Shown piece after piece: positions 1 through 64,000 of a DNA stretch of 64,000 nucleotides; within the stretch, counting starts at the first letter, position 1; each line of letters opens with the position of its first letter. The notes under the pieces are model-generated. The model did no database searches, was not told the DNA's origin, and was given only the letters and a program-made list of their open reading frames with translations. The DNA comes from a virus (taxonomy: Duplodnaviria; Caudoviricetes): positions 67,586 through 131,585 of IMG/VR virus record IMGVR_UViG_3300050336_000170; one strand, written 5' to 3'. The position numbers and the translations under genes were made by a program.

Positions 1-142
1 TCTGCCTTGCATACCATACCTTTTTTACATTGTGCCAACGAAAACCGCATTCTTTCAAGTTATTGAGAATATCGCTGGATGGCTTCTTTTCAAAAGACAA
101 TTCAACGCCGTTTAATTTCTCATTGATTATCATAGTACACAT
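1..142 (-). CDS. Partial early protein (runs off the window edge)
   Basis: Not in ORF track; read by hand: AGGAG RBS then MCTMIINEKLNGVELSFEKKPSSDILNNLKECGFRWHNVKKVWYARQ; the NGxEL..KP..LK..GFRW..WYA pattern is common in phage/plasmid early proteins. Confidence 0.8.
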   Translation of the reverse strand, partial: MCTMIINEKLNGVELSFEKKPSSDILNNLKECGFRWHNVKKVWYARQ

Positions 143-250
143 AGCAAAATTCTCCTTTTATTATGTATTAATTTATTTTAATTTGTTTTAAACACATTAC
201 AACATACCAGAATTGATATATTGTAAACTGTCTAAAAGACAGTTAGATTT

Positions 251-442
251 TTATCTTATATTTTCTCTTAAAATCATTTGTACTTCGTTAATTCCTTTAG
301 TCCCCCAAATTGAACACATAAAATATACATTATCTAAATTATTCAATTCAAAGGAAATTTTTTGTTTGTCTCCTGATGCTTTGGCATATCTATAGTCCCT
401 TAACGCATTTTGAATAACTTGTTCTCTATCTTTGTTTGTCAT
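251..442 (-). CDS. Small hypothetical early protein
   Basis: 63-aa ORF with AGGAGG RBS, co-oriented with neighbours. Confidence 0.75.
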   Translation of the reverse strand: MTNKDREQVIQNALRDYRYAKASGDKQKISFELNNLDNVYFMCSIWGTKGINEVQMILRENIR

Positions 443-488
443 GTTATTAACCTCCTAAAAATCAAGATAAATATCTGTTTTTATCGGT

Positions 489-665
489 TTATCTTTTCTT
501 TTCAATTACAATATCAAACCTATCCTCACCGAAGAAAAGAGTTAATCCACATTTTCCATCTTCTGTATGCCAATCGACATAATTTTCACCAAGAACAGGC
601 ACAGCAATAAACTTATTGATAATGTCTTTTCTTAATTCGTTTTCGTTATACATTGGATACTTCAT
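489..665 (-). CDS. Small hypothetical early protein (58 aa)
   Basis: Below track cutoff; AGGAG RBS, MKYPMYNENELRKDIINKF...IEKKR. Confidence 0.7.
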   Translation of the reverse strand: MKYPMYNENELRKDIINKFIAVPVLGENYVDWHTEDGKCGLTLFFGEDRFDIVIEKKR

Positions 666-774
666 TTTATATCACTCCTATATAATATATTTTATCTGCT
701 ACCTCTCCCCGCTATTGCAGGGAGAACGCTACAGGGCCTAAAGCGGTTTATACTCGCCCTGACGAGTTATTTTT

Positions 775-1836
775 TTATGCGCTCAATTGCTCCTGTGATT
801 TAAAATATTTGTTATAATCGCTCTGTATAGCCTCTAGTCTTGTTCTAACTGCTTCAGCCTTTGCGCTTCCTGATCCGATTGCATCATTGTATTTGTCGTT
901 ATTTGTTGCGCTTCTCTTGCCATTGTAAAAACTCATTAACCATTCTGCAAATGCACTCAATGAAACATTGTCAGTAAATGACTGTAATGTTATCGGAACA
1001 ATAGAAACAAGATTAGTCCTTGTAAAAATATGCTTTGCTGTTTTCCTCAGTGCCTTCTGTTTATCTTTGTCTTCCTCTTCCTGTTCTGATAATTTCATGA
1101 TATACAAATGAGCATCAGCAATTCGTGTAAATGCACTGTCAATCTCATCTGCCTGTTCTGCTGTGATTTCTGCTGTTTCTATCAATGGGCGAATTTCTTT
1201 TGTTTCAAATGATACATTTGGTATGTTCTGAATTGCCCATGCTTTAATTACAATGTCTTCATTCGTATACTTTGTTAATGCCTTCTCGCTTACTGCTTCG
1301 CTGAATATCGGATGTTTACCAAGTTGCTTGATTGTATCAATGCTTTTTGCCTTGACTCTAGTTAACTCAATAGCTGTTAACGGTTTGCCATTGTTCAACC
1401 TAAAGAACATTTCTGTTATTTCTTCTTCTGTAATGCAGGATTCAAACCAGTAAAAAGTTAAATTATAATCTCTGATTTTGTCTTGAATTTCTTCTGATAG
1501 TTGATCAAAAAACATCTCACCAATATTATCCACATAACCATTATCAAGCGTGATTTCTGGCGTTTCTTCATGCAATGCATATTCGTTATTTAGGAATCCT
1601 TTAATTGCTTCTGATCTTTGCTTACCCTCAATGCAATCATAATTGCCGTTATCGGTCTTAACTGCATAAATCGGCGGTACTGGATAATCAGCGATTAGAC
1701 TATGAATCAACAGAGATTTTCTTTTATTGTCCCATACCAAACCGCGCTGAATTGCATTATCAAATGTCACAGTGCCATTCGTCACCATTTTAGAATATTG
1801 TTTTACAGTGTAGTTATTCGGATGCTTTTTGATCAT
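775..1836 (-). CDS. DUF262 (ParB/Srx-fold, GmrSD N-terminal-like) protein
   Basis: Motifs IQRGLVW, LIHSL..YPVPPIY, IEGKQR, FFRLNNGKPL. Confidence 0.85.
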   Translation of the reverse strand: MIKKHPNNYTVKQYSKMVTNGTVTFDNAIQRGLVWDNKRKSLLIHSLIADYPVPPIYAVKTDNGNYDCIEGKQRSEAIKGFLNNEYALHEETPEITLDNGYVDNIGEMFFDQLSEEIQDKIRDYNLTFYWFESCITEEEITEMFFRLNNGKPLTAIELTRVKAKSIDTIKQLGKHPIFSEAVSEKALTKYTNEDIVIKAWAIQNIPNVSFETKEIRPLIETAEITAEQADEIDSAFTRIADAHLYIMKLSEQEEEDKDKQKALRKTAKHIFTRTNLVSIVPITLQSFTDNVSLSAFAEWLMSFYNGKRSATNNDKYNDAIGSGSAKAEAVRTRLEAIQSDYNKYFKSQEQLSA

Positions 1837-1881
1837 TTGTAAACACTCCTTTTCATTACATTATTTTATTTGATTTGATTA

Positions 1882-2025
1882 TTAGTGCCGTTTGAAATTA
1901 TAACTCTTGATCCGCTTGTTTCGCAGATATGCGTTATATGCCATATAAACGATAAATCTAAACAATATCAAGCATATAAGCACAAACCCAACTTGAAAAA
2001 GTACCTCTAAAAATACTAGAAACAT
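1882..2025 (-). CDS. 47-aa single-pass membrane peptide
   Basis: MFLVFLEVLFQVGFVLICLILFRFIVYMAYNAYLRNKRIKSYNFKRH; AAGGA RBS; TTGTAA-16-TATACT promoter at 2075-2048. Confidence 0.65.
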   Translation of the reverse strand: MFLVFLEVLFQVGFVLICLILFRFIVYMAYNAYLRNKRIKSYNFKRH

Positions 2026-2095
2026 AATTTTGTATCCTTCTTTCATTAGTATAACACTGTTTACGAGTTTTACAATATGCTTTTGCTTTAAATAA

Positions 2096-2296
2096 TTAAC
2101 ATATTTTAGACTTTAATGTTGTGCAATTCAACCGTTTGACTGATTCAATATAAATATAGTCCAGCATGTTTTCAGCTTCGTCTGCCGTGTATCCTTGCAT
2201 CATCAGATAGTATTTAGCATATTCCCTTGGAGTTAATTCCAGATTGACGTTACCGCCGAAATAAGTTGTTTTCATGATTTTATATCTCACTTTCAT
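2096..2296 (-). CDS. Small hypothetical protein
   Basis: ORF track; co-oriented; true start may be the ATG at 2275. Confidence 0.65.
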   Translation of the reverse strand: MKVRYKIMKTTYFGGNVNLELTPREYAKYYLMMQGYTADEAENMLDYIYIESVKRLNCTTLKSKIC

Positions 2297-2400
2297 ATTA
2301 ATATAATTTTTGTTTTTTGGATGCTGTTTGTTCTGTTTGCTGTTTGTATTATATTATATGATTATGTTTTGTTGTATGTTACTTTTATTTAATGTATATG

Positions 2401-2649
2401 TTATTTTTCTTTTCGTCCAAAGCTTAAATTAATTGTATTCATATAAGTATCAATTACCGCATGATAACAATAATATTTATTGCCTTCTTCAATGATATAT
2501 AAATCTCTAAGTGCTATATTGTATATATCGGTCTTATCTGATTTTATATCGTTGTTTGTGTTTAGTATATGGGTAATTACGGTTACTGTTTTGGAATGCC
2601 CTGTGTTTATTTCACGCTGGATATTATCAGATAGATTTACTTTTATCAT
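2401..2649 (-). CDS. Hypothetical protein
   Basis: 82-aa ORF with AGGAG RBS. Confidence 0.75.
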   Translation of the reverse strand: MIKVNLSDNIQREINTGHSKTVTVITHILNTNNDIKSDKTDIYNIALRDLYIIEEGNKYYCYHAVIDTYMNTINLSFGRKEK

Positions 2650-2830
2650 GTTATTACACTCCTATGTTATTTATTTTGATTTGATTATTACTACTTAATA
2701 CGCTTTACAATGTATTATAGTTGATATGATATAACACATTGTAAAAGGCATTAAGCCTTTTATGTTAAAAAATAATCTTCGTCATGTTTATACCTTCTTT
2801 CAATCAAGACAAAATCACCGTTTTATAGTG

Positions 2831-3412
2831 CTAAGCCTTCAAATATTCGCCATCTTCGATATAATCCGCTTTAATGTCTTTTAGTTCATCGATTTTATTT
2901 TTCAATTCAGATATTGATACATTTATCATAATAGGCCGGATAAACTTTTTAATTAAATCATCTCTGTGTTTACATGATTCTTCATTATCGCCCCACATAT
3001 AATGCATAATTTGATCGTCTGACATGTTTGATATTTCATTGTTTAATGCCTTTATTACCTTATTTTTGTCACGTTCTGTTAGTGTTGAATTCGCCCATAC
3101 ATCATCGAATATATGGTTCTCTTCTGTTATTTCATATATCGCTTCACGGATCATATTATTATCAATAAACCAATTTTCGTTATATTTTTCAGGCGATATC
3201 ATTTCAATATTTGGATACTTTTGCTTGAATTCTTCGGCATATTCTTTACTTATAAAGAAATAACCTAATTCAATATACTCATGGTTGTTGTACTCTTCAA
3301 GTAGCTTATCTCCGTATTCAGTAATAATGTTTGTGTCCTCTATAAAATCTTTTCTGTTAATTTCCTTATGAAAATCATAAATAAAAGTTTTGTTTACTAA
3401 AAGATTTGACAT
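2831..3412 (-). CDS. Hypothetical acidic protein
   Basis: ORF track; start moved to ATG 3412 behind AAGGAG. Confidence 0.8.
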   Translation of the reverse strand: MSNLLVNKTFIYDFHKEINRKDFIEDTNIITEYGDKLLEEYNNHEYIELGYFFISKEYAEEFKQKYPNIEMISPEKYNENWFIDNNMIREAIYEITEENHIFDDVWANSTLTERDKNKVIKALNNEISNMSDDQIMHYMWGDNEESCKHRDDLIKKFIRPIMINVSISELKNKIDELKDIKADYIEDGEYLKA

Positions 3413-3471
3413 TGTAAAAACTCCTTCAATCAAATTTTGTTACTGTTTTGTAATGCAACCAATACACGGTT

Positions 3472-3618
3472 TTATTGTGCGGATTTTAATTTTACTTCTA
3501 AAGCTTTTATTTGTTTATTATAATTATCTATCTTATTTTTATCTGTTTCTGTTTTTATTTTCTCTTTATAATACTCGATTGCTACACTTAAGAATTCTTT
3601 ATCAACATATTTATACAT
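3472..3618 (-). CDS. 48-aa coiled-coil peptide
   Basis: AAGGAG RBS; MYKYVDKEFLSVAIEYYKEKIKTETDKNKIDNYNKQIKALEVKLKSAQ; stop codon lies inside the 3458 site. Confidence 0.7.
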   Translation of the reverse strand: MYKYVDKEFLSVAIEYYKEKIKTETDKNKIDNYNKQIKALEVKLKSAQ

Positions 3619-3656
3619 CTTAATTTTACTCCTTTAATCAAGATAAAACTAATATT

Positions 3657-4010
3657 TCATATGGATTCTATTACTTTTTCTTTCAATATTTGATATCTGC
3701 GAATTGTGTCTTTTTCTTTTGTTCTATTAATCTTAAACGCTTTTGAATAATTAGGAATATTGGGTAAATATTGTTCTTTGGTTAAATCAATTATTTCACC
3801 ATTAACAACATTATAGTTATGATGTTCATGTTTAATCCTGTATATATCTCCTCCAAAGAAGTCTTGAACAATCATAGCTGTTATCATACAGTGACCATAT
3901 GTCGGATTGTCTTTACTCCAGTTAGCTTGATAGTTTTTATGTGCTGTTTGTGCGCTGTATGCTTGCCTTAACTTATTATCAAGTTCTTCTATAGTCATAG
4001 GCATTACCAT
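3657..4010 (-). CDS. YunG-like protein (Cys-His-Asp, transglutaminase-like)
   Basis: NPTYGHCMITAMIVQDFFGGDI...HNYN...IIDLT. Confidence 0.65.
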   Translation of the reverse strand: MVMPMTIEELDNKLRQAYSAQTAHKNYQANWSKDNPTYGHCMITAMIVQDFFGGDIYRIKHEHHNYNVVNGEIIDLTKEQYLPNIPNYSKAFKINRTKEKDTIRRYQILKEKVIESI

Positions 4011-4375
4011 TTTCTTGTATTCTGTTTTGCTTCGCGTTCTGCTTTTTTCTTATCCTCATATGCTTGTTCTGATTTTGTTAACTTCATTTCTAAAGGTACA
4101 ATGATCATAGATGATATATTGTTTTCACATTCTTTAATTTTGTCCGCTAATTGTTCAGCCGTGTAAAGTTTTGCTAAATATATTTTACTGTCTCTTAACG
4201 CAAGTTTATAATTGTTAATCCATTCTTGTGTATCTCTTACATATGACTTCTTTTTCTTTTCTGCCGCTCCGTATGTTTCGTGACAGGAAACACAACTGTC
4301 ACCATACATAAAAGCATATCTGTAAACATGACTTGTGCTAGTTCTGATTTGTTTTCCGTTATAGAAAAATTTCAT
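4004..4375 (-). CDS. Hypothetical protein
   Basis: 123-aa ORF with GAGGT RBS. Confidence 0.75.
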   Translation of the reverse strand: MKFFYNGKQIRTSTSHVYRYAFMYGDSCVSCHETYGAAEKKKKSYVRDTQEWINNYKLALRDSKIYLAKLYTAEQLADKIKECENNISSMIIVPLEMKLTKSEQAYEDKKKAEREAKQNTRKW

Positions 4376-4466
4376 ATTATATTACCTCACATTAATGTTA
4401 TTATTGCTCATACTCAAAACAAATTGACTTTGTTTCAAGTATCGGCAATAATCTGCCGATATTTTG

Positions 4467-4724
4467 TTATTTGTTTTTATCTTCCCAAAACGGAGTATAC
4501 GCAAAAGGAATGTCATACCACAAAACATGATCAATATTATCCTTGAATGTTTTTACATTCTGCTTAAATTCGTATTCATTGACAAGTTTATCGGAAATTG
4601 AATTTTTACGTAAATATAAATCGCTCTGCCAATTTGAAATATCTGATTCTTGCATTAGTTCTTTAGCTAATCCGTAAATATCCTTTTTTGATTCTTTGAT
4701 GTGATTATCCATGTTGTTATTCAT
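4467..4724 (-). CDS. Hypothetical protein
   Basis: 85-aa ORF with AAGGAG RBS. Confidence 0.75.
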   Translation of the reverse strand: MNNNMDNHIKESKKDIYGLAKELMQESDISNWQSDLYLRKNSISDKLVNEYEFKQNVKTFKDNIDHVLWYDIPFAYTPFWEDKNK

Positions 4725-4730
4725 TTTGTT

Positions 4731-4877
4731 TTACTCCTTATTAATAGAATAGTCCATTGCCATATCATGAAAAATATGCCCGTTATCGTCTTTAAGTTTT
4801 AACCATATAAAACCATGTTCATAATATGAATTGAGAACAATATATTTTTTGTCTTGCTTGTAAACTATTTCCTCCAT
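4731..4877 (-). CDS. 48-aa hypothetical protein
   Basis: Below cutoff; GGAG RBS; MEEIVYKQDKKYIVLNSYYEHGFIWLKLKDDNGHIFHD... Confidence 0.65.
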   Translation of the reverse strand: MEEIVYKQDKKYIVLNSYYEHGFIWLKLKDDNGHIFHDMAMDYSINKE

Positions 4878-4923
4878 TTAATTACTCCATTCTTAAATTA
4901 TTGTGGACAAAATTACCATTTGA

Positions 4924-5139
4924 TTAAGCATTTACATATTGATTATTATCAATTTTTTCTCTGTGCTTTTCAAGTCTAACAGAGCCTTGTATATTGTCTC
5001 TGTATTCTTTATAACTTCTTTTTGCGTCTTTCAATGTGTATTCGCTGTTTTCACATTCCCATCTATAGCCGTAATTAGTCATGATATCCCATCTGTCTAT
5101 TGTTTTACGTTTATATGTTGCTATTGTTATAACCTCCAT
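4924..5139 (-). CDS. Hypothetical protein
   Basis: 71-aa ORF translationally coupled to upstream gene. Confidence 0.7.
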   Translation of the reverse strand: MEVITIATYKRKTIDRWDIMTNYGYRWECENSEYTLKDAKRSYKEYRDNIQGSVRLEKHREKIDNNQYVNA

Positions 5140-5570
5140 TAATAAATATTATAGTCTGCCCTTTCTGCTAACCATTCTTTAAAGTCATAAAAATCGCCTA
5201 TTGGATTAGAATGCATACCATTTTTTGAGGATTGTTCAATAATCATGTTATGCGCTCCAACGTCAGAAGCTATATATTTAATGGCTTTATATTGTTCCTT
5301 TGTTGGCAGCTTGTAAAATTCAATACAATTTGACTCAGGCATAACTCTAATGTTGCCACGCTTCATAAATTTAACCATTTGTTTAGTTGTTACTGCATAT
5401 TCTGAAGGATCATATTTAAAGAATTGACAAACATTTCTATGATCCTGCGTCCTTCCCATGCCTCTACCTTCTGAATAATCTAATAATTGACCGTCGGGCA
5501 GAATATAACCAGCATCATAAAAACTATCTGTTATACCGTATTCTTTAATTGCTTTTTCTTCGATAGTCAT
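5139..5570 (-). CDS. Conserved-looking phage protein
   Basis: 143 aa; AGYILPDGxLLD...DHR...GNIR motif; AAGG RBS. Confidence 0.75.
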   Translation of the reverse strand: MTIEEKAIKEYGITDSFYDAGYILPDGQLLDYSEGRGMGRTQDHRNVCQFFKYDPSEYAVTTKQMVKFMKRGNIRVMPESNCIEFYKLPTKEQYKAIKYIASDVGAHNMIIEQSSKNGMHSNPIGDFYDFKEWLAERADYNIY

Positions 5571-5699
5571 TATATTAACCTTCTTTCATTATAATTTAAT
5601 TCAATTTAGTATTCATCAATGCATACAATACCGATTGTTTTGATTAGCTATTGTTTACAATGGATTGTATGCATTAGTTTAGACTAAATTAGTTGTTAT

Positions 5700-5852
5700 T
5701 TATTTCTCTATAACATTATCAATGATATAAACATCATGTCTATAACAGTCTCTAAAATCGCTTTTAGCTCCATTTTCTGTTAATGCAGTAAAAGTATCAT
5801 GTCCCTTTGTTCCGTTACTACGTGTAAAATAAACGATATAATCTTTTAACAT
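5700..5852 (-). CDS. 50-aa hypothetical protein
   Basis: Below cutoff; AGGAG RBS; MLKDYIVYFTRSNGTKGHDTFTALTENGAKSDFRDCYRHD... Confidence 0.7.
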   Translation of the reverse strand: MLKDYIVYFTRSNGTKGHDTFTALTENGAKSDFRDCYRHDVYIIDNVIEK

Positions 5853-5948
5853 TGTTATTCACTCCTATAAAATGTTTATTTGGTGGGTTTAGATTGTTTT
5901 AATGCTCATTACTGCACACGATTGTAAAATCATATCAGTTTATCAACA

Positions 5949-7199
5949 TTAAAATACTTTACAGCGCGTTAGCTCCGTTTGCTTTTCGCCATTGTATTCT
6001 TTATGCTCTTTGATAGTTCCCTTGATATTAGTGAATGATTCGATTGCAGGATATTCGCCCTTGCTATTTTCAACATGACTTTTATTTGTACGCCACACAT
6101 ACACAGCACCGTTAGAATCAATTATTTTGAATATATGAGTTATTCCGTATTGCGTTTCATAGTGTGCGATATGCGTAATTGTAACGGCTTGTAATGATAT
6201 CTTATCGCCTACTTTGCCAACATAATTACTTTTAGGTTGATTTGCTTTTTCTGCTTCTCTTGCTATTCTATCAGCTTCTTTTTCCATTGCTTTGAAGTAT
6301 GCTGAAGGAAGACTAACCAAAATACCAATGTCACGCCATTCGCAATATTGATTGCTTACAGATACTTTTAGATTATTCAAGTATTGATTGTCTGCACTTT
6401 GACTTTTTGCCCATTCAACCATTGTATTGACTTCTGCTTTGTTTTTGTCGTTGTCTATGGTTTTTAGGTTAATCCCGTATTTCTGAATTTTTTCATGTGC
6501 AAGTTGAGAATCAGGATTGAACATTAGTTCTTTTACAATTTCACTTGTTGGCATTGTATAAAGCTCTTCGGCTTTGCTCTTTGAAACAAATCCAGCCTTT
6601 TTGACTACTTCATTAGCCATTAACAAAACGTCTAATACGTCAATGTAATGCCGTGTAAAGCCTCCTAAACTTTCATGATCATTTAATTCAGCGATTGTAT
6701 TAAAGTAGCTTGCAAAGCTTGCAGCCATTTCAGCGGATAAACCGCTAGTGTAATCTTGCAAGCATGATTTACCTACTTGCTTTATCTCATTGGTAACGGT
6801 ATTAAGAATAAGATAAGAATCTTTACGATATCTGTCAATATTGCAATGATCACAATGAGCGGAAACGGTTTTATACTTATCAGGTATTGCAATTTCAGAA
6901 TATGAGCGAATAATGTTTCCTGCTTCGGTATGCTCAATGGTAGCAAGAAATCGCCAGTTATTAATGATTGCTTTTCCTTCAACTTCGATGATAACAAAAC
7001 GTTCTAATTTTTCAAAAGTCTTTGCAAGTTGTCTTTGACCGTATGCACCTTCAATTTCTTTGTAGTGCTGAAGGTTTTTAAACTCTTCGCCTACTTCGGC
7101 ATATGAGAAGGTGCAGCCGTATTTATTGCACTTGTTTTCGATACGGTGAAGCTTTTCTATTAACTTCGGTAAATTGTCTTCATGAATTGAGTATTGCAT
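5949..7199 (-). CDS. Phage protein with Cys motifs and C-terminal OB-fold-like domain
   Basis: CDHC...VGKSC motif; C-terminal GKVGDKI...ETQYG...KGTIKEHKEYNGEKQTELTRCK; GGAGG RBS. Confidence 0.75.
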   Translation of the reverse strand: MQYSIHEDNLPKLIEKLHRIENKCNKYGCTFSYAEVGEEFKNLQHYKEIEGAYGQRQLAKTFEKLERFVIIEVEGKAIINNWRFLATIEHTEAGNIIRSYSEIAIPDKYKTVSAHCDHCNIDRYRKDSYLILNTVTNEIKQVGKSCLQDYTSGLSAEMAASFASYFNTIAELNDHESLGGFTRHYIDVLDVLLMANEVVKKAGFVSKSKAEELYTMPTSEIVKELMFNPDSQLAHEKIQKYGINLKTIDNDKNKAEVNTMVEWAKSQSADNQYLNNLKVSVSNQYCEWRDIGILVSLPSAYFKAMEKEADRIAREAEKANQPKSNYVGKVGDKISLQAVTITHIAHYETQYGITHIFKIIDSNGAVYVWRTNKSHVENSKGEYPAIESFTNIKGTIKEHKEYNGEKQTELTRCKVF

Positions 7200-7319
7200 A
7201 ATACAACCTCCATTTATAATAGTATAGTGTGATTAATTACTAAAGTCAAAGCACAAAACACGGTTAAATGTCTTGTGCTTATCTTTTAAGAGTTAATCTA
7301 ATTTTAATTGCTTTGATAC

Positions 7320-7580
7320 TGCTGATTGATAATGTCCGTCTTCCGTATCGTTCAATGTGGTATTACTGCCTTAAATAGCTAGATAGCACACTGTCAACGG
7401 ATATCTGGTCATAGCTGATTCTCCATGCATCAGGCCATAAGCCAAACATTAAGATGCATAGTCAGTGCTAACACTGGCAGTCAGATAACGCGCATAGACT
7501 CGTCACACGCGCTATGCTTGGAGCATATCTAGGACAATTCCTAGCAATGGCAAGACATAGAGAAAATATCAATTGTCAAT
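7320..7580 (-). ncRNA. Candidate structured leader RNA of the leftward operon
   Basis: GC-richer ORF-free stretch with consecutive helices on the minus strand (CTAGGA/TCCTAG, TATGCT/AGCATA, GCGCGT/ATGCGC, CAGTG/CACTG, ATGCATC/GATGCAT) just downstream of a promoter. Confidence 0.5.
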
Positions 7581-7583
7581 ACT

Positions 7584-7612
7584 ATAATACGCTTATCAAG
7601 GTCATTTTGCAA
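7584..7612 (-). promoter_or_regulatory. SigA-type promoter of leftward early operon
   Basis: TTGCAA-17-TATTAT on minus strand. Confidence 0.6.
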
Positions 7613-7932
7613 TAGTATTTACTTTATTTAAGTTATATATTAGTATGGTAATATGACTGAATAATAGCTGTATTATATATGTATATTGACAGTATACAAT
7701 GAGTAATTAAAGCTAATGTGTGAATGGGTTGATGTGAGGATGATTGATTGTAGGATGATGACAGAATTGATTTTAAGGCGTCTAGAAGGCCGTGAGAGCG
7801 ATTATTTTTACATGGTAGTATTATCACTCATGGATTAATTAAACTTAATGTAGAGAGAAAGTGAGTGAATCAGTGTGATGCAAATATGGGATTAATGATT
7901 AGAGGACAGATGAAGGACGGAGCATAGAATCA

Positions 7933-8034
7933 ATCGATAAACTTTTTAGATTTTTTATCGATATAATTTTATATATCTTTATCGATATAGTTTCTGAATT
8001 TTATATCGATACATTCTGTAGTTTTTATATCGAT
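7933..8034. repeat. Five ATCGAT palindromes at exact 24-bp spacing
   Basis: Cores start at 7933, 7957, 7981, 8005, 8029, mostly as TATCGATA in T-rich context. Confidence 0.9.
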
Positions 8035-8148
8035 ATATCTTTACTGATTATATTATCAAAACAGCGGATCAAGCGAACGCATATAGTTGTAACTTGCAAC
8101 TATTTTAAATTGCAACTAATAATCAATAATCAGGCCGACAATATACCG

Positions 8149-8280
8149 ATAAAATCATCATTTCATGTCTACTATAGCAGTATGAATAGTATAAAACCAT
8201 TGCAATTACTGGACTAATCGGCTTAAATGTCCGATACCTATAAAACACGACATTTCTAAATCCTTGCAAATACAAGGTTT
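8149..8280. repeat. Cluster of 6-bp-spacer inverted repeats upstream of the recombinase
   Basis: 8149 ATAAAA-TCATCA-TTTCAT; 8240 ATAAAA-CACGAC-ATTTCT; 8262 CCTTG-CAAATA-CAAGG; related CCATTGCAATTACTGG at 8197. Confidence 0.55.
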
Positions 8281-8709
8281 TTTCGTGGTATGGGGGCATA
8301 GTTTACATTTTTTGATCCTTCATTTTCGGCTGGATATCCCCTAGTACATCCAGTCCTAAGACAGCAATATTTCCATCGAGCGAATCGACTATAAACCAAT
8401 AATCCAATCACCTAACCACCCACCAAATACCCAAAACAATTCGGTACAAACTTCGATAAAACTCCCTAACCTCAACACTATTAACCAGATCACAAACCAA
8501 CTAAATTTATAAGTAACAATAAATTACAAACATCACAATCAATTAGAATCATTGAAAATACTATATTTTTACCGATAATGACCTATATTACACAAAACAC
8601 AAACAAAATAAATACATTCAACAAATCCAATAAACAACCAAGATAACCGCTATCCACTATCTACCCACTATCTATTCATAAATTATTTAAAATTATTTCT
8701 CTATACCTA

Positions 8710-8738
8710 TTGACATTAGTGGTAATATTTGATACAAT
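8710..8738 (+). promoter_or_regulatory. SigA promoter of recombinase gene
   Basis: TTGACA-17-TACAAT. Confidence 0.8.
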
Positions 8739-8781
8739 GAGATTGTAAAGAAATGCAATTATCGAAAGGAGCAACAAAACA

Positions 8782-9639
8782 ATGACAAATACAGTAACTA
8801 AATTACATGAAGATATAAACACAACCCTTAATAATATTATCCAATTCCCCTATCCAACCAGTAATCAGACAATTAATATATCAAAATTAAAAGACACAAA
8901 AATCTATACTCCAATAAATCTAACCAATTCATGTGATATCATAGACAACTCAATTAAAATAAAACACGATTCTGAACCAATAAAAAGTTTATCAGATATT
9001 AAACTCATTGCAGATCACCTTCTGTCACAGAAAAAATACAGAGACTATATGCTATTTATCATTGGAATTAATTTTGGACTAAGAGCTTCAGACTTGCTTA
9101 GACTAAAATTTTCTGACATTATCAACACAGACGGTACATTCAAATATAGTTTTGAATTAATTGAGCAAAAGACCAGTACAACAAGAAAGCACATTAAATG
9201 TAGATACATTCAGATAAATAAAGCAGTACAAAATGCAGTAATAACATATCTTACTGAATATTCAGACACAACATTATCTGACTATCTTTTTACAAGTCAG
9301 AAACATGATACAGATGAAGATAAAAATATTACAGACAAAACAAGACCTATAAGTGTAAAACAAATGGAAAGAATAATAAAAGATGTATGTAAAGAACTAT
9401 CCATCACAGGCAGATTTGCAACCCATACACTCAGAAAGACATTTGGATATCATATGATGCAATTGCATAACAACGATCCTAGATTTCTTGCTATACTTCA
9501 GAAGATATACGGACACAGTAGCAGTACTATTACACTTAGCTATATAGGTATCACACAAGATGAAATAGATGTAGCTTATGAAAATCTTAACCTTGGACTT
9601 AGAGAAGGATTAATTGACAGTGATGTTTATGAAGGATAA
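8782..9639 (+). CDS. Tyrosine recombinase (catalytic-domain type)
   Basis: GLRASD (R), EQKT (K), HTLRKT (HxxR), YGHS (H), LSYIG (Y) all intact. Confidence 0.93.
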   Translation: MTNTVTKLHEDINTTLNNIIQFPYPTSNQTINISKLKDTKIYTPINLTNSCDIIDNSIKIKHDSEPIKSLSDIKLIADHLLSQKKYRDYMLFIIGINFGLRASDLLRLKFSDIINTDGTFKYSFELIEQKTSTTRKHIKCRYIQINKAVQNAVITYLTEYSDTTLSDYLFTSQKHDTDEDKNITDKTRPISVKQMERIIKDVCKELSITGRFATHTLRKTFGYHMMQLHNNDPRFLAILQKIYGHSSSTITLSYIGITQDEIDVAYENLNLGLREGLIDSDVYEG

Positions 9640-9860
9640 TACAGAAACAAAACACATAAACAAGTAAAACAAAATACAACATTAAGACAACCAACACATA
9701 AAGAAACAAATTTAAAACTAAACACCAAACAGCATTAGAAACCATTGTAAAGAAAACGAAACCAGAAACCAAAAAGAAGGTATTTCTCGCTGGTTGAAAA
9801 CCAGAGAGAATAAGTATTATTATAGTTAATTTGTTTATATAGTTATGGAGGGGGAAAATT

Positions 9861-9921
9861 TTACATGATTCATGTAATAAGAAATGCATATTTTTGACTT
9901 TTGACTACATGAATCATGTAA
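9861..9921. promoter_or_regulatory. Two copies of palindrome TACATGA(A/T)TCATGTA
   Basis: TTACATGATTCATGTAA at 9861-9877; TACATGAATCATGTA at 9906-9920. Confidence 0.75.
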
Positions 9922-9950
9922 TATACCCATGAATATTAACTTGAAAGGAC

Positions 9951-10718
9951 ATGGCATTGCAAAGCAGAAAACCGTATGTAACCATACCAAGAGAGATCAT
10001 AGAACTAGAAAATGTTGATGATATTAGAATACCTATATATGTATATTTTTATTGCAGAAGACCTTTGATAGATATTGTAGGGTTTTCTATAGATAAACTT
10101 GCTGCATGTTGTGGTTATAAACCGAATAGTCACAAAAACATGATTAACGATAAATGCAAAGATGTTTTAAACCATTTTGTAAATAATGATTTGTTTTCTG
10201 AATACCCAGATGATTTCTCTGCATTTAAACATGATCAATACATTGAAGTAGCTTTAAATTATGAATGGTTTAGTCCAAAAACTACATATGCTTATATTGA
10301 GATAGAAGAGATAGACAAAATCCTAAATTTCAAAAACACAATTAGTAGCTCAAATAAAATTACTTCATCTAAATTACTACTATTACTTGCTTACATAAGA
10401 GTTAATAAACTCACACGGACAAAGATTCAGTCTGAGTCACATCCAGAAAACAAGCCAGAAATATTTTACAAGCATTATAAAGTTATTGCTGAAGATTTAA
10501 ATTTGAGTGAAGACACAATTGTGGTAGCCACAGATATACTTTGTAAGTTAGACATTATAGCAACAAAAGAAATACCAAGATATCAAGATGACTCTGGTAA
10601 CTGGCATACAGATGTAACGTTATTTGCTGATAAGAAGGAGGGGTGGGAGAATGAGTTGATATGGGGGGAGGCACATATAAAGAGTAGCAAGAAAAAGAAG
10701 TATAACCAAAACGTATAA
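9951..10718 (+). CDS. Putative winged-helix DNA-binding / replication-initiator-like protein
   Basis: Two HTH-like segments (SIDKLAACCGY; YKVIAEDLNLSEDTI); position upstream of RNAP cluster. Confidence 0.55.
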   Translation: MALQSRKPYVTIPREIIELENVDDIRIPIYVYFYCRRPLIDIVGFSIDKLAACCGYKPNSHKNMINDKCKDVLNHFVNNDLFSEYPDDFSAFKHDQYIEVALNYEWFSPKTTYAYIEIEEIDKILNFKNTISSSNKITSSKLLLLLAYIRVNKLTRTKIQSESHPENKPEIFYKHYKVIAEDLNLSEDTIVVATDILCKLDIIATKEIPRYQDDSGNWHTDVTLFADKKEGWENELIWGEAHIKSSKKKKYNQNV

Positions 10719-10736
10719 GGAGGTAAAATGTAAAAA

Positions 10737-11183
10737 ATGTCAAATAGCACAAATATAAATAAAAGTAGCATGGGTAGACCTAAGAGTAAAAACATAAACA
10801 AATCTATAAAAGAAAAGAAAACCAAAGCAGAATACACAGAAAAAGAATATAAATATTCTAAGGAAGAACAGGAACTACATCTCTACATAGATGAGATTGA
10901 CAAAGTATGGAAAGCAGATGCAACAACTCCAAGATACATAAACAAGTTAATTAAGAATGGTTGGACTACTCAGAACATTACATATTACAAAGACGGATCA
11001 CCTAAAGCAGCTACATTCATAGCTCCTAAGAATGCAATATCTATTCGCAAAACCAAAGACGCTACAAAAGTTAAAACAAATGAAAGTAACAAGCCAAAAC
11101 GTGTAATGACTGATGAACAAAAATTAGCAATGAAAATTGGCAGAGAAAATAAAAAAGCACAAAAAGCACAATTAGATAAATAA
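10737..11183 (+). CDS. Basic hypothetical protein
   Basis: 148 aa, AAGGAGG RBS, C-terminal KPKRVMTDEQK. Confidence 0.75.
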   Translation: MSNSTNINKSSMGRPKSKNINKSIKEKKTKAEYTEKEYKYSKEEQELHLYIDEIDKVWKADATTPRYINKLIKNGWTTQNITYYKDGSPKAATFIAPKNAISIRKTKDATKVKTNESNKPKRVMTDEQKLAMKIGRENKKAQKAQLDK

Positions 11184-11594
11184 TATTGAAATCATTTATT
11201 TAAACAATTAAAATTAGCATTGCAATATTGCCTATGTAGGTACAAGGGTAATATTGTTTTAGAGTGATTTATATTTATTTAATAAATGAAATTAGATAGT
11301 AATAATTAATTGTTTTATTGTTGTGTCAAATACGCAAGTAACATTATAGTTTTTACCCTCAATTTTGCACGTTTACACCATTGGGTATGTAACTATATAC
11401 CCTGCCCTATAAAAATCAAAATTATACCTAAAACATATATATCAATTAATTATTTAAAATTACTTATATACTTTGCTACTACTCCAGTACAAATGAATCA
11501 ATACTAACTAAAAATCATTTAGAAAGGATTTGATACAGAATGGAATCAACAAATATAAACAACATAAATTTGAAAGGAAATTATTTTAATTACA

Positions 11595-11903
11595 ATGACA
11601 TATTCAAAATTTTTAGAGCAAGAACCAGAAGACCGAGGGTTAGACCATGAATCAGAAGACTTTGACTTCTTTGAAACAAAATTACATAAGTGCGATTGTG
11701 AATGCTTATGGTTCAGTGATTGTAAATCAATAGGTAAGGAAGAATTTGATTACATATTAAATTATGGTTGTGAGGATTATTATTCTGCTCAACTAGATTA
11801 TACAAATGATGAGATAGTGGATAGGTACATAGAGATGGGTAGGAAAGAGTATAGAGATAGATGGATACAGGAGTATGACCAGTTTCAGACTGAGTGGAAT
11901 TGA
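11595..11903 (+). CDS. Acidic Cys-containing hypothetical protein
   Basis: 102-aa ORF with AAAGGA RBS. Confidence 0.75.
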   Translation: MTYSKFLEQEPEDRGLDHESEDFDFFETKLHKCDCECLWFSDCKSIGKEEFDYILNYGCEDYYSAQLDYTNDEIVDRYIEMGRKEYRDRWIQEYDQFQTEWN

Positions 11904-11917
11904 AGGTGTAATGTTTA

Positions 11918-12913
11918 TTGATTGAAGAAATTTGGAAAGACATTAAAGGTTATGATGGATTTTATCAGGTAAGTAATTATGGCAATGTAAAAAGTTTAGA
12001 TCGTACAATATATAAAAAAGATGGAAATACTGAATTTCGTAAAGGTCAACTTATGCAAAAAGTAATTGACAAAGATGGATATTATGTAGTTGGGCTTAGA
12101 AGACCAGATAAAAGCAAAAAGTCTTATAGGGTAAATCAACTAGTTGCTTTAGCATTTATTGACAACCCAGATAATTATGATCAAACAAACCACAAAGATG
12201 AAAATAGATTAAATAACTATGTTTATAATTTAGAATGGTGTACAAGTAAATATAATAATAATTATGGAACAAGGAACGAAAAGTTGACTACATATGATAA
12301 GTCTAAAAGAGTCGTTGTCTTTGATAAATTTGGATATTATATTGGTGTATACGCTAATCTAAATGAAGCCTGTCAATTTTATAATCTAGATAAATCGCTA
12401 TTCAGAAAGAATAGGGTATATACAAGTTATAATGAATATATTTTATGTTATGAAAATAATTTTGACACAGTACCAGAATTTATTGACCCAACTAAACTAG
12501 TAAAAAAAACAACAGACTATATAGTTATTTATAATGTATTTACAGGAGCATTGATAAAAATTTATGATGACTTAATTTTAGCAAGTCTTGATCTTAATAC
12601 AAATATACATATGATTAGAAGTAGAATTAAAAGTAAAACACCGTACAAAAATTTCATAATTAAAAAATACAAAAACAAAAACGACATTGCAAACAGTATA
12701 GAGATAACCAAATATAAAAAGTTATTTATAGTACAATATGATAAATATATGCAAGTAATTAATGTGTGGAATTCAGCAAAAGAAATTAGCAATAGACTAG
12801 GATATGATAATAGTGCAATACTTAAATGTTGTAAACAAATTAGAGAAAGTGCATATGGTTACATTTGGCGTAGAGAATATTTAGTTATGAATGAAAATGT
12901 GGAGGTGGCGTGA
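11918..12913 (+). CDS. Free-standing NUMOD4-HNH homing endonuclease with NUMOD1/IENR1 repeats
   Basis: EIWKDIKGYDGFYQVSNYGNVKS (NUMOD4); NHKDENRLNNYVYNLEWCT..N (HNH); SAKEI...IL.CC..AYGYIW. Confidence 0.92.
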   Translation: MIEEIWKDIKGYDGFYQVSNYGNVKSLDRTIYKKDGNTEFRKGQLMQKVIDKDGYYVVGLRRPDKSKKSYRVNQLVALAFIDNPDNYDQTNHKDENRLNNYVYNLEWCTSKYNNNYGTRNEKLTTYDKSKRVVVFDKFGYYIGVYANLNEACQFYNLDKSLFRKNRVYTSYNEYILCYENNFDTVPEFIDPTKLVKKTTDYIVIYNVFTGALIKIYDDLILASLDLNTNIHMIRSRIKSKTPYKNFIIKKYKNKNDIANSIEITKYKKLFIVQYDKYMQVINVWNSAKEISNRLGYDNSAILKCCKQIRESAYGYIWRREYLVMNENVEVA

Positions 12914-12916
12914 CCA

Positions 12917-15439
12917 TTGTTTGCACCTCCACTTTATACAGTACGCAAATATCCATTGAAATACATTATTGATAATAATTTTAACATCCAACATTCAATA
13001 AAAGATGATAAACGTTTTAACATTAAGCAGCAAGATAATCTACTCTTTAGACAAATTCGTTTAATAACTAAAGACAAAAAAGAATTTAATAAATATATAA
13101 CATTTGTTGATTGTAAAGGTGGTCAAAGTTATCAGTCAGAATTGACTAAGTTAGTATTAGATGGATTCAAATTAATATCTCAAGACATGGATATTAGTGA
13201 ACGCTCTGCTTCTATGACTAGAGTTCAGATATTAAGTTACGTAGATAAACAAATAGAACCTGAATTATCTGAAAGAGTATCTATGGGAATCAAATTACCA
13301 AAAACCGTGTTGTCAAAGTATTTTGCTTATCGTGGACTAATGTTAAGCTCATGTCATTGTCTTGAAAACTGGTATCCTAAGATTATAGTAGTGCCTGATT
13401 ATTACCGCATTATACCTAATCAGAGAATAAAATATGTTTACGATAAAGATACTGAATTTGTTGACAAAAACGGTATTAGTAGAAAATGGACTCAAAAAGA
13501 TATCGCTGAAAAAGTAACAGATATTAAGATCAATGTATTTGACGGGTCTGGTATTCATCATCCGCATATATCTAAAACCGTTAAAGATATGATTGGAAGT
13601 AAAACCAATATGACAAGTCTATTGTGGAGAATGCCTTTTATTAAAGGTGTAACTCATGAAATGGATTATACAAAGTTTTATGAAGATCATGGTATTAGTC
13701 ATATTATGGATATATGGGGTGTATCCCATAGTATATATGATCAAATGATTATTATTACAGAAAGTATGTATAAGGGTAAGAAATATTTTGAACAATATAA
13801 AGATATAAGAGATTGGGAAGAATATTGGAATAGATTTACAAAATATGAGCATTGTGTTGGTGTTGCGAAATGGAATTTTAGCTTAGAGGAAGAACCACTA
13901 TATACAAGAGCAAATTATCAAATACTTCAGGATTTACAATTACAATATGATGACTTTGCTATGCTTGCATTAGATAGTATAGAGTGGGCAACGAAAATTA
14001 TAGACGGAGATTTTTTATATACATATTGTTTTTTAGGATTATTCGCTGATAAACATAAACCATTAAACTCATATTGTAAAGCAATTCTAAAAAATCCAGA
14101 AATGTTAAAAGAATATGGAATTAGGCAGTATTTTATATCACTTATTTCAAAATATATAGATGAATTCAAATGCGGTAAATTGTGGCTTAAATCATGTTTT
14201 AAATTCTTAGTACCTGACTTAATTATGATGTTGGAATGGATAGGTGGGAATCAAAATCCAGAAGGTTGTCTAAATTTTGATGAGTTTTATTCACTAGATA
14301 TTGATGGTGTGTATTCAGGAGAATATGCTATTGAACGAAATCCGCACATATGTAAATCAGAACATGTAATTCTTAAAGGCGTTAATAATAATATCATTAA
14401 AGATTATTGCTCACATTTAAGTAATATATGTATGATAAATGGCAAAAGCATTACACCACAACGCCTTAACGGAGCAGACACCGATGGTGATCTTGTCCTT
14501 GTTGTCGATCATGATTTATTTAAATCAGGAATAGACATAAATGTTCCTGTGGTAATTGATATAGATGATAAAATTACCGCTTTAGAAGAAGAGATAACTA
14601 AAGAGAATCAGTTAAATTTAATTTTACGCACAATGAATTCGCTTATTGGAGAAACCAGCAATTGTGCTACTGGATATCACAACAAAGTACCAAAGACTGA
14701 CGAACAAAAACAAAAATATGAATCTTATATTGATTTATTGTCTGTTATAAATGGAAAAGCAATTGACTACGCAAAAACTGGGGTTTTATTTAACATTCCT
14801 AGAAACATTGCAAAATATAGTAAACCACTTCCCTATTTTATGAAATATGCAAGCGAATACTATAAGAAACAGAAAAATTTTTCACGGTCACAAAGTAACA
14901 TGAATCGTCTTTGTTTTGAATTGGAAAAGTGGAGCAAGACCATAAGGTTTAGACGAAAATTTAACGATTTTGATTACAGTATTATGATTGACGATTCCAT
15001 AAATATTTCAGAAGAATTGTTCTCAGAAATTGAGTCAATATATTTAGATTTCTGTAAAGAAATGAATGAATTAGGGAGACTGCAATCTAAACTCAAAAAC
15101 TATAAACAATATGTTGATGAATTTGATGGTGTAATAACATATCAAGAAGCTCAAAATACAGTTATAGACTGGAAATATTATTATAATCAGTATAAAGAAA
15201 AATGTATGGCTATATGTAAAGATCAAAAATCTCTTGCTAATATTACTGTTAGGTTATTTTATGAAAAATATCGAAATAAGAGTAATAAATTTATGTGGAT
15301 TGTTGCTGAAGAAGGAATTATAAATAATATTAAACAGATGAATATTAAATTGCCCATAAGAAGTAATGGTGGAGACTATATGTATTTAGGTAAGAAATAT
15401 GATATAGTAAAAGTAAATTCGGAGGATATACATATTTGA
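12917..15439 (+). CDS. yonO: YonO-type single-subunit DNA-dependent RNA polymerase
   Basis: 840 aa; RSASMTR, FDGSG, RMPFIKG, ERNPH, catalytic RLNGADTDGD, AIDYAKTG; synteny with SPbeta late region. Confidence 0.9.
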   Translation: MFAPPLYTVRKYPLKYIIDNNFNIQHSIKDDKRFNIKQQDNLLFRQIRLITKDKKEFNKYITFVDCKGGQSYQSELTKLVLDGFKLISQDMDISERSASMTRVQILSYVDKQIEPELSERVSMGIKLPKTVLSKYFAYRGLMLSSCHCLENWYPKIIVVPDYYRIIPNQRIKYVYDKDTEFVDKNGISRKWTQKDIAEKVTDIKINVFDGSGIHHPHISKTVKDMIGSKTNMTSLLWRMPFIKGVTHEMDYTKFYEDHGISHIMDIWGVSHSIYDQMIIITESMYKGKKYFEQYKDIRDWEEYWNRFTKYEHCVGVAKWNFSLEEEPLYTRANYQILQDLQLQYDDFAMLALDSIEWATKIIDGDFLYTYCFLGLFADKHKPLNSYCKAILKNPEMLKEYGIRQYFISLISKYIDEFKCGKLWLKSCFKFLVPDLIMMLEWIGGNQNPEGCLNFDEFYSLDIDGVYSGEYAIERNPHICKSEHVILKGVNNNIIKDYCSHLSNICMINGKSITPQRLNGADTDGDLVLVVDHDLFKSGIDINVPVVIDIDDKITALEEEITKENQLNLILRTMNSLIGETSNCATGYHNKVPKTDEQKQKYESYIDLLSVINGKAIDYAKTGVLFNIPRNIAKYSKPLPYFMKYASEYYKKQKNFSRSQSNMNRLCFELEKWSKTIRFRRKFNDFDYSIMIDDSINISEELFSEIESIYLDFCKEMNELGRLQSKLKNYKQYVDEFDGVITYQEAQNTVIDWKYYYNQYKEKCMAICKDQKSLANITVRLFYEKYRNKSNKFMWIVAEEGIINNIKQMNIKLPIRSNGGDYMYLGKKYDIVKVNSEDIHI

Positions 15440-16059
15440 TTAATGAAGTATTAGAAGTACAAGAATATTTGAATGGCAAAAATATAACAGATAAAAACTT
15501 ATATAGAATTTGTTACATGCTTGCTAAGTGGTTTAAAGAGCAGGGGAAAAGTCATATTGAGATCAGACAGTCAATATTTCAGTGGGGAAAAATAAATAAT
15601 GTTTTTATTAAATATAATGTAAATAATATAATTTATCAAGCACTAGAAGATAAGCGTAGACTAAAAGAAAATGTTATAATAAAGATCAATAACAATGACA
15701 TATTTGAAATTACAAAGAGATTTGATAGTAAAAATTGCAAATTAGTTGCTCTAGCAATATTGTGTTATGCTAAATGTTATGCTAATAGGGACAATGAATT
15801 TATAATATCAGCAACCGCCCTATCGAATTGGTTACATATTAATCATGGAAATTTGTGTGGAAAATACATACCTGAATTGATAGATTTTGGATTTGTAACT
15901 AAAGTATATTCCGAAAAGACATATTCATGGAATAAAAACATTAAGTCGAAATCTTTATGTTTAAGGTTAGAAATTAAGTTTTCTAATTCTGGTGATTTTC
16001 AACTTAGAGACAATTTGATTGAAGACTTGTATAATGAAATTTTTGCTCACAATATATGA
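15436..16059 (+). CDS. Conserved protein coupled to the RNAP gene
   Basis: 4-nt overlap with RNAP stop; HTH-like C-terminal half. Confidence 0.7.
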   Translation: MINEVLEVQEYLNGKNITDKNLYRICYMLAKWFKEQGKSHIEIRQSIFQWGKINNVFIKYNVNNIIYQALEDKRRLKENVIIKINNNDIFEITKRFDSKNCKLVALAILCYAKCYANRDNEFIISATALSNWLHINHGNLCGKYIPELIDFGFVTKVYSEKTYSWNKNIKSKSLCLRLEIKFSNSGDFQLRDNLIEDLYNEIFAHNI

Positions 16060-16188
16060 ATACTAATAATGTGTTTAATTTTGTGCTTTAATTACATATT
16101 TTAGTTTTATATTTTAACTAATTTAGACCGTCTTTATGACGATCTAAATTTTTACCATAATATTTACAAACAAAAGGAATGAAATAAC

Positions 16189-16371
16189 ATAATTCAGATT
16201 ACCCAGAGTGAACGGGATTACATTCTAAGTCTACTCCCTACTGCCCAAGTACACATGACAAGCAAGAATAAAAAAGGTCGTGGTGTCGATCACGGAAAAA
16301 CGTATTATTTATGTGAAAGCAAAGACGCAATGAGTATACTCAAAAAATATCGCAATAATCAAAATAAATAA
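16189..16371 (+). CDS. 60-aa basic protein, apparent ATA start
   Basis: AAAGGA RBS then ATA ATT CAG ATT...; (M)IQITQSERDYILSLL...KTYYLCESKDAMSILKKYRN. Confidence 0.65.
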   Translation: MIQITQSERDYILSLLPTAQVHMTSKNKKGRGVDHGKTYYLCESKDAMSILKKYRNNQNK

Positions 16372-16399
16372 AATAATTATAAAGGATGATTATTACTTA

Positions 16400-16561
16400 A
16401 TGATTAACAATTATCTCTGTGAAAAATGTGGACATTCAGAAGTGTGTAAGATTATGGATATTCTTGCTAAGTTTAGCAAAGATTCAAAGAAATCTCTTGG
16501 TGTTAATATTACAATGGATGGATGTTCTAATTATGATGATATTGACGGAGAGGATGAATAA
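16400..16561 (+). CDS. 53-aa Cys-motif protein
   Basis: MINNYLCEKCGHSEVCKIMDIL...GCSNY; AAAGGA RBS. Confidence 0.7.
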   Translation: MINNYLCEKCGHSEVCKIMDILAKFSKDSKKSLGVNITMDGCSNYDDIDGEDE

Positions 16562-16563
16562 GA

Positions 16564-17919
16564 ATATTTGATTTTAAATCAGAAATAGAAAAGTTAGGTA
16601 TTACAGTAGAGCAATACGAAAGTTGTATAACAGATATTTTTGATAAAGTTAAAAATAGCAATGTTGATTTAGACTGGTCGGATATCGTAGAGAAATACAA
16701 CTTGCCTATTACAAAAGACACCCTTAGAAAATCTTCTTCACCTATACCGTTTGGTAGTGTTTTTGTAAGTGAATATTTAAAAAGTAAAAATATTTCTGAA
16801 GATTCATTTGTAGAAAATAAGATTAGAAATTTTAAACCATCTGAAGAAGGTAATGTTGATGGATCAAGAACATTTGATAGGCTTATTGAAATATGTGATA
16901 CTGATGAAATAACACCTGAGTTATTACTTGAATTACATAAACTCGATAAATCAAGGTGGAAAGTTGTTTCATACAAGAATAATTATTGGCATAGTCAAAT
17001 TAAAGGTGGTAAACGCCTTGTAATGTATCAGAGCAAGGTTACAGTAAAACCATACAATTATGATGAGATAAGTCCATATAGTTTGAAAACTTGGTTTGAA
17101 CAATTTACACCTAAACCTATTTCTAATGTTAATCGTATTTCTAATTATGGTCAGGGTAATAGTTGCTTACTTTTGCCAGTCGTTGATCTTCACTACAACT
17201 TGTTAGCCACTACTTTTATTACTGGTAATGAATATAATTGTAAAATAGCAAAAGATAGATTTTTGAGTGTAATTGATGATAACATTGAACAATCAAAAGA
17301 CAAAGGCGTTTCTAAAATTATATTCCCTATTGGTAATGATTTATTTAATGCTAATGGTATAAACGGGACAACATTTAAGGGAACTCAACAAACAAATGAG
17401 AAACATATATTTGAAGCATATATTGAATTGTTTGAAATTATGGTGGAAGCTTTACGGCGTTTGGGAGAAATAGCTCCTGTGGATGTAATATATATACCAT
17501 CCAACCATGATAAAGAAATTTGCTTCTATTTTATTTATAATTTATATACTCAATTTAAAAATGAAACGAAAATTAATGTTAATGTTGATTATTCTCCAAT
17601 TAATAACAAATATCGTAGATTTGGTAATACATTAATGATGTTTACTCATGATGTAAAAATGGATAAGGCTGGAAATATTGTTTTTGATGAAGCTGATGAA
17701 TTAAAAGATGGAGCTAAGTGGATCGAAGTGTTTTTAGCCCATTTACATTCAGAAACAGTAAAACAAGAGCGAAATATTACACTTCGTAGATTACCAACAA
17801 TAAGTGGGAAATCTAGTTGGACGGTAGAGAGCGGTTATGGATCAAATCTAGTAAGTCAATCTTTTCTAATCAATGATAGGTATAATATCAGAAATGTTCT
17901 CTATACAATGGTGGATTAA
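16564..17919 (+). CDS. Calcineurin-like metallophosphoesterase (SPbeta YonJ-like)
   Basis: DLH, GND, SNHD, THD, AHLH motifs; frame open upstream of track start to an ATA at 16564 behind GGAGAGGA. Confidence 0.8.
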   Translation: MFDFKSEIEKLGITVEQYESCITDIFDKVKNSNVDLDWSDIVEKYNLPITKDTLRKSSSPIPFGSVFVSEYLKSKNISEDSFVENKIRNFKPSEEGNVDGSRTFDRLIEICDTDEITPELLLELHKLDKSRWKVVSYKNNYWHSQIKGGKRLVMYQSKVTVKPYNYDEISPYSLKTWFEQFTPKPISNVNRISNYGQGNSCLLLPVVDLHYNLLATTFITGNEYNCKIAKDRFLSVIDDNIEQSKDKGVSKIIFPIGNDLFNANGINGTTFKGTQQTNEKHIFEAYIELFEIMVEALRRLGEIAPVDVIYIPSNHDKEICFYFIYNLYTQFKNETKINVNVDYSPINNKYRRFGNTLMMFTHDVKMDKAGNIVFDEADELKDGAKWIEVFLAHLHSETVKQERNITLRRLPTISGKSSWTVESGYGSNLVSQSFLINDRYNIRNVLYTMVD

Positions 17920-18146
17920 TTATCTTAACAAATTACGATTAAGTCCCACATTTTACAGTGGGTACATATAGCTCTTAGATGAGCAACAAAGAAACAGGGT
18001 GGGGATTTTTATTATATTAAGCGAGAACACCCGTGACTTCAGTCATGGGATGAATCGCTTGCATATGTTATTCAAAATAGTTAAATAAATGGCGTAATTA
18101 CTTGACAAATTGCTATACATATGTTAAAATAAGTATGGTGATAAAT

Positions 18147-18560
18147 ATGGAAATTAAGTCAGGTAGAGGATATGTATATTCAATTCAATATCATATAGTA
18201 TGGTGTGTAAAATATAGGCATAAAATACTCAATGATGTTGTTGAAAGTAAATTAAAAGGTATTCTAAACAAAATATCAAATGATAATGGATTCACAATAA
18301 TTGAGTTTAATTCAGATAAAGACCACATACATTTGTTAATAGATTGTTGTCCGCAACATTATATTCCAGATATTATAAAAGCATTAAAAGGTGTAAGTGC
18401 AAGGTTATTAATGAAAGAATTTCATGATGATTTAGTTAAAAAGTTATGGGGAGGACATATTTGGAACTCATCATATTTTGTGGCTACAGTAAGTGAAAAC
18501 ACTGAGGAACAAATAAAACAATATATAAAGAAACAGAAAATAAAACAGAAAGAGAGGTGA
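18147..18560 (+). CDS. tnpA: Y1 HUH transposase
   Basis: [19 protein letters not shown], catalytic YI; track start 18102 is the -35 box of TTGACA-17-TAAAAT. Confidence 0.95.
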
Positions 18561-19687
18561 AGATTGAGATGGAAAAAGCATATAAATTTAGATTATATCC
18601 CAATACAGAACAAGAACAATTAATTCAAAAAACATTTGGTTGTTGTAGATTTGTATATAATTACTATCTTAATAAAAGAATAGAATTATATAAACAAGAT
18701 AAATCAAGTTATAATTATAATGAATGTGCAAATGATTTAAAGCAATTTAAAACCAACTATGATTGGTTAAAAGAAGTTGATTCTATTTCGCTTCAATCTT
18801 CACTTAAAGACTTAGATGTTGCTTATCAAAACTTTTTTAGAGAAATCAAGAAAGGTAACAATAATCAGGGGTTTCCTAGATTTAAGTCAAAGAAAAACAA
18901 ACATAAATCTTATAAAACAAAGTATACAAATGGAAATATTCAAGTATTAGAAAAACACATAAAACTTCCTAAACTTGGTTTAGTTAAATGTAAAGTATCT
19001 AAACAAATTGAAGGACGTATACTTAATACGACAATCTCACAGAATCCAAGTGGTAAATATTTTGTAAGCGTTTGTTGTACTGATGTTGAAATAGAACCAT
19101 TTGAAAAAACTGGAGCAGTTGTTGGTATAGATTTGGGTATTAAAGAATTTGCTATAACAAGCGATGGGCAACACATAGAGAATCCCAAATACTTAAAACA
19201 AAGTGAAGAAAAACTTGCTAAACTTCAAAGACAACTATCCCGAAAAACAAAGGGTAGTAGTAATTGCAATAAAGCAAGAATCAAAGTAGCAAGGCAACAT
19301 GAAAAAATTACTAACCAAAGGAATGACTTTTTGCATAAATTATCCACTCAAATAGTAAAAGAATATGACATTATTTGTTTAGAAGATTTACAAATCAAGA
19401 ATATGGTTAAAAATCATAAACTTGCAAAAAGCATAAGTGATGTATTATGGGGCGAATTTACAAGACAGATAGGTTATAAATCAGATTGGTATGGTAAAAC
19501 AATACAAAAAGTTGGTAAATTCTATGCAAGTAGTCAACTTTGTGGTGAATGTGGTTATCAAAACAAAGATGTAAAAGACTTATCTGTTAGAGAGTGGGAT
19601 TGTCCTAATTGCGGTAAGCATTATGATAGGGATGAAAATGCAAGTAACAATATATTAAGTGAAGGGTTAAGATTGCTTTCTGCATAA
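18557..19687 (+). CDS. tnpB: RNA-guided endonuclease TnpB
   Basis: [19 protein letters not shown], CxxC..CxxC, DRDENA: RuvC D-E-D intact. Confidence 0.95.
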
Positions 19688-19822
19688 GTAAGTAAAGTAT
19701 AATAAAATACCGTAGAAACTACGGAAATTAACGCCTGTGGAGATAGTAGGTTACGAGGTCTTAGAAGCAGGAATCATGCGACTTTAGTCGTGTGAGGTTC
19801 AAATGAAAGGATTTGGTAGTTA
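19620..19822 (+). ncRNA. omega/reRNA of IS copy 1 (guide ~19803-19822)
   Basis: Established TnpB architecture; shares blocks GCCTGTGGAGA and GAAGCAGGAATCA with copy 2; 5' end approximate. Confidence 0.65.
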
Positions 19823-20976
19823 TAGCAAGACCTAAAGGAAACGGTAGTAGAACTACCACTTCTAGAAAAAAATCAGACAAAATAGAAGCACCTAAAAAAC
19901 TATGTATAGCATGTCCATCAGATTTAAATTTACATCCTCTGACAAAGTTTTATAGGAGTTATAGCAATTTTCACGCAGATGGTTATATCCCAATGTGTAA
20001 GGATTGTATTCAAAAAGCAAGTTTTGATGAAATAGTTCAAGATATAAATATTGATGGATTTAAAAAAATATTAAGGCAAATAGACAAACCATATATTGAA
20101 TCTATTTTGCAAAGTTCTATTAATCAATATAATGAACAATATGCTGGTAAGAATTGCCCTAAAAATAATAGAACCAAAATCATAGCGTATTATTTTAAAA
20201 ACATCAATTCATTGCGTCAATTGTCTACTCTTGATTGGCAAGGTGGAATTGATTATACAAATAGAATGGGTGGTTCTGAAACAGGTAATGTTAATACAAG
20301 AGTAGAAGATAAGTATTCATTGCCAAACCAAAGCGAAGATCAAGTTTACTATTTACCTGATGATGATTTTAATGTTACGCCAGATATAATTCGTTTATTT
20401 GGTGAAGGGTATAAGAAATCTGAATATAAAGCATTTTGGGATAAATATAATTTTTTAATTAAAAATTATCCAAATACAACAAATCTTCATACTGAATCGC
20501 TTGTTACATATATTAAGTTTAAAGTTAAAGAAGAAATAGCTACTTCGAAAGGTAACGTTGCCGATGCTGAGAAATGGTCAAAGATGGCTATTGCCGCTGC
20601 TGAGAAGGCTAAAATAAATCCTAGTCAACTTACTCAAAGTGATTTGCAGGGTGGAATTAATAGTTTCTCTGAATTATTCAAAGCTGTTGAGCAAGCTGTT
20701 GATGTTATAAAAATATTGCCTCAATTTAAATACAGACCAAATGATGCATTAGATTTTAATATATGGTGTTACATAAACTACATCAGAGATTTAGAGGGTA
20801 AACCTCTCGTTGATTATGAAGATATATATAAGTTTTATGATAGAAGAGTTGCTGAATATATAGAACAATATGGTGATCCTTATAATATATTTGCTGATGA
20901 TCCAACAAAAGAAAACAGAGATAAAATTAAGAAGTTTATTACATTACCAAAAGATTATTTGGATGGTGATGAATAG
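19813..20976 (+). CDS. Pre-terminase zinc-finger protein (YonG-like; candidate terminase small subunit)
   Basis: CxxC...FY.S...IPMCKDC; FGEGY; directly upstream of terL. Confidence 0.7.
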   Translation: MVVIARPKGNGSRTTTSRKKSDKIEAPKKLCIACPSDLNLHPLTKFYRSYSNFHADGYIPMCKDCIQKASFDEIVQDINIDGFKKILRQIDKPYIESILQSSINQYNEQYAGKNCPKNNRTKIIAYYFKNINSLRQLSTLDWQGGIDYTNRMGGSETGNVNTRVEDKYSLPNQSEDQVYYLPDDDFNVTPDIIRLFGEGYKKSEYKAFWDKYNFLIKNYPNTTNLHTESLVTYIKFKVKEEIATSKGNVADAEKWSKMAIAAAEKAKINPSQLTQSDLQGGINSFSELFKAVEQAVDVIKILPQFKYRPNDALDFNIWCYINYIRDLEGKPLVDYEDIYKFYDRRVAEYIEQYGDPYNIFADDPTKENRDKIKKFITLPKDYLDGDE

Positions 20977-23915
20977 TGGGTAGAATTAAGGGATCAACAA
21001 ATACAAATCATAAGTATGGTTCAAGTGGTCATAAGTCAGATTCATATGTTAATTATGAAGATGTTAAGTCAAATAGCAATAATACAAAATCGTTAACTGA
21101 TGAACAACAAACTAGTTTTGAAAGAAATCTACCCAAATATATTGATTTTGCAAGTTGGGTACTGTGGTAAACAAAAATAATTCACAAAAAGGAGTGTTAT
21201 TATGGCAGATTTGCATATTAACAATAATAAAGGTTGGCAATTTAAGTGGGAAGAATGGGAAGATGATATAATCAGAGAGCATTATACGTCAAATGGTTAT
21301 GAATATATTCTTAAATTATTACCGCATAGGAATAAGCAAGGAATACAAGGAAGAGCATCAAAATTAGGAATACGATATTTAATCTATAATAAAAATTATT
21401 TCAATAAAATTGATACCCCAACCAAATCATATTGGTTAGGGGTTTTATATGCTGATGGTTACGTCACTACTCATAATAGATGGGGGCTACAGTTATGTAT
21501 AGAAGATTTAAATCATATTCAAAAATTATTAGATTGTATCGAAAGTAATATCATTCCTAAGATTCAAGAAAAAAACAATACTAAATCATGCTCTTTTCAA
21601 ATAAATAACTCCACAATGTATAATGATCTAATTAGCAATGGTGTTGTAAGAAATAAAACAACCCTGTTAGAATTTCCTAATAGCGATATATTACTTCCTA
21701 AATACATTTCCCATTTCATTAGGGGTTTCTTTGATGGTGATGGATGTGTCACATATAGTAATAAGGATTTTATTAGAAAAGATAGGAATAACAAAATTAG
21801 TAATAGATTGCGAAAAAGTGTTTTCTTTGTGTGTAAAAGCGAATCTTTTATTAAGAAATTAAAAGATGTTTTAAAGGATAATAATATAAATATGAATTTA
21901 TATTATAACAAGAGAGACAAATTACCAACTTTGTGTGTTTCAAATAAAGAAGAAATTATAAAATTCTATAATTATATATATCAAAACTCTGATGAAAACA
22001 ATAGATTGCTCAGAAAATATAATAAGTTTCAAGAATTATTATGCCACCTACAATAGTAATATTGTTGAAAAATCTCGTGAACCTAGAAATCTAGGGTGTA
22101 TATCTTACGTTAGGAACTATAGGAAATAATAGTTAGAAGATATGCTAACAGGGAAAGCTATAGCTGTAAAGTATGCTAATCCTGTGCCAAGCCTTTTTAT
22201 AAAGGAAGGTGCAACGACTATCCGTTTAGGAGTACATGTACGGTGAAATTCCGTATTTGGAAGTGCGAGACACCCTACATTGAGGGTGAAGATATAGTCT
22301 ACACTTATGGAAACATAAGATTTACTGTGATCCAGACCTATTTTTAGATTTAATAACACCATTAGAAGGTGGAATTAAGTTACACTCAGATCAACGTACT
22401 TTTTTAAGATGTGCGTTGAGATTCTATAGTATATATGGATGTTTTCCTAGAGGTTGGGGTAAAACGCATGGTGAAGTATTGGCAATGTTTATTATAGCCA
22501 TACGCTTTCCGAATGTTGAATTGGCGTTAACTGCTCAAACTAAGGAAAATGCAGCAGAGTTATTAAAAGATAAAACAACTGAAATTCTACGTCAATATCC
22601 AATGTTTGAAAATGAAATAAAAAAAATGAAGTTTCAAAAAGGTGATGGAGAAGTATTATTTAAAAATGATGCAAGAATCGACGTTCTCGCAAATGCCCAA
22701 TCATCGAAAGGCCAACGCCGCAAAAGGATACAAATCGAAGAAAGTGCGCTTTTAGATAATACAACTTTTGAAGATGCATTAAAACCAATTGTGGAAGTTG
22801 CACGTTATACTTGTGGTAAATTAGCAGTAGTAAATCCAGAAGAATTAAATCAGCAAGTAAATTTCTTTACAACACCAGGTTATCGTGGTTCTGATGAATA
22901 TGGACGTAATATAGCTATGATAAAAGATATGGGAGATTTGAAAGGCGATATTGTTTTAGGATCAGATTGGATGCTAGGTTGTTGGTATGGACGAGGATCA
23001 ACAAAAAGTCAAATATTACATAAGAAAAAAACAATGTCACCTACATCTTTTAAAATGAATTATGGTGGTTCTTGGGTTGGTAGCACAACAAATTCATTGA
23101 CAAATATGAATAAATTATTGAATTGCCGAAACTTAATTGATCCTGTTTTTCAATCGACAAATAAAGATGATGAATTTTATATAGGTGTTGATGTAGCTAG
23201 GTCTGAAAATAGTGCTAATAATCAATCTTCAATAGCAATTGGTAGAGTTATTAGAAATCAATATACAAATAGAGTTATTTCTATTGATTTGGTTAATTTA
23301 ATAAATATCTCAAATACTTTAAATTTCTCAACACAAGCTATAATGATAAAAAAACTTAAAAAAAAATACAATGCAAAAGTTGTTATTTGTGACGGCAATG
23401 GTGTTGGGACAGGTTTGGTTGATTGTCTTTTAAAGGATACAATCGATCCTATTACTAAAGAAACATTGGGATGCTGGAATACAATTAACACAGATAATAC
23501 ACCTGAGTTACATAACGCAGAAAAGTGTCTTTTTGATTTAAAAGCACAAAGTTTTCAAACTGAAATGATTACTAAATTTATAGATGTTATTGATAGTGGA
23601 ATTTTGAGATTATTAGAGAAACGTCAATTTAATGAATATGATTATGAAAATATTGAAGATTTAGAAACAAAATCAATTCCATATATTCAAACAGACTTAT
23701 TTTTCGAAGAAGTAAGTAATTTGAAGATAAAACACTTATCAGGAGGAAAATTAGGTCTTGAGAAAGTTGTAAATAAGATTAATAAAGACCGTGTATCTGC
23801 TACTATGCATCTAGTTTTTTACGTAATGCAATTTACTGATTTTCAAAAAGTAAAACAAGATTATGACGTTGATGTTTTGTTTCAATTTCGTCAACCAATC
23901 CTAAGAGCAATATAA
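20976..23915 (+). CDS. terL: Terminase large subunit, spliced: join(20976..21168,22330..23915), 592 aa
   Basis: Splicing restores W-Y-PDLFLDLI; Walker A PRGWGKT, Walker B IQIEES, nuclease GVDVAR, DGNG, KDR. Confidence 0.93.
21169..22329 (+). mobile_element. Group I intron in terL
   Basis: 5' exon ends in U; GUGGU pairs with GCCAC (22043-22047); P3 TCTCGT/GCGAGA; ACGACTA (22214) and GATATAGTCT (22291) form P7; ends in G; reading frame restored. Confidence 0.92.
21202..22056 (+). CDS. Intron-encoded double-motif LAGLIDADG homing endonuclease
   Basis: SYWLGVLYADG and HFIRGFFDGDG; N-terminal Myb-like repeat. Confidence 0.93.
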   Translation: MADLHINNNKGWQFKWEEWEDDIIREHYTSNGYEYILKLLPHRNKQGIQGRASKLGIRYLIYNKNYFNKIDTPTKSYWLGVLYADGYVTTHNRWGLQLCIEDLNHIQKLLDCIESNIIPKIQEKNNTKSCSFQINNSTMYNDLISNGVVRNKTTLLEFPNSDILLPKYISHFIRGFFDGDGCVTYSNKDFIRKDRNNKISNRLRKSVFFVCKSESFIKKLKDVLKDNNINMNLYYNKRDKLPTLCVSNKEEIIKFYNYIYQNSDENNRLLRKYNKFQELLCHLQ

Positions 23916-23973
23916 CAACAACGATACACCTACATAACTATATAACCACAAAATAGAAAGGCGGTGATCATTA

Positions 23974-25479
23974 TTGCCTGACATCATAGATGTAGAAAAA
24001 CAAGAGAAATTAAAACAATATGACTTTTCATACTTGAACAATTTTGCGCAATTAGCAAAATTAACGTTACAAGATTTAAGAAAAAATAATAAAGATTCTT
24101 TATTTTATTCAAAATTTACTAAAGAAGATATTATCAAATATTTAAAAACTCCTGACAAATATGAAAAACAGTTACGTAATGCTTGTATATATTTATATAA
24201 TGCTTCTAGTCATTTTAAAAGAATTGTACAGTATTTTGCAAAGCTAAATCTTCTTTATTATATTGTGATACCATATAGGTTACAACCAAAACCAAATAAA
24301 AAAATATTTCAAAATAAATATCAAGAAGTATTAAATGTACTTGAAAACATGAACATTAAACATGAATTTATAAAAGTACTAAATACTGCATATCGTGAAG
24401 ATGTTTTTTATGGTTATGAATATTCTACTTCGGAATCTTACTTTATAAGAAAATTAAATCCAGACTTTTGTATGATATGTTCAGTTGAAGATGGTGTTTA
24501 TAATTTTGCGTTTGATTTTTCATATTTTGATAGCCGAAAAGAAAAATTGGTTGAGTTTGGAGAAGAATTTCAAACAAAGTATGTAAAATTTAAAGGTGAT
24601 AAAGATAGAGGTATTATAGGAGATTCAAACAAGAGATGGCAAGAATTATCAAGTGATAACACTATTTGTATCAAAGTAAATGAAGATTTAGATTACTTAA
24701 TACCTCCTTTTGCAAGTCTTTTAGAGGCTATATATGATTTACAAGATTACAAAATGTTGAAGCGTGTTAAGAGTCAGAATGATAATTATAAAGTTTTAGC
24801 ATTTGAAATTCCTGTTGATAAAGAAAGTGGTGCATTCTTATTAGATGAGGCTTTAGCGTTAAAATACTATCACATGATGGAAAATGCTATTCCTGAAGGT
24901 ATAGGACTTGCTCTTTCTCCTATGAAAATAGATCAGTTCTCTTTTCAGAATAATTCAACCGCTGAAAGAGATGCTGTAGCAGAAGCAACGGCTGATATAT
25001 TTAATTTAGCTGGTGTAAGTTCATTAGTATTTAACAACACCTCTGCTGGATCAACTGGATTAACTCAATCAATACGCTCTGACTATGATGTAGCTGGATC
25101 AGTAATTAGACAACTTGAACGATGGGTTAATAGGAAACTTAAGAATCTTGATTTAACCTATAAGTTTAAAATTCAATTTTTGGATATTACTAGATATAAT
25201 CAAAAAGAAATGTTTGATATGTATCTAGCTGCTGGAAATGCTGGCGCACCAGTTAAAATGGCAATAGGAGCTACATTGGGGTATTCTCCATCTGATACTG
25301 CTAACATGTCATTTCTTGAAAATGATATTTTACAAATGAGAGATAAAATGTTTGGAGAACCTTTACTATCTTCAAGTACTATGTCACCAGATAAAGAAAA
25401 AGGCGGTAAACCGCAACAAGACACTGTAGATGGGTCTGGTCAAGTTACTAGGGACACAAATGGAAACGATAGAGAATAA
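23974..25479 (+). CDS. Portal protein (YonE-like)
   Basis: 501 aa directly after terL; AGVSSLVFN, LERWVNR. Confidence 0.82.
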   Translation: MPDIIDVEKQEKLKQYDFSYLNNFAQLAKLTLQDLRKNNKDSLFYSKFTKEDIIKYLKTPDKYEKQLRNACIYLYNASSHFKRIVQYFAKLNLLYYIVIPYRLQPKPNKKIFQNKYQEVLNVLENMNIKHEFIKVLNTAYREDVFYGYEYSTSESYFIRKLNPDFCMICSVEDGVYNFAFDFSYFDSRKEKLVEFGEEFQTKYVKFKGDKDRGIIGDSNKRWQELSSDNTICIKVNEDLDYLIPPFASLLEAIYDLQDYKMLKRVKSQNDNYKVLAFEIPVDKESGAFLLDEALALKYYHMMENAIPEGIGLALSPMKIDQFSFQNNSTAERDAVAEATADIFNLAGVSSLVFNNTSAGSTGLTQSIRSDYDVAGSVIRQLERWVNRKLKNLDLTYKFKIQFLDITRYNQKEMFDMYLAAGNAGAPVKMAIGATLGYSPSDTANMSFLENDILQMRDKMFGEPLLSSSTMSPDKEKGGKPQQDTVDGSGQVTRDTNGNDRE

Positions 25480-25489
25480 CGGTGATGGT

Positions 25490-25666
25490 ATGAAAGATAA
25501 ATTTATATATGTTCAAGATAAGGAATTAGCAGACAAATTAATTAGTCATGGTTATCGCCTACTTAAGCAGAATAATTCAAATATATATGTGTTCCAAAAT
25601 AATAAAACACTAAATTTTGATTTGTCAGGGAAAAAATATATACTTACTGACACGTTATTATTTTAG
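25490..25666 (+). CDS. Small protein between portal and protease genes
   Basis: MKDKFIYVQDKELADKLISHGYRLLK...; start corrected to ATG 25490. Confidence 0.7.
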   Translation: MKDKFIYVQDKELADKLISHGYRLLKQNNSNIYVFQNNKTLNFDLSGKKYILTDTLLF

Positions 25667-25669
25667 TTG

Positions 25670-25698
25670 AGACTGATATAAATCAGTCTTTATTTTTT
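25670..25698 (+). terminator. Intrinsic terminator
   Basis: AGACTGAT/ATCAGTCT stem followed by T-run. Confidence 0.65.
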
Positions 25699-25724
25699 GT
25701 CTTGAAAGGCGGTGGTAAAGTGAG

Positions 25725-27263
25725 ATGCACGAAGATTTAAAATTTGTTAGTCTAGCTACTACATTTGAAATAGACAATTCATTTGATTCAGATAGATTCA
25801 TTAAACTTAGACTTAGAGTACAGCATGACGGAGAAAACCCAAATGGGAGTGCCTTTACAATTGAAGATATGAGTAAGGCTCAAGAATCAATAAAGAATAT
25901 TCCTATTTTAGCGCATGTGCTATTTGACGAAGATGGCAACCCACAGTTTGGCGCACATGATATGCACATTGAAGAAAGTAAAACTACCGAAGGTGAATAT
26001 AAACTTATATATGATGAACAACCTTTGGGATGTGTGCCAGAAACAAATAATTATTTAATTTCGGATTTTAACGGTAAAAATTATGTATTTGTTGATTCAT
26101 TTGTGTGGCGTGATTATAGTAACTACGGTGAAGAAATTATTAAAAGAGACACCAATATTAAGCTCAGCATGGAAATTATAGTAGACGCATATCAGTATGA
26201 TTCAAAAACTAAAATTTATAATATTACTGACTATCGATATAAAGGTATAACTTTACTTGGAAATAATTATGGTACGGGGATGCTTGATGCTCTTGCGAGT
26301 ACGGAATCTTTTTCTGACGAAGGTAAACAGAAATTATTTAACTTAATGTCAGAATTAAAGGAAGAAATATCAAAAAATCAATCCTCTTTAGAGGTTGATA
26401 TAAAAACTTCATTCTTGAATGAAAAGGAGGAGAAAATAAATTTGAATGAAAAAATAGAACTTATTACTAAGTATGGTCTTACAGTTGAACTGCTTGGGTT
26501 TAGTATAGATGAAATTTCACTGGAAGATTTAGAAGTAAAGTTAAAAGAGTTTTCTGATAATCAGAATAAACCTAAACATAGTTACTCTGCTACTTATAAT
26601 CAAAAACGTGAAGCAATTCGCAATGCTCTAGATTCCGAAATAATTAGAGATGCAGATGGTAATGTTGTTGAGGAAACTTATTATTGGGTAGCTGATGCCT
26701 CAGACGAATTTGCATATGTTGAACGCTCACATTGGTCTGCTAACGGTGATTATGATAGCAAGTATGGGCGTTTTACTTATTCTTTTGAAGAAGCAACAAT
26801 GACAGCAACTATTACAAGCGAATTTGAAGAGATGTTCCTTATGTGGTTGACAGCGGAACAAAAAGCAGAAATTGATTCCGCTAATGCAAATTTTGAACAA
26901 CTCAAAGCAGATTTTGATGTCTACAAAGAAAATTATTCTACGCCTAATTCTGACGTAGAAAAACTTCGTGAATTTCAAAATACTATCATTGAGACAGAAC
27001 GTAAAGACGCAGAGGATGCGATATTTACTCAGTTTGATGAAAAACTTGCAAATAATGAAGAATACATAACACTTAAATCAAAAGTTAAAGATTATGATAA
27101 TCTAGAAGACTTCACAGACAAATGTTTCGCTATATTGGGTAAAACAACTGCTAATTTTGCAATTAAAACACCAGAAAAGAAAACAGTTAAAATATCGGTT
27201 GATACTACTCCTGTCAGCGATGTGCTTTATGGTGGTCTAATTGAAAAATATACAGGTAAATAA
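25725..27263 (+). CDS. Prohead protease-scaffold protein (YonD-like)
   Basis: H.GENPNGS, NIPIL, FGAHD, LSMEI, GITLLG; acidic coiled-coil C-terminus. Confidence 0.8.
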   Translation: MHEDLKFVSLATTFEIDNSFDSDRFIKLRLRVQHDGENPNGSAFTIEDMSKAQESIKNIPILAHVLFDEDGNPQFGAHDMHIEESKTTEGEYKLIYDEQPLGCVPETNNYLISDFNGKNYVFVDSFVWRDYSNYGEEIIKRDTNIKLSMEIIVDAYQYDSKTKIYNITDYRYKGITLLGNNYGTGMLDALASTESFSDEGKQKLFNLMSELKEEISKNQSSLEVDIKTSFLNEKEEKINLNEKIELITKYGLTVELLGFSIDEISLEDLEVKLKEFSDNQNKPKHSYSATYNQKREAIRNALDSEIIRDADGNVVEETYYWVADASDEFAYVERSHWSANGDYDSKYGRFTYSFEEATMTATITSEFEEMFLMWLTAEQKAEIDSANANFEQLKADFDVYKENYSTPNSDVEKLREFQNTIIETERKDAEDAIFTQFDEKLANNEEYITLKSKVKDYDNLEDFTDKCFAILGKTTANFAIKTPEKKTVKISVDTTPVSDVLYGGLIEKYTGK

Positions 27264-27301
27264 ATTAATTAAAATTATTAAAGAAAGTAGGTAATATACA
27301 T

Positions 27302-27796
27302 ATGGCATATTGTATCGTTCGCACAGACCGTATGACTGGAACGGTTGTTCCTTCTGCTCTTATTTCTGGTAAATATCTTCCTTCTGCTACAGCTACTGCT
27401 ATTGATAATGGTAATGTTGTAAAGGTTGGAGCACTCGTTAGCGGTGAAAGAGAAGTGTTTACCCTTGATACTCCTGCTGTTAATACCCCTCTTGCTCAGA
27501 TTGCCCTTGTTGCAACACCTGAAGTAATGGCTGATGAAAGACTTAAAAATCTTAATGAGTTCCGTAATGCTGCTGGTGATATTGTCCGAGCTTATATGCT
27601 TCGTTCTGGTGATATTTTCTCTATTACATCTGATGGTTATACTGCAATTTCTGGTACTGCTCCTGCTGCTGGTCAGATTGTAGAACTGGCTGCTGCTACT
27701 AAACTTAAGCTTACTGCTTCTCTTACTAGTGGCTCTACACAGGTTGGTACAGTTATTGCTGTTGAAGGCAGTTATCTTGTTGTTAAAGTTGTTTAA
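27302..27796 (+). CDS. Capsid decoration/minor head protein (YonC-like)
   Basis: IDNG.VV..G; highly expressed codon usage; immediately before major capsid gene. Confidence 0.72.
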   Translation: MAYCIVRTDRMTGTVVPSALISGKYLPSATATAIDNGNVVKVGALVSGEREVFTLDTPAVNTPLAQIALVATPEVMADERLKNLNEFRNAAGDIVRAYMLRSGDIFSITSDGYTAISGTAPAAGQIVELAAATKLKLTASLTSGSTQVGTVIAVEGSYLVVKVV

Positions 27797-27829
27797 TCAA
27801 TTATTTAAAAGAAAGGTGTTAATGATATA

Positions 27830-28819
27830 ATGAACGATGTTATTAAATTAGCTATTGATGCTATTCAGCATAAAGTTCCTAATACATATTCTGATAAGCA
27901 GACATCCGAAACACTGCGTCAGGCATTTATTGATGCCAATGGTGGTTCTACAAAGTTTGGAATTAAAGAATTCCGTAGACATCCTGAACTCTATGATATC
28001 ATTGAAACTATCGTCCCTACAATTATTGATGAAGGTCTTAAGGGCGATGAATTCTTCATGAATTATGTTGAATATCGCAATCTTGCTCTTGGTGACGATG
28101 AAAAGTTCTGGGCTGAAGATCGTTCTCTTTTCCTTGTTGCAGATGCTGCGCAGGGTACTCAGGCAATTCGCAGACAGCGTTTGAACGTTGGAAGTTATGT
28201 TACTATTGCTAGAACACTTAAAACAATCAAAATTTATGAAGAATTAAATCGTATGCTTTCTGGTCGTGTAGATTTTAATATGTTTGTTGACCGTGTAGCG
28301 AAGTCTATGCTTAATGACAAATATACTGATATTTACACTGTATTTAACGGTATTTCTGATTCAACTGCTGGCATGACTTCCGATTATTACAAGAGTGGTT
28401 CTTTTGCAGAGGACACTATGGTTACACTTATAGATCATGTTGAAGCTGCTAATGATGCAACTGCATCTATTGTTGGGCCTCGTTCTGCTCTTCGTAAAAT
28501 TACTACCGCTGTGGTTGCAGAGTCTGCAAAAAGTGATATGTATAATTTTGGTTATTATGGGAAATTCAACGGTACACCTATGTTTGTTGCCAAGCAGAGA
28601 CATACATATGGAACTGATACATTTGCTTTGGATACAGATAAGGTTTATGTTGTTGCTAACAATGATAAATTTATTAAACATATTACTGAGGGCGAGGGCA
28701 TTCTTATTGATAGCGATCCTATTACGAGGATGGATTTAACTAAGGAATATATGTATGGTGAGCTTACGGGTACTGGTCTGATTTTGGCTGGTAAGCTAGG
28801 TTGTTACGATATTGCATAA
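27830..28819 (+). CDS. Major capsid protein (YonB-like)
   Basis: 329 aa; YRNLALGD, IRRQRL, IYEEL..LSGRVDF; followed by strong terminator. Confidence 0.85.
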   Translation: MNDVIKLAIDAIQHKVPNTYSDKQTSETLRQAFIDANGGSTKFGIKEFRRHPELYDIIETIVPTIIDEGLKGDEFFMNYVEYRNLALGDDEKFWAEDRSLFLVADAAQGTQAIRRQRLNVGSYVTIARTLKTIKIYEELNRMLSGRVDFNMFVDRVAKSMLNDKYTDIYTVFNGISDSTAGMTSDYYKSGSFAEDTMVTLIDHVEAANDATASIVGPRSALRKITTAVVAESAKSDMYNFGYYGKFNGTPMFVAKQRHTYGTDTFALDTDKVYVVANNDKFIKHITEGEGILIDSDPITRMDLTKEYMYGELTGTGLILAGKLGCYDIA

Positions 28820-28828
28820 ATGAGATTC

Positions 28829-28871
28829 AATAAAAGATAGAGAGGGTTGTATACCTTCTCTATCTTTTATT
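28829..28871 (+). terminator. Intrinsic terminator after capsid gene
   Basis: AATAAAAGATAGAGAGG / CCTTCTCTATCTTTTATT inverted repeat. Confidence 0.75.
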
Positions 28872-28896
28872 ATTGGGATGAAAGGAAATAGAACAA

Positions 28897-29547
28897 ATGG
28901 GATATTCAAAGGAACAAAGGGAAGCTAATGCGAAAAAGAAAGCTGAAGAAGCTTTGATAGATAACTTAAACAATATATCTGATGACAAACACAACAATAG
29001 TAGTGTTATTGCTAATATCGCTAGTGATGAAAAACAAAATTCAAAAGTAAAAATTAAGAATTTGCCTTTAAATACAAATGTCATAGTGCGTAGTAACAGA
29101 TATGGTCAACTAATATTTATATGCAAGAAATACAATAAACGTTTTGATTGGGATAATGTTGGTACTACACAAACTTTAACACTTGATGAATTGCAAGCTA
29201 TGAGAAATGAATCAAGAAAATTCTTCGAAAAAACATGGATAGTTGTTGATGGGTTTTCAGACGAAGAATATGCGGATTTATATTCTCCTGAAGAGATATA
29301 TGATTATTTAACTGTAACTCAGTATTATAAAAATCTTTTGTGTCCAGAAAACATTGACTTATTGTTTACTATGAGTGCCGAGGAAATCGAAAAACGTATA
29401 AAAAGTTCATCTTCTGGTAGTAGAGATTTAATTATAGTTAGAGCAAATGAACTAATCGAGGCAAGAAAACTTGACGCTCTTACTGTTATTGAAACATTAG
29501 AAGATGTTTTGAAATGCGAATTAAGCAGACCAGAGCGTAAGAAATAA
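28897..29547 (+). CDS. Post-capsid protein (YonA-like)
   Basis: Synteny; WDNVG...LTLDEL..MRN...FF. Confidence 0.65.
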   Translation: MGYSKEQREANAKKKAEEALIDNLNNISDDKHNNSSVIANIASDEKQNSKVKIKNLPLNTNVIVRSNRYGQLIFICKKYNKRFDWDNVGTTQTLTLDELQAMRNESRKFFEKTWIVVDGFSDEEYADLYSPEEIYDYLTVTQYYKNLLCPENIDLLFTMSAEEIEKRIKSSSSGSRDLIIVRANELIEARKLDALTVIETLEDVLKCELSRPERKK

Positions 29548-29572
29548 TAGAAAAGGAGTTGATTATATAAAT

Positions 29573-30022
29573 ATGGCAACTCTTTATTCTGAAATATATG
29601 ATTCGTTTCTTGAACAAGTTAGTGATACGGATTTATTTGCATTAACTACTTCAAATAGAGAATTACTACTGTATGGATTTATGAATCGAGCGTGTAATAA
29701 ATTCAATAGAATTTGTACTCTTGACTTAACCGATAGAGATGAAACTGTAAAACAGTTTAACGTTGACCTTACTAATGAAGATATTGACATTATTACTGCC
29801 GGAATGATTGTAGAGTGGTTAAGACCTAAATATTTATTTAGCGAACATATGAAAGTTGTTTTAAACACCAAAGATTATAATTTGTCATCTCCATGGAACA
29901 CACATAAAGAAACAAGAGAATCTTATAAAACCGCGCAAAGAGAATTTGAAAGTATGGTTAATAAATATTCCTATATACATGGAACTATAGAAGATTTATC
30001 AACGGAAGATTATTATGAATGA
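29573..30022 (+). CDS. Head-tail adaptor/neck protein
   Basis: MATLYSEIYDSFL...FNVDLT.E.IDII...M..EW; synteny. Confidence 0.65.
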   Translation: MATLYSEIYDSFLEQVSDTDLFALTTSNRELLLYGFMNRACNKFNRICTLDLTDRDETVKQFNVDLTNEDIDIITAGMIVEWLRPKYLFSEHMKVVLNTKDYNLSSPWNTHKETRESYKTAQREFESMVNKYSYIHGTIEDLSTEDYYE

Positions 30023-30353
30023 TAATAATAAAATTCCAACAAGTATGATTCAAAGTTATCTGAGTGGGCTAATAGATAAACTTTATAAAGTATTGCCAAT
30101 GAAAGAAAATAATGATGTAACTTTAAATACATATTCAGAAAGCCTTTTAAATGAACTAATTGGCGGTATTAAAATATTTACTACTTTTGATAGTGATACA
30201 AAAGCGAAATATTTAACTATGTTAAATGTTATTACGTTTCTAAACAAAAATGACTTTGATAATTCTACTTGTAAACGAGAAATATTTAAATGTATAAGGT
30301 TAGTTAGGGATATTCAATATAAAATAAAACAATATTCTAATAAAGGAGTGTGA
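30015..30353 (+). CDS. Hypothetical protein of neck region
   Basis: YKVLPMKE...CKREIFKCI. Confidence 0.7.
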   Translation: MNDNNKIPTSMIQSYLSGLIDKLYKVLPMKENNDVTLNTYSESLLNELIGGIKIFTTFDSDTKAKYLTMLNVITFLNKNDFDNSTCKREIFKCIRLVRDIQYKIKQYSNKGV

Positions 30354-30868
30354 AATTTAAATTGGAACTCCAAACAAAATGGTTTGAGGCTACTACGCCT
30401 ACTAATGCTGCAAAAGCAACTGCTTCAATTGGTACTGGAGATAATGGAACTGTAGTAGTTGAATATGATGATGTTGGAACGGAAGGAAATGATTATGAAA
30501 TAGCTATTGTTATTGATGAAGGTGCAGATGCAGACATGGCAGTTGCTCTAGCTAATGGAGTTATTACAGTTACGCTAGGTACTGGTGAAGTTGCTGGCAC
30601 TGTTGATGACACTAAAAACACTGCAACTCTTATAGCTACTGATATTTCAGCTATTACTGGTTTTACGGCAACGGCTAGTGGAACTGGTGCGGATTCTATT
30701 AGTGAAGCAACAACAGAAAATGTGGCTTTTACTGGTGGGGCATATTGTACACCGTTCTATGGTGATGAAGCTTGGCTTTATATAGGCTCTACTTATTATC
30801 GCTGTTCAAAACCTTGTGATACGTATACTACTGATGCTTGGCAGTCAGTGGCTTTTACAACTCTATAA
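30350..30868 (+). CDS. Thr/Ala/Gly-rich virion accessory protein
   Basis: Beta-rich composition; start may be TTG at 30362. Confidence 0.6.
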   Translation: MKFKLELQTKWFEATTPTNAAKATASIGTGDNGTVVVEYDDVGTEGNDYEIAIVIDEGADADMAVALANGVITVTLGTGEVAGTVDDTKNTATLIATDISAITGFTATASGTGADSISEATTENVAFTGGAYCTPFYGDEAWLYIGSTYYRCSKPCDTYTTDAWQSVAFTTL

Positions 30869-30891
30869 ATCTTTGAGAAGGAGGATTATCG

Positions 30892-31899
30892 ATGGCTGTA
30901 AATTGGGATTTGTATGAAGATAGATTGACTATTAATGGGACTACTCAAAGAGATAGAATAATTAACGAGACTAAGAACAATATTACCAGCAAGATTGTTA
31001 ATTCTCCTTCATATCAAGTTGTTGCTATAAACTCTGTTTCTAGTCATTTAGTAGTAAATTCATTATCTGGAATTAGTACAAGTGATAGTTTAAATACTAA
31101 ACAGATTAATTCAATACCAGATGAATCATTTAACTTAGGAGATGTTATTTCGTGGGATAGTTATAGTTGGTTAGTTACTGAGGTTGATAATGATAATGAA
31201 ATTTATACAAAAGGCAAAATGACTCAATGTAATTATACAATAAAATTCCAAAACAAATTGACAGGTGATATACTCTCCTATCCTTCTATAGTTGAATTTG
31301 ATGGTGGTAGTTTTGATTATAACAACAATCAAATAACTACGTTAAATTCAACCTCAAAGATAAAATTAAGGTTTGATCAGTTTTCTTCTCAACTAACCGA
31401 AGGAGATCGTTTGATTCTGGATTGGAGAAATACAAACAAGCCAAATACATATAAGATTTCTAGTGCAATACAGAAGTCATATGATGGTACTAATGGAATT
31501 ATTGAGTTAGTTTTAGATAGAGATGAATTTACACCAGAAATTGATAATTTAGAATATAAAATATGTAACTATTTTGAAGTGACTCATAGTGAAGGTACTG
31601 CTGAAATTTTGTACTCAGGTGATTGTGTAATTAAGGTTGGGGGTAGCTATAAGACCTTCACATGTAAATTTGTCGATAGTGAAGGCACAGAACTAGACTT
31701 AACGCCTATCTGGTCGATGACAAGTTCAATAACTGATGCAGAATCCTATTTTACTACTGTTGTTGATAATACTAATAATTCAATTAAAATAAAATGCTCA
31801 GATAACGAAAGTTTAATCGGTAGTACGCTTACGCTTAATCTTACAGAGTCTACAGGTACATATAATGCCTCACTTGAAATAGAGGTGATATCACTCTAA
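30892..31899 (+). CDS. Head-closure/neck protein with C-terminal Ig-like domain
   Basis: GDVISW...WLVT...KGKM.QCN; IKVGGSYKTFT. Confidence 0.65.
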   Translation: MAVNWDLYEDRLTINGTTQRDRIINETKNNITSKIVNSPSYQVVAINSVSSHLVVNSLSGISTSDSLNTKQINSIPDESFNLGDVISWDSYSWLVTEVDNDNEIYTKGKMTQCNYTIKFQNKLTGDILSYPSIVEFDGGSFDYNNNQITTLNSTSKIKLRFDQFSSQLTEGDRLILDWRNTNKPNTYKISSAIQKSYDGTNGIIELVLDRDEFTPEIDNLEYKICNYFEVTHSEGTAEILYSGDCVIKVGGSYKTFTCKFVDSEGTELDLTPIWSMTSSITDAESYFTTVVDNTNNSIKIKCSDNESLIGSTLTLNLTESTGTYNASLEIEVISL

Positions 31900-32373
31900 A
31901 TGTATCTTGATCAATTTACGAATTACAAATATGAGATTATAAAGAAATTTATAAATTCCCAAGAGATAATTGACCTTCTAAAAAATCAAGTTGGAACAAG
32001 TCTTGAAGAAATAGATTCAATCATTGACGATCAGATTATGAGCTATCGTTTTGTGCCGCAAGTAGACAATGTAACTAAGAGTTATATTACTTTAAGCACA
32101 AGAGTATCAAGAGTAGAAAACAATAAAATTCTTGAGATTCAAACTTCAGTATACATTATTGTGCCTTATGCACTTATCAAGTTGCCATCTTTGTTTCGTA
32201 GGCGTGGTAATAGAATTGATTGCCTTATTTATGAGATAAATAAGATTCTTAATGATACAAGGACATTAAAAAGTATAGGTAAAATTCAACTTCTGCCAAA
32301 TGCTCCCTTCTCGCCAGCAGATAACCATGATGGTTACGAAATTCGGTTTTTGACAACTGATTTTAATACATAG
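31900..32373 (+). CDS. Tail terminator-like protein
   Basis: Synteny; NRID.L...I.KILN. Confidence 0.55.
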   Translation: MYLDQFTNYKYEIIKKFINSQEIIDLLKNQVGTSLEEIDSIIDDQIMSYRFVPQVDNVTKSYITLSTRVSRVENNKILEIQTSVYIIVPYALIKLPSLFRRRGNRIDCLIYEINKILNDTRTLKSIGKIQLLPNAPFSPADNHDGYEIRFLTTDFNT

Positions 32374-32382
32374 GTAAGTAAT

Positions 32383-33099
32383 ATGGATAAAGGTTTAGTT
32401 ACTTATGTGAAGTTAAATGCATTATTAAATCAACCTATTTTAATTGATGCGACAATTGGTTCTGTTATATGTCCAAAACTAAGTTCATTTAATGGTACGA
32501 TTATTTTATATAATAATAATGTACATAGATTTATTGAATTATATGATGAAAATACATTTAACTTTTTTGAAATATTAAAAAATGATGGAGAGTCTATAAG
32601 AGATTTTGCAGTTTTTGCTTTGAACTTTTTTAACGCTGATACGGTTAAGCTTCAAGATAGCTCTATATTCTATGTAAAAAAAATTAATGGGATAGATAAT
32701 GTAGTCAGCAGATTATATAAAGACAATATTAAACTATTTATTGATATACTTAAAGTTATACATTGGCAAGATGATTATCTTGATGGTTTTGTACCTAAAA
32801 ACAAACTTGAAGCAGAAATGTATGAGAAAGTTAAAAAAGGCAGAAAAGCTGTTAAAGAAAAAGCATCTCAAAAAGATGGAATTGGTTTGTTAGAAATTAT
32901 AAGTTCTATATGTGCTAGACACCCATCATTAAATTTAATAAATATACAAGAACTAAATTATTATCAGATTATAGATCAATTCCATAGATTAGGTTTAATT
33001 GATAGTTGGGATGTAAATATGAATGCACTTACTTCTGGTAATTTATCAGATGATGGTAAGAAACAAATAAAACATTATACAGCCAAAACAGATGATTAA
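32383..33099 (+). CDS. Conserved tail-region protein
   Basis: IISSIC...LNYYQI.DQF.RL pattern. Confidence 0.6.
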   Translation: MDKGLVTYVKLNALLNQPILIDATIGSVICPKLSSFNGTIILYNNNVHRFIELYDENTFNFFEILKNDGESIRDFAVFALNFFNADTVKLQDSSIFYVKKINGIDNVVSRLYKDNIKLFIDILKVIHWQDDYLDGFVPKNKLEAEMYEKVKKGRKAVKEKASQKDGIGLLEIISSICARHPSLNLINIQELNYYQIIDQFHRLGLIDSWDVNMNALTSGNLSDDGKKQIKHYTAKTDD

Positions 33100-33120
33100 T
33101 GTCATCTGTTTTTATTTTTT
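33085..33120 (+). terminator. Intrinsic terminator
   Basis: AAAACAGATGA/TCATCTGTTTT plus T-run. Confidence 0.6.
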
Positions 33121-33143
33121 ATAAAAGGATTGGTGAAAAATAA

Positions 33144-33941
33144 ATGAGTAAAACATTTGGCATCAAAGAAGTAATTGACTTCAATGTCGAAGAGTTTTCT
33201 GCTACTGGTCGTGGCGATATACTTTTCTCTGTCGATTATGCGACTGAAACATCTATTAATACTACTGCTGAAAGGCTTCCTATCCGTGGTGGTCAGGGCA
33301 ACTTTAAAATTATGGACTTTGACTATCAGGCAGATTGTACGTTCAATGCTACATTGCCTTTGATTGACATTGAGGCTCTTGCGGTAAAACTTGGTCGTAG
33401 TGTAACAACTGGTGCTACTACGGCAACTAAGAAGGAAATTCTTGCTGCAAGTGCTTCAAATACTATAACGCTTTCTCAGACACCTCTTGCAAATACTTTA
33501 AAGATTTACAAACTTGAGGGAGAAAGAGATTTGGGTGTTGAACAAACTGCTGGCACTCCTGCAAGTAATCCTAATGAATATAGTATTTCTACTTCTACTG
33601 TAACATTGAATGCTACCACTGCTCCAACAGGAACGCAGTTTATTGTCTTTTATGATTATACAAGTGGTACTGCTGCACAGAACATTAAGATTACTGCAAA
33701 TAACTTCCCCAGATATATTCGTATTACAGGTAGAGGTTTTGCAACGGATGACGTTACTGGTGAACTTGTTCCTGTATCGTTTGATGTTAAGAAAGCAAAA
33801 GTACAGCCTTCTTTTGAATTTACACTTTCTAGCGATAGTGCTACAACTCTTAATTTTGCTTGTGATTGTTATAGTGTCATTGATAGTGAAGGTGATAGAT
33901 TGTATGTTAATATTGTAAAACTTAATGATGAGGTTGCCTAA
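33144..33941 (+). CDS. Major tail tube protein
   Basis: FGIKEV, IRGGQGN, KAKVQPSFEFTLS; highly expressed codon usage. Confidence 0.8.
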   Translation: MSKTFGIKEVIDFNVEEFSATGRGDILFSVDYATETSINTTAERLPIRGGQGNFKIMDFDYQADCTFNATLPLIDIEALAVKLGRSVTTGATTATKKEILAASASNTITLSQTPLANTLKIYKLEGERDLGVEQTAGTPASNPNEYSISTSTVTLNATTAPTGTQFIVFYDYTSGTAAQNIKITANNFPRYIRITGRGFATDDVTGELVPVSFDVKKAKVQPSFEFTLSSDSATTLNFACDCYSVIDSEGDRLYVNIVKLNDEVA

Positions 33942-33943
33942 TA

Positions 33944-34139
33944 ATGCATTTGAAGTATACACATCCTGCTGCAATGGGATATGATACTAATAAAATATAC
34001 TTATTAGATGAAATTAAAAAACAAACATACAATTGAAATGATTAAGGTATTTTTTACTCCGATTGATTTCAAATGGGCAGATATTGAACGCAAAACAAAG
34101 AATAAAGAAAAAGAACACACAACTGAGGATAATAAATAA
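33944..34139 (+). pseudogene. Small gene frameshifted at an A6 run; paralogue of the next gene's N-terminus
   Basis: Frame 0 MHLKYTHPAAMGYDTNKIYLLDEIKK stops at 34034; +1 frame continues NKHTIEMIKVFFTPIDFKW; aligns with MAYLRYTYPAA...WFTPIDFEW. Confidence 0.7.
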
Positions 34140-34242
34140 TACTGAGGGGAGTGGAGTGGCAACACAAAAATAATCCACTCTTCTCCCCTATTTTTTACGA
34201 TTTAAATAATAATTTAAATAGAAGTTGGTGATTAAAAATAGT

Positions 34243-36717
34243 ATGGCATATTTACGATATACATATCCTGCTGCCAGTATATATGAACTTAATAAACCAT
34301 ATTCATTGGCTGAACTTAAATTAACATTATCAGATGAACTTATACAATGGTGGTTTACTCCAATTGATTTTGAATGGGGAGAAGAAGGAACTAACCCGTA
34401 TATATCATATCCACCTGATGTTTTTATTTTCCACAATACTGTGACATCTATTGGTAATGGAACACTATTAAAAGCTGACGGTAATGATGCAATAAATATT
34501 GCGTTTTCAATAAGTGATGGTGGATCGTTTACTGCTTATTTTGAAGGTCAAATTGTAAGTGGTGGTAGTTGGTATCCTGTAGATGCAATGAGTATTAATG
34601 ATAACAATATATGTACATATACATCAGACGCAACAGATGTATATCAAATACATTTAAGAGAATGGACATACATTCGTGTAAGGATATCTGCCCTGTCTGG
34701 TACATTAACTTGTATTGGTAAAAAAGTTAATTCTGATAATGTAGATATTACAGCAAGAGATATGGCATTAGACAATAGTACACAAATTAGCCAATTAGAC
34801 ACGCTAAAAACAAAGGCTAGAACATATGCAAGAAACCGGCACACTAATCCACAAAGTAAAGGAGGCGCAGTTTCTTCAAGTTCTGCATACGCCGCCTCGG
34901 AAATAACGTCAGGACTTCCAGATGGTTTTACATATGGAACTAAAACGATTAGACAATATTCAAACAACGCTGTTGTTTCTGGACTTTATTTTGGGCCATC
35001 GGACGGATCACTATCGGACGCAATACCTGTAACACCGGGTGAAGTTATTTCAATCGGACTATATATATGGACTAATGACAACCTCGGAGGAACTGGCACA
35101 ATTGGAGCGAGAGTTAGGCCGAGATATTATGATGCAAACAATGCATTAATTTCTACGGGAACAGCAATTAACAACTCTGCAATTGCGTTAAGCACATGGG
35201 AATTGCGCGTTCAAAACGGAATTACAGTTCCAGCAAATGCTACACACATGGCTATTGAGGGTATTGTTGGAGCAGTCAGCGGAGGAACATCAACAACTGG
35301 ATCAGAAACGCGCATGACCGGCGCAATCATCGTAAGCGGGACAATGATACCAGAATACGGAGATGGTACTTTTCCTTATTGGGTATGGAACGGAGCAGAA
35401 CACGCTTCAACTTCAGCAAGAATATGGCAAAGCGATGAAGAAGTTTCAATGCCTATCAAACTCGTTGCATCAGGAAATACACTTATTATAACTGAAACGG
35501 TAAATGGAAAATCTCTTGTTACCACTGCCTCAAAAGTTGGTTCAAAAAACTTTATGTTTAATTTTAGTACACTCACATACGATGGCGCATCAATATCAAC
35601 CGTTACTGACGATATACCAGCTATTAGAACGCAAATGGGAACCATTGGGGCAAACCACGGTTTTACATGTATCGGAATTTTCAATAACCCTGACAGCAAA
35701 ACAATATCTGACATTGGTTCTGTTTGGACTGATGGAATGCGCGAATATGTCTTGTTCGGACTCACATCAGATAATCGTCTCAAAATAGGCGGTTCATACA
35801 GTGGAACTCCGGTTATTTCTGAGAATGTATCTCCAATTACTAACCTTACACATGTTTCTGGTGCAACGCATACAGGTACGATTGATTATACAACGCTAGT
35901 CGCTGGCAGTTCAGCATCAAGTGATTATATGCTAACACCAGGTACAAATACGCGCCGGAAACTAAACATTTTGATGGACGGTGCTGATATTTCGTCTGAC
36001 GGAACATATTACGGACATAAACTCACGATCAGAGAAGCGTATGAAATTGTTGATTATGCCAGTTTATACGATGTGTGCAAAGCAAACATAGGCACTGCTA
36101 TAACAAGTCTTACTGTTGAAGGTTCGGTTTTGGTTCATAATATTTTTGAATGGACTGGCGCAGGACGCATCCGTGTTATCAATACTCTTGATGAACTTAA
36201 ACCAACCACATTGGAGGCAACTAACGGGATAGTGGCGGCTGCACTATCGCGCACAGGATATACCACAAGACGATACATACCGGGTACTGGAGTTGTCGGT
36301 GGGTTTAACTGGTCAAATGGTGTTGATCTTACATCGTATAGCTCAAATGTTATTACACAATCGACTGATTTGCTGTCAACTGGTCAAGTATCAGCTTTTA
36401 GCTTAGATACACTTGACCTTTCTGGTGTTGTTAATCTTGGGTTTGCTATCGGATATGAACCCAACAGGACGAGCGCGGCTTCAAGATCAGCAAGGAGACT
36501 AACAAATTCGTCTACGACACTTTGGGATATGAGGAACACAAAGAAATGTTATCCCACCTATACCACAGGCGAAGATGCTGGGTGGGGACACATTGAAGTA
36601 ACCGGATACCGCTGTTATCTTAGCCCATCGCAAGTCAGCGAGGTATTGTCTTATGCGTCAAATGCGATAGCTTCTTATGCCGCGCTTGCTACGGCAATGG
36701 ATTTGCCGATCTTATAG
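34243..36717 (+). CDS. Large mosaic virion/receptor-binding protein with carbohydrate-binding-like domain
   Basis: Beta-rich; abrupt GC rise after ~34800; GANHG motif; start probably ATG 34243. Confidence 0.7.
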   Translation: MAYLRYTYPAASIYELNKPYSLAELKLTLSDELIQWWFTPIDFEWGEEGTNPYISYPPDVFIFHNTVTSIGNGTLLKADGNDAINIAFSISDGGSFTAYFEGQIVSGGSWYPVDAMSINDNNICTYTSDATDVYQIHLREWTYIRVRISALSGTLTCIGKKVNSDNVDITARDMALDNSTQISQLDTLKTKARTYARNRHTNPQSKGGAVSSSSAYAASEITSGLPDGFTYGTKTIRQYSNNAVVSGLYFGPSDGSLSDAIPVTPGEVISIGLYIWTNDNLGGTGTIGARVRPRYYDANNALISTGTAINNSAIALSTWELRVQNGITVPANATHMAIEGIVGAVSGGTSTTGSETRMTGAIIVSGTMIPEYGDGTFPYWVWNGAEHASTSARIWQSDEEVSMPIKLVASGNTLIITETVNGKSLVTTASKVGSKNFMFNFSTLTYDGASISTVTDDIPAIRTQMGTIGANHGFTCIGIFNNPDSKTISDIGSVWTDGMREYVLFGLTSDNRLKIGGSYSGTPVISENVSPITNLTHVSGATHTGTIDYTTLVAGSSASSDYMLTPGTNTRRKLNILMDGADISSDGTYYGHKLTIREAYEIVDYASLYDVCKANIGTAITSLTVEGSVLVHNIFEWTGAGRIRVINTLDELKPTTLEATNGIVAAALSRTGYTTRRYIPGTGVVGGFNWSNGVDLTSYSSNVITQSTDLLSTGQVSAFSLDTLDLSGVVNLGFAIGYEPNRTSAASRSARRLTNSSTTLWDMRNTKKCYPTYTTGEDAGWGHIEVTGYRCYLSPSQVSEVLSYASNAIASYAALATAMDLPIL

Positions 36718-36739
36718 TACACTAATTTTACCATTAGTG
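34775..36739 (+). repeat. 24-bp direct-repeat pair enclosing the GC-richer 3' module
   Basis: 34775 ATAGTACACAAATTAGCCAATTAG vs 36714 ATAGTACACTAATTTTACCATTAG (19/24); second copy contains palindrome CACTAAT-N6-ATTAGTG. Confidence 0.8.
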
Positions 36740-36822
36740 GAGCAAAGTAAGTAAATATATTGAAGTAAATAAAATACTTGTTTGCTCGGTTTTAAAGTGA
36801 GTTTATAAAAGAGGAATATTGA

Positions 36823-37455
36823 ATGTTAAATAGCAGAGATATTAATTTGCTTCAACCAAATGTTGCTGAAAACTGTAAAAAGTTAATTGAACTTGCTGCT
36901 TTGGAAGGTTGGAAAGTTTTAGTTACTGGCACAGTAAGAGATGATGAATATCAGTTGAAGTGCTATAACGAAGGACACTCAAATGCTAAAATTCCTAGTT
37001 TTCATAGTGTCAAAGCAGGATTAGCTTTTGATATCTGTCAGAACATTAAAGGCCATGAATATGACAATAATAACTTTTGGAAAGCAGTTAGTAGAATTGG
37101 TAAACAAATGGGTTTCACATGGGGCGGCGATTGGAAATCAATTGTAGATAAGCCTCATTTTCAATGGGACGAATACGGAAAATACACAAGTAGTATGATT
37201 AGGTCAGGTAAATACCCTGATCCTATGCCTTTATATAATGAAGTTAAGGATGAAGAAGAAATGACAGGCGAAGAAATTTATAAAAAACTAACAGAATATC
37301 TAGCTACATTGCCTTGTCCAGAATGGGCAGAGGAAGAATACCAAAAAGCAATTGAAGATGGAATAACTGATGGGACTTATCCAATGCAGTTTACACCTCG
37401 TTATCAAGCCGCAATCATGGATAGTAGAACACTTAAAAAATCGAAAGGTGAATAA
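36823..37455 (+). CDS. Endolysin, M15 family (L-Ala-D-Glu peptidase-like)
   Basis: R...Q, SFH...GLAFD, WGGDW...DKPHFQ; SLH-like tail (WA...GITDGT.P...R). Confidence 0.9.
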   Translation: MLNSRDINLLQPNVAENCKKLIELAALEGWKVLVTGTVRDDEYQLKCYNEGHSNAKIPSFHSVKAGLAFDICQNIKGHEYDNNNFWKAVSRIGKQMGFTWGGDWKSIVDKPHFQWDEYGKYTSSMIRSGKYPDPMPLYNEVKDEEEMTGEEIYKKLTEYLATLPCPEWAEEEYQKAIEDGITDGTYPMQFTPRYQAAIMDSRTLKKSKGE

Positions 37456-37463
37456 TTAATAAT

Positions 37464-37841
37464 ATGTGGCAGGTTATATTGCAGAATATTACATACGTAA
37501 GTATAGCTTTTGGGATATTCTTTATATGCGTTATTGCAAATATCATAGCGAGTGTCTTTTATAATACTAATAATTTGAAGCAGGTATTTGATGTTAAGAG
37601 GTTATTTACTGGTTTTATTAAAATGATATCTGTTGGGATCACAACAGCGATACTTGCTATTGTTGCATCCTTGTTACCAATTGTAATTCAGATATTTAGT
37701 ATTGATATTCCAGACAACGTTGAAAACACATATACAGTGATCGCAATAGGGTTACTCTATTTCAACGCGATAAGAAAATACTTCACAGAAGCATTTAATA
37801 CAATTAAAGAAATACTCGAAAATAAAGAGATGATAGAGTAA
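37464..37841 (+). CDS. Putative holin
   Basis: Three hydrophobic segments; follows endolysin. Confidence 0.7.
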   Translation: MWQVILQNITYVSIAFGIFFICVIANIIASVFYNTNNLKQVFDVKRLFTGFIKMISVGITTAILAIVASLLPIVIQIFSIDIPDNVENTYTVIAIGLLYFNAIRKYFTEAFNTIKEILENKEMIE

Positions 37842-37844
37842 CTT

Positions 37845-38879
37845 ATGATAAAAGTATTATCAGAAAATAAATATATTTTCGATAAATTAGGCATTTCAAA
37901 ATGGCATGAAAGAGGATATGATGGCAGTTTAGGTTGTTCATTAACATTTGAAAGACCATACATATATGACTTTTTAAAAGGTCAAGTTGAAAACCTTTGG
38001 ACAGATCAATATCCAATTCTATCATATAGTGATCATGCCTATCAAACATTAATGGTACATTTGCAACTTGCACCAGCAAGAAAAGTATATTCTGTTGTAG
38101 ATTCAGTTCAAATTGATGGCTATGGAAACATTAGTGGATTTTTAGTTGATACACTAATACCTTGGATGCTTCAAAATAAACCCGATACTGGATTTAGAAG
38201 CAAAAACGTACATATATCTGGATTGGATTCCGCATACGATAAGATAATGTCGTTTTGTACATTCTGTAATTCAGCAGGAAATTATGATATTCAAGATTTT
38301 TCTGATTCTATTATAGATAAAGCGTGGTTAGGCATAGGGGCCATAAATAGTAATTTTAAACCAGAATCATATTCTAGTGTAAGCGAATATGTTGATTTTA
38401 GTGGTATCGCCCCATTCTATATACCTACTACTAATGGAAAAGCTATGGAGTTCTGGGGTACATCGTGTGCTGCTCCTTTTCTTTCAGGTCAAATAGCATT
38501 AGTTAATCATTTTTTCATTAAGCATATTGGTAGGTCGTTATCATTTGATGAGATGTATAATTTTATTAAATCTCATTGTCAAGATATAACATCAACAGGT
38601 ATAGGTAAAGACAATAAAACTGGATGGGGCGTATTTATATTGCCTGATCCAGATACAATTAATCCTTATGATTGGATTAATAAAGAAAGCGATGAGTTAG
38701 ATATGGCAGAAAAAGATAATGAATTTAAAACTTGGAGTTCTGAAGCTGGTCAATGGGCTACCACCAACGGCATCTTAATTGGTAATGAAATAGGAGACTA
38801 TATGTTATCTGAGTATTGTACAAGAGAACAGATGATTGTATTTCTCTATAGATTATATAAGTTAATTAAAGGAACATGA
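37845..38879 (+). CDS. Subtilisin-like (S8) serine protease with SLH-like C-terminus
   Basis: DH, SAGN, GTSCAAP, GKDNKTGWG; C-terminal W...WA..NGIL.G...TREQMIVFLYR. Confidence 0.85.
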   Translation: MIKVLSENKYIFDKLGISKWHERGYDGSLGCSLTFERPYIYDFLKGQVENLWTDQYPILSYSDHAYQTLMVHLQLAPARKVYSVVDSVQIDGYGNISGFLVDTLIPWMLQNKPDTGFRSKNVHISGLDSAYDKIMSFCTFCNSAGNYDIQDFSDSIIDKAWLGIGAINSNFKPESYSSVSEYVDFSGIAPFYIPTTNGKAMEFWGTSCAAPFLSGQIALVNHFFIKHIGRSLSFDEMYNFIKSHCQDITSTGIGKDNKTGWGVFILPDPDTINPYDWINKESDELDMAEKDNEFKTWSSEAGQWATTNGILIGNEIGDYMLSEYCTREQMIVFLYRLYKLIKGT

Positions 38880-39091
38880 GTATATAACTATCATGTTTTA
38901 TTTATCACAGAAAGATGGTGATACATAAAAATGGCAAATGGAGCATTAGGATTTATAAAGTTGAGCAAGAACACCCGTGACTTTAGTCATGGGATGAATT
39001 GCAGACATATGTTAGTATAAAACAAAAGGTAAACTGTTGAAAATACTTGACTAATTACCATACATATGTTAATCTATATCTGGTGATAAAT

Positions 39092-39493
39092 ATGGAAATA
39101 AAGTCAGGTAGAGGTTATGTATATTCAATTCAATATCATATTGTATGGTGTGTTAAATACAGACATAAAATATTAATAAATGATATTGAATTAAGATTAT
39201 TTGAAATACTTCAAAAAATAGCTGAAGATAATGGATTCACAATAATTGAATTAAACGCCGATAAAGATCATGTACACTTGCTAATAGATTGTACCCCTCA
39301 ACATTATATACCTGATATGATAAAAGCTCTAAAAGGTGTAAGTGCAAGGATATTAATGAAAGAATTTAGTGATGCGCTTAAAAAGAAATTATGGGGAGGA
39401 CATCTTTGGAATCCATCATATTTCATTGCTACGGTCAGTGAAAACACAGAAGAACAAATAAGAAATTATATTCAAAAACAGAAAGAGAGGTGA
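39092..39493 (+). CDS. tnpA: Y1 HUH transposase
   Basis: [14 protein letters not shown], catalytic YI; start corrected to ATG 39092. Confidence 0.95.
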
Positions 39494-40617
39494 ATATTGT
39501 GGAAAAATCTTATAAATTTAGAATATATCCAAATAAAGAACAACAGATATTAATTCAGAAAACTTTTGGTTGTTGTAGGTTTGTGTATAATCAATATCTC
39601 GCTAAACGTATTGAGTTATATAAAGAAGATAAATCTATTATGAATTATAATGCTTGTTCAAATGATTTGAAGAATCTTAAACAAGAATATGGGTGGCTTA
39701 AAGAAGTTGATAGTGTTTCAATTCAATCATCTCTTAAAGATTTAGATGTTGCATATCAAAATTTCTTTAGACGAGTAAAACAAGGAGATAAGAAAGTAGG
39801 ATTTCCCCATTTCAAGTCTAAAAAAGATAATCATAAATCTTATAAAACAAAGTTTACTAATGGAAATATTCAAGTGTATGATAGCAAAATAAAACTGCCT
39901 AAACTTGGATTAATCAAATGTAAAGTATCGAAACAAATAGAAGGACGCATACTTAATGTAACCATTAGTCAGAATCCAAGTGGAAAATATTTTGTAAGTG
40001 TTTGCTGTACAGATGTAGAAATACCACAATATTCATCAACTGGCACTGTAGTTGGTATAGATTTAGGTATAAAAGAATTTGCTATAACATCAGATGAACA
40101 ACATATTGATAATCCTAAGTATCTAAGACAAAGTGAAAAGAAACTTGCTAAACTTCAAAAACAGCTATCGAGAAAGCAAATTGGTAGTAAGAATAGAGAT
40201 AAAGCAAGAATCAAAGTAGCAAGGAAACATGAAAAAATTCAAAATCAAAGGAATGATTTCCTTCAAAAACTAAGTACTCAATTAATTAAGGATTATGATG
40301 TTATTTGTTTAGAAGATTTACAAGTTAAGAACATGGTTAAGAATCATAAGCTCGCAAAGTCAATTTCTGACGTATCTTGGAGTGAATTCACAAGACAACT
40401 ACAATACAAAGCTGAATGGCAACATAAAGTTATTCAAAAGATAGATACTTATTTTCCATCGAGTCAGATTTGCAGTGTATGTGGTTATCAAAACAAAAAT
40501 ACAAAAGATTTGTCTGTACGTGAATGGGATTGTCCTCAATGTGGTACTTGCCATGATAGAGATAAAAATGCAAGTATAAATATATTAACAGAAGGATTAA
40601 GGTTATTAACAGCTTAA
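39490..40617 (+). CDS. tnpB: RNA-guided endonuclease TnpB
   Basis: GIDLG, CLEDL, zinc finger, DRDKNA intact. Confidence 0.95.
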
Positions 40618-40756
40618 TCTATAAAATATGAACTGTAGGAACTACAGGGATAGCCTGTGGAGAATATGTAAGACTACAAACGGTAGCAACGTTCTGTGAA
40701 GCAGGAATCACGCGACTTTAGTCGTGTGAGGTTCAAGTCTTCCCTGCTGTCTACTT
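40555..40756 (+). ncRNA. omega/reRNA of IS copy 2 (guide ~40737-40756)
   Basis: As for copy 1; 5' end approximate. Confidence 0.65.
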
Positions 40757-40815
40757 CTATATACAGTACTTAGGAGTACGTAATATTATTATTTGTCGAG
40801 AGAAGTGAATTATAC

Positions 40816-41253
40816 ATAACAAGGAATGAAATTCTATTAGTAATTGATAACGATATTCTTAATGAATATTATGGATATTATTTTAAATTACATCCAAGAG
40901 CAAAAAAGAAACCTATCGATAAGCCATGTCACCCTTCAATAAATACTTGGATGATATTAAAAAGGATTGTAATGAATCAACTTAAACAAAAATGGAGCGA
41001 TTTTATCAAGTGGTTTATTGAGTATAAGAATATGTCAAATATATTGCTAGATAATTATGAAGCAGTGTTTACTACATACTTCCCTACTCATGCAAGGCAT
41101 GACCCAGATAATCAAACTCCTAAATTTATCATGGATGGATTGACTGAGGCCGGTTTTATTATTGATGATGATGATAAACATTGTAAATCTTTAACTTTAA
41201 AATGTGATTACGACAAGTGTAATCCAAGGTTAGAAATGCTATTTAAATATTAG
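40816..41253 (+). CDS. RusA-like Holliday junction resolvase
   Basis: HPSIN.W...RHDPDN..PKFIMDGL..AG.I.DD...PRLE; frame open upstream of track start to ATA codons at 40816/40783. Confidence 0.75.
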   Translation: MTRNEILLVIDNDILNEYYGYYFKLHPRAKKKPIDKPCHPSINTWMILKRIVMNQLKQKWSDFIKWFIEYKNMSNILLDNYEAVFTTYFPTHARHDPDNQTPKFIMDGLTEAGFIIDDDDKHCKSLTLKCDYDKCNPRLEMLFKY

Positions 41254-41319
41254 GCTGAATGGTGTGTGTGAATAGGATATGACTCCTATTCTATTTAAAT
41301 AGGAAAGGAGTTTATATTA

Positions 41320-42327
41320 TTGGAACGGATTCAAGATACAACAGAAGAGTTTAAAGAATGTAATGAATTCAATAGACAAATATATGAAGAGTTTTTAAGA
41401 AATTCTACTGAACTATCACCTGATAGTTTGTCAGCATATCGTTCTAATTTACGTATATGGTTTGTTTGGGTTAAGAATAATTTGGACGATAAACGCCAAA
41501 TTGATATTCTTGGCAGAGAGTATTTATTTTTTCAAAATTGGTTGATTAACTTAGGTCATTCTTCATCGGATATATCAAATAAAAGGTCAGCAATTAGTTC
41601 TTTAAATAATTACATAGTTTTATACTATCCAGATAAATATCCTACATTTAGGAACTTTATTACAAAGGCGATTAAAAAACCTGAAAAGGCATTTGTACAT
41701 GATAAAGTGCCATTAACGAAAGATGAATTTTCTAATTTAATCTCTGAATTAGAAAAAATGAAGAAATGGCAACATATAGCTTATTTAAAGTTTAGTTATT
41801 CAACTGGTTGTCGAAGATCAGAAGCTAGACAACTTCGTAAAGATATAATAAATACAAAACTTATTATAAAAAAGAAACTAGTTAAGAATGAACAAGGTAT
41901 TGATGAAGAAAAAGAAGTAAAGTACTATTTAACACCATTGATAAGGTGTAAAGGTAAAGGTAAAACTGGCGAAGTTCGTAAATTAAAGTTTGATGTTGAA
42001 ACTATGGATGCACTTAGAAAATGGGTAGATGAACGTGGTGAAGACGATTGCCCTTATATGTTTGTTGCTAAGAATAAAAATTCTTGTAAGCAGGTAAATC
42101 GGTCTACCTTTAATGATTGGTGTGCGGGTATTTTTTCTACTATCGTAGGCAGGAGGGTTCACCCTCATTTAACGAGGGAATCTAGGGCTACAGCAATTGT
42201 AGTCGAGGAAGGCAAGGATATATCTGCTGCACAAAAGTTGTTGGGACACAAATCATCTGAAACAACACAAATTTATGTAATTCGTGACGATTCTGAAGAT
42301 GCTGATGATTTATTTATAGATGATTAG
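41320..42327 (+). CDS. Tyrosine recombinase embedded in tail region (YomM-like)
   Basis: N-terminal SAM-like domain; TGCRRSE, KGK, HLTR, LGH, TQIY intact. Confidence 0.92.
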   Translation: MERIQDTTEEFKECNEFNRQIYEEFLRNSTELSPDSLSAYRSNLRIWFVWVKNNLDDKRQIDILGREYLFFQNWLINLGHSSSDISNKRSAISSLNNYIVLYYPDKYPTFRNFITKAIKKPEKAFVHDKVPLTKDEFSNLISELEKMKKWQHIAYLKFSYSTGCRRSEARQLRKDIINTKLIIKKKLVKNEQGIDEEKEVKYYLTPLIRCKGKGKTGEVRKLKFDVETMDALRKWVDERGEDDCPYMFVAKNKNSCKQVNRSTFNDWCAGIFSTIVGRRVHPHLTRESRATAIVVEEGKDISAAQKLLGHKSSETTQIYVIRDDSEDADDLFIDD

Positions 42328-42335
42328 GTGATTAT

Positions 42336-42824
42336 ATGCCATACGTTGACTATTCTAAGTTTAAATCAATGAAATCATCTGATTTACAATCTCTTATAAT
42401 GGATACAGATGAGGCAAAGGCAATTTTGCATCGGCAAGCAAAGCGCATGAAACAATGCCTCATAAATGCTGTTAACTTATATTACTCTAGTTATCCAAAT
42501 CCAGTCATGTATGACCGTACATACGGTCTTAGAGATTCAATCGAAATTGAAAATTCAGTCAGGGTTGAAGGAAATCAGATTATCATAGATGTCGGATTTT
42601 TTGGAGACGGTGCGTGGGGCGATTCGCTTTTCGGTCAGGGTAGAGCCTACAAACCAGATTTGATCTCGTTTGGGTGGCACACTAAGAAGCCTCTATTCAG
42701 AGATGTGTATCGTTTCGGCTGGTTTGACGGTTATGGTGATCTACTACAGATTGCAATCGATGATTTCCAGAGTGGAAATACAGAAGGAGTTCAAATAGTT
42801 TCAAAGAATTACTATAAATATTAA
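42336..42824 (+). CDS. Putative tail-completion protein
   Basis: YY.SY..P.MYDRTY.L..S motif; synteny. Confidence 0.55.
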   Translation: MPYVDYSKFKSMKSSDLQSLIMDTDEAKAILHRQAKRMKQCLINAVNLYYSSYPNPVMYDRTYGLRDSIEIENSVRVEGNQIIIDVGFFGDGAWGDSLFGQGRAYKPDLISFGWHTKKPLFRDVYRFGWFDGYGDLLQIAIDDFQSGNTEGVQIVSKNYYKY

Positions 42825-42827
42825 CTA

Positions 42828-42845
42828 ATCAAATAGCGATTTCAT
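42828..42845. repeat. 6-6-6 site
   Basis: ATCAAA-TAGCGA-TTTCAT three bases after a stop codon. Confidence 0.55.
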
Positions 42846-42894
42846 CAATAAAAATAAAATAGGGGTGCTGATTACACCCCAACTTGACTACAAA

Positions 42895-43020
42895 CTACTT
42901 TGATCTGATGGTTTTTGTTGTTGTTTTAGTTGAACTTCCATTGCTCACAGTTGTTCTAACAACAATATTTTTCCCAACAGGTTTAGCTGTAGACCTGATA
43001 GAGATTCTGCGAACTGACAT
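42895..43020 (-). CDS. 41-aa basic Thr/Ser-rich peptide (moron)
   Basis: GGAGGTGA RBS; MSVRRISIRSTAKPVGKNIVVRTTVSNGSSTKTTTKTIRSK; TTGACT-17-TAAAAT promoter; GGGGTG/CACCCC terminator. Confidence 0.75.
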   Translation of the reverse strand: MSVRRISIRSTAKPVGKNIVVRTTVSNGSSTKTTTKTIRSK

Positions 43021-43226
43021 ATGTATCACCTCCCTTCAATTGGCACTTAAATAAATTAAATAATATTAAGTGAAAGGTGAAGGGATTAACATACGACAAT
43101 TAGCAATCAACACCCAAATATATTTTACTATATTATTTCAGTAAAGTCAATATTTTACTTGTGGCAGTAGGGGTACTCCCCTACTATATTTATAAACAAA
43201 AATAAACAATAAGCGAGGTAAAGATT

Positions 43227-43529
43227 ATGACGTTCTTATATGTATTACTGGCATTTATTTGTGGCATTGTATTTGGTCTTATTGGTATACCTTGGATTTC
43301 AACAAAAGCAGATGATATATATCATGAATCTGAATTGTCAAAGTCAGCAAGGAATATTGAGATAGCAAAGAATAACGTTAAAGTAGCATTGATTAATGAA
43401 CAATTATCCGTGTCAAATGTTAATGCTGTTGGTTTTGATACAGGAAATTCAGATGAATATGAGTATTTAGAGGAGGATATTATCAGAAAGCCAATAAAAA
43501 ATAGAAAAGTAGGATTTGGAAGATGGTAA
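43227..43529 (+). CDS. Membrane-anchored hypothetical protein
   Basis: N-terminal TM segment; AVGF motif. Confidence 0.7.
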   Translation: MTFLYVLLAFICGIVFGLIGIPWISTKADDIYHESELSKSARNIEIAKNNVKVALINEQLSVSNVNAVGFDTGNSDEYEYLEEDIIRKPIKNRKVGFGRW

Positions 43530-44746
43530 AACCTTTTTTAGATACCAATATACTTCTTGATATGACAGAAGAAAATTTTCATGAACGATTTGTTATTTCT
43601 AGTAAGTCATTAGAAGAAATCGAACAGATTAAAACTAATTATAACAAGTCCGAAGAAATTAAGTATAAGGCGCGTAAAATTTCGAGGTTACTTAATACAT
43701 ATTTTGATAAATATGATGTAGCGATTATTTATCAGCAAAATTACGATATTCTTAACAATTTTAATTTGCCAGTAATAAACGATAATCTAATTTTAAGTTC
43801 TGCTTGGTTGTGGAATAAAGAAATTGAACACATTGAGTTTAATACAAACGACAACAATTGCAGACTATTAGCCGATAAAGTGTTTGATTTAGATGTTGTA
43901 TATAGTCAAAACAATTTAAATGATATAGATTATACTGGATATAAAATTGTTTCATTGAACGATGATGAAATGGAATACTTTTATAGTCACAAAAACACAA
44001 ATATTTATGATTTGAACATCAATGAATATTTATTGATCAAAAATATTAATGATGAAATTAAAGATAGATATAAATGGGATGGTAAAACGCATTTAAATAT
44101 CAAATTTAAATCGTTTAAATCTAAAACTTTTGGTGAAATAAAACCTCTTGACGAAATACAGATGTGTGTTTTCGACTCTATCACTAATAATGAGATTACT
44201 ATGCTTTATGGGAAAGCTGGTAGTGGCAAGACAACGTTGCCACTTGCCTATATAATGCAAGGTTTGGAAACACAGAAAATTAAAAAGTGTTTTATTATAT
44301 ATCATTATGAAACTCTCAAAGGTGCTAAAACTTTAGGTTTTGAGAAGGGCGATCATGATCAAAAATTATTGAATACTGGTTCATTGGGTAACATTTTGCA
44401 ATCAAAATTTTCAGATTATAAATATATTACATCTTTATTGGGAGATAAATTAGAAATTATACCCACTGCGAATATTCGCGGAGTTGAATTTGGTGCTGAA
44501 GATTTGGTTTTTGTAACTGAGTGTCAAAATATAAACCCATATACACTCAAGACTATTATTCAAAGATGTAAATCTGGGTGTAAACAGATTTATGAGGGTG
44601 ATATGTTAGAGCAATCCGATGTAAATATGAATATTAGTGGAATGAAACGGATGTTAGAAGTATTTAAAGGCTATGGTAATTTTGGATGTGTTAAATTAAA
44701 AAATAACTACAGAAGTGAAATCTGTGAGTTAGCAGATCAAATGTAA
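43523..44746 (+). CDS. phoH: PIN-PhoH (PhoH2/YlaK-like) protein
   Basis: FLDTN, DNLIL, TNDN (PIN); GKAGSGKT, IRG, ECQN, EGD..Q.D, RSEI. Confidence 0.9.
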   Translation: MVKPFLDTNILLDMTEENFHERFVISSKSLEEIEQIKTNYNKSEEIKYKARKISRLLNTYFDKYDVAIIYQQNYDILNNFNLPVINDNLILSSAWLWNKEIEHIEFNTNDNNCRLLADKVFDLDVVYSQNNLNDIDYTGYKIVSLNDDEMEYFYSHKNTNIYDLNINEYLLIKNINDEIKDRYKWDGKTHLNIKFKSFKSKTFGEIKPLDEIQMCVFDSITNNEITMLYGKAGSGKTTLPLAYIMQGLETQKIKKCFIIYHYETLKGAKTLGFEKGDHDQKLLNTGSLGNILQSKFSDYKYITSLLGDKLEIIPTANIRGVEFGAEDLVFVTECQNINPYTLKTIIQRCKSGCKQIYEGDMLEQSDVNMNISGMKRMLEVFKGYGNFGCVKLKNNYRSEICELADQM

Positions 44747-44798
44747 AGGATTTGATATTCTTGAATTTGTAATTTAAACGGAAGTGTAGGTATTAGAA

Positions 44799-45206
44799 AT
44801 GGCTGAAATAGAGTGTGTTTATCATTTTGATCATGAAAATAGATTAAAAAGAAACGAATCTGATATAACTGAAATTAAATCTGACCTGACTGATTTAAAA
44901 CTCAGTCAAGCAGAGGTCAATACTACATTTGTGACATTTATGAAGTCTATGGAAAAGAATACAGAAAGACAGACTGAAATACTTGAAACAATGAAAACAA
45001 ATCAGATTGAAACTGGTCATGAAATAAAAGATATGAAAATTGACATTGAAGTTATTAAGAAATGTCAAAATAAAAATGAAGAAAAATTAGAAAGTGTTGA
45101 TGAGAAAAGTAAAGTAGATTTTGTTTTGCTTATTAAAAATAATATCTGGAAAGTAGTTACATTTTTAATGGCTGGTTATGCAGTTTATATGACATTAATC
45201 AAATAA
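44799..45206 (+). CDS. Coiled-coil protein with C-terminal TM helix (XhlA/holin-associated-like)
   Basis: Heptad pattern and hydrophobic C-terminus. Confidence 0.6.
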   Translation: MAEIECVYHFDHENRLKRNESDITEIKSDLTDLKLSQAEVNTTFVTFMKSMEKNTERQTEILETMKTNQIETGHEIKDMKIDIEVIKKCQNKNEEKLESVDEKSKVDFVLLIKNNIWKVVTFLMAGYAVYMTLIK

Positions 45207-45236
45207 TAATTAAAGTGAGGTACTTACATAATACAC

Positions 45237-45758
45237 ATGGTTAAAACAATAAATTTTAACAATAAAGAATATAGTATTAAATATTACTTGAGTAATGATG
45301 AATTTGCTCAATTTATTGCAACTTCTATATCAAGTATACATTCACAAGATTTGCCACATTTTATAACTAGTCCACTAATTAGGGATAAGGCAATTTGTCA
45401 GTATTATGCTGACCTAAGTGAAGATGAAACTAATCAGATTATTGAGGTGTTTGATGATAATGGAATGCGATTAGTAGATGTTATCAAAAGCAATATCTAT
45501 TATCCACAACTTGAAGATATCATTCATGCAATTGATGAAGGTGTAAAAGAACTGATAAAATCGGAGATTTATAGTGATTCTCCAGATAGTAAAGTTAATC
45601 AAATATTGGATACTATTCTTGAATTTAGTAATAATTTGCCTAAGTGGGCTAAGAAGATTGACAAGTTGCTTAAACATAAAGATATAAATAAGATATATGA
45701 CTTGCTTGCTCCTGCTGTTATGAAGATTGTGAGTGGGAATAGCGTTAAGAAAGAGTAG
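45237..45758 (+). CDS. Hypothetical protein, possible tail assembly chaperone
   Basis: Last co-oriented phage core gene before tape measure once morons are removed. Confidence 0.5.
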   Translation: MVKTINFNNKEYSIKYYLSNDEFAQFIATSISSIHSQDLPHFITSPLIRDKAICQYYADLSEDETNQIIEVFDDNGMRLVDVIKSNIYYPQLEDIIHAIDEGVKELIKSEIYSDSPDSKVNQILDTILEFSNNLPKWAKKIDKLLKHKDINKIYDLLAPAVMKIVSGNSVKKE

Positions 45759-45842
45759 ATTATTTTATTTGAGTTATATATATTTTATAAGTTAACGGTG
45801 TCTCGTAAAACACCATTAACTCAGATTATTCACTATTGTTGT

Positions 45843-46820
45843 CTAAAATTTATACTTATTTAGAATTTCAATTGTATGACGTTTTCTTTCTCCGAGTAAA
45901 GTAAGAGCGTAAGAATATCGTGCGTCTATATATTTTGAGTTAAGGATTTTTTCTAGAGTGCAATCGCTACCTATATTGAGTTGTTCAAAATTCCTATCAT
46001 TTGTTACTAACCACTTGTAGGTTATTGCTCTCATGCGTCCTGTGATTTCATGATATTGTTTACATAGATGGTAAATTTGTTCATTTACCCATTCTTTGTA
46101 TTTGGTGTCAGAGTACAGGGCAACAGTTTGTGCTTTGCGTTCAAGATCATTGCCGAATATGAGTCTTAACATAGCGGTTTTAAATTCATTGAAATCACAG
46201 ATTTGAGTTGAAATGCGTTTGTGGATAAATGATGTGTCTGTATCTGGTGATTTTAAATTTGTTACGATTTGCTGAATTTGTGATTTGATATCTTCTATGG
46301 TGTAACCTAATGCTGGTATGGTATCATTAGTATAATCTTGTAGGAATCTGATATTGTCTTGGATATGTATAATATCCTGTTGGGTATCGGTCTGACGTTC
46401 TGCTAGGGCTTTTACTGCTTCCGATATGTGGTAAAGGGCTATATCTGAGGTGGAGCTAGGGGTAGTATTATAGCATCCGGTTTTTCTAATTTCTTTAATA
46501 ACTTTTCTAGCCCATGCCCTAAATATTTGTGCTGTGGCTGTCTTGGACAAAAATGTTATCTCATAGATACCGTCTTCATTAAAAAGTCTTGTATCGTAAG
46601 ACTTTCCGTCAGTACTAACCAATTTGGTTATTACTGAAAATTCCTCTGTTTTAAGATAATCGTGTCTTGATGCCAATTTATTGATTGCGATAATTGGATC
46701 AGTGTATCCCAGACATTTACCAAGTTGATCTGCTGACATGTATATGTTGTTGTTATCGTTATAAAAATCTGCATTGATACCATTGAAGTTATCGCTTTTT
46801 GATAAGACTAAATTTGACAT
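45843..46820 (-). CDS. BRO-N domain antirepressor-like protein
   Basis: QLGKCLGY, DGKSY.TRLFNEDGIYE, A..FR.W...VIKEIRKTG.Y. Confidence 0.88.
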   Translation of the reverse strand: MSNLVLSKSDNFNGINADFYNDNNNIYMSADQLGKCLGYTDPIIAINKLASRHDYLKTEEFSVITKLVSTDGKSYDTRLFNEDGIYEITFLSKTATAQIFRAWARKVIKEIRKTGCYNTTPSSTSDIALYHISEAVKALAERQTDTQQDIIHIQDNIRFLQDYTNDTIPALGYTIEDIKSQIQQIVTNLKSPDTDTSFIHKRISTQICDFNEFKTAMLRLIFGNDLERKAQTVALYSDTKYKEWVNEQIYHLCKQYHEITGRMRAITYKWLVTNDRNFEQLNIGSDCTLEKILNSKYIDARYSYALTLLGERKRHTIEILNKYKF

Positions 46821-46884
46821 ATTATTACGTTTCCTTTCAAATTAATATGATTGAATTTCTTTGAAAGGTATGTTACTATACAGT

Positions 46885-46965
46885 TGTATAGAGTGTATAG
46901 AACATACTCTCTCTAATATGGAGTATTGGTTGCTTTGCGAGGGCTGTCAATACTCCATGTTTATT
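46885..46965 (+). ncRNA. Candidate antisense sRNA between RHH and BRO genes
   Basis: TTGAAT-17-(TG)TACTAT promoter at 46851-46879; hairpin AGAGTGT/ATACTCT; terminator ATGGAGTATTG/CAATACTCCAT. Confidence 0.55.
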
Positions 46966-47101
46966 TCCCTAACTTTTTAATGTATTCACTACATGCAATT
47001 TTTATTACTGCGGCAATTGAAATGCCTTGTTCTTTTGATATTTGTTCAAGTTTGGAATACATTTCGTCAGGTATAACTATGTTTCTTGTGATATAATGCA
47101 C
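46961..47101 (-). CDS. Ribbon-helix-helix (CopG-like) regulator
   Basis: TRNIVIPDEMYSKLEQISKEQGISIAAVIKIACSEYI; GGAGG RBS; start GTG 47101 or ATC 47092. Confidence 0.8.
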   Translation of the reverse strand: MHYITRNIVIPDEMYSKLEQISKEQGISIAAVIKIACSEYIKKLGK

Positions 47102-47112
47102 CTCCAATCTAC

Positions 47113-47147
47113 AGTACCATTATAGTACCACTTCGGCACATTGTCAA
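47113..47147 (-). promoter_or_regulatory. Consensus promoter with GGTACT direct repeats flanking -10
   Basis: TTGACA-17-TATAAT; TGGTACT on each side of the -10 box. Confidence 0.8.
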
Positions 47148-47204
47148 CCATAAATAACCAACAAAAAAGACAGCCATGTTATAGCTGTCTTGTATAGTAA
47201 TTGA

Positions 47205-47759
47205 TTACGCATTGTATGACAACATTATTCCATAAACAATATCATTTTCTAAAAACAAGCTCATTCTGTATCTTGCACCATCTTGACTCGTTAAAATATT
47301 ATAGTTTTTGTCGAAAAATAGTACAACTAATAATGGTGAAATAACATTTTCTTCTCCGACTAAATCAATAATTTCATTTAATGTTGTGCCAGTATGAATT
47401 CCATAATACCCATACCAATCACCATTTGTTTCATTTTTAAAGTCCATATTAACCATTATAGTATTTGCTTTGTTATTAATATACATTATGGTTAATTCTT
47501 GTTCTGTATAATTGTATACATTTTCTGTATTAGATTCTGAGTTTAGATAATTTTCTCCAAATATTTTATCTATTTCTTCCTTTTCCATGCTTAATAACAA
47601 TTCAATTTTATATTTATTGTTATATAATGCTTTTGGAATTGATGCAGATTTGTTACTTGATGGAAATAGTAGTATATAAATAATTGCTATTAAAATTAAA
47701 ATTACTGGAATACCGATTAAAAGTATTTTTTTAGTTTTATTGTTACTATAAGATACCAT
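47205..47759 (-). CDS. Membrane-anchored extracellular protein (moron)
   Basis: N-terminal TM helix; repeated EI...GE beta-lactamase-inhibitor-like pattern. Confidence 0.7.
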   Translation of the reverse strand: MVSYSNNKTKKILLIGIPVILILIAIIYILLFPSSNKSASIPKALYNNKYKIELLLSMEKEEIDKIFGENYLNSESNTENVYNYTEQELTIMYINNKANTIMVNMDFKNETNGDWYGYYGIHTGTTLNEIIDLVGEENVISPLLVVLFFDKNYNILTSQDGARYRMSLFLENDIVYGIMLSYNA

Positions 47760-47806
47760 ATTAATACTCTTTTCAAATCACATAATAAACACTTTAAAAC
47801 TTCTAT

Positions 47807-47824
47807 ATCAAGATATGGTTTTAT
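47807..47824. repeat. 6-6-6 site
   Basis: ATCAAG-ATATGG-TTTTAT between two morons. Confidence 0.55.
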
Positions 47825-47831
47825 AATCTAG

Positions 47832-48656
47832 TTAATTAAAATCTTGAACTTCTAATTTGTAATGTGTTGGTTCGCCTCTAACTTCTGTCATTATTTCAAA
47901 TTGTTGATTTTCCTTGGGTAATATTCCTTCTGATCCGACTGCATAAGTCCAATCTGTAGTAAGAACTTCGTTATTATCGTCATAATATGTTACTCTAACT
48001 TCAACGAAATAATGATCTTTAGTGCTTATATTTTTTATAGTACCATAACAATACCAATAGTCACCGTCTTTTTTTATACTATCGTCAGAAATGACAAGTG
48101 GATTTTTTTCATTTTGAATTGATAGTGCTTCAGACATGGAGATAGTTTTAGTCAATTCGGAAATTTGTGTTATTACAGATTGTTCATTGTCAACAGCAAG
48201 TGGATAAAAATCTTCTGGTTTTTCATTGTAATGTTGTCTCATAAGATATATAACATCGTATCCAGCGTTAGCAAGCATTTGTGAAGCTTCTGTTTTTATA
48301 TCATTAACCTCATTTGAACAATTTGCGGATTCTGCTATTTCAGAATATCCTATACAGTTGGCTATTGTAAGCATAAGATAAGCTCTATACATTCTTTCGT
48401 CTGGATTATAATTATCTACACTGTACCACCAAAGCGTTATCGAGTCCATAATATCTATTTTGTCTTCGTAATCACTAATTAGAGTTTTAATAATAAGTGA
48501 TTCTGATTTTTCATACGCTTTGTCGTAATTTCCATTAAGATATAACGATTTTATAGAAGATGCTGCATTAAGCTGACATAAGTAAAATACAAAAATGATA
48601 AGAATTAAAGATATTGCTGCGATTACTATTTTTTTAAATTTAGTTTTTACTTTCAT
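47832..48656 (-). CDS. Membrane-anchored protein with C-terminal FxLYD-type Ig-like domain
   Basis: Start corrected to ATG 48656 (AAGGAG); GTIKN...VEVRVTYYD..NEVL...I.P.E...F. Confidence 0.75.
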   Translation of the reverse strand: MKVKTKFKKIVIAAISLILIIFVFYLCQLNAASSIKSLYLNGNYDKAYEKSESLIIKTLISDYEDKIDIMDSITLWWYSVDNYNPDERMYRAYLMLTIANCIGYSEIAESANCSNEVNDIKTEASQMLANAGYDVIYLMRQHYNEKPEDFYPLAVDNEQSVITQISELTKTISMSEALSIQNEKNPLVISDDSIKKDGDYWYCYGTIKNISTKDHYFVEVRVTYYDDNNEVLTTDWTYAVGSEGILPKENQQFEIMTEVRGEPTHYKLEVQDFN

Positions 48657-48740
48657 AGAAACACTCCTTTCAAATATGTAAGGAGGAAGATTATTACAAT
48701 TATAACATAAATAAAATGGCAAGTAAATACTAAATTGGTT

Positions 48741-48769
48741 TTGACAGTAAGAATTTTCCATGATATAAT
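48741..48769 (+). promoter_or_regulatory. Consensus SigA promoter
   Basis: TTGACA-17-(TG)TATAAT. Confidence 0.8.
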
Positions 48770-48809
48770 AAGTACATAAGTCCTTTACATATTTTGAAAG
48801 GATGATTTT

Positions 48810-49376
48810 ATGTACTTATTTGGGAAAGATACAAAATATTTGTTGGTAGAATGTGATAAATGTGGCAAGGTACTTAAGATAAATAGAAACTTAGCAATTG
48901 AAAAAGAAAACGGAAACTTTACATCGAGTCAAACAATTAATTGTCCCTGTGGAAATTCGTCAGATATAATATTATTTGATAAACCACAGAATTTTAGCAA
49001 TACAAGTACCAAATATAATTTCAGTCAAAATAAGAAAACTCAAGAAGTAAGCAAGAAAAACAAAGGTTGTCTGCCTATTATAGCAGTAATTATATTAATA
49101 GTTATTGTTATCTCTGTTTTTAGGCAAACTGATCCAAAAATGCAAGCATATATATGTGCTAAAGATGCTGTTACAGCACAACTAAAAAGTCCTTCTTCTG
49201 CACATTTTTCGTCTTATGTAGATAGTAATATTTCTGAGATTGATGAAAATAAATATATGGTATCTGGAACTGTTGAGGCTGAAAATTCTTTTGGTGCAAA
49301 ATTAGAGCAAAGTTTTTACGTTACAATAATTATTGAAGATAAAGGATATATAATAGAGAGTGTATTGATAATATAA
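48810..49376 (+). CDS. Zinc-ribbon membrane protein (moron)
   Basis: CDKC...CPC, TM helix, QLKSPSSA.F...V.AENSFGA. Confidence 0.75.
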   Translation: MYLFGKDTKYLLVECDKCGKVLKINRNLAIEKENGNFTSSQTINCPCGNSSDIILFDKPQNFSNTSTKYNFSQNKKTQEVSKKNKGCLPIIAVIILIVIVISVFRQTDPKMQAYICAKDAVTAQLKSPSSAHFSSYVDSNISEIDENKYMVSGTVEAENSFGAKLEQSFYVTIIIEDKGYIIESVLII

Positions 49377-49478
49377 TAAAGTTTGTCTAAATAATCCCTC
49401 CCTCCCAACAAAAATATTTGCATATTATGGCAGAAGTGTTATAATTATGGAGTATTTTGTTGTTGTTGGAGGGATAGT

Positions 49479-50186
49479 ATGGAAAAATTTATACCAGAAA
49501 AAATTAATCATAGAATATTGCAACCATTATCAAAAAATAATAAGAAAAATCATAGTATTATAGCAAAAGATTCAAGCATATGTGTAGAAAACATAAACGT
49601 TTATGTTAACAATATCAAAGAATATTTATTGTTAACCGATGTTTGTGAATGTAGTTCTTTACTGATCTCTGAGAATAATTGGTTTTTTAGGAAGGGAAAT
49701 GTTAAACTAAGAGGTAAGAATAATATTGCGTTATCTTTGTCTATTGGACAACTAATAAAAATTGATCTAGGGAAGGATTATGATGTAGAATCTGGTCTTA
49801 TACATTATGGACTTGTGCTTAAAGTTTTAAAAGACAAGGTATTAGTAATTCCAATGACAACAGCTCAAAAACAAATAGATGTGTCTTTCCATCCAGTTGA
49901 AAATAAAAATGGCAAATTTCATTTGAGAAAAGGGCTTCTGTCAGAGGGTTTTACGAAACCAGTTGCGTTATATATTAACGACATTAGATGTATATCTATT
50001 GGTAGATTATTACCATACGATAAAGTTGATATTATTAACATATCTGCATATAATGATATAAGAGAACACGTATTAAGATATTATTTTTCAGATATTTTTA
50101 AATCAAAAGATCAGATAATAAAAAATTTAGTCGAGGAAAACAATAAGTTAAAAGAAGAAGTTAAAAAATTCCATATTGGTACTTGA
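49479..50186 (+). CDS. Orphan PemK/MazF-fold endoribonuclease toxin
   Basis: GQLIKIDLG...E.G..HYGLVL...VLVIPMTT...IRCISIGRL; own promoter TTGCAT-16-TATAAT; no protein antitoxin gene adjacent. Confidence 0.78.
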   Translation: MEKFIPEKINHRILQPLSKNNKKNHSIIAKDSSICVENINVYVNNIKEYLLLTDVCECSSLLISENNWFFRKGNVKLRGKNNIALSLSIGQLIKIDLGKDYDVESGLIHYGLVLKVLKDKVLVIPMTTAQKQIDVSFHPVENKNGKFHLRKGLLSEGFTKPVALYINDIRCISIGRLLPYDKVDIINISAYNDIREHVLRYYFSDIFKSKDQIIKNLVEENNKLKEEVKKFHIGT

Positions 50187-50211
50187 CAAAATGAAATGTA
50201 TACGCTATACT
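50183..50211 (+). promoter_or_regulatory. SigA promoter overlapping toxin stop codon
   Basis: TTGACA (50183-50188, contains the TGA stop)-17-TATACT. Confidence 0.85.
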
Positions 50212-50216
50212 ATAGA

Positions 50217-50301
50217 CGATGGATTTTAATCCGTATTATTAAGTGGACATTAGAGTCCGATTTATTAGAAAAAAGGCACTAACTTTTGTTAGTGCCTTTT
50301 T
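50217..50301 (+). ncRNA. ~85-nt two-repeat small RNA downstream of toxin
   Basis: Units TGGATTTTAATCCGTATTATTAAG and TGGACATTAGAGTCCGATTTATTAG, then terminator AAAAAGGCACTAAC/GTTAGTGCCTTTTT; no ORF. Confidence 0.7.
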
Positions 50302-50513
50302 CATTTAAAAATAATAATGTTATCTATTCTTCGTTGGGCTACTGACTGAAGAATTAAGTTTAATGTAAGACCTCCCCTAACACGGGGAGGTTTTGCTTTG
50401 CATTTTTTGTGGTTGGTTGGTTGGGTTTAAGGAATTAAATAAAATTAAGCAGGGTAAAAGCCCTGCTTTTATTATGCCCTTTTCAGGGATGTAAAAGGGG
50501 TGAACATGTTTGA

Positions 50514-53500
50514 ATGGCAAATAATCAAAGCGGTGTTAGTTTAGGTCTTCGTATAACACCAACTGATATTCAAAAAGTAGAGCAACAGCTTGATAACTTA
50601 ATTAAAAAATATAGTGGTAAGAAAATATCATTAGGGCTAGATACTTTTAATCAGGCAACAAGCAGTGCGAAAACATTTTCTGTAAATATTGATGCTTCTC
50701 AAAAGAAGTTAATACAGATGAATAACCAATTACAGCAATTAAAAAATACTCTTGCTAAAATTGGTTCATCTTCAGAAAATAGTGTTCTATTTAAAAGAAA
50801 GTCTGATTTACTTAGTGATTATCAGCGATTGAATTCAGAATTAAAAGACATAGATGTTACAAGCGAAAAGTGGATTAATGGTAATTATCCTCAACAAGTA
50901 AAGAATCTTCAAGCTAATTTGAAAGTTGCTTCAAATGAGATGGGGAATTTTACTACTAAAATTTTAGCTGGAGCTAAGTCTTTTTTACAATGGTATGCCA
51001 TTGGTAATATTATAGCTGGTATAAAAAGATCGATTGTAAGTGGTATTCAGTCAATAGCTGATCTTGATATTGCAATGGTTGAATTACGTAAAGTAACAGA
51101 TGAAACTGAATCTACATATAAAGAATTTTATTTAACTAGCAATGATACTGCTAAAGCGTTAGGGGTAGAAATAGTTGCCCCCCTGTATCGTGAGGTATGG
51201 GAGAGAAGTTTTTATGTACAAATGAGTACATAAAGATGAGAAAGTTGGCTGCTTCGGTGAAAATCCAGTAATTATATTGGAAAATACCGAGAAATACTTT
51301 GTTTATAATTTTCGCACTAAATTAAATGAGGGTTAATTTAGATAACTTAATATTGTTGAAACCAGAAAGGGATAGGTTGAATTAGCTACTCAACCGAGAA
51401 GATTTTCTCCGTCTTCCCTTTCTGTTTTTATTTTATGGAGAAATATAGGGGATACTTAATGGGTATAAAATATACATATGAACAGGTTAAAATGTTATTT
51501 GAACATCGAGGATATGAGTTAATTTCTGATTGTTATAAAAACTCTAAAACTAAATTGAAAGCCATAGATAGAGATGGATATTTTTATGATATAAGTCTCA
51601 CTAATTTATTAAGTGGTTTTATACCTTGTAAAGTTGGTAGAAACAATCCATACACTATTATAAATATTCAGAATTTTTTAAATATAAATGATTCTGGCAT
51701 AACATTAAAAACTGAAGAATTTATTTCAAGCGATAATCCATTAATTTTGCTATGCACATGCGGAAACGAATATAAATGCTCATATAATGTTTTACACTCA
51801 CAAAGAAAATTTCTGTGTAATAAATGTCAAACAAAAAATATTGCTAGTAAAAATCGTTTAAATATTGAATTTCTAAAAGAGCAATTTATTCGCAATAATT
51901 ATATTCCTTTATTTAATTCATATACAAATACAGAAGAAAGATTATTATGTAAAGATGCTAATGGTTTTGAAGGGTTATTATCATATGATAGTTTAATGAG
52001 AAACAATACTATATCAAGATATAGTATTTATAACCCACATACAATTAAAAATATTAAACATTATATCGCAATTAACAATCTATCTTGCGAATTAATAAGT
52101 GATAAATTTGAAGGATGTTCATCAGATCTTATTTTTAGATGTGAATGTGGGAATCTTTATAAAATATCGTGGACTGCTTTTATTTCAAAAAATAATGGGA
52201 TAATGTGTCAGAATTGTTCAAGAAAGATTTCAAAATATCAATTCAAAGTTAATACTTTCTTAAAAGAGCATAATATTAATTTTATATCAGAATATAAAAT
52301 TGCTAATTGTAGGAATATATATCCATTGCCTTTTGATTATGCTATATTAGATAAAGAGAAAAATTTGAAATTTTTAATAGAACTAGACGGTGAACAACAC
52401 TTTAAAGCTGTAAATGCATGGGGAGGTAATGATGCTTTTATTCGTGGTTGTAAAAGAGATGAAATAAAAAATAAATATTGTAATGAGAATAATATAGAAT
52501 TATTGCGTATCCCTTATTATAATTTTAAGAATTATAAAAATCTGATATTATTAAAGTTAATCGAACATAATATATTCATTGACAAAAGTGCTTGAACCCT
52601 CATTCAAGCACTTTTGCATATAAAAAACAAAGTATTTTGTAACGACTACGTGATAAATATAGAAATATATTTATCCACGCCAACCTGATCAACAACCGTT
52701 GACCAGATGCTATAGTCTGAACATGCATGGTAACATGCAGAGGTAGGCAGAAATGACCTACCCCCTACTTTTTGTAGGAGTAACAACATGGACAACGCAA
52801 GCAGTAATAGAGGCTACATCTAAATGGGCGCAAATGGGCTTCGAAATTGAAGAGGCATCTAAATTAGCAGAAGCATCCGCAATATTTTCTAATATATCTG
52901 AAAATATGGATATTAATGCTGCTACAGATACGATGATTTCTTCTATTAAAGCATTTGGTTTTGAAGCAGACGATGCAATTACTCAAGTTGTGGACAAAGT
53001 AAATCAATTAGGCAATTCCTTTGCGATCACAAATTCAGATCTGGCTAATATTTTAACTCGCTCGGCTTCAGCAATGGAAGTTGCTAATAATAGTATTGAC
53101 CAGATTTTATCACTTGGTACTGCTGCTAATGAAATTGTTCAGGATAGCGAAAAAGTTGGAACAGCTATGAAAACAATTTCTTTACGCCTTATGCAAGTGG
53201 ATGAAGAAACTGGAACTACTACAGAAGAATTAGAAAAATTAGGAGATACCTTAAAGGGATTGACTGGAGTTAGCATTTTTGAGTCCGATGGAGAGACAAT
53301 GCGCTCTACGTATGAAATCTTAAAATCTATTTCTGAAATTTTTGATGATTTAAGTGACTCTGCTCAAGCTGATGTTTTGCAATTAATTGGTGGCACTAGA
53401 CAGGCCAACATTGTTTCTGCAATTCTGACAAATTTCTCAGTTGCTGAAAAAGCTTTAAGTGAATCTATCGGAAGTGCAAACAGTTCTCTCACTGAGCAAG

Positions 53501-56500
53501 CCACATATATGGATTCAATATCTGCACGTGTTAACGAATTTAAGGAATCAATTACAGGTTTATGGCAAAATACTATATCAACTGATAGTATTAAAAATGC
53601 TGTTACAGTAGGTACAACCCTTATAGGAATTTTAGATAAATTAGTTAACAGTGTTGGTAATTTAGGATTAAAGTTGTTAGCAACAGCATCTGCCTATACT
53701 GTATATCTTGCTCTTAAAAAGTCTCATTTAGGATTATCTATAGCATCCACAGTAGCTAATATTAAAGAAGCGGCTTCTATAGTATCAATTGGCGTAGCAG
53801 ATGCCGCTACAGCTTTGGCTACAAAAGGATTTAGTGCAGCGTTGAAGGAACTTGGAGCAACAATGTCATTAGTTGCTAGTGCAAGTCCTTTAGCGGTATT
53901 TATGGCTATTACAACAGCAATAACATTATTGTCTTTGGGCATTGATGCTGCAACAACTTCATTAGAAGAGCAAAAACAGGAACTTGAAGATGTTCGTCAA
54001 GAATATAATAGTCTTAAATCCGATATAGAAAATCTTAATACTGAACTTGAAACAACTCAAGATAGAATAGATGAGTTAAATGGTAAAGATCATTTAACTA
54101 TAATTGAACAGTCTGAATTAGTTAAATTAAAAGAAACTAATATTGAACTTCAGCGACAGATAGATTTATTAAATGCAAAAGAAAAGAAAACAGCAGAAAC
54201 ATTAGCCGATACAACTGAAACGACATTTAATAAGCAAAATGAAACTGGTGGTTTTGCTGGTTGGGAAGATGTTTGGGATGGAACAGATATTGTAGGTCAG
54301 GTTTGGGTAACTGAAACTGAACGGTTCCAAGAATATCTTCAAACATTGGAATCAATTGAAAGACAGAAAAAAGCTTTAATAGATGCTGGAAAAGATAAAA
54401 ACCCCGATGGCACTGATTCGCAAGCTTGGATAGATTTGCAGAATCAAGCAAAAGAATATGATGGTTATTTAACAGAATTATCTAATTCATATCAACAATA
54501 TTTAAACGATTATGAAGAAGCTATTCTTGGTGGAGCTAGTCTAGACGAAGATCAAGAAGCTCAATACAATTCTCTTAAACAATTAATAAGCGCATATTCA
54601 AATATTGTTGACCCAATTGGTGCTGCAACTGCCGCTCAAGAGAAATTTAATTTACTACTAGATTCCGATCCTTCTTCAAAATTCAATAAAGCACTTGAAC
54701 GATTGTCTAAACAAGGGAATATAACCTCAACAGATATTTTATATTTAGCTAGTGTATTTCCTGAATTAAGACAATATTTAATTGAAAGTGGTATAAGCAC
54801 TGATGATTTAGCAGAGTATCTAAATACTTTATCAATTTCATCTGATAAAACTGCATCATCAATTAAATCATTATCTGATATATATGCAGAAATCAAAGAC
54901 AATTCAGAATTAGTATCAAAAGCATATGAGGAAATGTCTGATTCTGGAACAGTATCTGTTGATACTATGATGGAGTTAATTGATGCAGGGTTAGCAACTG
55001 AATCCGCTTTTACTAAAACAGCGAATGGTTTTGTTATCTCTAAAAACGCTTTAGATAACTTGAAAAGTTCTGCTTTAGGAGCATATCAAGTTGACTTAAA
55101 TAATGCTCAAAAAGCCGCAGAAACAGTTTTAGGTGCTGAATATTTAAAGCAAAAAGGATATGATGGCACAACTAAATCTATAATTGCTTTACTTGAAGCA
55201 AGGGTAGCACTATTAAGGGCTGAAGGTCAAGGTGAAATAGTAGGTGTAACACCTTGGGGCGTACTTACTAATTATACCAAGGAATTTGAAAATACAACAA
55301 ATGCTTTAAGTGATCTTTATGCGACTCTTGCTGAATTTACTAGAGCTAATGATTTGTTTGAAGGTATTCTTGGTGGTGGTTCTAGCGGTGGCGGTGGTGG
55401 TTCTAGTTCATCTTCAAAAGAACAAACTGAACTTAAAAAACTACAAGAGGCACTAGATAATTATTTATCTGCGAAAGAACACGAAATATTCTTACTTGAA
55501 CAGCAAGAAGGTACTGAACAAGAGCAAATTAAAGCATATAAAGAGTTACAAGATGCTCTTCATGCTACAGCCGTGGCTATACGTGCGTTACCTCAAACAG
55601 AGGAAACAAAACGCGCTTTAGAAGAATTGTCGGAATCTTGGTATGGATACCAGTCAGACATTAAAAAAATTCAAGAATCCATTGCCGATAACATTAAAGA
55701 ATCCAATGAAAAAGCTTTTGATGAACTTTCTAAAGTAGTAGATGGGTATAAAGATTATTTAAAAGAACTAAATGACGCAGAGAATGATCGTATCCAAGAA
55801 GGAATAGACCTAATCAATCTTAAAAAAGAAGCTACTGACAAATATTACCAAGATAGAATAGATCAACTTCAAGCTGAACATGATGCTACTGAAGATAATA
55901 ATACTTTGCTTGAATTGCAAAACGAACTAATCAAAGCACAACAAGAATTAGCTAATGCGTCAAAAGAACGTACAGTTAAACAACTACAAGGTCAAGAATG
56001 GGTATGGATACAAGACCCACAAACCATGCAAGACTTAAAAGATGCTGTAACTAATGCTCAAAATGCTTACAATGAAGAAGTTGCTGAACAAGAATATGAA
56101 GAAGCGGTCAAGAAATTAGAAGAAGCCCAAGCATCAGCACTTCAACGTTTCGAGGATCAAATTATAGTTCTTGAAGAGGAATTAGAATTAGCTAATCAGC
56201 GTTACGAGGAGCAAATTGATTTTCTAGACAATCAATTACAAGATGCTGAAGATTTGCTTGATGGTTCTGTGGACAAATTAGTTACATCTCTTTCAGAATT
56301 AACTGCTGAAATAAACAAATATTATCAATCAATATCGTCAAACAGTAGTAGCGTCAGTGAGGTTAGTATCCCACCTGTAAGAAGTGGTTCTGATTCAAAT
56401 ACATACAGTGTTGATGATTTGACATCAAATTATGCGACATCATTATTTAACGAAGGCTATTCATATGATGTCGGTACAGGAACATGGATTGATCCTAGTG

Positions 56501-56790
56501 GTATTCCTATTTATCATAGTGGAACTGCTTCAGTTGGTAGTAGTTATATTACACCAGCACAAAATGAAACATTAGCTTTATTAGAGGATAAAGAAGCTGT
56601 GTTAAAGGCTGTTCAATTTATGAATGTTGGTAAGATTGTATCTGCAATGAAGCCTAGTACGAGTTTGATTAATAACAATAGCAATTCAAATTCTGTTGAT
56701 AATTCTCAAAATATTAACACTGTAAATATCAATAACAATAGTAATAATAGTTTCTTTGAAGTTCTTAAGCTAGCAAAAATGAAAAGATAG
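50514..56790 (+). CDS. Tail tape measure protein, spliced: join(50514..51166,52791..56790), 1550 aa
   Basis: TP901-type core (LDIAMVELRKVTDET...LG-V-TTQAVIEATSKWAQMG...VGTAMKTISLR); long coiled coil; C-terminal YHSGT. Confidence 0.92.
51167..52790 (+). mobile_element. Group I intron in tape measure gene
   Basis: P1 GGGGU/GCCCC with U-G at splice site; P3 GTTGGC/GCCAAC; AAATACTTTGTTT/AAACAAAGTATTT helix enclosing the ORF; ACGACTA (52642) and GCTATAGTCT (52709); ends in G; frame restored. Confidence 0.92.
51435..52595 (+). CDS. Intron-encoded Vsr-like (EDxHD-type) homing endonuclease with zinc-ribbon repeats
   Basis: CxCG...CxxC repeats; LPFDY...LIELDGEQHF...RDEIKN.YC...LLRIPY. Confidence 0.88.
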   Translation: MEKYRGYLMGIKYTYEQVKMLFEHRGYELISDCYKNSKTKLKAIDRDGYFYDISLTNLLSGFIPCKVGRNNPYTIINIQNFLNINDSGITLKTEEFISSDNPLILLCTCGNEYKCSYNVLHSQRKFLCNKCQTKNIASKNRLNIEFLKEQFIRNNYIPLFNSYTNTEERLLCKDANGFEGLLSYDSLMRNNTISRYSIYNPHTIKNIKHYIAINNLSCELISDKFEGCSSDLIFRCECGNLYKISWTAFISKNNGIMCQNCSRKISKYQFKVNTFLKEHNINFISEYKIANCRNIYPLPFDYAILDKEKNLKFLIELDGEQHFKAVNAWGGNDAFIRGCKRDEIKNKYCNENNIELLRIPYYNFKNYKNLILLKLIEHNIFIDKSA

Positions 56791-56810
56791 AAAGGGGTGC
56801 ATAAGATAAA

Positions 56811-58628
56811 TTGGCTCTATATTATCCAAAAGTAATTTCTCCAAGTAGTGGTGCTGTAATAGACCCTACTGCGGAGAATACTTTTACATATCAGATACAA
56901 GGTAATTCACGATGTACAGGATATAAATTTAGTATTTTAAACACAAATAACGACACAGTATATGACGGAACAAAAGTTGATATATCATCTGCGCCCCTTT
57001 ACAATGAGGAAAAACTTTATGTAACAATTGCGGCAAATGCTACTAATTGCAGTGTTGGTAATGCTTATAAACATAAAGTTATAGCATACTTTCCGGAAGA
57101 ATTAAGTAATACATTAGTCAAAAATGGTTTGTTTTCTACTAATCTATTAAATTGGAATTATGGTTCAAACTGGACATATTCATCTGGTAAAGCACAATGT
57201 ACGGCTGGTTCAACAAATTCAATAAATCAGACTGTTGCTGTTAAGTCTGGTAATAAATATAGATTGTCTGTTGTAGCAACAAGAACAGCAGGAACATTAA
57301 CTTGTACTTTCGGATCATGTGTTAAAAATGGAACTTTTGATATTAATTTGGATGATTGGAATTATGGTTCGAACTGGACATATGATACTGAAAAAGCGAA
57401 GTGTACGGCAGGACTAACTACACCTATAACGCAAAGTATACCTACAATAGTGGGGAAAACTTATAAAGTTACAGTTGTAGCAACTAGGACTGCTGGTACA
57501 CTTACATGTACTTTTGGTTCTGCTACTGGTAGTTTATCTATATCGACAAGCAATACATTCACTCAGAATTTTGTTGCAACTGCTGAAAGTGAGACATTGA
57601 CTTTTACACCAGACGCAACATTTGCAGGTACAATAGATGATATTACTGTTGTGGAAATACTTAACATTACTTCAAGTAATACATTTACGCAAGATTTCAT
57701 GGTTGTTTCAAGTAGTGTATCTTTAGCATTTACACCTGATGCTATATTTGCAGGTACTATTGACAATGTATCAATTAAGTTAGTGACAGATAAGGTTTCA
57801 TCGCAAGAAACACTATTTTGGGCATACACTACCCCTACCCTATCAATTAATATGCCATCAACATCTCCGTATAATTTACAATATTATACGTTTACTGTAA
57901 ATTATACTCAGGCTGAAGGTATTGGAATTAAGGAATATGAATATAGGCTATATGACAGCACAATGACTGTAATTGACACATTTAAGGTTATTGGTTCAAG
58001 TAAAACTGATTATCCTGTTGATGGTCTAAAAAGTGGGGAAACATATTTTATTCAAGCCACTGTAACAAACCAAATGGACGTTTCATTGGATTCAGACATA
58101 GAGGAATTTAGTGTTAGTTATAACTCTGCTAGTTTTGTTCTTGACCCTGTATTAACAAATAATGTTCAGTATAATGCTATTGATATTAACTGGTCTGCTT
58201 CTCAAATACTTGGTGTAGCAAGTAATCCAAGTGGATATCAGTTTATACCTCAATTCATTTATAGTACGAATGTTGGTATTCATATTGATACTGGTGTAAA
58301 TATTATATATGAAGATTTAGTCTTTCCAAACAACTTTACATATCCTTATGTATTCAGTCCAGATTATGGGTATACGGGTACATTAGTTGAATTTGATGAC
58401 GAAGCTTCAAATGCCTATAAATTAACTTTTAATGGAACAAATCTAATATATATTAAGAACAATATAACAGTGTCTTCATATGACATTTCAACTTATGGAT
58501 TAAACTATTGGATTGTTACAATGCAACCAACACAAATTTACTTCAAATTTATTGTTACAAGTGAGATATATCCTGCTAGTGATTTGTATCCAAGTGATAC
58601 GTTATATCCAGTAATGTTAACAGAATAA
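56811..58628 (+). CDS. Tail-tip protein with nested CBM-like domains and FN3-like domain
   Basis: Follows tape measure; internal repeats; YEYRLYD...GLKSGETY. Confidence 0.75.
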   Translation: MALYYPKVISPSSGAVIDPTAENTFTYQIQGNSRCTGYKFSILNTNNDTVYDGTKVDISSAPLYNEEKLYVTIAANATNCSVGNAYKHKVIAYFPEELSNTLVKNGLFSTNLLNWNYGSNWTYSSGKAQCTAGSTNSINQTVAVKSGNKYRLSVVATRTAGTLTCTFGSCVKNGTFDINLDDWNYGSNWTYDTEKAKCTAGLTTPITQSIPTIVGKTYKVTVVATRTAGTLTCTFGSATGSLSISTSNTFTQNFVATAESETLTFTPDATFAGTIDDITVVEILNITSSNTFTQDFMVVSSSVSLAFTPDAIFAGTIDNVSIKLVTDKVSSQETLFWAYTTPTLSINMPSTSPYNLQYYTFTVNYTQAEGIGIKEYEYRLYDSTMTVIDTFKVIGSSKTDYPVDGLKSGETYFIQATVTNQMDVSLDSDIEEFSVSYNSASFVLDPVLTNNVQYNAIDINWSASQILGVASNPSGYQFIPQFIYSTNVGIHIDTGVNIIYEDLVFPNNFTYPYVFSPDYGYTGTLVEFDDEASNAYKLTFNGTNLIYIKNNITVSSYDISTYGLNYWIVTMQPTQIYFKFIVTSEIYPASDLYPSDTLYPVMLTE

Positions 58629-58698
58629 AACTTATCTATTGGAGAACTGCTTATTTGGTGGTTCTCCAATTACTTTAATATAAAGGAGGTAATTTAAC

Positions 58699-59292
58699 TT
58701 GCCTTTACAATCATATACTGAGATAAATTTTCAGAATGGCCCATCTGGTGGTACGCCATTAAATTCAACAAATATGAATAAGCTTGAAGATTTATTGGTT
58801 GCAATAAATAATGTATTTCCGTCTGCTTTTGGTGTGCTTACCGCGACAGCAAGTGAACTAAATAAACTTGATGGTGCAACAGTAACAACAGCAGAAATAA
58901 ATAAGTTGGCTGGACTTTTGCCAACAACCACAGAACTTAACTATGTAGATGGTGTTACAAGTTCTATACAAACACAACTAAATGCAAAAGCAAGAATAAT
59001 AATTGGAACATATACAGGTACTGGTACATATGGTTCAAGCAATCCAAATTCATTTATTTTTAGTGTTGTACCTAAAATAGTTTTTATTGGTGGTTATGGT
59101 GGTGTTGCTTTATTTGTTCATGATTCTAGTTCGAGTTTTCCATACTCATACAGTGGCACTGGTGTGTTGTCATTTGTTACCACTTGGAATGATTCAATTC
59201 CCTCTATGTCATGGTATACTAACTCGGCTACTAGTGCTTGGCAACAATTAAATGCATCTGGTACAACATACACTGTTGTTTATATAGCGTGA
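58699..59292 (+). CDS. Short tail fibre-like protein
   Basis: TPLNSTNMNKLE; ELNKLDG/ELNYVDGVTSSIQTQL repeats; GTYTGTG. Confidence 0.7.
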   Translation: MPLQSYTEINFQNGPSGGTPLNSTNMNKLEDLLVAINNVFPSAFGVLTATASELNKLDGATVTTAEINKLAGLLPTTTELNYVDGVTSSIQTQLNAKARIIIGTYTGTGTYGSSNPNSFIFSVVPKIVFIGGYGGVALFVHDSSSSFPYSYSGTGVLSFVTTWNDSIPSMSWYTNSATSAWQQLNASGTTYTVVYIA

Positions 59293-59302
59293 GGTAAAAA
59301 CT

Positions 59303-59707
59303 ATGATAATAATTAAACAAACATCTGAAGTTAACAATGCGTATTTTTCTCAAGATTGGTACAGTGAAAATATTCCAATTGGATTTATTATGATACCAGA
59401 AGAGTTTATAAGTATTTGGGAACAATATAAGCCATTTGTTAATTTTACAATTGTTAATGGCGTTATTACAAATATGACAGATAGTCCTGAAGCTAGAAAT
59501 GCACAATCTATTCTTGATTTAGAAGAAAATACAAAAAATGAAATAGAAAATTTTAAAGTTAAACTTAATATTACAGATTATAAAATTATTAAGTGTTATG
59601 AATATAGCCTAGCTGGATTAGAACTCCCATATGATATAGAAGCTTTACATGCTGAACGTCAATCAATTAGAGATCAGATAAATCTACTTGAATCATCTCT
59701 ACAATAG
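59303..59707 (+). CDS. Tail fibre assembly-like protein
   Basis: TDYKIIKC.E...LPYD...LHAERQ.IRDQIN.LE. Confidence 0.7.
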   Translation: MIIIKQTSEVNNAYFSQDWYSENIPIGFIMIPEEFISIWEQYKPFVNFTIVNGVITNMTDSPEARNAQSILDLEENTKNEIENFKVKLNITDYKIIKCYEYSLAGLELPYDIEALHAERQSIRDQINLLESSLQ

Positions 59708-59722
59708 TGGAGGTGATTTTAA

Positions 59723-60553
59723 TTGCTTAAAATCTATGGTGGACAGAGTATAAATGCTTGGACTGTTAGATCACTTATTGAAGATTCTACAACCGTAGAT
59801 GCTAGAAGTAGCATTGACACAAACTGGTTATGGGACTTTAATACTACGGCAATGTGTAAATACAATAATACAATCAACGCAGGTAATTTAACAGATATAT
59901 CAGAGAGTTTGACATCTTGGAAAATATATAGATTAAACGTTACAAATGGTGATACGCAATATCAATTAGTTTGTCAAACTACAGATGTAACAATGACCAA
60001 TATAAGAGATTATATGTGTGCAAATGGCAATACATATAAATTTCAGATTGTTGGTATAAGTGATAATTACATTAGTGAATCAATATATACACAAGAAGTA
60101 ACAGCGAATTATCACTATTGGAGTTTAACTGACATTTACACAAAAGAAGTTTGGTTGTTCCAGTTAAATTATGAAGGTAACAATATTGAAAGCAATTATA
60201 CCGTAAATAGTAATGTTAATATAACATTAACAAATTCTAGATATCCTATTTTTAATATTGGCGAACAAAGATATTTATCAAATACCATATCTGCTTTAAT
60301 TGGTAATGTGGATTTAGCAACAGGTGAGTATTCAAATGATACAATCAAAATAAGAAATTCTTTAGTTGACTTTTTGAACAATGGAAATGAAAAGATATTT
60401 AAAAATGTACGTGGCGATATACTGCAAGTTCAAACATATACTAACGATTTTAGTATAAATAATAATCCAATTGAAAAGCCTCAGACAATCAACTTTAATA
60501 TTATTGAGGTAGGTAGTATTGATGATTTGCAAGTATATGATGAAGTAATTTAA
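59723..60553 (+). CDS. Distal-tail-like protein
   Basis: WKIYR...DY...NG.TY; SRYP...Y; FLNNG..KIFKN.RGD. Confidence 0.65.
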   Translation: MLKIYGGQSINAWTVRSLIEDSTTVDARSSIDTNWLWDFNTTAMCKYNNTINAGNLTDISESLTSWKIYRLNVTNGDTQYQLVCQTTDVTMTNIRDYMCANGNTYKFQIVGISDNYISESIYTQEVTANYHYWSLTDIYTKEVWLFQLNYEGNNIESNYTVNSNVNITLTNSRYPIFNIGEQRYLSNTISALIGNVDLATGEYSNDTIKIRNSLVDFLNNGNEKIFKNVRGDILQVQTYTNDFSINNNPIEKPQTINFNIIEVGSIDDLQVYDEVI

Positions 60554-60560
60554 AAACAAG

Positions 60561-60578
60561 ATAAAATAATAAATTTAT
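60561..60578. repeat. 6-6-6 site
   Basis: CAAG-ATAAAA-TAATAA-ATTTAT just after a stop codon. Confidence 0.55.
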
Positions 60579-60651
60579 CAGGTAACTGTATCAATATATA
60601 GTTGCCTGATTTTATTATGCCACAAAATTAATAAGGTGGTGATAGACAAAA

Positions 60652-61767
60652 ATGGCTTTTCCAAGTCCTTTTTTAAATTGGATTAATAGATCAGATAAAA
60701 AAAGTCCAGTGAAAGCACAAGATGTAAATACAATTGCAAAATCAGTTAACGATTTAAGTTCTGTTACTGCGTCAGAAATAACTCGAATAGATAATGTTTT
60801 AAGCGGTGCAATAGGTGCTGGTATTGTACAAATACAAGATACGACCCCAACTAATATCAATGGTGTTTTGGTTGGTAATGGTATTAATGTTTATAACGGT
60901 GGTTTCTTTAGCAATAAAAACCTTTTACACAATTGGGATTTTCGAAACCCTGTGAATCAGCGAGGGCAGATCAGTTATTCAACAGTGAGTTATACAATAG
61001 ACAGGTGGAGGCTTGAAACCACTGATATGCTTACTGTTGGGTCAGGATATATTACGCTTACTACAACTTCAGCAAGGAGTGCTAATGCTACTCTGTTTAG
61101 AGAATTACTATCTGAAGGGGTTTCTGCATTGGTTGGTTCTGTTATTACAGCATCTATTAATGTTGGGATAGTGTCAGGTTCATTTAATTATAGATTGCGT
61201 TTTACGTCTGGTGGTACTTATGTTGGTCAAGTTCTTGGTCAAGATTTAGTACAGGGAATAAATTATGTATCTGGTGTTATACCTTCAAATACCGATGGAA
61301 TTGCATTTGAGATTCGATCAGGTTCAATAGGTTCTAATATAAATGATTACATCAGACTTATTTCAACAAAACTCGAAATTGGCTCAGTATCAACCCTTGC
61401 ATATGACCCGCCCGCTGATTACGGCGAACAGTTGGCATTGTGCCAGAGGTATTTTGTAAGGTTTACTGGATATGCATCAACCCCGCTTGCCACATCGGGT
61501 TCAACAGGTACAACTACATCCTCTCCTAGAATTGCAATTTCTTTGCCAGTAGCGATGAGAGCTAACCCTACAGTGACAGTCAACAAGGTTCAGATTCTGA
61601 ATATAAACTGTACTGGTATATCAATATCATCTGTGGTTTGGGGTCATGCGCTTGGGAATCAGGTTATTTGTGCGTTTAATATAGCTTCCGCATTTGCTTC
61701 TAACGTAATTGGATTTCTATATCTGATGGATACCGACAGCTATATAGAATTCTCCGCTGATTTGTAA
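60652..61767 (+). CDS. Tail fibre / receptor-binding protein
   Basis: NLLHNWDFRNPVNQRG...YTIDRW; KLEIGSVSTLA...QLALCQRYF; ends SADL. Confidence 0.82.
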   Translation: MAFPSPFLNWINRSDKKSPVKAQDVNTIAKSVNDLSSVTASEITRIDNVLSGAIGAGIVQIQDTTPTNINGVLVGNGINVYNGGFFSNKNLLHNWDFRNPVNQRGQISYSTVSYTIDRWRLETTDMLTVGSGYITLTTTSARSANATLFRELLSEGVSALVGSVITASINVGIVSGSFNYRLRFTSGGTYVGQVLGQDLVQGINYVSGVIPSNTDGIAFEIRSGSIGSNINDYIRLISTKLEIGSVSTLAYDPPADYGEQLALCQRYFVRFTGYASTPLATSGSTGTTTSSPRIAISLPVAMRANPTVTVNKVQILNINCTGISISSVVWGHALGNQVICAFNIASAFASNVIGFLYLMDTDSYIEFSADL

Positions 61768-61778
61768 GGAGATACACA

Positions 61779-62129
61779 ATGGATACATATATTGTATACG
61801 TATTGATTGACGAAAACAGCAATATTATAGCTGTTAATTCATCTGCGTTTTTAACTGATATAGCTAGTTTTATTCAAATTGATTCAGGAACAACAGATAA
61901 ATATCATCATGCTCAAAACAACTATTTTGAAAAACCAATTATGACCGATAGTGGAATATGGAGATATAAATTGATAAATGGAGAGGTAGTTGAAAAGACA
62001 GCGGAAATGATTGAATTAGAGGAATCAGAATTGCCATTACCCCCAATGTCACAAGATGATAAAATATTGCAATTACAACAAGGAATTGCTGAACTTACTA
62101 TGTATATAGCAACAATCAGTGGAGGATAA
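61779..62129 (+). CDS. Tail fibre-associated chaperone-like protein
   Basis: NSSAFL...IDSG..DKYHHAQNNY...RYKL. Confidence 0.72.
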   Translation: MDTYIVYVLIDENSNIIAVNSSAFLTDIASFIQIDSGTTDKYHHAQNNYFEKPIMTDSGIWRYKLINGEVVEKTAEMIELEESELPLPPMSQDDKILQLQQGIAELTMYIATISGG

Positions 62130-62131
62130 AA

Positions 62132-62254
62132 ATGTTTACACAGGATAGTGCATTAGTAAAAATATGGGTTGATTTAATTAAGACTAATAAATACACAGAA
62201 GATGAAATTCCACATCTTTCAAATTTGAGAGATGTGGTTTTATCTTTAATTTGA
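62132..62254 (+). CDS. 40-aa CD1375/XkdX-like peptide
   Basis: MFTQDSALVKIWVDLIKTNKYTEDEIPHLSNLRDVVLSLI; GGAGG RBS. Confidence 0.75.
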   Translation: MFTQDSALVKIWVDLIKTNKYTEDEIPHLSNLRDVVLSLI

Positions 62255-62278
62255 TTATTTTATTTAGGAGGCATAATT

Positions 62279-62422
62279 ATGTTTAATAAAGATAGTGCAT
62301 TGGTTAAGATTTGGGTTTCTTTAATTCTTTCTGGAGTATATACATATGAACAATGTCCAAACATGTCAAATTTAAGAGTTGTTGTTGGAGAGGTATTGGC
62401 TGAAGCAGGATATATTGTATAA
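62279..62422 (+). CDS. 47-aa CD1375/XkdX-like peptide (tandem paralogue)
   Basis: MFNKDSALVKIWVSLILSGVYTYEQCPNMSNLRVVV...; AGGAGG RBS. Confidence 0.75.
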   Translation: MFNKDSALVKIWVSLILSGVYTYEQCPNMSNLRVVVGEVLAEAGYIV

Positions 62423-62426
62423 GACG

Positions 62427-62444
62427 ATAAAAGTTAAGTTTGGT
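62427..62444. repeat. 6-6-6 site
   Basis: ATAAAA-GTTAAG-TTTGGT just after a stop codon. Confidence 0.55.
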
Positions 62445-62512
62445 TGAATTAGAGGGTAGTATTATTTACTGCCCTCTATAATTTTTAATGAAAACGAGGT
62501 GATGAGTTTGTA

Positions 62513-63706
62513 ATGGCTTTATACGGTAGCTTCTTGTATGGTGACGGAACAGTATACGGTAGTGGTGTAAGTTACAATGACTACTTATTAATATTACAAA
62601 GTCCATCACGGCAACCTAGAGTAAAGGTTGAATTACTATATAAAAATAATAACGGATACGAAGTTTACGAAGAACTTACTAGTTTAGTGGATTCAACTTC
62701 TGGTAGTTTACAAATTAACATAGTTAATGGCAGAAGACGCAGTGCTACAATAACGTTAAGTGATTTTAAAAGACAATATAATATATCATCAAACTCATTA
62801 TGGTTAGATAGTTATATACGTATCAAAAAGGGTTTTCAGGTTGGCAATGAATACATATGGTTTTTATGTGGAACATTTGTTTTGGAAGACCCTAGTGTAA
62901 TATCAAATTTTAGTTTAAGGACGATTGAATTAACTTGTGTTGATAAAATGTCTATACTAGAAAATGAACTAGAAGCTATTTATCAAATACCATCTGGTAC
63001 TCCTGTTAAAGATGCGATTATCGCTATCTTAAATGAGATAAATGACCCAATGCCGTTAATATATGATTCGGCACTAGAAGGCAAAACAGTACCATATACA
63101 ATCTCTAGAAGTGATTCATATTATTCAATTTTAGAGGAACTTGCAAGTTTATATTCTTCGCATGTATTCTATAATGCAAGCGGTTCACTGTGTTTTTTAA
63201 GTGGGGTTGAAGGTATTGATGATAGTCCCAAAGAAAGTTTATATAATTTCAGAAAAGATGGGACAGATATAAATTATATATCTAGCAATGTTAAATATGA
63301 TATTAGTAATGTCAAGAATTATATTGTTGTAATTGGAGCAACTGTAGACGGAGAGTTGTATGACGCGATTGCTTCAGATGAAAATTTATCTTCGCCTGTA
63401 AATATATATAGAATTGGTAAACGTGTAAAGAAGATTGAAGACGATAATATATATTCTACTGAATTAGCGCAGAATAGAGCCGATTATGAGCTAAAAAATA
63501 ACACTGTTCTATTTTGTAATTGTTCTATTGTTTGCTTATCTCTGCCACATTTATATGATGCAGATGATGCGGTTGTAACACTTACTGATATAGATCAAAA
63601 TTTTAATCAGCAAAGATTATTAATACAGTCTATAACTGACTCTTTTGGTATAGATTCACAAATGCAAATTACTTGTAGTAATACTAGTGAACTTCCTTTT
63701 ATATAA
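62513..63706 (+). CDS. Baseplate hub / tail-associated protein
   Basis: GRRRSATITL, GTFVL..P, FYN.SG.L.F, N.IVV.G, AQNRADYEL. Confidence 0.72.
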   Translation: MALYGSFLYGDGTVYGSGVSYNDYLLILQSPSRQPRVKVELLYKNNNGYEVYEELTSLVDSTSGSLQINIVNGRRRSATITLSDFKRQYNISSNSLWLDSYIRIKKGFQVGNEYIWFLCGTFVLEDPSVISNFSLRTIELTCVDKMSILENELEAIYQIPSGTPVKDAIIAILNEINDPMPLIYDSALEGKTVPYTISRSDSYYSILEELASLYSSHVFYNASGSLCFLSGVEGIDDSPKESLYNFRKDGTDINYISSNVKYDISNVKNYIVVIGATVDGELYDAIASDENLSSPVNIYRIGKRVKKIEDDNIYSTELAQNRADYELKNNTVLFCNCSIVCLSLPHLYDADDAVVTLTDIDQNFNQQRLLIQSITDSFGIDSQMQITCSNTSELPFI

Positions 63707-63721
63707 TAGAGGTAACATATT

Positions 63722-64000
63722 ATGACATACTCAGAAATGGCTGAAGAACTTAATTTGCTAATTGACCAGAGGATAGAATCATATATGAAATCAATTGCAT
63801 ATGTTAAGAAAGCATACGTAACTGTACAAAGCTATGATTCAACATCTAAGATTGCACAAGTAAAATTTCCTAATGACGAAGCAATATTGAGTTATAAAAA
63901 TCTAAGCAATGATACATTAGCTATCGGGGACGTATGTGTTGTGTTATACGCGAATGGCAGTAACTTGTCTACTGGACACATATATGGCAAGCTAAATTAA
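63722..64000 (+). CDS. Small OB-fold tail-tip protein
   Basis: AQVKFP...N.S...L.IGD.C.V. Confidence 0.6.
   Translation: MTYSEMAEELNLLIDQRIESYMKSIAYVKKAYVTVQSYDSTSKIAQVKFPNDEAILSYKNLSNDTLAIGDVCVVLYANGSNLSTGHIYGKLN

What the first reader, a model, noticed from the sequence alone, without database searches (positions are those of the whole stretch)
34775..36739. In-frame swappable module of a virion protein bounded by recombination-like sites
Seen: the 3' ~1.9 kb of the gene is visibly GC-richer than the phage and is enclosed by a 24-bp direct repeat (19/24 identical, four of five mismatches in the 6-bp centre). The left copy is read in frame (NSTQISQL); the right copy overlaps the stop codon and is a 7-6-7 palindrome CACTAAT-TTTACC-ATTAGTG. 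Inference: site-specific insertion/exchange of adhesin or receptor-binding domains onto a constant N-terminus, using a second site family, plausibly by one of the two tyrosine recombinases. This is host-range diversification distinct from invertase shufflons and DGRs.
Basis: partly seen in the sequence, partly recalled or inferred. Interest (0 to 1): 0.78.

Follow-up and report, generated by a model that had tools for sequence, protein, structure and literature searches.

The report
Mosaic fused phage fibre protein
A phage gene really does carry a foreign, sugar-binding tail-fibre body grafted onto a conserved front end, but this looks like the ordinary domain shuffling of phage host-recognition proteins, and the short flanking repeat said to mark a dedicated recombination system is no better than chance.

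Summary
The sequence facts hold. Gene 34243-36717 (824 aa) has a GC-richer 3' 1.9 kb, and a 24-bp direct repeat (19/24) sits at 34775 and 36714. The right copy overlaps the stop codon and forms a 7-6-7 palindrome.

The module is real. Residues 189-824 are 44-50% identical, up to the last residue, to actinobacterial tail-fibre-like proteins that have unrelated N-termini. GC change points fall at about 34815 and 36709.

The front end is a fusion of three parts that are separate genes in relatives:
- a small-protein domain (aa 1-46);
- a YomS/XepA-like domain (aa 55-163);
- the conserved N-terminal peptide of the large fibre-like gene that follows yomS-like genes (aa 164-186).

The left "site" is simply the codons at the end of that conserved peptide.

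The recombination-site reading is not supported:
- 80 equally good repeat pairs occur in the window.
- About 130 distinct perfect hairpins of this size occur in the genome.
- No third copy exists in the 131-kb genome, and no paired copies exist in IMG/VR.
- No such flanks exist in relatives.
- The two copies differ at 4 of 6 spacer positions, which argues against tyrosine-recombinase partner sites.

Verdict: an ordinary mosaic receptor-binding-type protein in an SPbeta-like phage. The one modestly interesting feature is the fusion to YomS.

The parts
33944..34139 (+). Upstream paralogue of aa 1-46 of the gene (small-protein family, P0044-like). It is split into two frames at an A6 run (34016-34021).
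   Evidence: ORFs. DNA repeats D1-D3 against 34252-34382, 75-86% identical. Protein alignment A6.
34243..36717 (+). The gene: an 824-aa fused, mosaic fibre-like protein (P0001), stop codon included.
   Evidence: No Pfam or PHROG match for the whole protein.
34243..34380 (+). aa 1-46: a domain homologous to stand-alone small proteins (P0044, 61 aa; P0084).
   Evidence: (E 1.4e-5; query residues 2-48) and alignment A6.
34405..34731 (+). aa 55-163: YomS / XepA C-terminal-like beta-sandwich domain.
   Evidence: 82 homologues, mostly stand-alone proteins of about 110 aa. A profile of 50 of them hits PDB 6i5o (YomS, E 1.4e-15) and 6i56 (XepA residues 177-278, E 3.8e-14). The closest homologue, P0003, carries PF27453:XepA in its own record.
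34732..34800 (+). aa 164-186: the conserved N-terminal anchor peptide of the large fibre-like gene that in relatives is a separate gene following the yomS-like gene. Here it is fused in frame.
   Evidence: L002, L022 and L023; alignment A5; P0102 N-terminus.
34775..34798 (+). Left copy of the 24-bp repeat. It is the codons N178-L185 at the end of the anchor peptide.
   Evidence: L002 shares a 12-nt identical stretch here, the codons for I-S-Q-L.
34807..36714 (+). aa 189-824: a horizontally acquired module of two parts.
- A jelly-roll domain (aa ~206-365, nt ~34858-35337).
- A galactose-mutarotase-like supersandwich (aa 401-824, nt 35443-36714).
   Evidence: 50% identity to P0085 (aa 190-823 against 151-800 of 801) and 44% to P0086. 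The HMM alignment starts at aa 189. GC island. AlphaFold2 model, mean pLDDT 79.7. Fold matches at Z 13-16.6. Viral-library matches are tail fibre and minor tail proteins.
36714..36739 (+). Right copy of the repeat (36714-36737), overlapping the TAG stop, and the perfect 7-6-7 palindrome (36720-36739).
   Evidence: It folds as the first of two adjacent hairpins.
36740..36797 (+). A second, longer hairpin (36740-36787) followed by GGTTTTAAAG. It is a terminator-like element between this gene and the lysis genes.
   Evidence: Fold of 36690-36830: -28.9 kcal/mol, z -2.5. It was not flagged by the strict consensus scan.
36823..37455 (+). Downstream neighbour: Peptidase_M15_4 endolysin.
33144..33941 (+). 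Upstream neighbour: tail tube / major tail protein (YomU-like).
   Evidence: phrog_2729. In L002 the equivalent gene carries PF27173:YomU_Tube. Homologues in phages are annotated major tail or tail tube protein.

Best explanation
The gene encodes a chimeric fibre-like (receptor-binding-type) protein of an SPbeta-like siphophage. Relatives encode three separate products: a small ~60-aa protein, a ~110-aa YomS-like protein, and a large fibre-like protein that starts with a conserved ~13-22-aa anchor peptide. Here all three are fused into one reading frame.

Behind the anchor peptide, the body has been replaced by a two-domain carbohydrate-binding or carbohydrate-processing module. This module comes from a higher-GC lineage, and its family is otherwise found in actinophage-type minor tail proteins and in a BppU_N-anchored baseplate protein of a Bacillales prophage.

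The exchange is the usual domain shuffling of phage host-recognition proteins. Inferred: the left crossover fell at the end of the conserved anchor, and the right boundary is simply the end of the gene. The mechanism would be homologous or illegitimate recombination.

The 24-bp repeat is a coincidence between two sequences that each have their own explanation. The left copy encodes the conserved end of the anchor. The right copy is the stop codon plus a small hairpin that precedes a terminator-like hairpin.

Shown: the domain map, the homologies, the compositional island, the arrangement in relatives, and the absence of further sites. Inferred: the recombination mechanism, virion location and sugar binding.
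For: - Module: homology to P0085 and P0086 runs from aa 189/190 to the last residues, and those proteins have unrelated N-termini.
- The module is composite. Most relatives share only aa 404-824, and the first domain is duplicated in P0086.
- Foreign composition: GC3 is 0.28-0.32 against 0.14 in the gene's own 5' part. Change points are at 34815 and 36709.
- YomS-like domain: profile match to PDB 6i5o and 6i56.
- Separate genes in relatives, with a conserved anchor and different bodies: 1264 aa in L023; 986 aa in P0102, which has a 285-aa insert directly after the anchor.
- Tail-protein context of module relatives. In L013 the gene is the last one before a weakly lysin-like gene (faint GH19 hit) and a weak holin hit. 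In Domibacillus it follows the tape-measure gene and the next, unannotated 284-aa gene, and carries BppU_N.
- Fold: supersandwich as in polysaccharide lyases, mutarotases and glycosidase accessory domains, Z 13-16.6. Viral-library matches are tail fibres.
- Repeat near chance level. Palindromes of this size are common.
- Domain mosaicism is known to be most pronounced in receptor-binding proteins (PMC10684548).
Against: - For zones fixed at the linker and the stop codon, a 19/24 match is uncommon (p 0.005-0.02). A real historical link between the two copies therefore cannot be dismissed.
- No close (DNA-level) relative of this phage was available, so the crossover points cannot be mapped to the nucleotide.
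- Presence in the virion is unproven. XepA, a relative of the N-terminal domain, is reported to be absent from mature PBSX particles (PMC6834076).
- The two in-frame fusions rest on a single metagenome assembly. An A6 run lies at the yomS/anchor junction (34720-34725), so an indel error there cannot be excluded, although both sides are in one frame as assembled.
Confidence: 0.75

Rival explanations
1. The two 24-bp copies are a genuine but inert footprint of the event that brought the module in. One route would be single-crossover (Campbell-type) integration of a circular intermediate at a short stretch of homology. Another would be template switching at microhomology. Either would duplicate the target sequence on both sides of the insert. 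The copies then drifted: the left under coding constraint, the right towards a hairpin.
For: - The copies are each other's best match in the 131-kb genome.
- They start with 9 identical bases.
- They sit within the confidence intervals of the two GC change points.
- The empirical p is 0.005-0.02 for the chosen zones.
Against: - The left copy belongs to a peptide conserved in relatives that lack the module, so its sequence needs no insertion event.
- 21% divergence over 24 bp leaves little signal.
- 80 comparable pairs exist in the window.
- Joining the left flank to the right copy gives a 12-codon tail with no similarity to the relatives (reading).
Confidence: 0.17
2. One reading: the copies are core sites of an active site-specific system, run by one of the two tyrosine recombinases, that inserts or swaps receptor-binding cassettes in frame behind a constant N-terminus.
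For: - The right copy has the 7-6-7 geometry of a tyrosine-recombinase core.
- Two Phage_integrase genes exist, at 8782-9639 and 41320-42327.
- Relatives carry different bodies behind the same anchor.
Against: - The spacers differ at 4 of 6 positions. By established knowledge, tyrosine recombinases require matching overlap regions and leave identical overlaps in both products.
- The left copy is a poor palindrome: its arms match 4 of 7 (reading).
- No third copy in the genome.
- The 7 matches to the arm consensus in IMG/VR are single hits on unrelated contigs.
- No such motif at the ends of the homologous genes in L023, L013 or L004.
- The module family's right end is everywhere the natural C-terminus.
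- The module is itself mosaic at aa ~404.
Confidence: 0.03
3. The long open frame is partly an assembly artefact or a recent pseudo-fusion. In the living phage, the yomS-like gene and the fibre gene would be separate as in relatives, with the join created by an indel at a homopolymer.
For: - An A6 run lies exactly at the junction (34720-34725).
- The neighbouring small gene is broken at another A6 run.
- Relatives have separate genes.
Against: - Both sides of both junctions are in one frame, with no stop, over 824 codons.
- The source-sample contig agrees base for base, although it is not independent.
- About one in three of the 82 YomS-domain homologues listed is a longer protein, most with the domain near its N-terminus, so such fusions are common in the family.
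Confidence: 0.05

Closest known systems
Mosaic phage receptor-binding proteins / tail fibres with a conserved N-terminal anchor and an exchangeable C-terminal body (domain shuffling as surveyed in PMC10684548 and PMC10408124)
   Same: - A conserved front end is shared with relatives.
- The body is replaced by a module found in tail proteins of unrelated phages (actinophage-type, Bacillales prophage, Staphylococcus phage Alsa).
- There is a compositional discontinuity at the join.
- The predicted fold is carbohydrate-binding.
   Different: - The gene lies beside the tail tube gene and the lysis genes, 16 kb upstream of the tape-measure and baseplate block.
- The anchor is itself fused to a YomS-like domain and a small-protein domain.
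YomS (SPbeta) and XepA (PBSX), PDB 6i5o / 6i56 (PMC6834076)
   Same: - aa 55-163 match the YomS / XepA C-terminal domain family by profile.
- The gene neighbours tail genes, as yomS does, and lysis genes, as xepA does.
   Different: - YomS is a stand-alone 118-aa protein.
- XepA carries its extra domain on the N-terminal side.
- Here the domain is near the N-terminus of an 824-aa protein with a fibre-type body.
- Pentamer formation is untested.
Tyrosine-recombinase core sites (lox, FRT, dif, att cores) and integron cassettes
   Same: The right copy has 7-bp inverted arms around a 6-bp spacer and lies at a gene end.
   Different: - The spacers of the two copies do not match.
- The left copy is not a good palindrome.
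- There is no site family, no array, no adjacent recombinase with attI and promoter, and no alternative arrangements.
BppU-anchored baseplate proteins of lactococcal-type siphophages (Pfam BppU_N)
   Same: The Domibacillus homologue of the C-terminal domain uses a BppU_N anchor. This shows the same body mounted on a different anchor.
   Different: The window's protein has no BppU_N domain. Its anchor is the YomS-associated peptide.

Membership tests
YomS / XepA C-terminal domain family (PF27453; PDB 6i5o, 6i56) | Sequence-profile similarity over the ~105-aa beta-sandwich domain | tested here: met
   A profile of the window's domain plus 49 homologues hits YomS at E 1.4e-15 (profile positions 5-108 on chain residues 15-117) and XepA at E 3.8e-14. 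A single-sequence search of the whole protein found nothing.
YomS / XepA C-terminal domain family (PF27453; PDB 6i5o, 6i56) | Pentameric disc assembly | not tested
   No oligomer prediction was run. The pentamer is known only from the crystal structures (PMC6834076).
YomS / XepA C-terminal domain family (PF27453; PDB 6i5o, 6i56) | Genomic position beside tail structural genes in SPbeta-like phages | tested here: met
   The gene follows the YomU-like tube gene. The same order is seen in L002, which carries YonD, YonB, YomX, YomW, YomV and YomU families. A YonO-type RNA polymerase lies at 12917-15439.
Mosaic receptor-binding / tail-fibre protein with exchangeable body | Relatives share the N-terminal part and carry unrelated bodies | tested here: met
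   L023 (1264 aa), P0102 (986 aa) and the window share only the anchor peptide. Only four relatives were found, two of them cut by contig ends.
Mosaic receptor-binding / tail-fibre protein with exchangeable body | Body homologous to tail proteins of unrelated phages | tested here: met
Mosaic receptor-binding / tail-fibre protein with exchangeable body | Part of the virion and binds a host surface receptor | not testable with these tools
   This needs virion proteomics and binding assays. The fold is of a sugar-binding type, but a shared fold does not show function.
Tyrosine-recombinase recombination sites (partner or product sites) | Inverted-repeat arms around a 6-8-bp overlap in both sites | tested here: not met
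   The right copy is a perfect 7-6-7. In the left copy the arms match only 4 of 7.
Tyrosine-recombinase recombination sites (partner or product sites) | Identical overlap (spacer) sequence in the two sites | tested here: not met
   The spacers agree at 2 of 6 positions. The requirement itself comes from established knowledge of lambda Int, Cre, Flp and XerCD.
Tyrosine-recombinase recombination sites (partner or product sites) | Sites recur (other cassettes, other genomes, empty sites) | tested here: not met
   There is no other copy at up to 6 mismatches in 131 kb apart from one 6-mismatch chance hit. IMG/VR gives 7 single, unrelated hits. None occurs at the gene ends in relatives.
Tyrosine-recombinase recombination sites (partner or product sites) | Alternative arrangements (excised circle, empty site) exist | tested here: inconclusive
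   Only one public run holds the DNA. It is probably the source sample and is kept as contigs, which drop rare variants. No joints were seen.
Integron gene cassette | intI with adjacent attI and promoter, and an array of cassettes each ending in an attC | tested here: not met
   There is a single pair of sites, no array, and the nearest integrase gene is 4.6 kb downstream in the same orientation.

The most novel reading that the evidence does not exclude
The two 24-bp copies are functional or recently functional sites of a dedicated system that plugs fibre bodies in frame behind the YomS-linked anchor of SPbeta-like phages. That would be a cassette-type host-range switch distinct from shufflons and diversity-generating retroelements (DGRs). 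A milder novel reading, much more likely, is that the fusion acts as a 'Rosetta stone': it would show that the so far function-less YomS protein is the docking adaptor for a mosaic fibre.
Probability: 0.04. Interest if true: 0.75.

Novelty: new member of a known kind. Interest (0 to 1): 0.24.

Why it matters
As a recombination system it does not hold up, so it adds no new mechanism of host-range variation.

What remains useful is twofold.

1. It is a clean, well-delimited example of a fibre body crossing between very different phage lineages, from a high-GC actinophage type to a 30%-GC SPbeta-like phage from an anaerobic digester.

2. It gives a functional hint for YomS. Structures exist for YomS and XepA, but no function is known (PMC6834076). 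In relatives the yomS-like gene is always followed by a large fibre-like gene with a conserved N-terminal peptide. In this phage the two are one polypeptide, and many family members carry C-terminal extensions. This suggests that the YomS disc is an adaptor holding a variable fibre. That is testable by virion proteomics and cryo-EM.

Tried and rejected
- **Close relatives for nucleotide-level mapping: none found.** Searches were megablast and tblastn against phage records, IMG/VR with the N-terminus, the C-terminus and the tube protein, and the 5.8-billion-protein index.
- **Degenerate DNA pattern for the anchor peptide in IMG/VR.** It gave four hits, all an unrelated tape-measure-like gene.
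- **Search of 401 genomes in the class of the Domibacillus genome.** It gave only 4 YomS/XepA-like hits (open frames of 159-284 aa). They were not examined further, so nothing bearing on the junction came of it.
- **Public reads.** One run, probably the source and kept as contigs only, holds the stretch. No joints, variants or alternative contigs were seen across 33000-38000. This says nothing about rare excision.
- **The look-up of encoding contigs.** The contexts of P0004, P0005, P0006 and P0102 could therefore not be read. P0085 was not on record.
- **IS200/IS605 ends as an explanation for the palindrome: rejected.** The two copies span 18008-19802 and 38952-40736 and do not reach 36720.
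- **The palindrome as a consensus intrinsic terminator: not flagged.** The scan did not report it. The longer hairpin behind it is the better candidate.
- **Foldseek against the PDB.** It gave only low-TM matches (0.2) to beta-galactosidase and GH38. The wide VIA-align search gave the domain-level assignment.
Full report
**The observation**

The gene runs from 34243 to 36717 on the + strand and encodes 824 aa.
- The left 24-mer is at 34775-34798 and is read in frame as N178 to L185.
- The right 24-mer is at 36714-36737 and covers the TAG stop at 36715-36717.
- The copies agree at 19 of 24 positions, with mismatches at positions 10, 15, 16, 17 and 19.
- The right copy extends into a perfect 7-6-7 palindrome at 36720-36739.
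- The 3' 1.9 kb is GC-richer (0.43 against 0.32). This is not only amino-acid composition: GC3 rises from 0.14 in the 5' part to 0.28-0.32, against 0.13-0.25 in 18 other genes of the window.
- Likelihood change points are at 34815 (interval 34739-34890) and 36709 (interval 36684-36756).

**Is the repeat more than chance?**

Barely.
- The window contains 80 direct pairs of 24-mers with at least 19 matches at spacings of 200-3000 bp.
- In the 3.2 kb around the gene, the repeat finder lists this pair as one of 28 families of similar quality.
- If the two zones are fixed beforehand (80 nt at the linker, 80 nt at the stop), random zone pairs from the same genome reach 19/24 in 0.5% of trials, and reach the same ungapped score in 1.9%. 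The zones were chosen after seeing the repeat, in a window with about 70 genes.
- The scan listed 179 perfect hairpins with stems of at least 7 bp and loops of 3-8 in the 131-kb genome. Some hairpins are listed twice, so about 130 are distinct. They are about twofold enriched just behind stop codons.
- Neither copy has another relative in the whole 131,585-bp record. The next-best match has 6 mismatches.

**What the phage is**

- The window is the last 64 kb of an IMG/VR provirus record of 131.6 kb.
- The closest relative of the gene's N-terminal domain lies on a contig whose genes carry the SPbeta families YonD, YonB, YomX, YomW, YomV and YomU_Tube.
- The window also has a YonO-type RNA polymerase (RdRP-family hit) and a tape-measure gene at 52753-56790.
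- Its tube-protein homologues occur in Geobacillus virus E3, the Lactococcus 949 group and large Bacillus siphophages.

It is therefore a large SPbeta-like siphophage with about 30% GC. The only public run that holds it comes from an anaerobic digester.

**Domain map of the protein**

1. *aa 1-46* match stand-alone small proteins (P0044, 61 aa, alignment A6). A second copy of this small gene lies just upstream (33944-34139) and is broken into two frames at an A6 run.
2. *aa 55-163* belong to a family of mostly stand-alone proteins of about 110 aa (82 hits). A profile of 50 of them matches YomS (PDB 6i5o, E 1.4e-15) and the C-terminal domain of XepA (6i56, E 3.8e-14).
3. *aa 164-186* are the key to the left "site". 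In three related contigs the yomS-like gene is a separate 110-111-aa gene. It is followed, overlapping or after about 25 nt, by a large gene. That gene's first residues align with aa 164-185 of the window's protein, and an aspartate, an arginine, an alanine and a serine are invariant (alignment A5).
   - A further protein, P0102, starts with the same motif.
   - Behind this anchor the bodies differ. L023 has a 1264-aa protein. P0102 has 986 aa, with a 285-aa insertion directly after the anchor relative to L023. The window has the module.
   - L002 shares the residues I-S-Q-L with the window, and even 12 identical nucleotides there.
   - The left copy of the repeat is thus the coding sequence for the conserved end of an anchor peptide.
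4. *aa 189-824* are the module.
   - P0085 (Aeromicrobium, 801 aa) aligns at 50% identity from aa 190 to 823, up to its own last residues, and has an unrelated N-terminus.
   - P0086 aligns at 44% from aa 189 and carries the first domain twice.
   - An HMM built from six relatives, including 75 residues upstream of the module, begins its alignment at aa 189.
   - The right boundary of the module is therefore the natural C-terminus of this protein family and needs no site.

**The module is itself composite**

- Eleven of the seventeen hits in the protein index cover only about 61-66% of the 647-aa query, and two more cover 60%. In the one checked by pairwise alignment (P0002) this is aa 404-821. 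The Staphylococcus phage Alsa_3/4 genes (aa 407-797) and a Domibacillus gene (aa 359-798) also share only this C-terminal part.
- The Domibacillus gene follows the tape-measure gene and the next, unannotated 284-aa gene, and begins with a BppU_N baseplate anchor.
- In an actinophage-like contig, the homologue is the last gene before a weakly lysin-like gene (faint GH19 hit) and a weak holin hit. This mirrors the M15 endolysin that follows the gene here.
- An AlphaFold2 model of aa 178-824 (mean pLDDT 79.7) shows a jelly roll (aa ~206-365), a disordered linker and a large beta domain (aa 401-824).
- The large domain matches the galactose-mutarotase-like supersandwich of PL26 and PL4 rhamnogalacturonan lyases, aldose epimerases, GH174 fucanase and the C-terminal domains of beta-galactosidases. 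Z is 13-16.6, rmsd about 3.5 A, over 210-260 residues.
- In the viral structure library the best matches are tail fibre, distal tail and minor tail proteins.
- A role in binding or cutting a cell-surface polysaccharide is inferred from this, not shown.

**Testing the recombination-site idea**

- The arm consensus of the two copies was searched in IMG/VR. It gave seven single hits on unrelated contigs, several of them giant-virus bins, and none paired.
- No similar motif lies at the start or end of the homologous genes in L023, L013, L004, L022 or L002, even allowing 4 mismatches.
- Two tyrosine recombinases do exist, at 8782-9639 and 41320-42327, but neither is adjacent to this gene. A related phage, Geobacillus virus E3, also has an integrase a few genes behind its tube gene, so the gene's presence there is not special to this locus.
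- Mechanistically, tyrosine recombinases exchange strands across the 6-8-bp overlap. They need that overlap to match between partners, and both products inherit the same overlap. This is established for lambda Int, Cre, Flp and XerCD (my knowledge, not tested here). The two copies differ at 4 of 6 overlap positions, and the left copy's arms match only 4 of 7.
- The palindrome folds as a small hairpin directly followed by a longer hairpin (36740-36787) and a T-run. The 141-nt region folds better than shuffles (z -2.5). The most economical reading is an RNA-level 3' end element between the fibre gene and the lysis genes.

**What could not be done**

- No phage close enough for nucleotide-level comparison was found.
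- The single run holding the DNA is probably its source and is stored as contigs. The absence of joints across 33000-38000 says nothing about rare excision.

**Conclusion**

That is the well-known mosaicism of phage receptor-binding proteins (PMC10684548).

| Reading | Probability |
|---|---|
| Ordinary mosaic fusion | 0.75 |
| Repeat is an inert footprint of the insertion event | 0.17 |
| Join is an assembly artefact or recent pseudo-fusion | 0.05 |
| Active site-specific cassette system | 0.03 |

The evidence for a dedicated site-specific system is a single 19/24 repeat at chance level. Its left half has a coding explanation, and its right half is a common kind of hairpin.

The feature worth remembering is the in-frame fusion of a small protein, a YomS-like domain and a fibre. 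Together with the conserved gene order in relatives, and the roughly one in three family members that are longer proteins, most with the domain near their N-terminus, it suggests that YomS-like proteins are adaptors for variable fibres.

Noticed in passing
window 33944-34139 (+): A small gene paralogous to aa 1-46 of the fibre gene is split into two frames at an A6 run (34016-34021). Losing one A, or a +1/-2 shift, would give one protein of about 66 aa like P0044. It could be a pseudogene, a homopolymer error or programmed slippage. It is followed by a GC-rich inverted repeat at about 34146-34190.
   Followed up: partly
window 18008-19802 and 38952-40736: Two copies of an IS200/IS605-type element, 78% identical. 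Each has a Y1 transposase (39047-39493; Pfam Y1_Tnp) and a TnpB / Cas12f-like gene (39490-40617). One copy sits between the lysis genes and a tyrosine recombinase inside the tail region.
   Followed up: partly
window 41320-42327 (+): A tyrosine recombinase gene lies inside the tube-to-tape-measure interval. Geobacillus virus E3 also has a site-specific integrase a few genes after its tube gene (L012).
   Followed up: no
window 33941-52753: About 19 kb separates the tail tube gene from the tape-measure gene. It holds non-structural genes: an endolysin, a weak S8-protease-like gene, an IS element, an integrase, PhoH/PIN, and a BRO-N gene on the opposite strand. This is an unusually interrupted tail module.
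   Followed up: no
window 12917-15439 (+): An 840-aa protein with a Pfam RdRP-family hit, consistent with a YonO-type single-subunit RNA polymerase of SPbeta-like phages.
   Followed up: no
window 775-1836 (-): A GmrSD_N (type IV restriction-like) domain protein at the left end of the window.
   Followed up: no
P0086 (database protein): The first (jelly-roll) domain of the module family is tandemly duplicated in this 960-aa relative, and each copy starts with the same short motif. The domain is therefore a self-contained unit that multiplies within fibres.
   Followed up: partly
YomS-domain family: About one in three of the 82 representative homologues is a longer protein (171-881 aa). Most have the domain near the N-terminus with unrelated C-terminal extensions. 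A few have it at the C-terminus, as XepA does.
   Followed up: partly

Follow-up and report, generated by a model that had tools for sequence, protein, structure and literature searches.

The MazF/PemK toxins are the textbook example of toxins controlled by a protein antitoxin (type II). What, then, could restrain a member of this superfamily that is encoded with no antitoxin gene and yet is followed by a small RNA? A prophage locus of about 0.85 kb raises this question. It lies in the 64,000-nucleotide stretch of viral DNA analysed here (the window), which is part of a provirus record of 131.6 kb. An earlier note, made from the letters alone, had described an orphan PemK/MazF-fold toxin without a nearby protein antitoxin, trailed by an independently transcribed RNA of two repeats, and had read the pair as a type III-like module. 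Here we relate this locus to its homologues, to a predicted protein structure and to known toxin–antitoxin systems.

The locus and its signals

The elements of the module are all located on the plus strand of the window:

49417..49445, + strand: putative promoter of the toxin gene, TTTGCA-17-TATAAT with a TG extension (consensus scan, 10/12 with TG)
49468..49473, + strand: ribosome-binding site GGAGGG, 5 nt before the ATG, read from the sequence
49479..50186, + strand: toxin candidate ORF of 235 aa (ORF list)
50183..50211, + strand: small-RNA promoter TTGACA-17-TATACT (consensus scan, 11/12), whose -35 box holds the toxin stop codon
50218..50301, + strand: ORF-free small RNA of ~84 nt, 5′ end estimated from the -10 box
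50220..50243, + strand: RNA unit 1, hairpin 50220-50233 (UGGAU-UUUA-AUCCG) followed by the tail UAUUAUUAAG (sequence and fold)
50244..50268, + strand: RNA unit 2, canonical hairpin 50244-50259 (UGGAC-AUUAGA-GUCCG) followed by the tail AUUUAUUAG (sequence and covariance model)
50275..50301, + strand: intrinsic terminator of the RNA that probably ends the toxin mRNA too (fold, dG -14.2 kcal/mol, then a T run)

Thus, the near-perfect promoter over the toxin stop, the ORF-free unit of about 85 nt with its two repeats and the terminator are all found where the earlier note had placed them. The TGA stop of the toxin ORF occupies 50184-50186, within the -35 box of the RNA promoter (50183-50188), and the -10 box follows at 50206-50211. 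The terminator consists of a 14-bp stem and a U run ending at 50301. Since no terminator separates the toxin ORF from the RNA, transcripts of the toxin gene are also expected to stop at 50301 and thus to include the RNA at their 3′ side. No ORF of at least 30 aa is present on the plus strand in 50187-50376, and the folding energy of the 87-nt stretch is -31.8 kcal/mol (z = -7.4 relative to shuffled sequences).

Taken on their own, the two units of the window are only loosely alike. Unit 1 is non-canonical in that its loop is 2 nt shorter (UUUA against the usual 6-nt AUUAGA), and its stem of 5-6 bp is kept. To judge from the homologues described below, the repeat nature of the window RNA is real. 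The covariance model R1 scores unit 2 at 38.2 bits (E 1.3e-6) and detects no additional copy elsewhere in the provirus or among the more distant loci.

The RNA is followed by an ORF-free region of ~210 nt (50302-50513) with two more terminator hairpins, at 50365-50396 and, bidirectional, at 50447-50468. The former (GACCUCCCC-UAACAC-GGGGAGGU) resembles the RNA's own terminator in three homologous loci (L001, L007 and L008), as though the window carried an insertion of ~65 nt. Within the toxin gene, towards its 3′ end, 50026-50054 forms another strong promoter-like site (TTGATA-17-TATAAT, 11/12). It is probably a by-product of AT-rich coding sequence, because its -35 box is not kept in L001.

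The module sits in a run of accessory genes with independent promoters, between an anti-repressor gene (45843-46820, minus strand) on one side and a tape-measure gene starting at 50514 on the other. The three accessory genes adjoining it in 47205-49376 each have their own apparent promoter. Two, on the minus strand, encode a 184-aa membrane protein and a 309-aa protein with an FxLYD domain; the third, on the plus strand, encodes a 188-aa zinc-ribbon membrane protein and has a 12/12 consensus promoter at 48741-48769. On the opposite flank, the ORF 50514-51233, a match to tape-measure PHROGs, ends early. Behind it comes an ORF of 386 aa for an HNH/homing endonuclease (51435-52595), apparently an intron or a mobile insertion interrupting the tape-measure gene.

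The toxin candidate

The 235-aa protein itself has no match in Pfam, PADLOC, NCBIfam or PHROGs. A word-indexed search recovers only five relatives, of 50-68% identity, and an exhaustive search extends the family to 137 cluster representatives (50% identity clusters) at E up to 1e-3. In a scan of 60 relatives, the Pfam family PemK_toxin (PF02452) is matched by 37, with a best E of 3e-10, and is the sole Pfam family common to more than two members. The family profile matches MazF/EndoA structures in the PDB at E ~1e-6, and the neighbours in the ESM Atlas are 'PemK family protein' clusters of Bacillota. An AlphaFold2 model of the whole protein reaches a pLDDT of 95.4. In this model, residues ~82-206 superpose on MazF proteins, with Z 13.4 for S. 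aureus MazF and an rmsd of 2.2 Å over 109 residues. As Pfam is blind to the window protein alone, the MazF/PemK fold becomes visible only through the family profile and the structure model. By both of these routes, the core of the protein is a true MazF/PemK domain, as the earlier note had proposed.

Two helical parts are added to this barrel (aa ~82-206): an N-terminal helical hairpin (aa 1-77) and a long C-terminal helix (aa 204-234). The N-terminal hairpin occurs throughout the family, with W68 and R71 nearly invariant. Folded alone, the N-terminal domain gives no informative fold match (best Z 4.7); it could itself be a regulatory lid.

Conservation in the barrel follows the MazF core with one conspicuous exchange. 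In an alignment of 60 family members (A1), E104 and P125 are invariant and H109, H138, P139 and R176 nearly so, while T127 is invariant among the 12 closest relatives. In the profile alignment, E104 aligns with the conserved Glu of MazF, and the nearly invariant H109 stands where B. subtilis MazF has its catalytic Arg. This Arg is R25 in B. subtilis MazF and R29 in E. coli MazF. Because H109 replaces it, nuclease activity is plausible and not assured; judging from the residues, such a protein could also bind RNA without cutting it.

Conservation of the layout

The arrangement of the window was compared across 15 loci that sample the family at 17 to 68% identity. A promoter with at least 11/12 matches lies within -30 to +40 nt of the toxin stop in 11 of the 15. 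Elsewhere in the same DNA, only 0.0046 such promoters are expected per locus (binomial P ~2e-23). Every sampled locus with enough downstream DNA has an ORF-free RNA of 80-150 nt and a terminator after the gene. Directly 3′ of the gene, the same-strand promoter, the ORF-free RNA and the terminator are found together in all five close homologues and in eight of nine more distant ones. The ninth, L012, shows no clear RNA in the 136 nt between the stop and the contig end. The RNA that the earlier note had seen in a single place is thus present beside homologues together with its promoter, its terminator and, as detailed below, stem covariation.

The recognisable RNA unit accompanies the five close homologues (L001, L004, L007, L008 and L009). 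Four of these have the promoter at or over the stop, two hairpins with AUUAGA loops, U-rich tails ending in UAG and the terminator. In L008, ~280 nt lie between the toxin gene and the RNA (L008:1439-1720), with another terminator and a run of N (assembly gap); this segment may be an insertion or a mis-join.

The more distant relatives (17-35% identity over the aligned N-terminal part) share the layout, and their RNAs have diverged:

L013: RNA hairpins GGUC-AGUUGA-GACC and GGCC-AGUUGA-GGCC
L011: RNA hairpins GUCC-AGUG-GGAC and GUCU-AGUG-AGAC
L038:1994-2106: RNA of four hairpins in an A-B-A-B pattern, loops AUUUGA and GUUAGA
L015, L016, L017, L018 and L027: ORF-free RNA of 80-150 nt ending in a terminator

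The number of units is two in the window and two to four in relatives. In four loci of the more distant branches (L015, L017, L018 and L027), the downstream RNA is structured and not clearly repeated; in L027, the TGA stop again lies inside TTGACA. The promoter-RNA-terminator unit is also present beside members of a shorter enlarged-MazF branch (L024 and L028). The four-hairpin RNA of L038 adjoins a 34%-identical relative, P0008, and its B pair is compensatory between the two copies (GACC/GGUC against GAUC/GAUC).

RNA structure and covariation

Nine loci contain recognisably the same RNA unit, and their 18 hairpin units form the alignment A7. The unit consists of a 4-bp stem and a RUUWGA loop, in which positions U16, G18 and A19 are invariant across the 18 units. 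All 72 stem cells are paired, and each of the four pairs has compensatory double changes (16 cells). This level of covariation is matched by 0 of 500 shuffles; when the 3′ partner is slid, at most 50% of the cells pair and 0-1 are compensatory. RNAalifold recovers both hairpins independently. Furthermore, the leader and both tails of L004, which are its three single-stranded segments, all have ACUAG in place of the AUUAG of the other loci. Such a concerted change fits a reader, presumably a protein, that recognises every copy.

At permissive thresholds, the RNA has no credible Rfam match, either in the window or in the 15 loci. The best score, 27.7 bits for MicC, compares with a cut-off of 90.

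Genomic neighbourhood and the missing protein antitoxin

The genomic contexts of the homologues are mutually unrelated. They include the prophage tail region, chromosomal islands and sites beside IS1595, HNH, integrase and GmrSD genes. When all ORFs within 2 kb are compared with one another, no conserved neighbouring protein emerges. There is no cognate MazE/PemI-like antitoxin gene upstream, and the upstream genes differ in every locus. The protein encoded at 48810 in the window was considered as an antitoxin and is rejected, since it is conserved beside none of the homologues. The absence of a nearby protein antitoxin, first noted for the window, therefore extends to the family. As neighbours are unconserved across unrelated contexts, the gene and its RNA form the whole module.

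Proposed mechanism and alternatives

We consider it probable, with real room for doubt, that the locus is a toxin/RNA-antitoxin module of type III character with reversed gene order and a separate promoter for the RNA. The RNA is most likely the antidote, because no protein antidote is found and yet the gene is always followed by its own strongly promoted RNA. The protein would be an enlarged endoribonuclease of the MazF/PemK family. The RNA would be made in excess from its near-consensus promoter and would in addition form the 3′-terminal part of the toxin transcript. The repeated units of the RNA (4-bp hairpin, RUUWGA loop, U-rich tail ending in UAG) would keep the protein inactive by binding to it directly. 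They would probably serve as a pseudo-substrate that the toxin may process into individual units, and a single RNA of two units could fill the two grooves of a MazF-like dimer. Once the RNA is no longer synthesised or is degraded, for example when a phage infects or the element is lost, the protein, being the more stable partner, would be freed and would cleave cellular and phage RNA. The occurrence in prophage accessory regions and in defence-type neighbourhoods makes the module a candidate abortive-infection system.

Several features could be accommodated by a different kind of partnership, in which the MazF-like protein binds or processes its RNA and the complex performs another task such as target recognition, prophage gene regulation or phage sensing. 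The change from Arg to His at the MazF catalytic position, the extra N-terminal and coiled-coil domains of no known role, the strong conservation of the loop, which suggests specific recognition, and the very strong RNA promoter are all compatible with a functional ribonucleoprotein that is not a poison and antidote. However, E104, T127 and other positions of the MazF core are kept, and histidine is a competent general acid/base in ribonucleases. In addition, a small mobile two-part cassette in varied contexts is typical of toxin–antitoxin modules, and no third conserved component accompanies it. We regard this alternative as unlikely, at roughly one chance in six. The protein might also be self-contained, with its N-terminal helical domain serving as a built-in antitoxin or lid until a trigger releases it, and with the RNA accessory or unrelated. 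The family-wide occurrence of this domain, its nearly invariant W68 and R71 and its lack of a known fold would suit such an arrangement, which nevertheless leaves unexplained why an RNA gene is fused to the stop codon across the family and diverges with the protein; we think it very improbable.

The RNA could instead control the expression of the toxin and not its activity, as a type I-like or 3′-UTR-derived regulator that works through mRNA pairing, transcriptional interference or mRNA stability. The layout does entail promoter occlusion and a common 3′ end, as the RNA promoter overlaps the end of the gene and the toxin transcript runs through the RNA. Yet gene and RNA share one strand, and duplexes between the RNA and the toxin start region are no more stable than those of shuffled sequences (z -2.05 to +2.2 in 10 loci, with no trend). 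Both observations make an antisense mechanism unlikely, in keeping with the earlier remark that the RNA does not oppose the toxin message. Moreover, the conserved parts are hairpin loops and repeated tails and not an mRNA-complementary stretch, and the repeats change in concert, as expected under a protein reader. Control of expression is accordingly given about one chance in ten. Finally, an unrelated promoter, hairpins and a terminator might have come to lie behind an orphan gene by chance, and AT-rich DNA does yield many promoter-like sites (18 found in the region by the consensus scan against 14.9 expected). The statistics of the promoter position, the complete stem covariation and the persistence of the layout in unrelated contexts effectively refute this explanation.

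Comparison with known systems

By the operational definition of type III loci, the repeats lie upstream and are followed by a terminator and then by the toxin, all under one promoter (PMC3401426, PMC12283969). The window locus does not fit this definition: its RNA follows the toxin and has a separate promoter, and the stretch between ORF and RNA has no terminator. It nevertheless has much in common with ToxIN/AbiQ, CptIN and TenpIN, with which it shares a Kid/MazF-type barrel (PMC3401426, PMC4627078 with structure 4RMO, PMC12283969). Further shared traits are the absence of a protein antitoxin, an adjacent ORF-free RNA of short, repeated and structured units, and the small mobile format on prophages or islands; the known type III members are abortive-infection systems. 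As few as two units are present, like in CptI, and they are spaced by 26-37 nt as opposed to 36-45 nt in type III.

The differences concern both partners. Unlike ToxN/AbiQ, CptN and TenpN, the window toxin belongs to PemK/MazF by sequence and has no PADLOC match, and it has extra N-terminal and C-terminal helical parts. Each RNA unit is a plain hairpin whose loop is conserved, without any evident pseudoknot. On the window protein model, CptN of type III superposes with Z 9.5 only, which places the protein nearer to type II MazF. The parts of the earlier type III-like reading that were open to checking were all borne out, with two refinements: this closeness to MazF and the lack of a terminator ahead of the RNA.

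With the type II pairs MazEF and PemIK (Kis-Kid), the protein shares a homologous toxin core, including the conserved Gly-x-x...Glu and Pro-x-Thr motifs. However, it is twice the size, has His for the catalytic Arg and is encoded without a MazE/PemI-like gene. The same family profile also picked up a canonical MazEF pair (L029), whose layout offers a direct contrast. In type I systems the antitoxin is complementary to the toxin mRNA, a relation that does not show here: both genes lie on one strand, and duplexes with the start region score like shuffles.

AbiF/RCd22 of the C. difficile phi027 prophage provides another point of comparison. There, the toxin is reported to be neutralised by a directly bound adjacent ncRNA, in cis and in trans (bioRxiv 10.1101/2025.04.15.648962). 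The two systems share a location in Bacillota prophages and an adjacent ncRNA with two copies of a conserved motif; they differ in that AbiF is an Abi_2/AbiD/F protein and not MazF, and in the RNA motif itself. In the literature, we found no MazF/PemK toxin described as paired with an RNA encoded downstream of it.

The Rfam pemK motif (RF02913) is likewise a structured Bacillota RNA, named for its proximity to pemK genes. It was considered as the window RNA and is rejected: it has no match in the window (E up to 10) or in the 15 loci (E up to 1), and its position differs. The motif was found in 33 of 151 Clostridia genomes, often in several copies (L030-L037). There, it lies 5′ of genes of the conjugative-element type (ParA, recombinase, an ordinary 126-aa PemK) and not 3′ of the enlarged forms.

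A broader proposal can be made tentatively, and we rate its chances slightly below even. A whole Bacillota branch of the MazF/PemK superfamily, comprising the enlarged forms of ~170-265 aa with an N-terminal helical extension (137 clusters), may be controlled by cognate small RNAs encoded just past the stop codon and not by proteins. It would then represent a fourth, evolutionarily separate RNA-antitoxin lineage, and some phages may carry lone units as decoys. If true, an archetypal type II toxin would be linked to type III control, and RNA control would have been imposed repeatedly on the same nuclease fold. Such loci are beyond the reach of current type III search rules, which require the repeats and the terminator upstream, and annotation pipelines label the genes as 'orphan' or 'type II' PemK toxins. 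In addition, the RNA hairpin with its invariant loop offers a defined, if putative, protein-RNA recognition pair.

Distribution

The enlarged MazF family is rare. A tblastn search of phage and plasmid collections with the protein gave no match, and viral contigs contained none by protein pattern or by RNA pattern. The genome collection yielded two loci only. Among 399 scored Clostridia genomes, four have matches: two to the full-length family, one to the shorter enlarged form only and one to canonical MazF.

Searching metagenomes with the RNA pattern gave two matches, L020 and L021. The match in L020 lies inside a coding region and is dismissed as chance. L021 (Ga0172381_10140713) is a 1977-bp phage fragment that encodes an HNH endonuclease, a head maturation protease and endonuclease VII, and has no toxin gene. 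At L021:720-812, it contains a lone, intergenic RNA unit (UUUAUUAG-UGGAUAUUAGAAUCCC-AUUUUAUUAG) within a closing stem of ~15 bp. This unit, a single case of a pattern expected a few times by chance, could be a decoy antitoxin of the phage.
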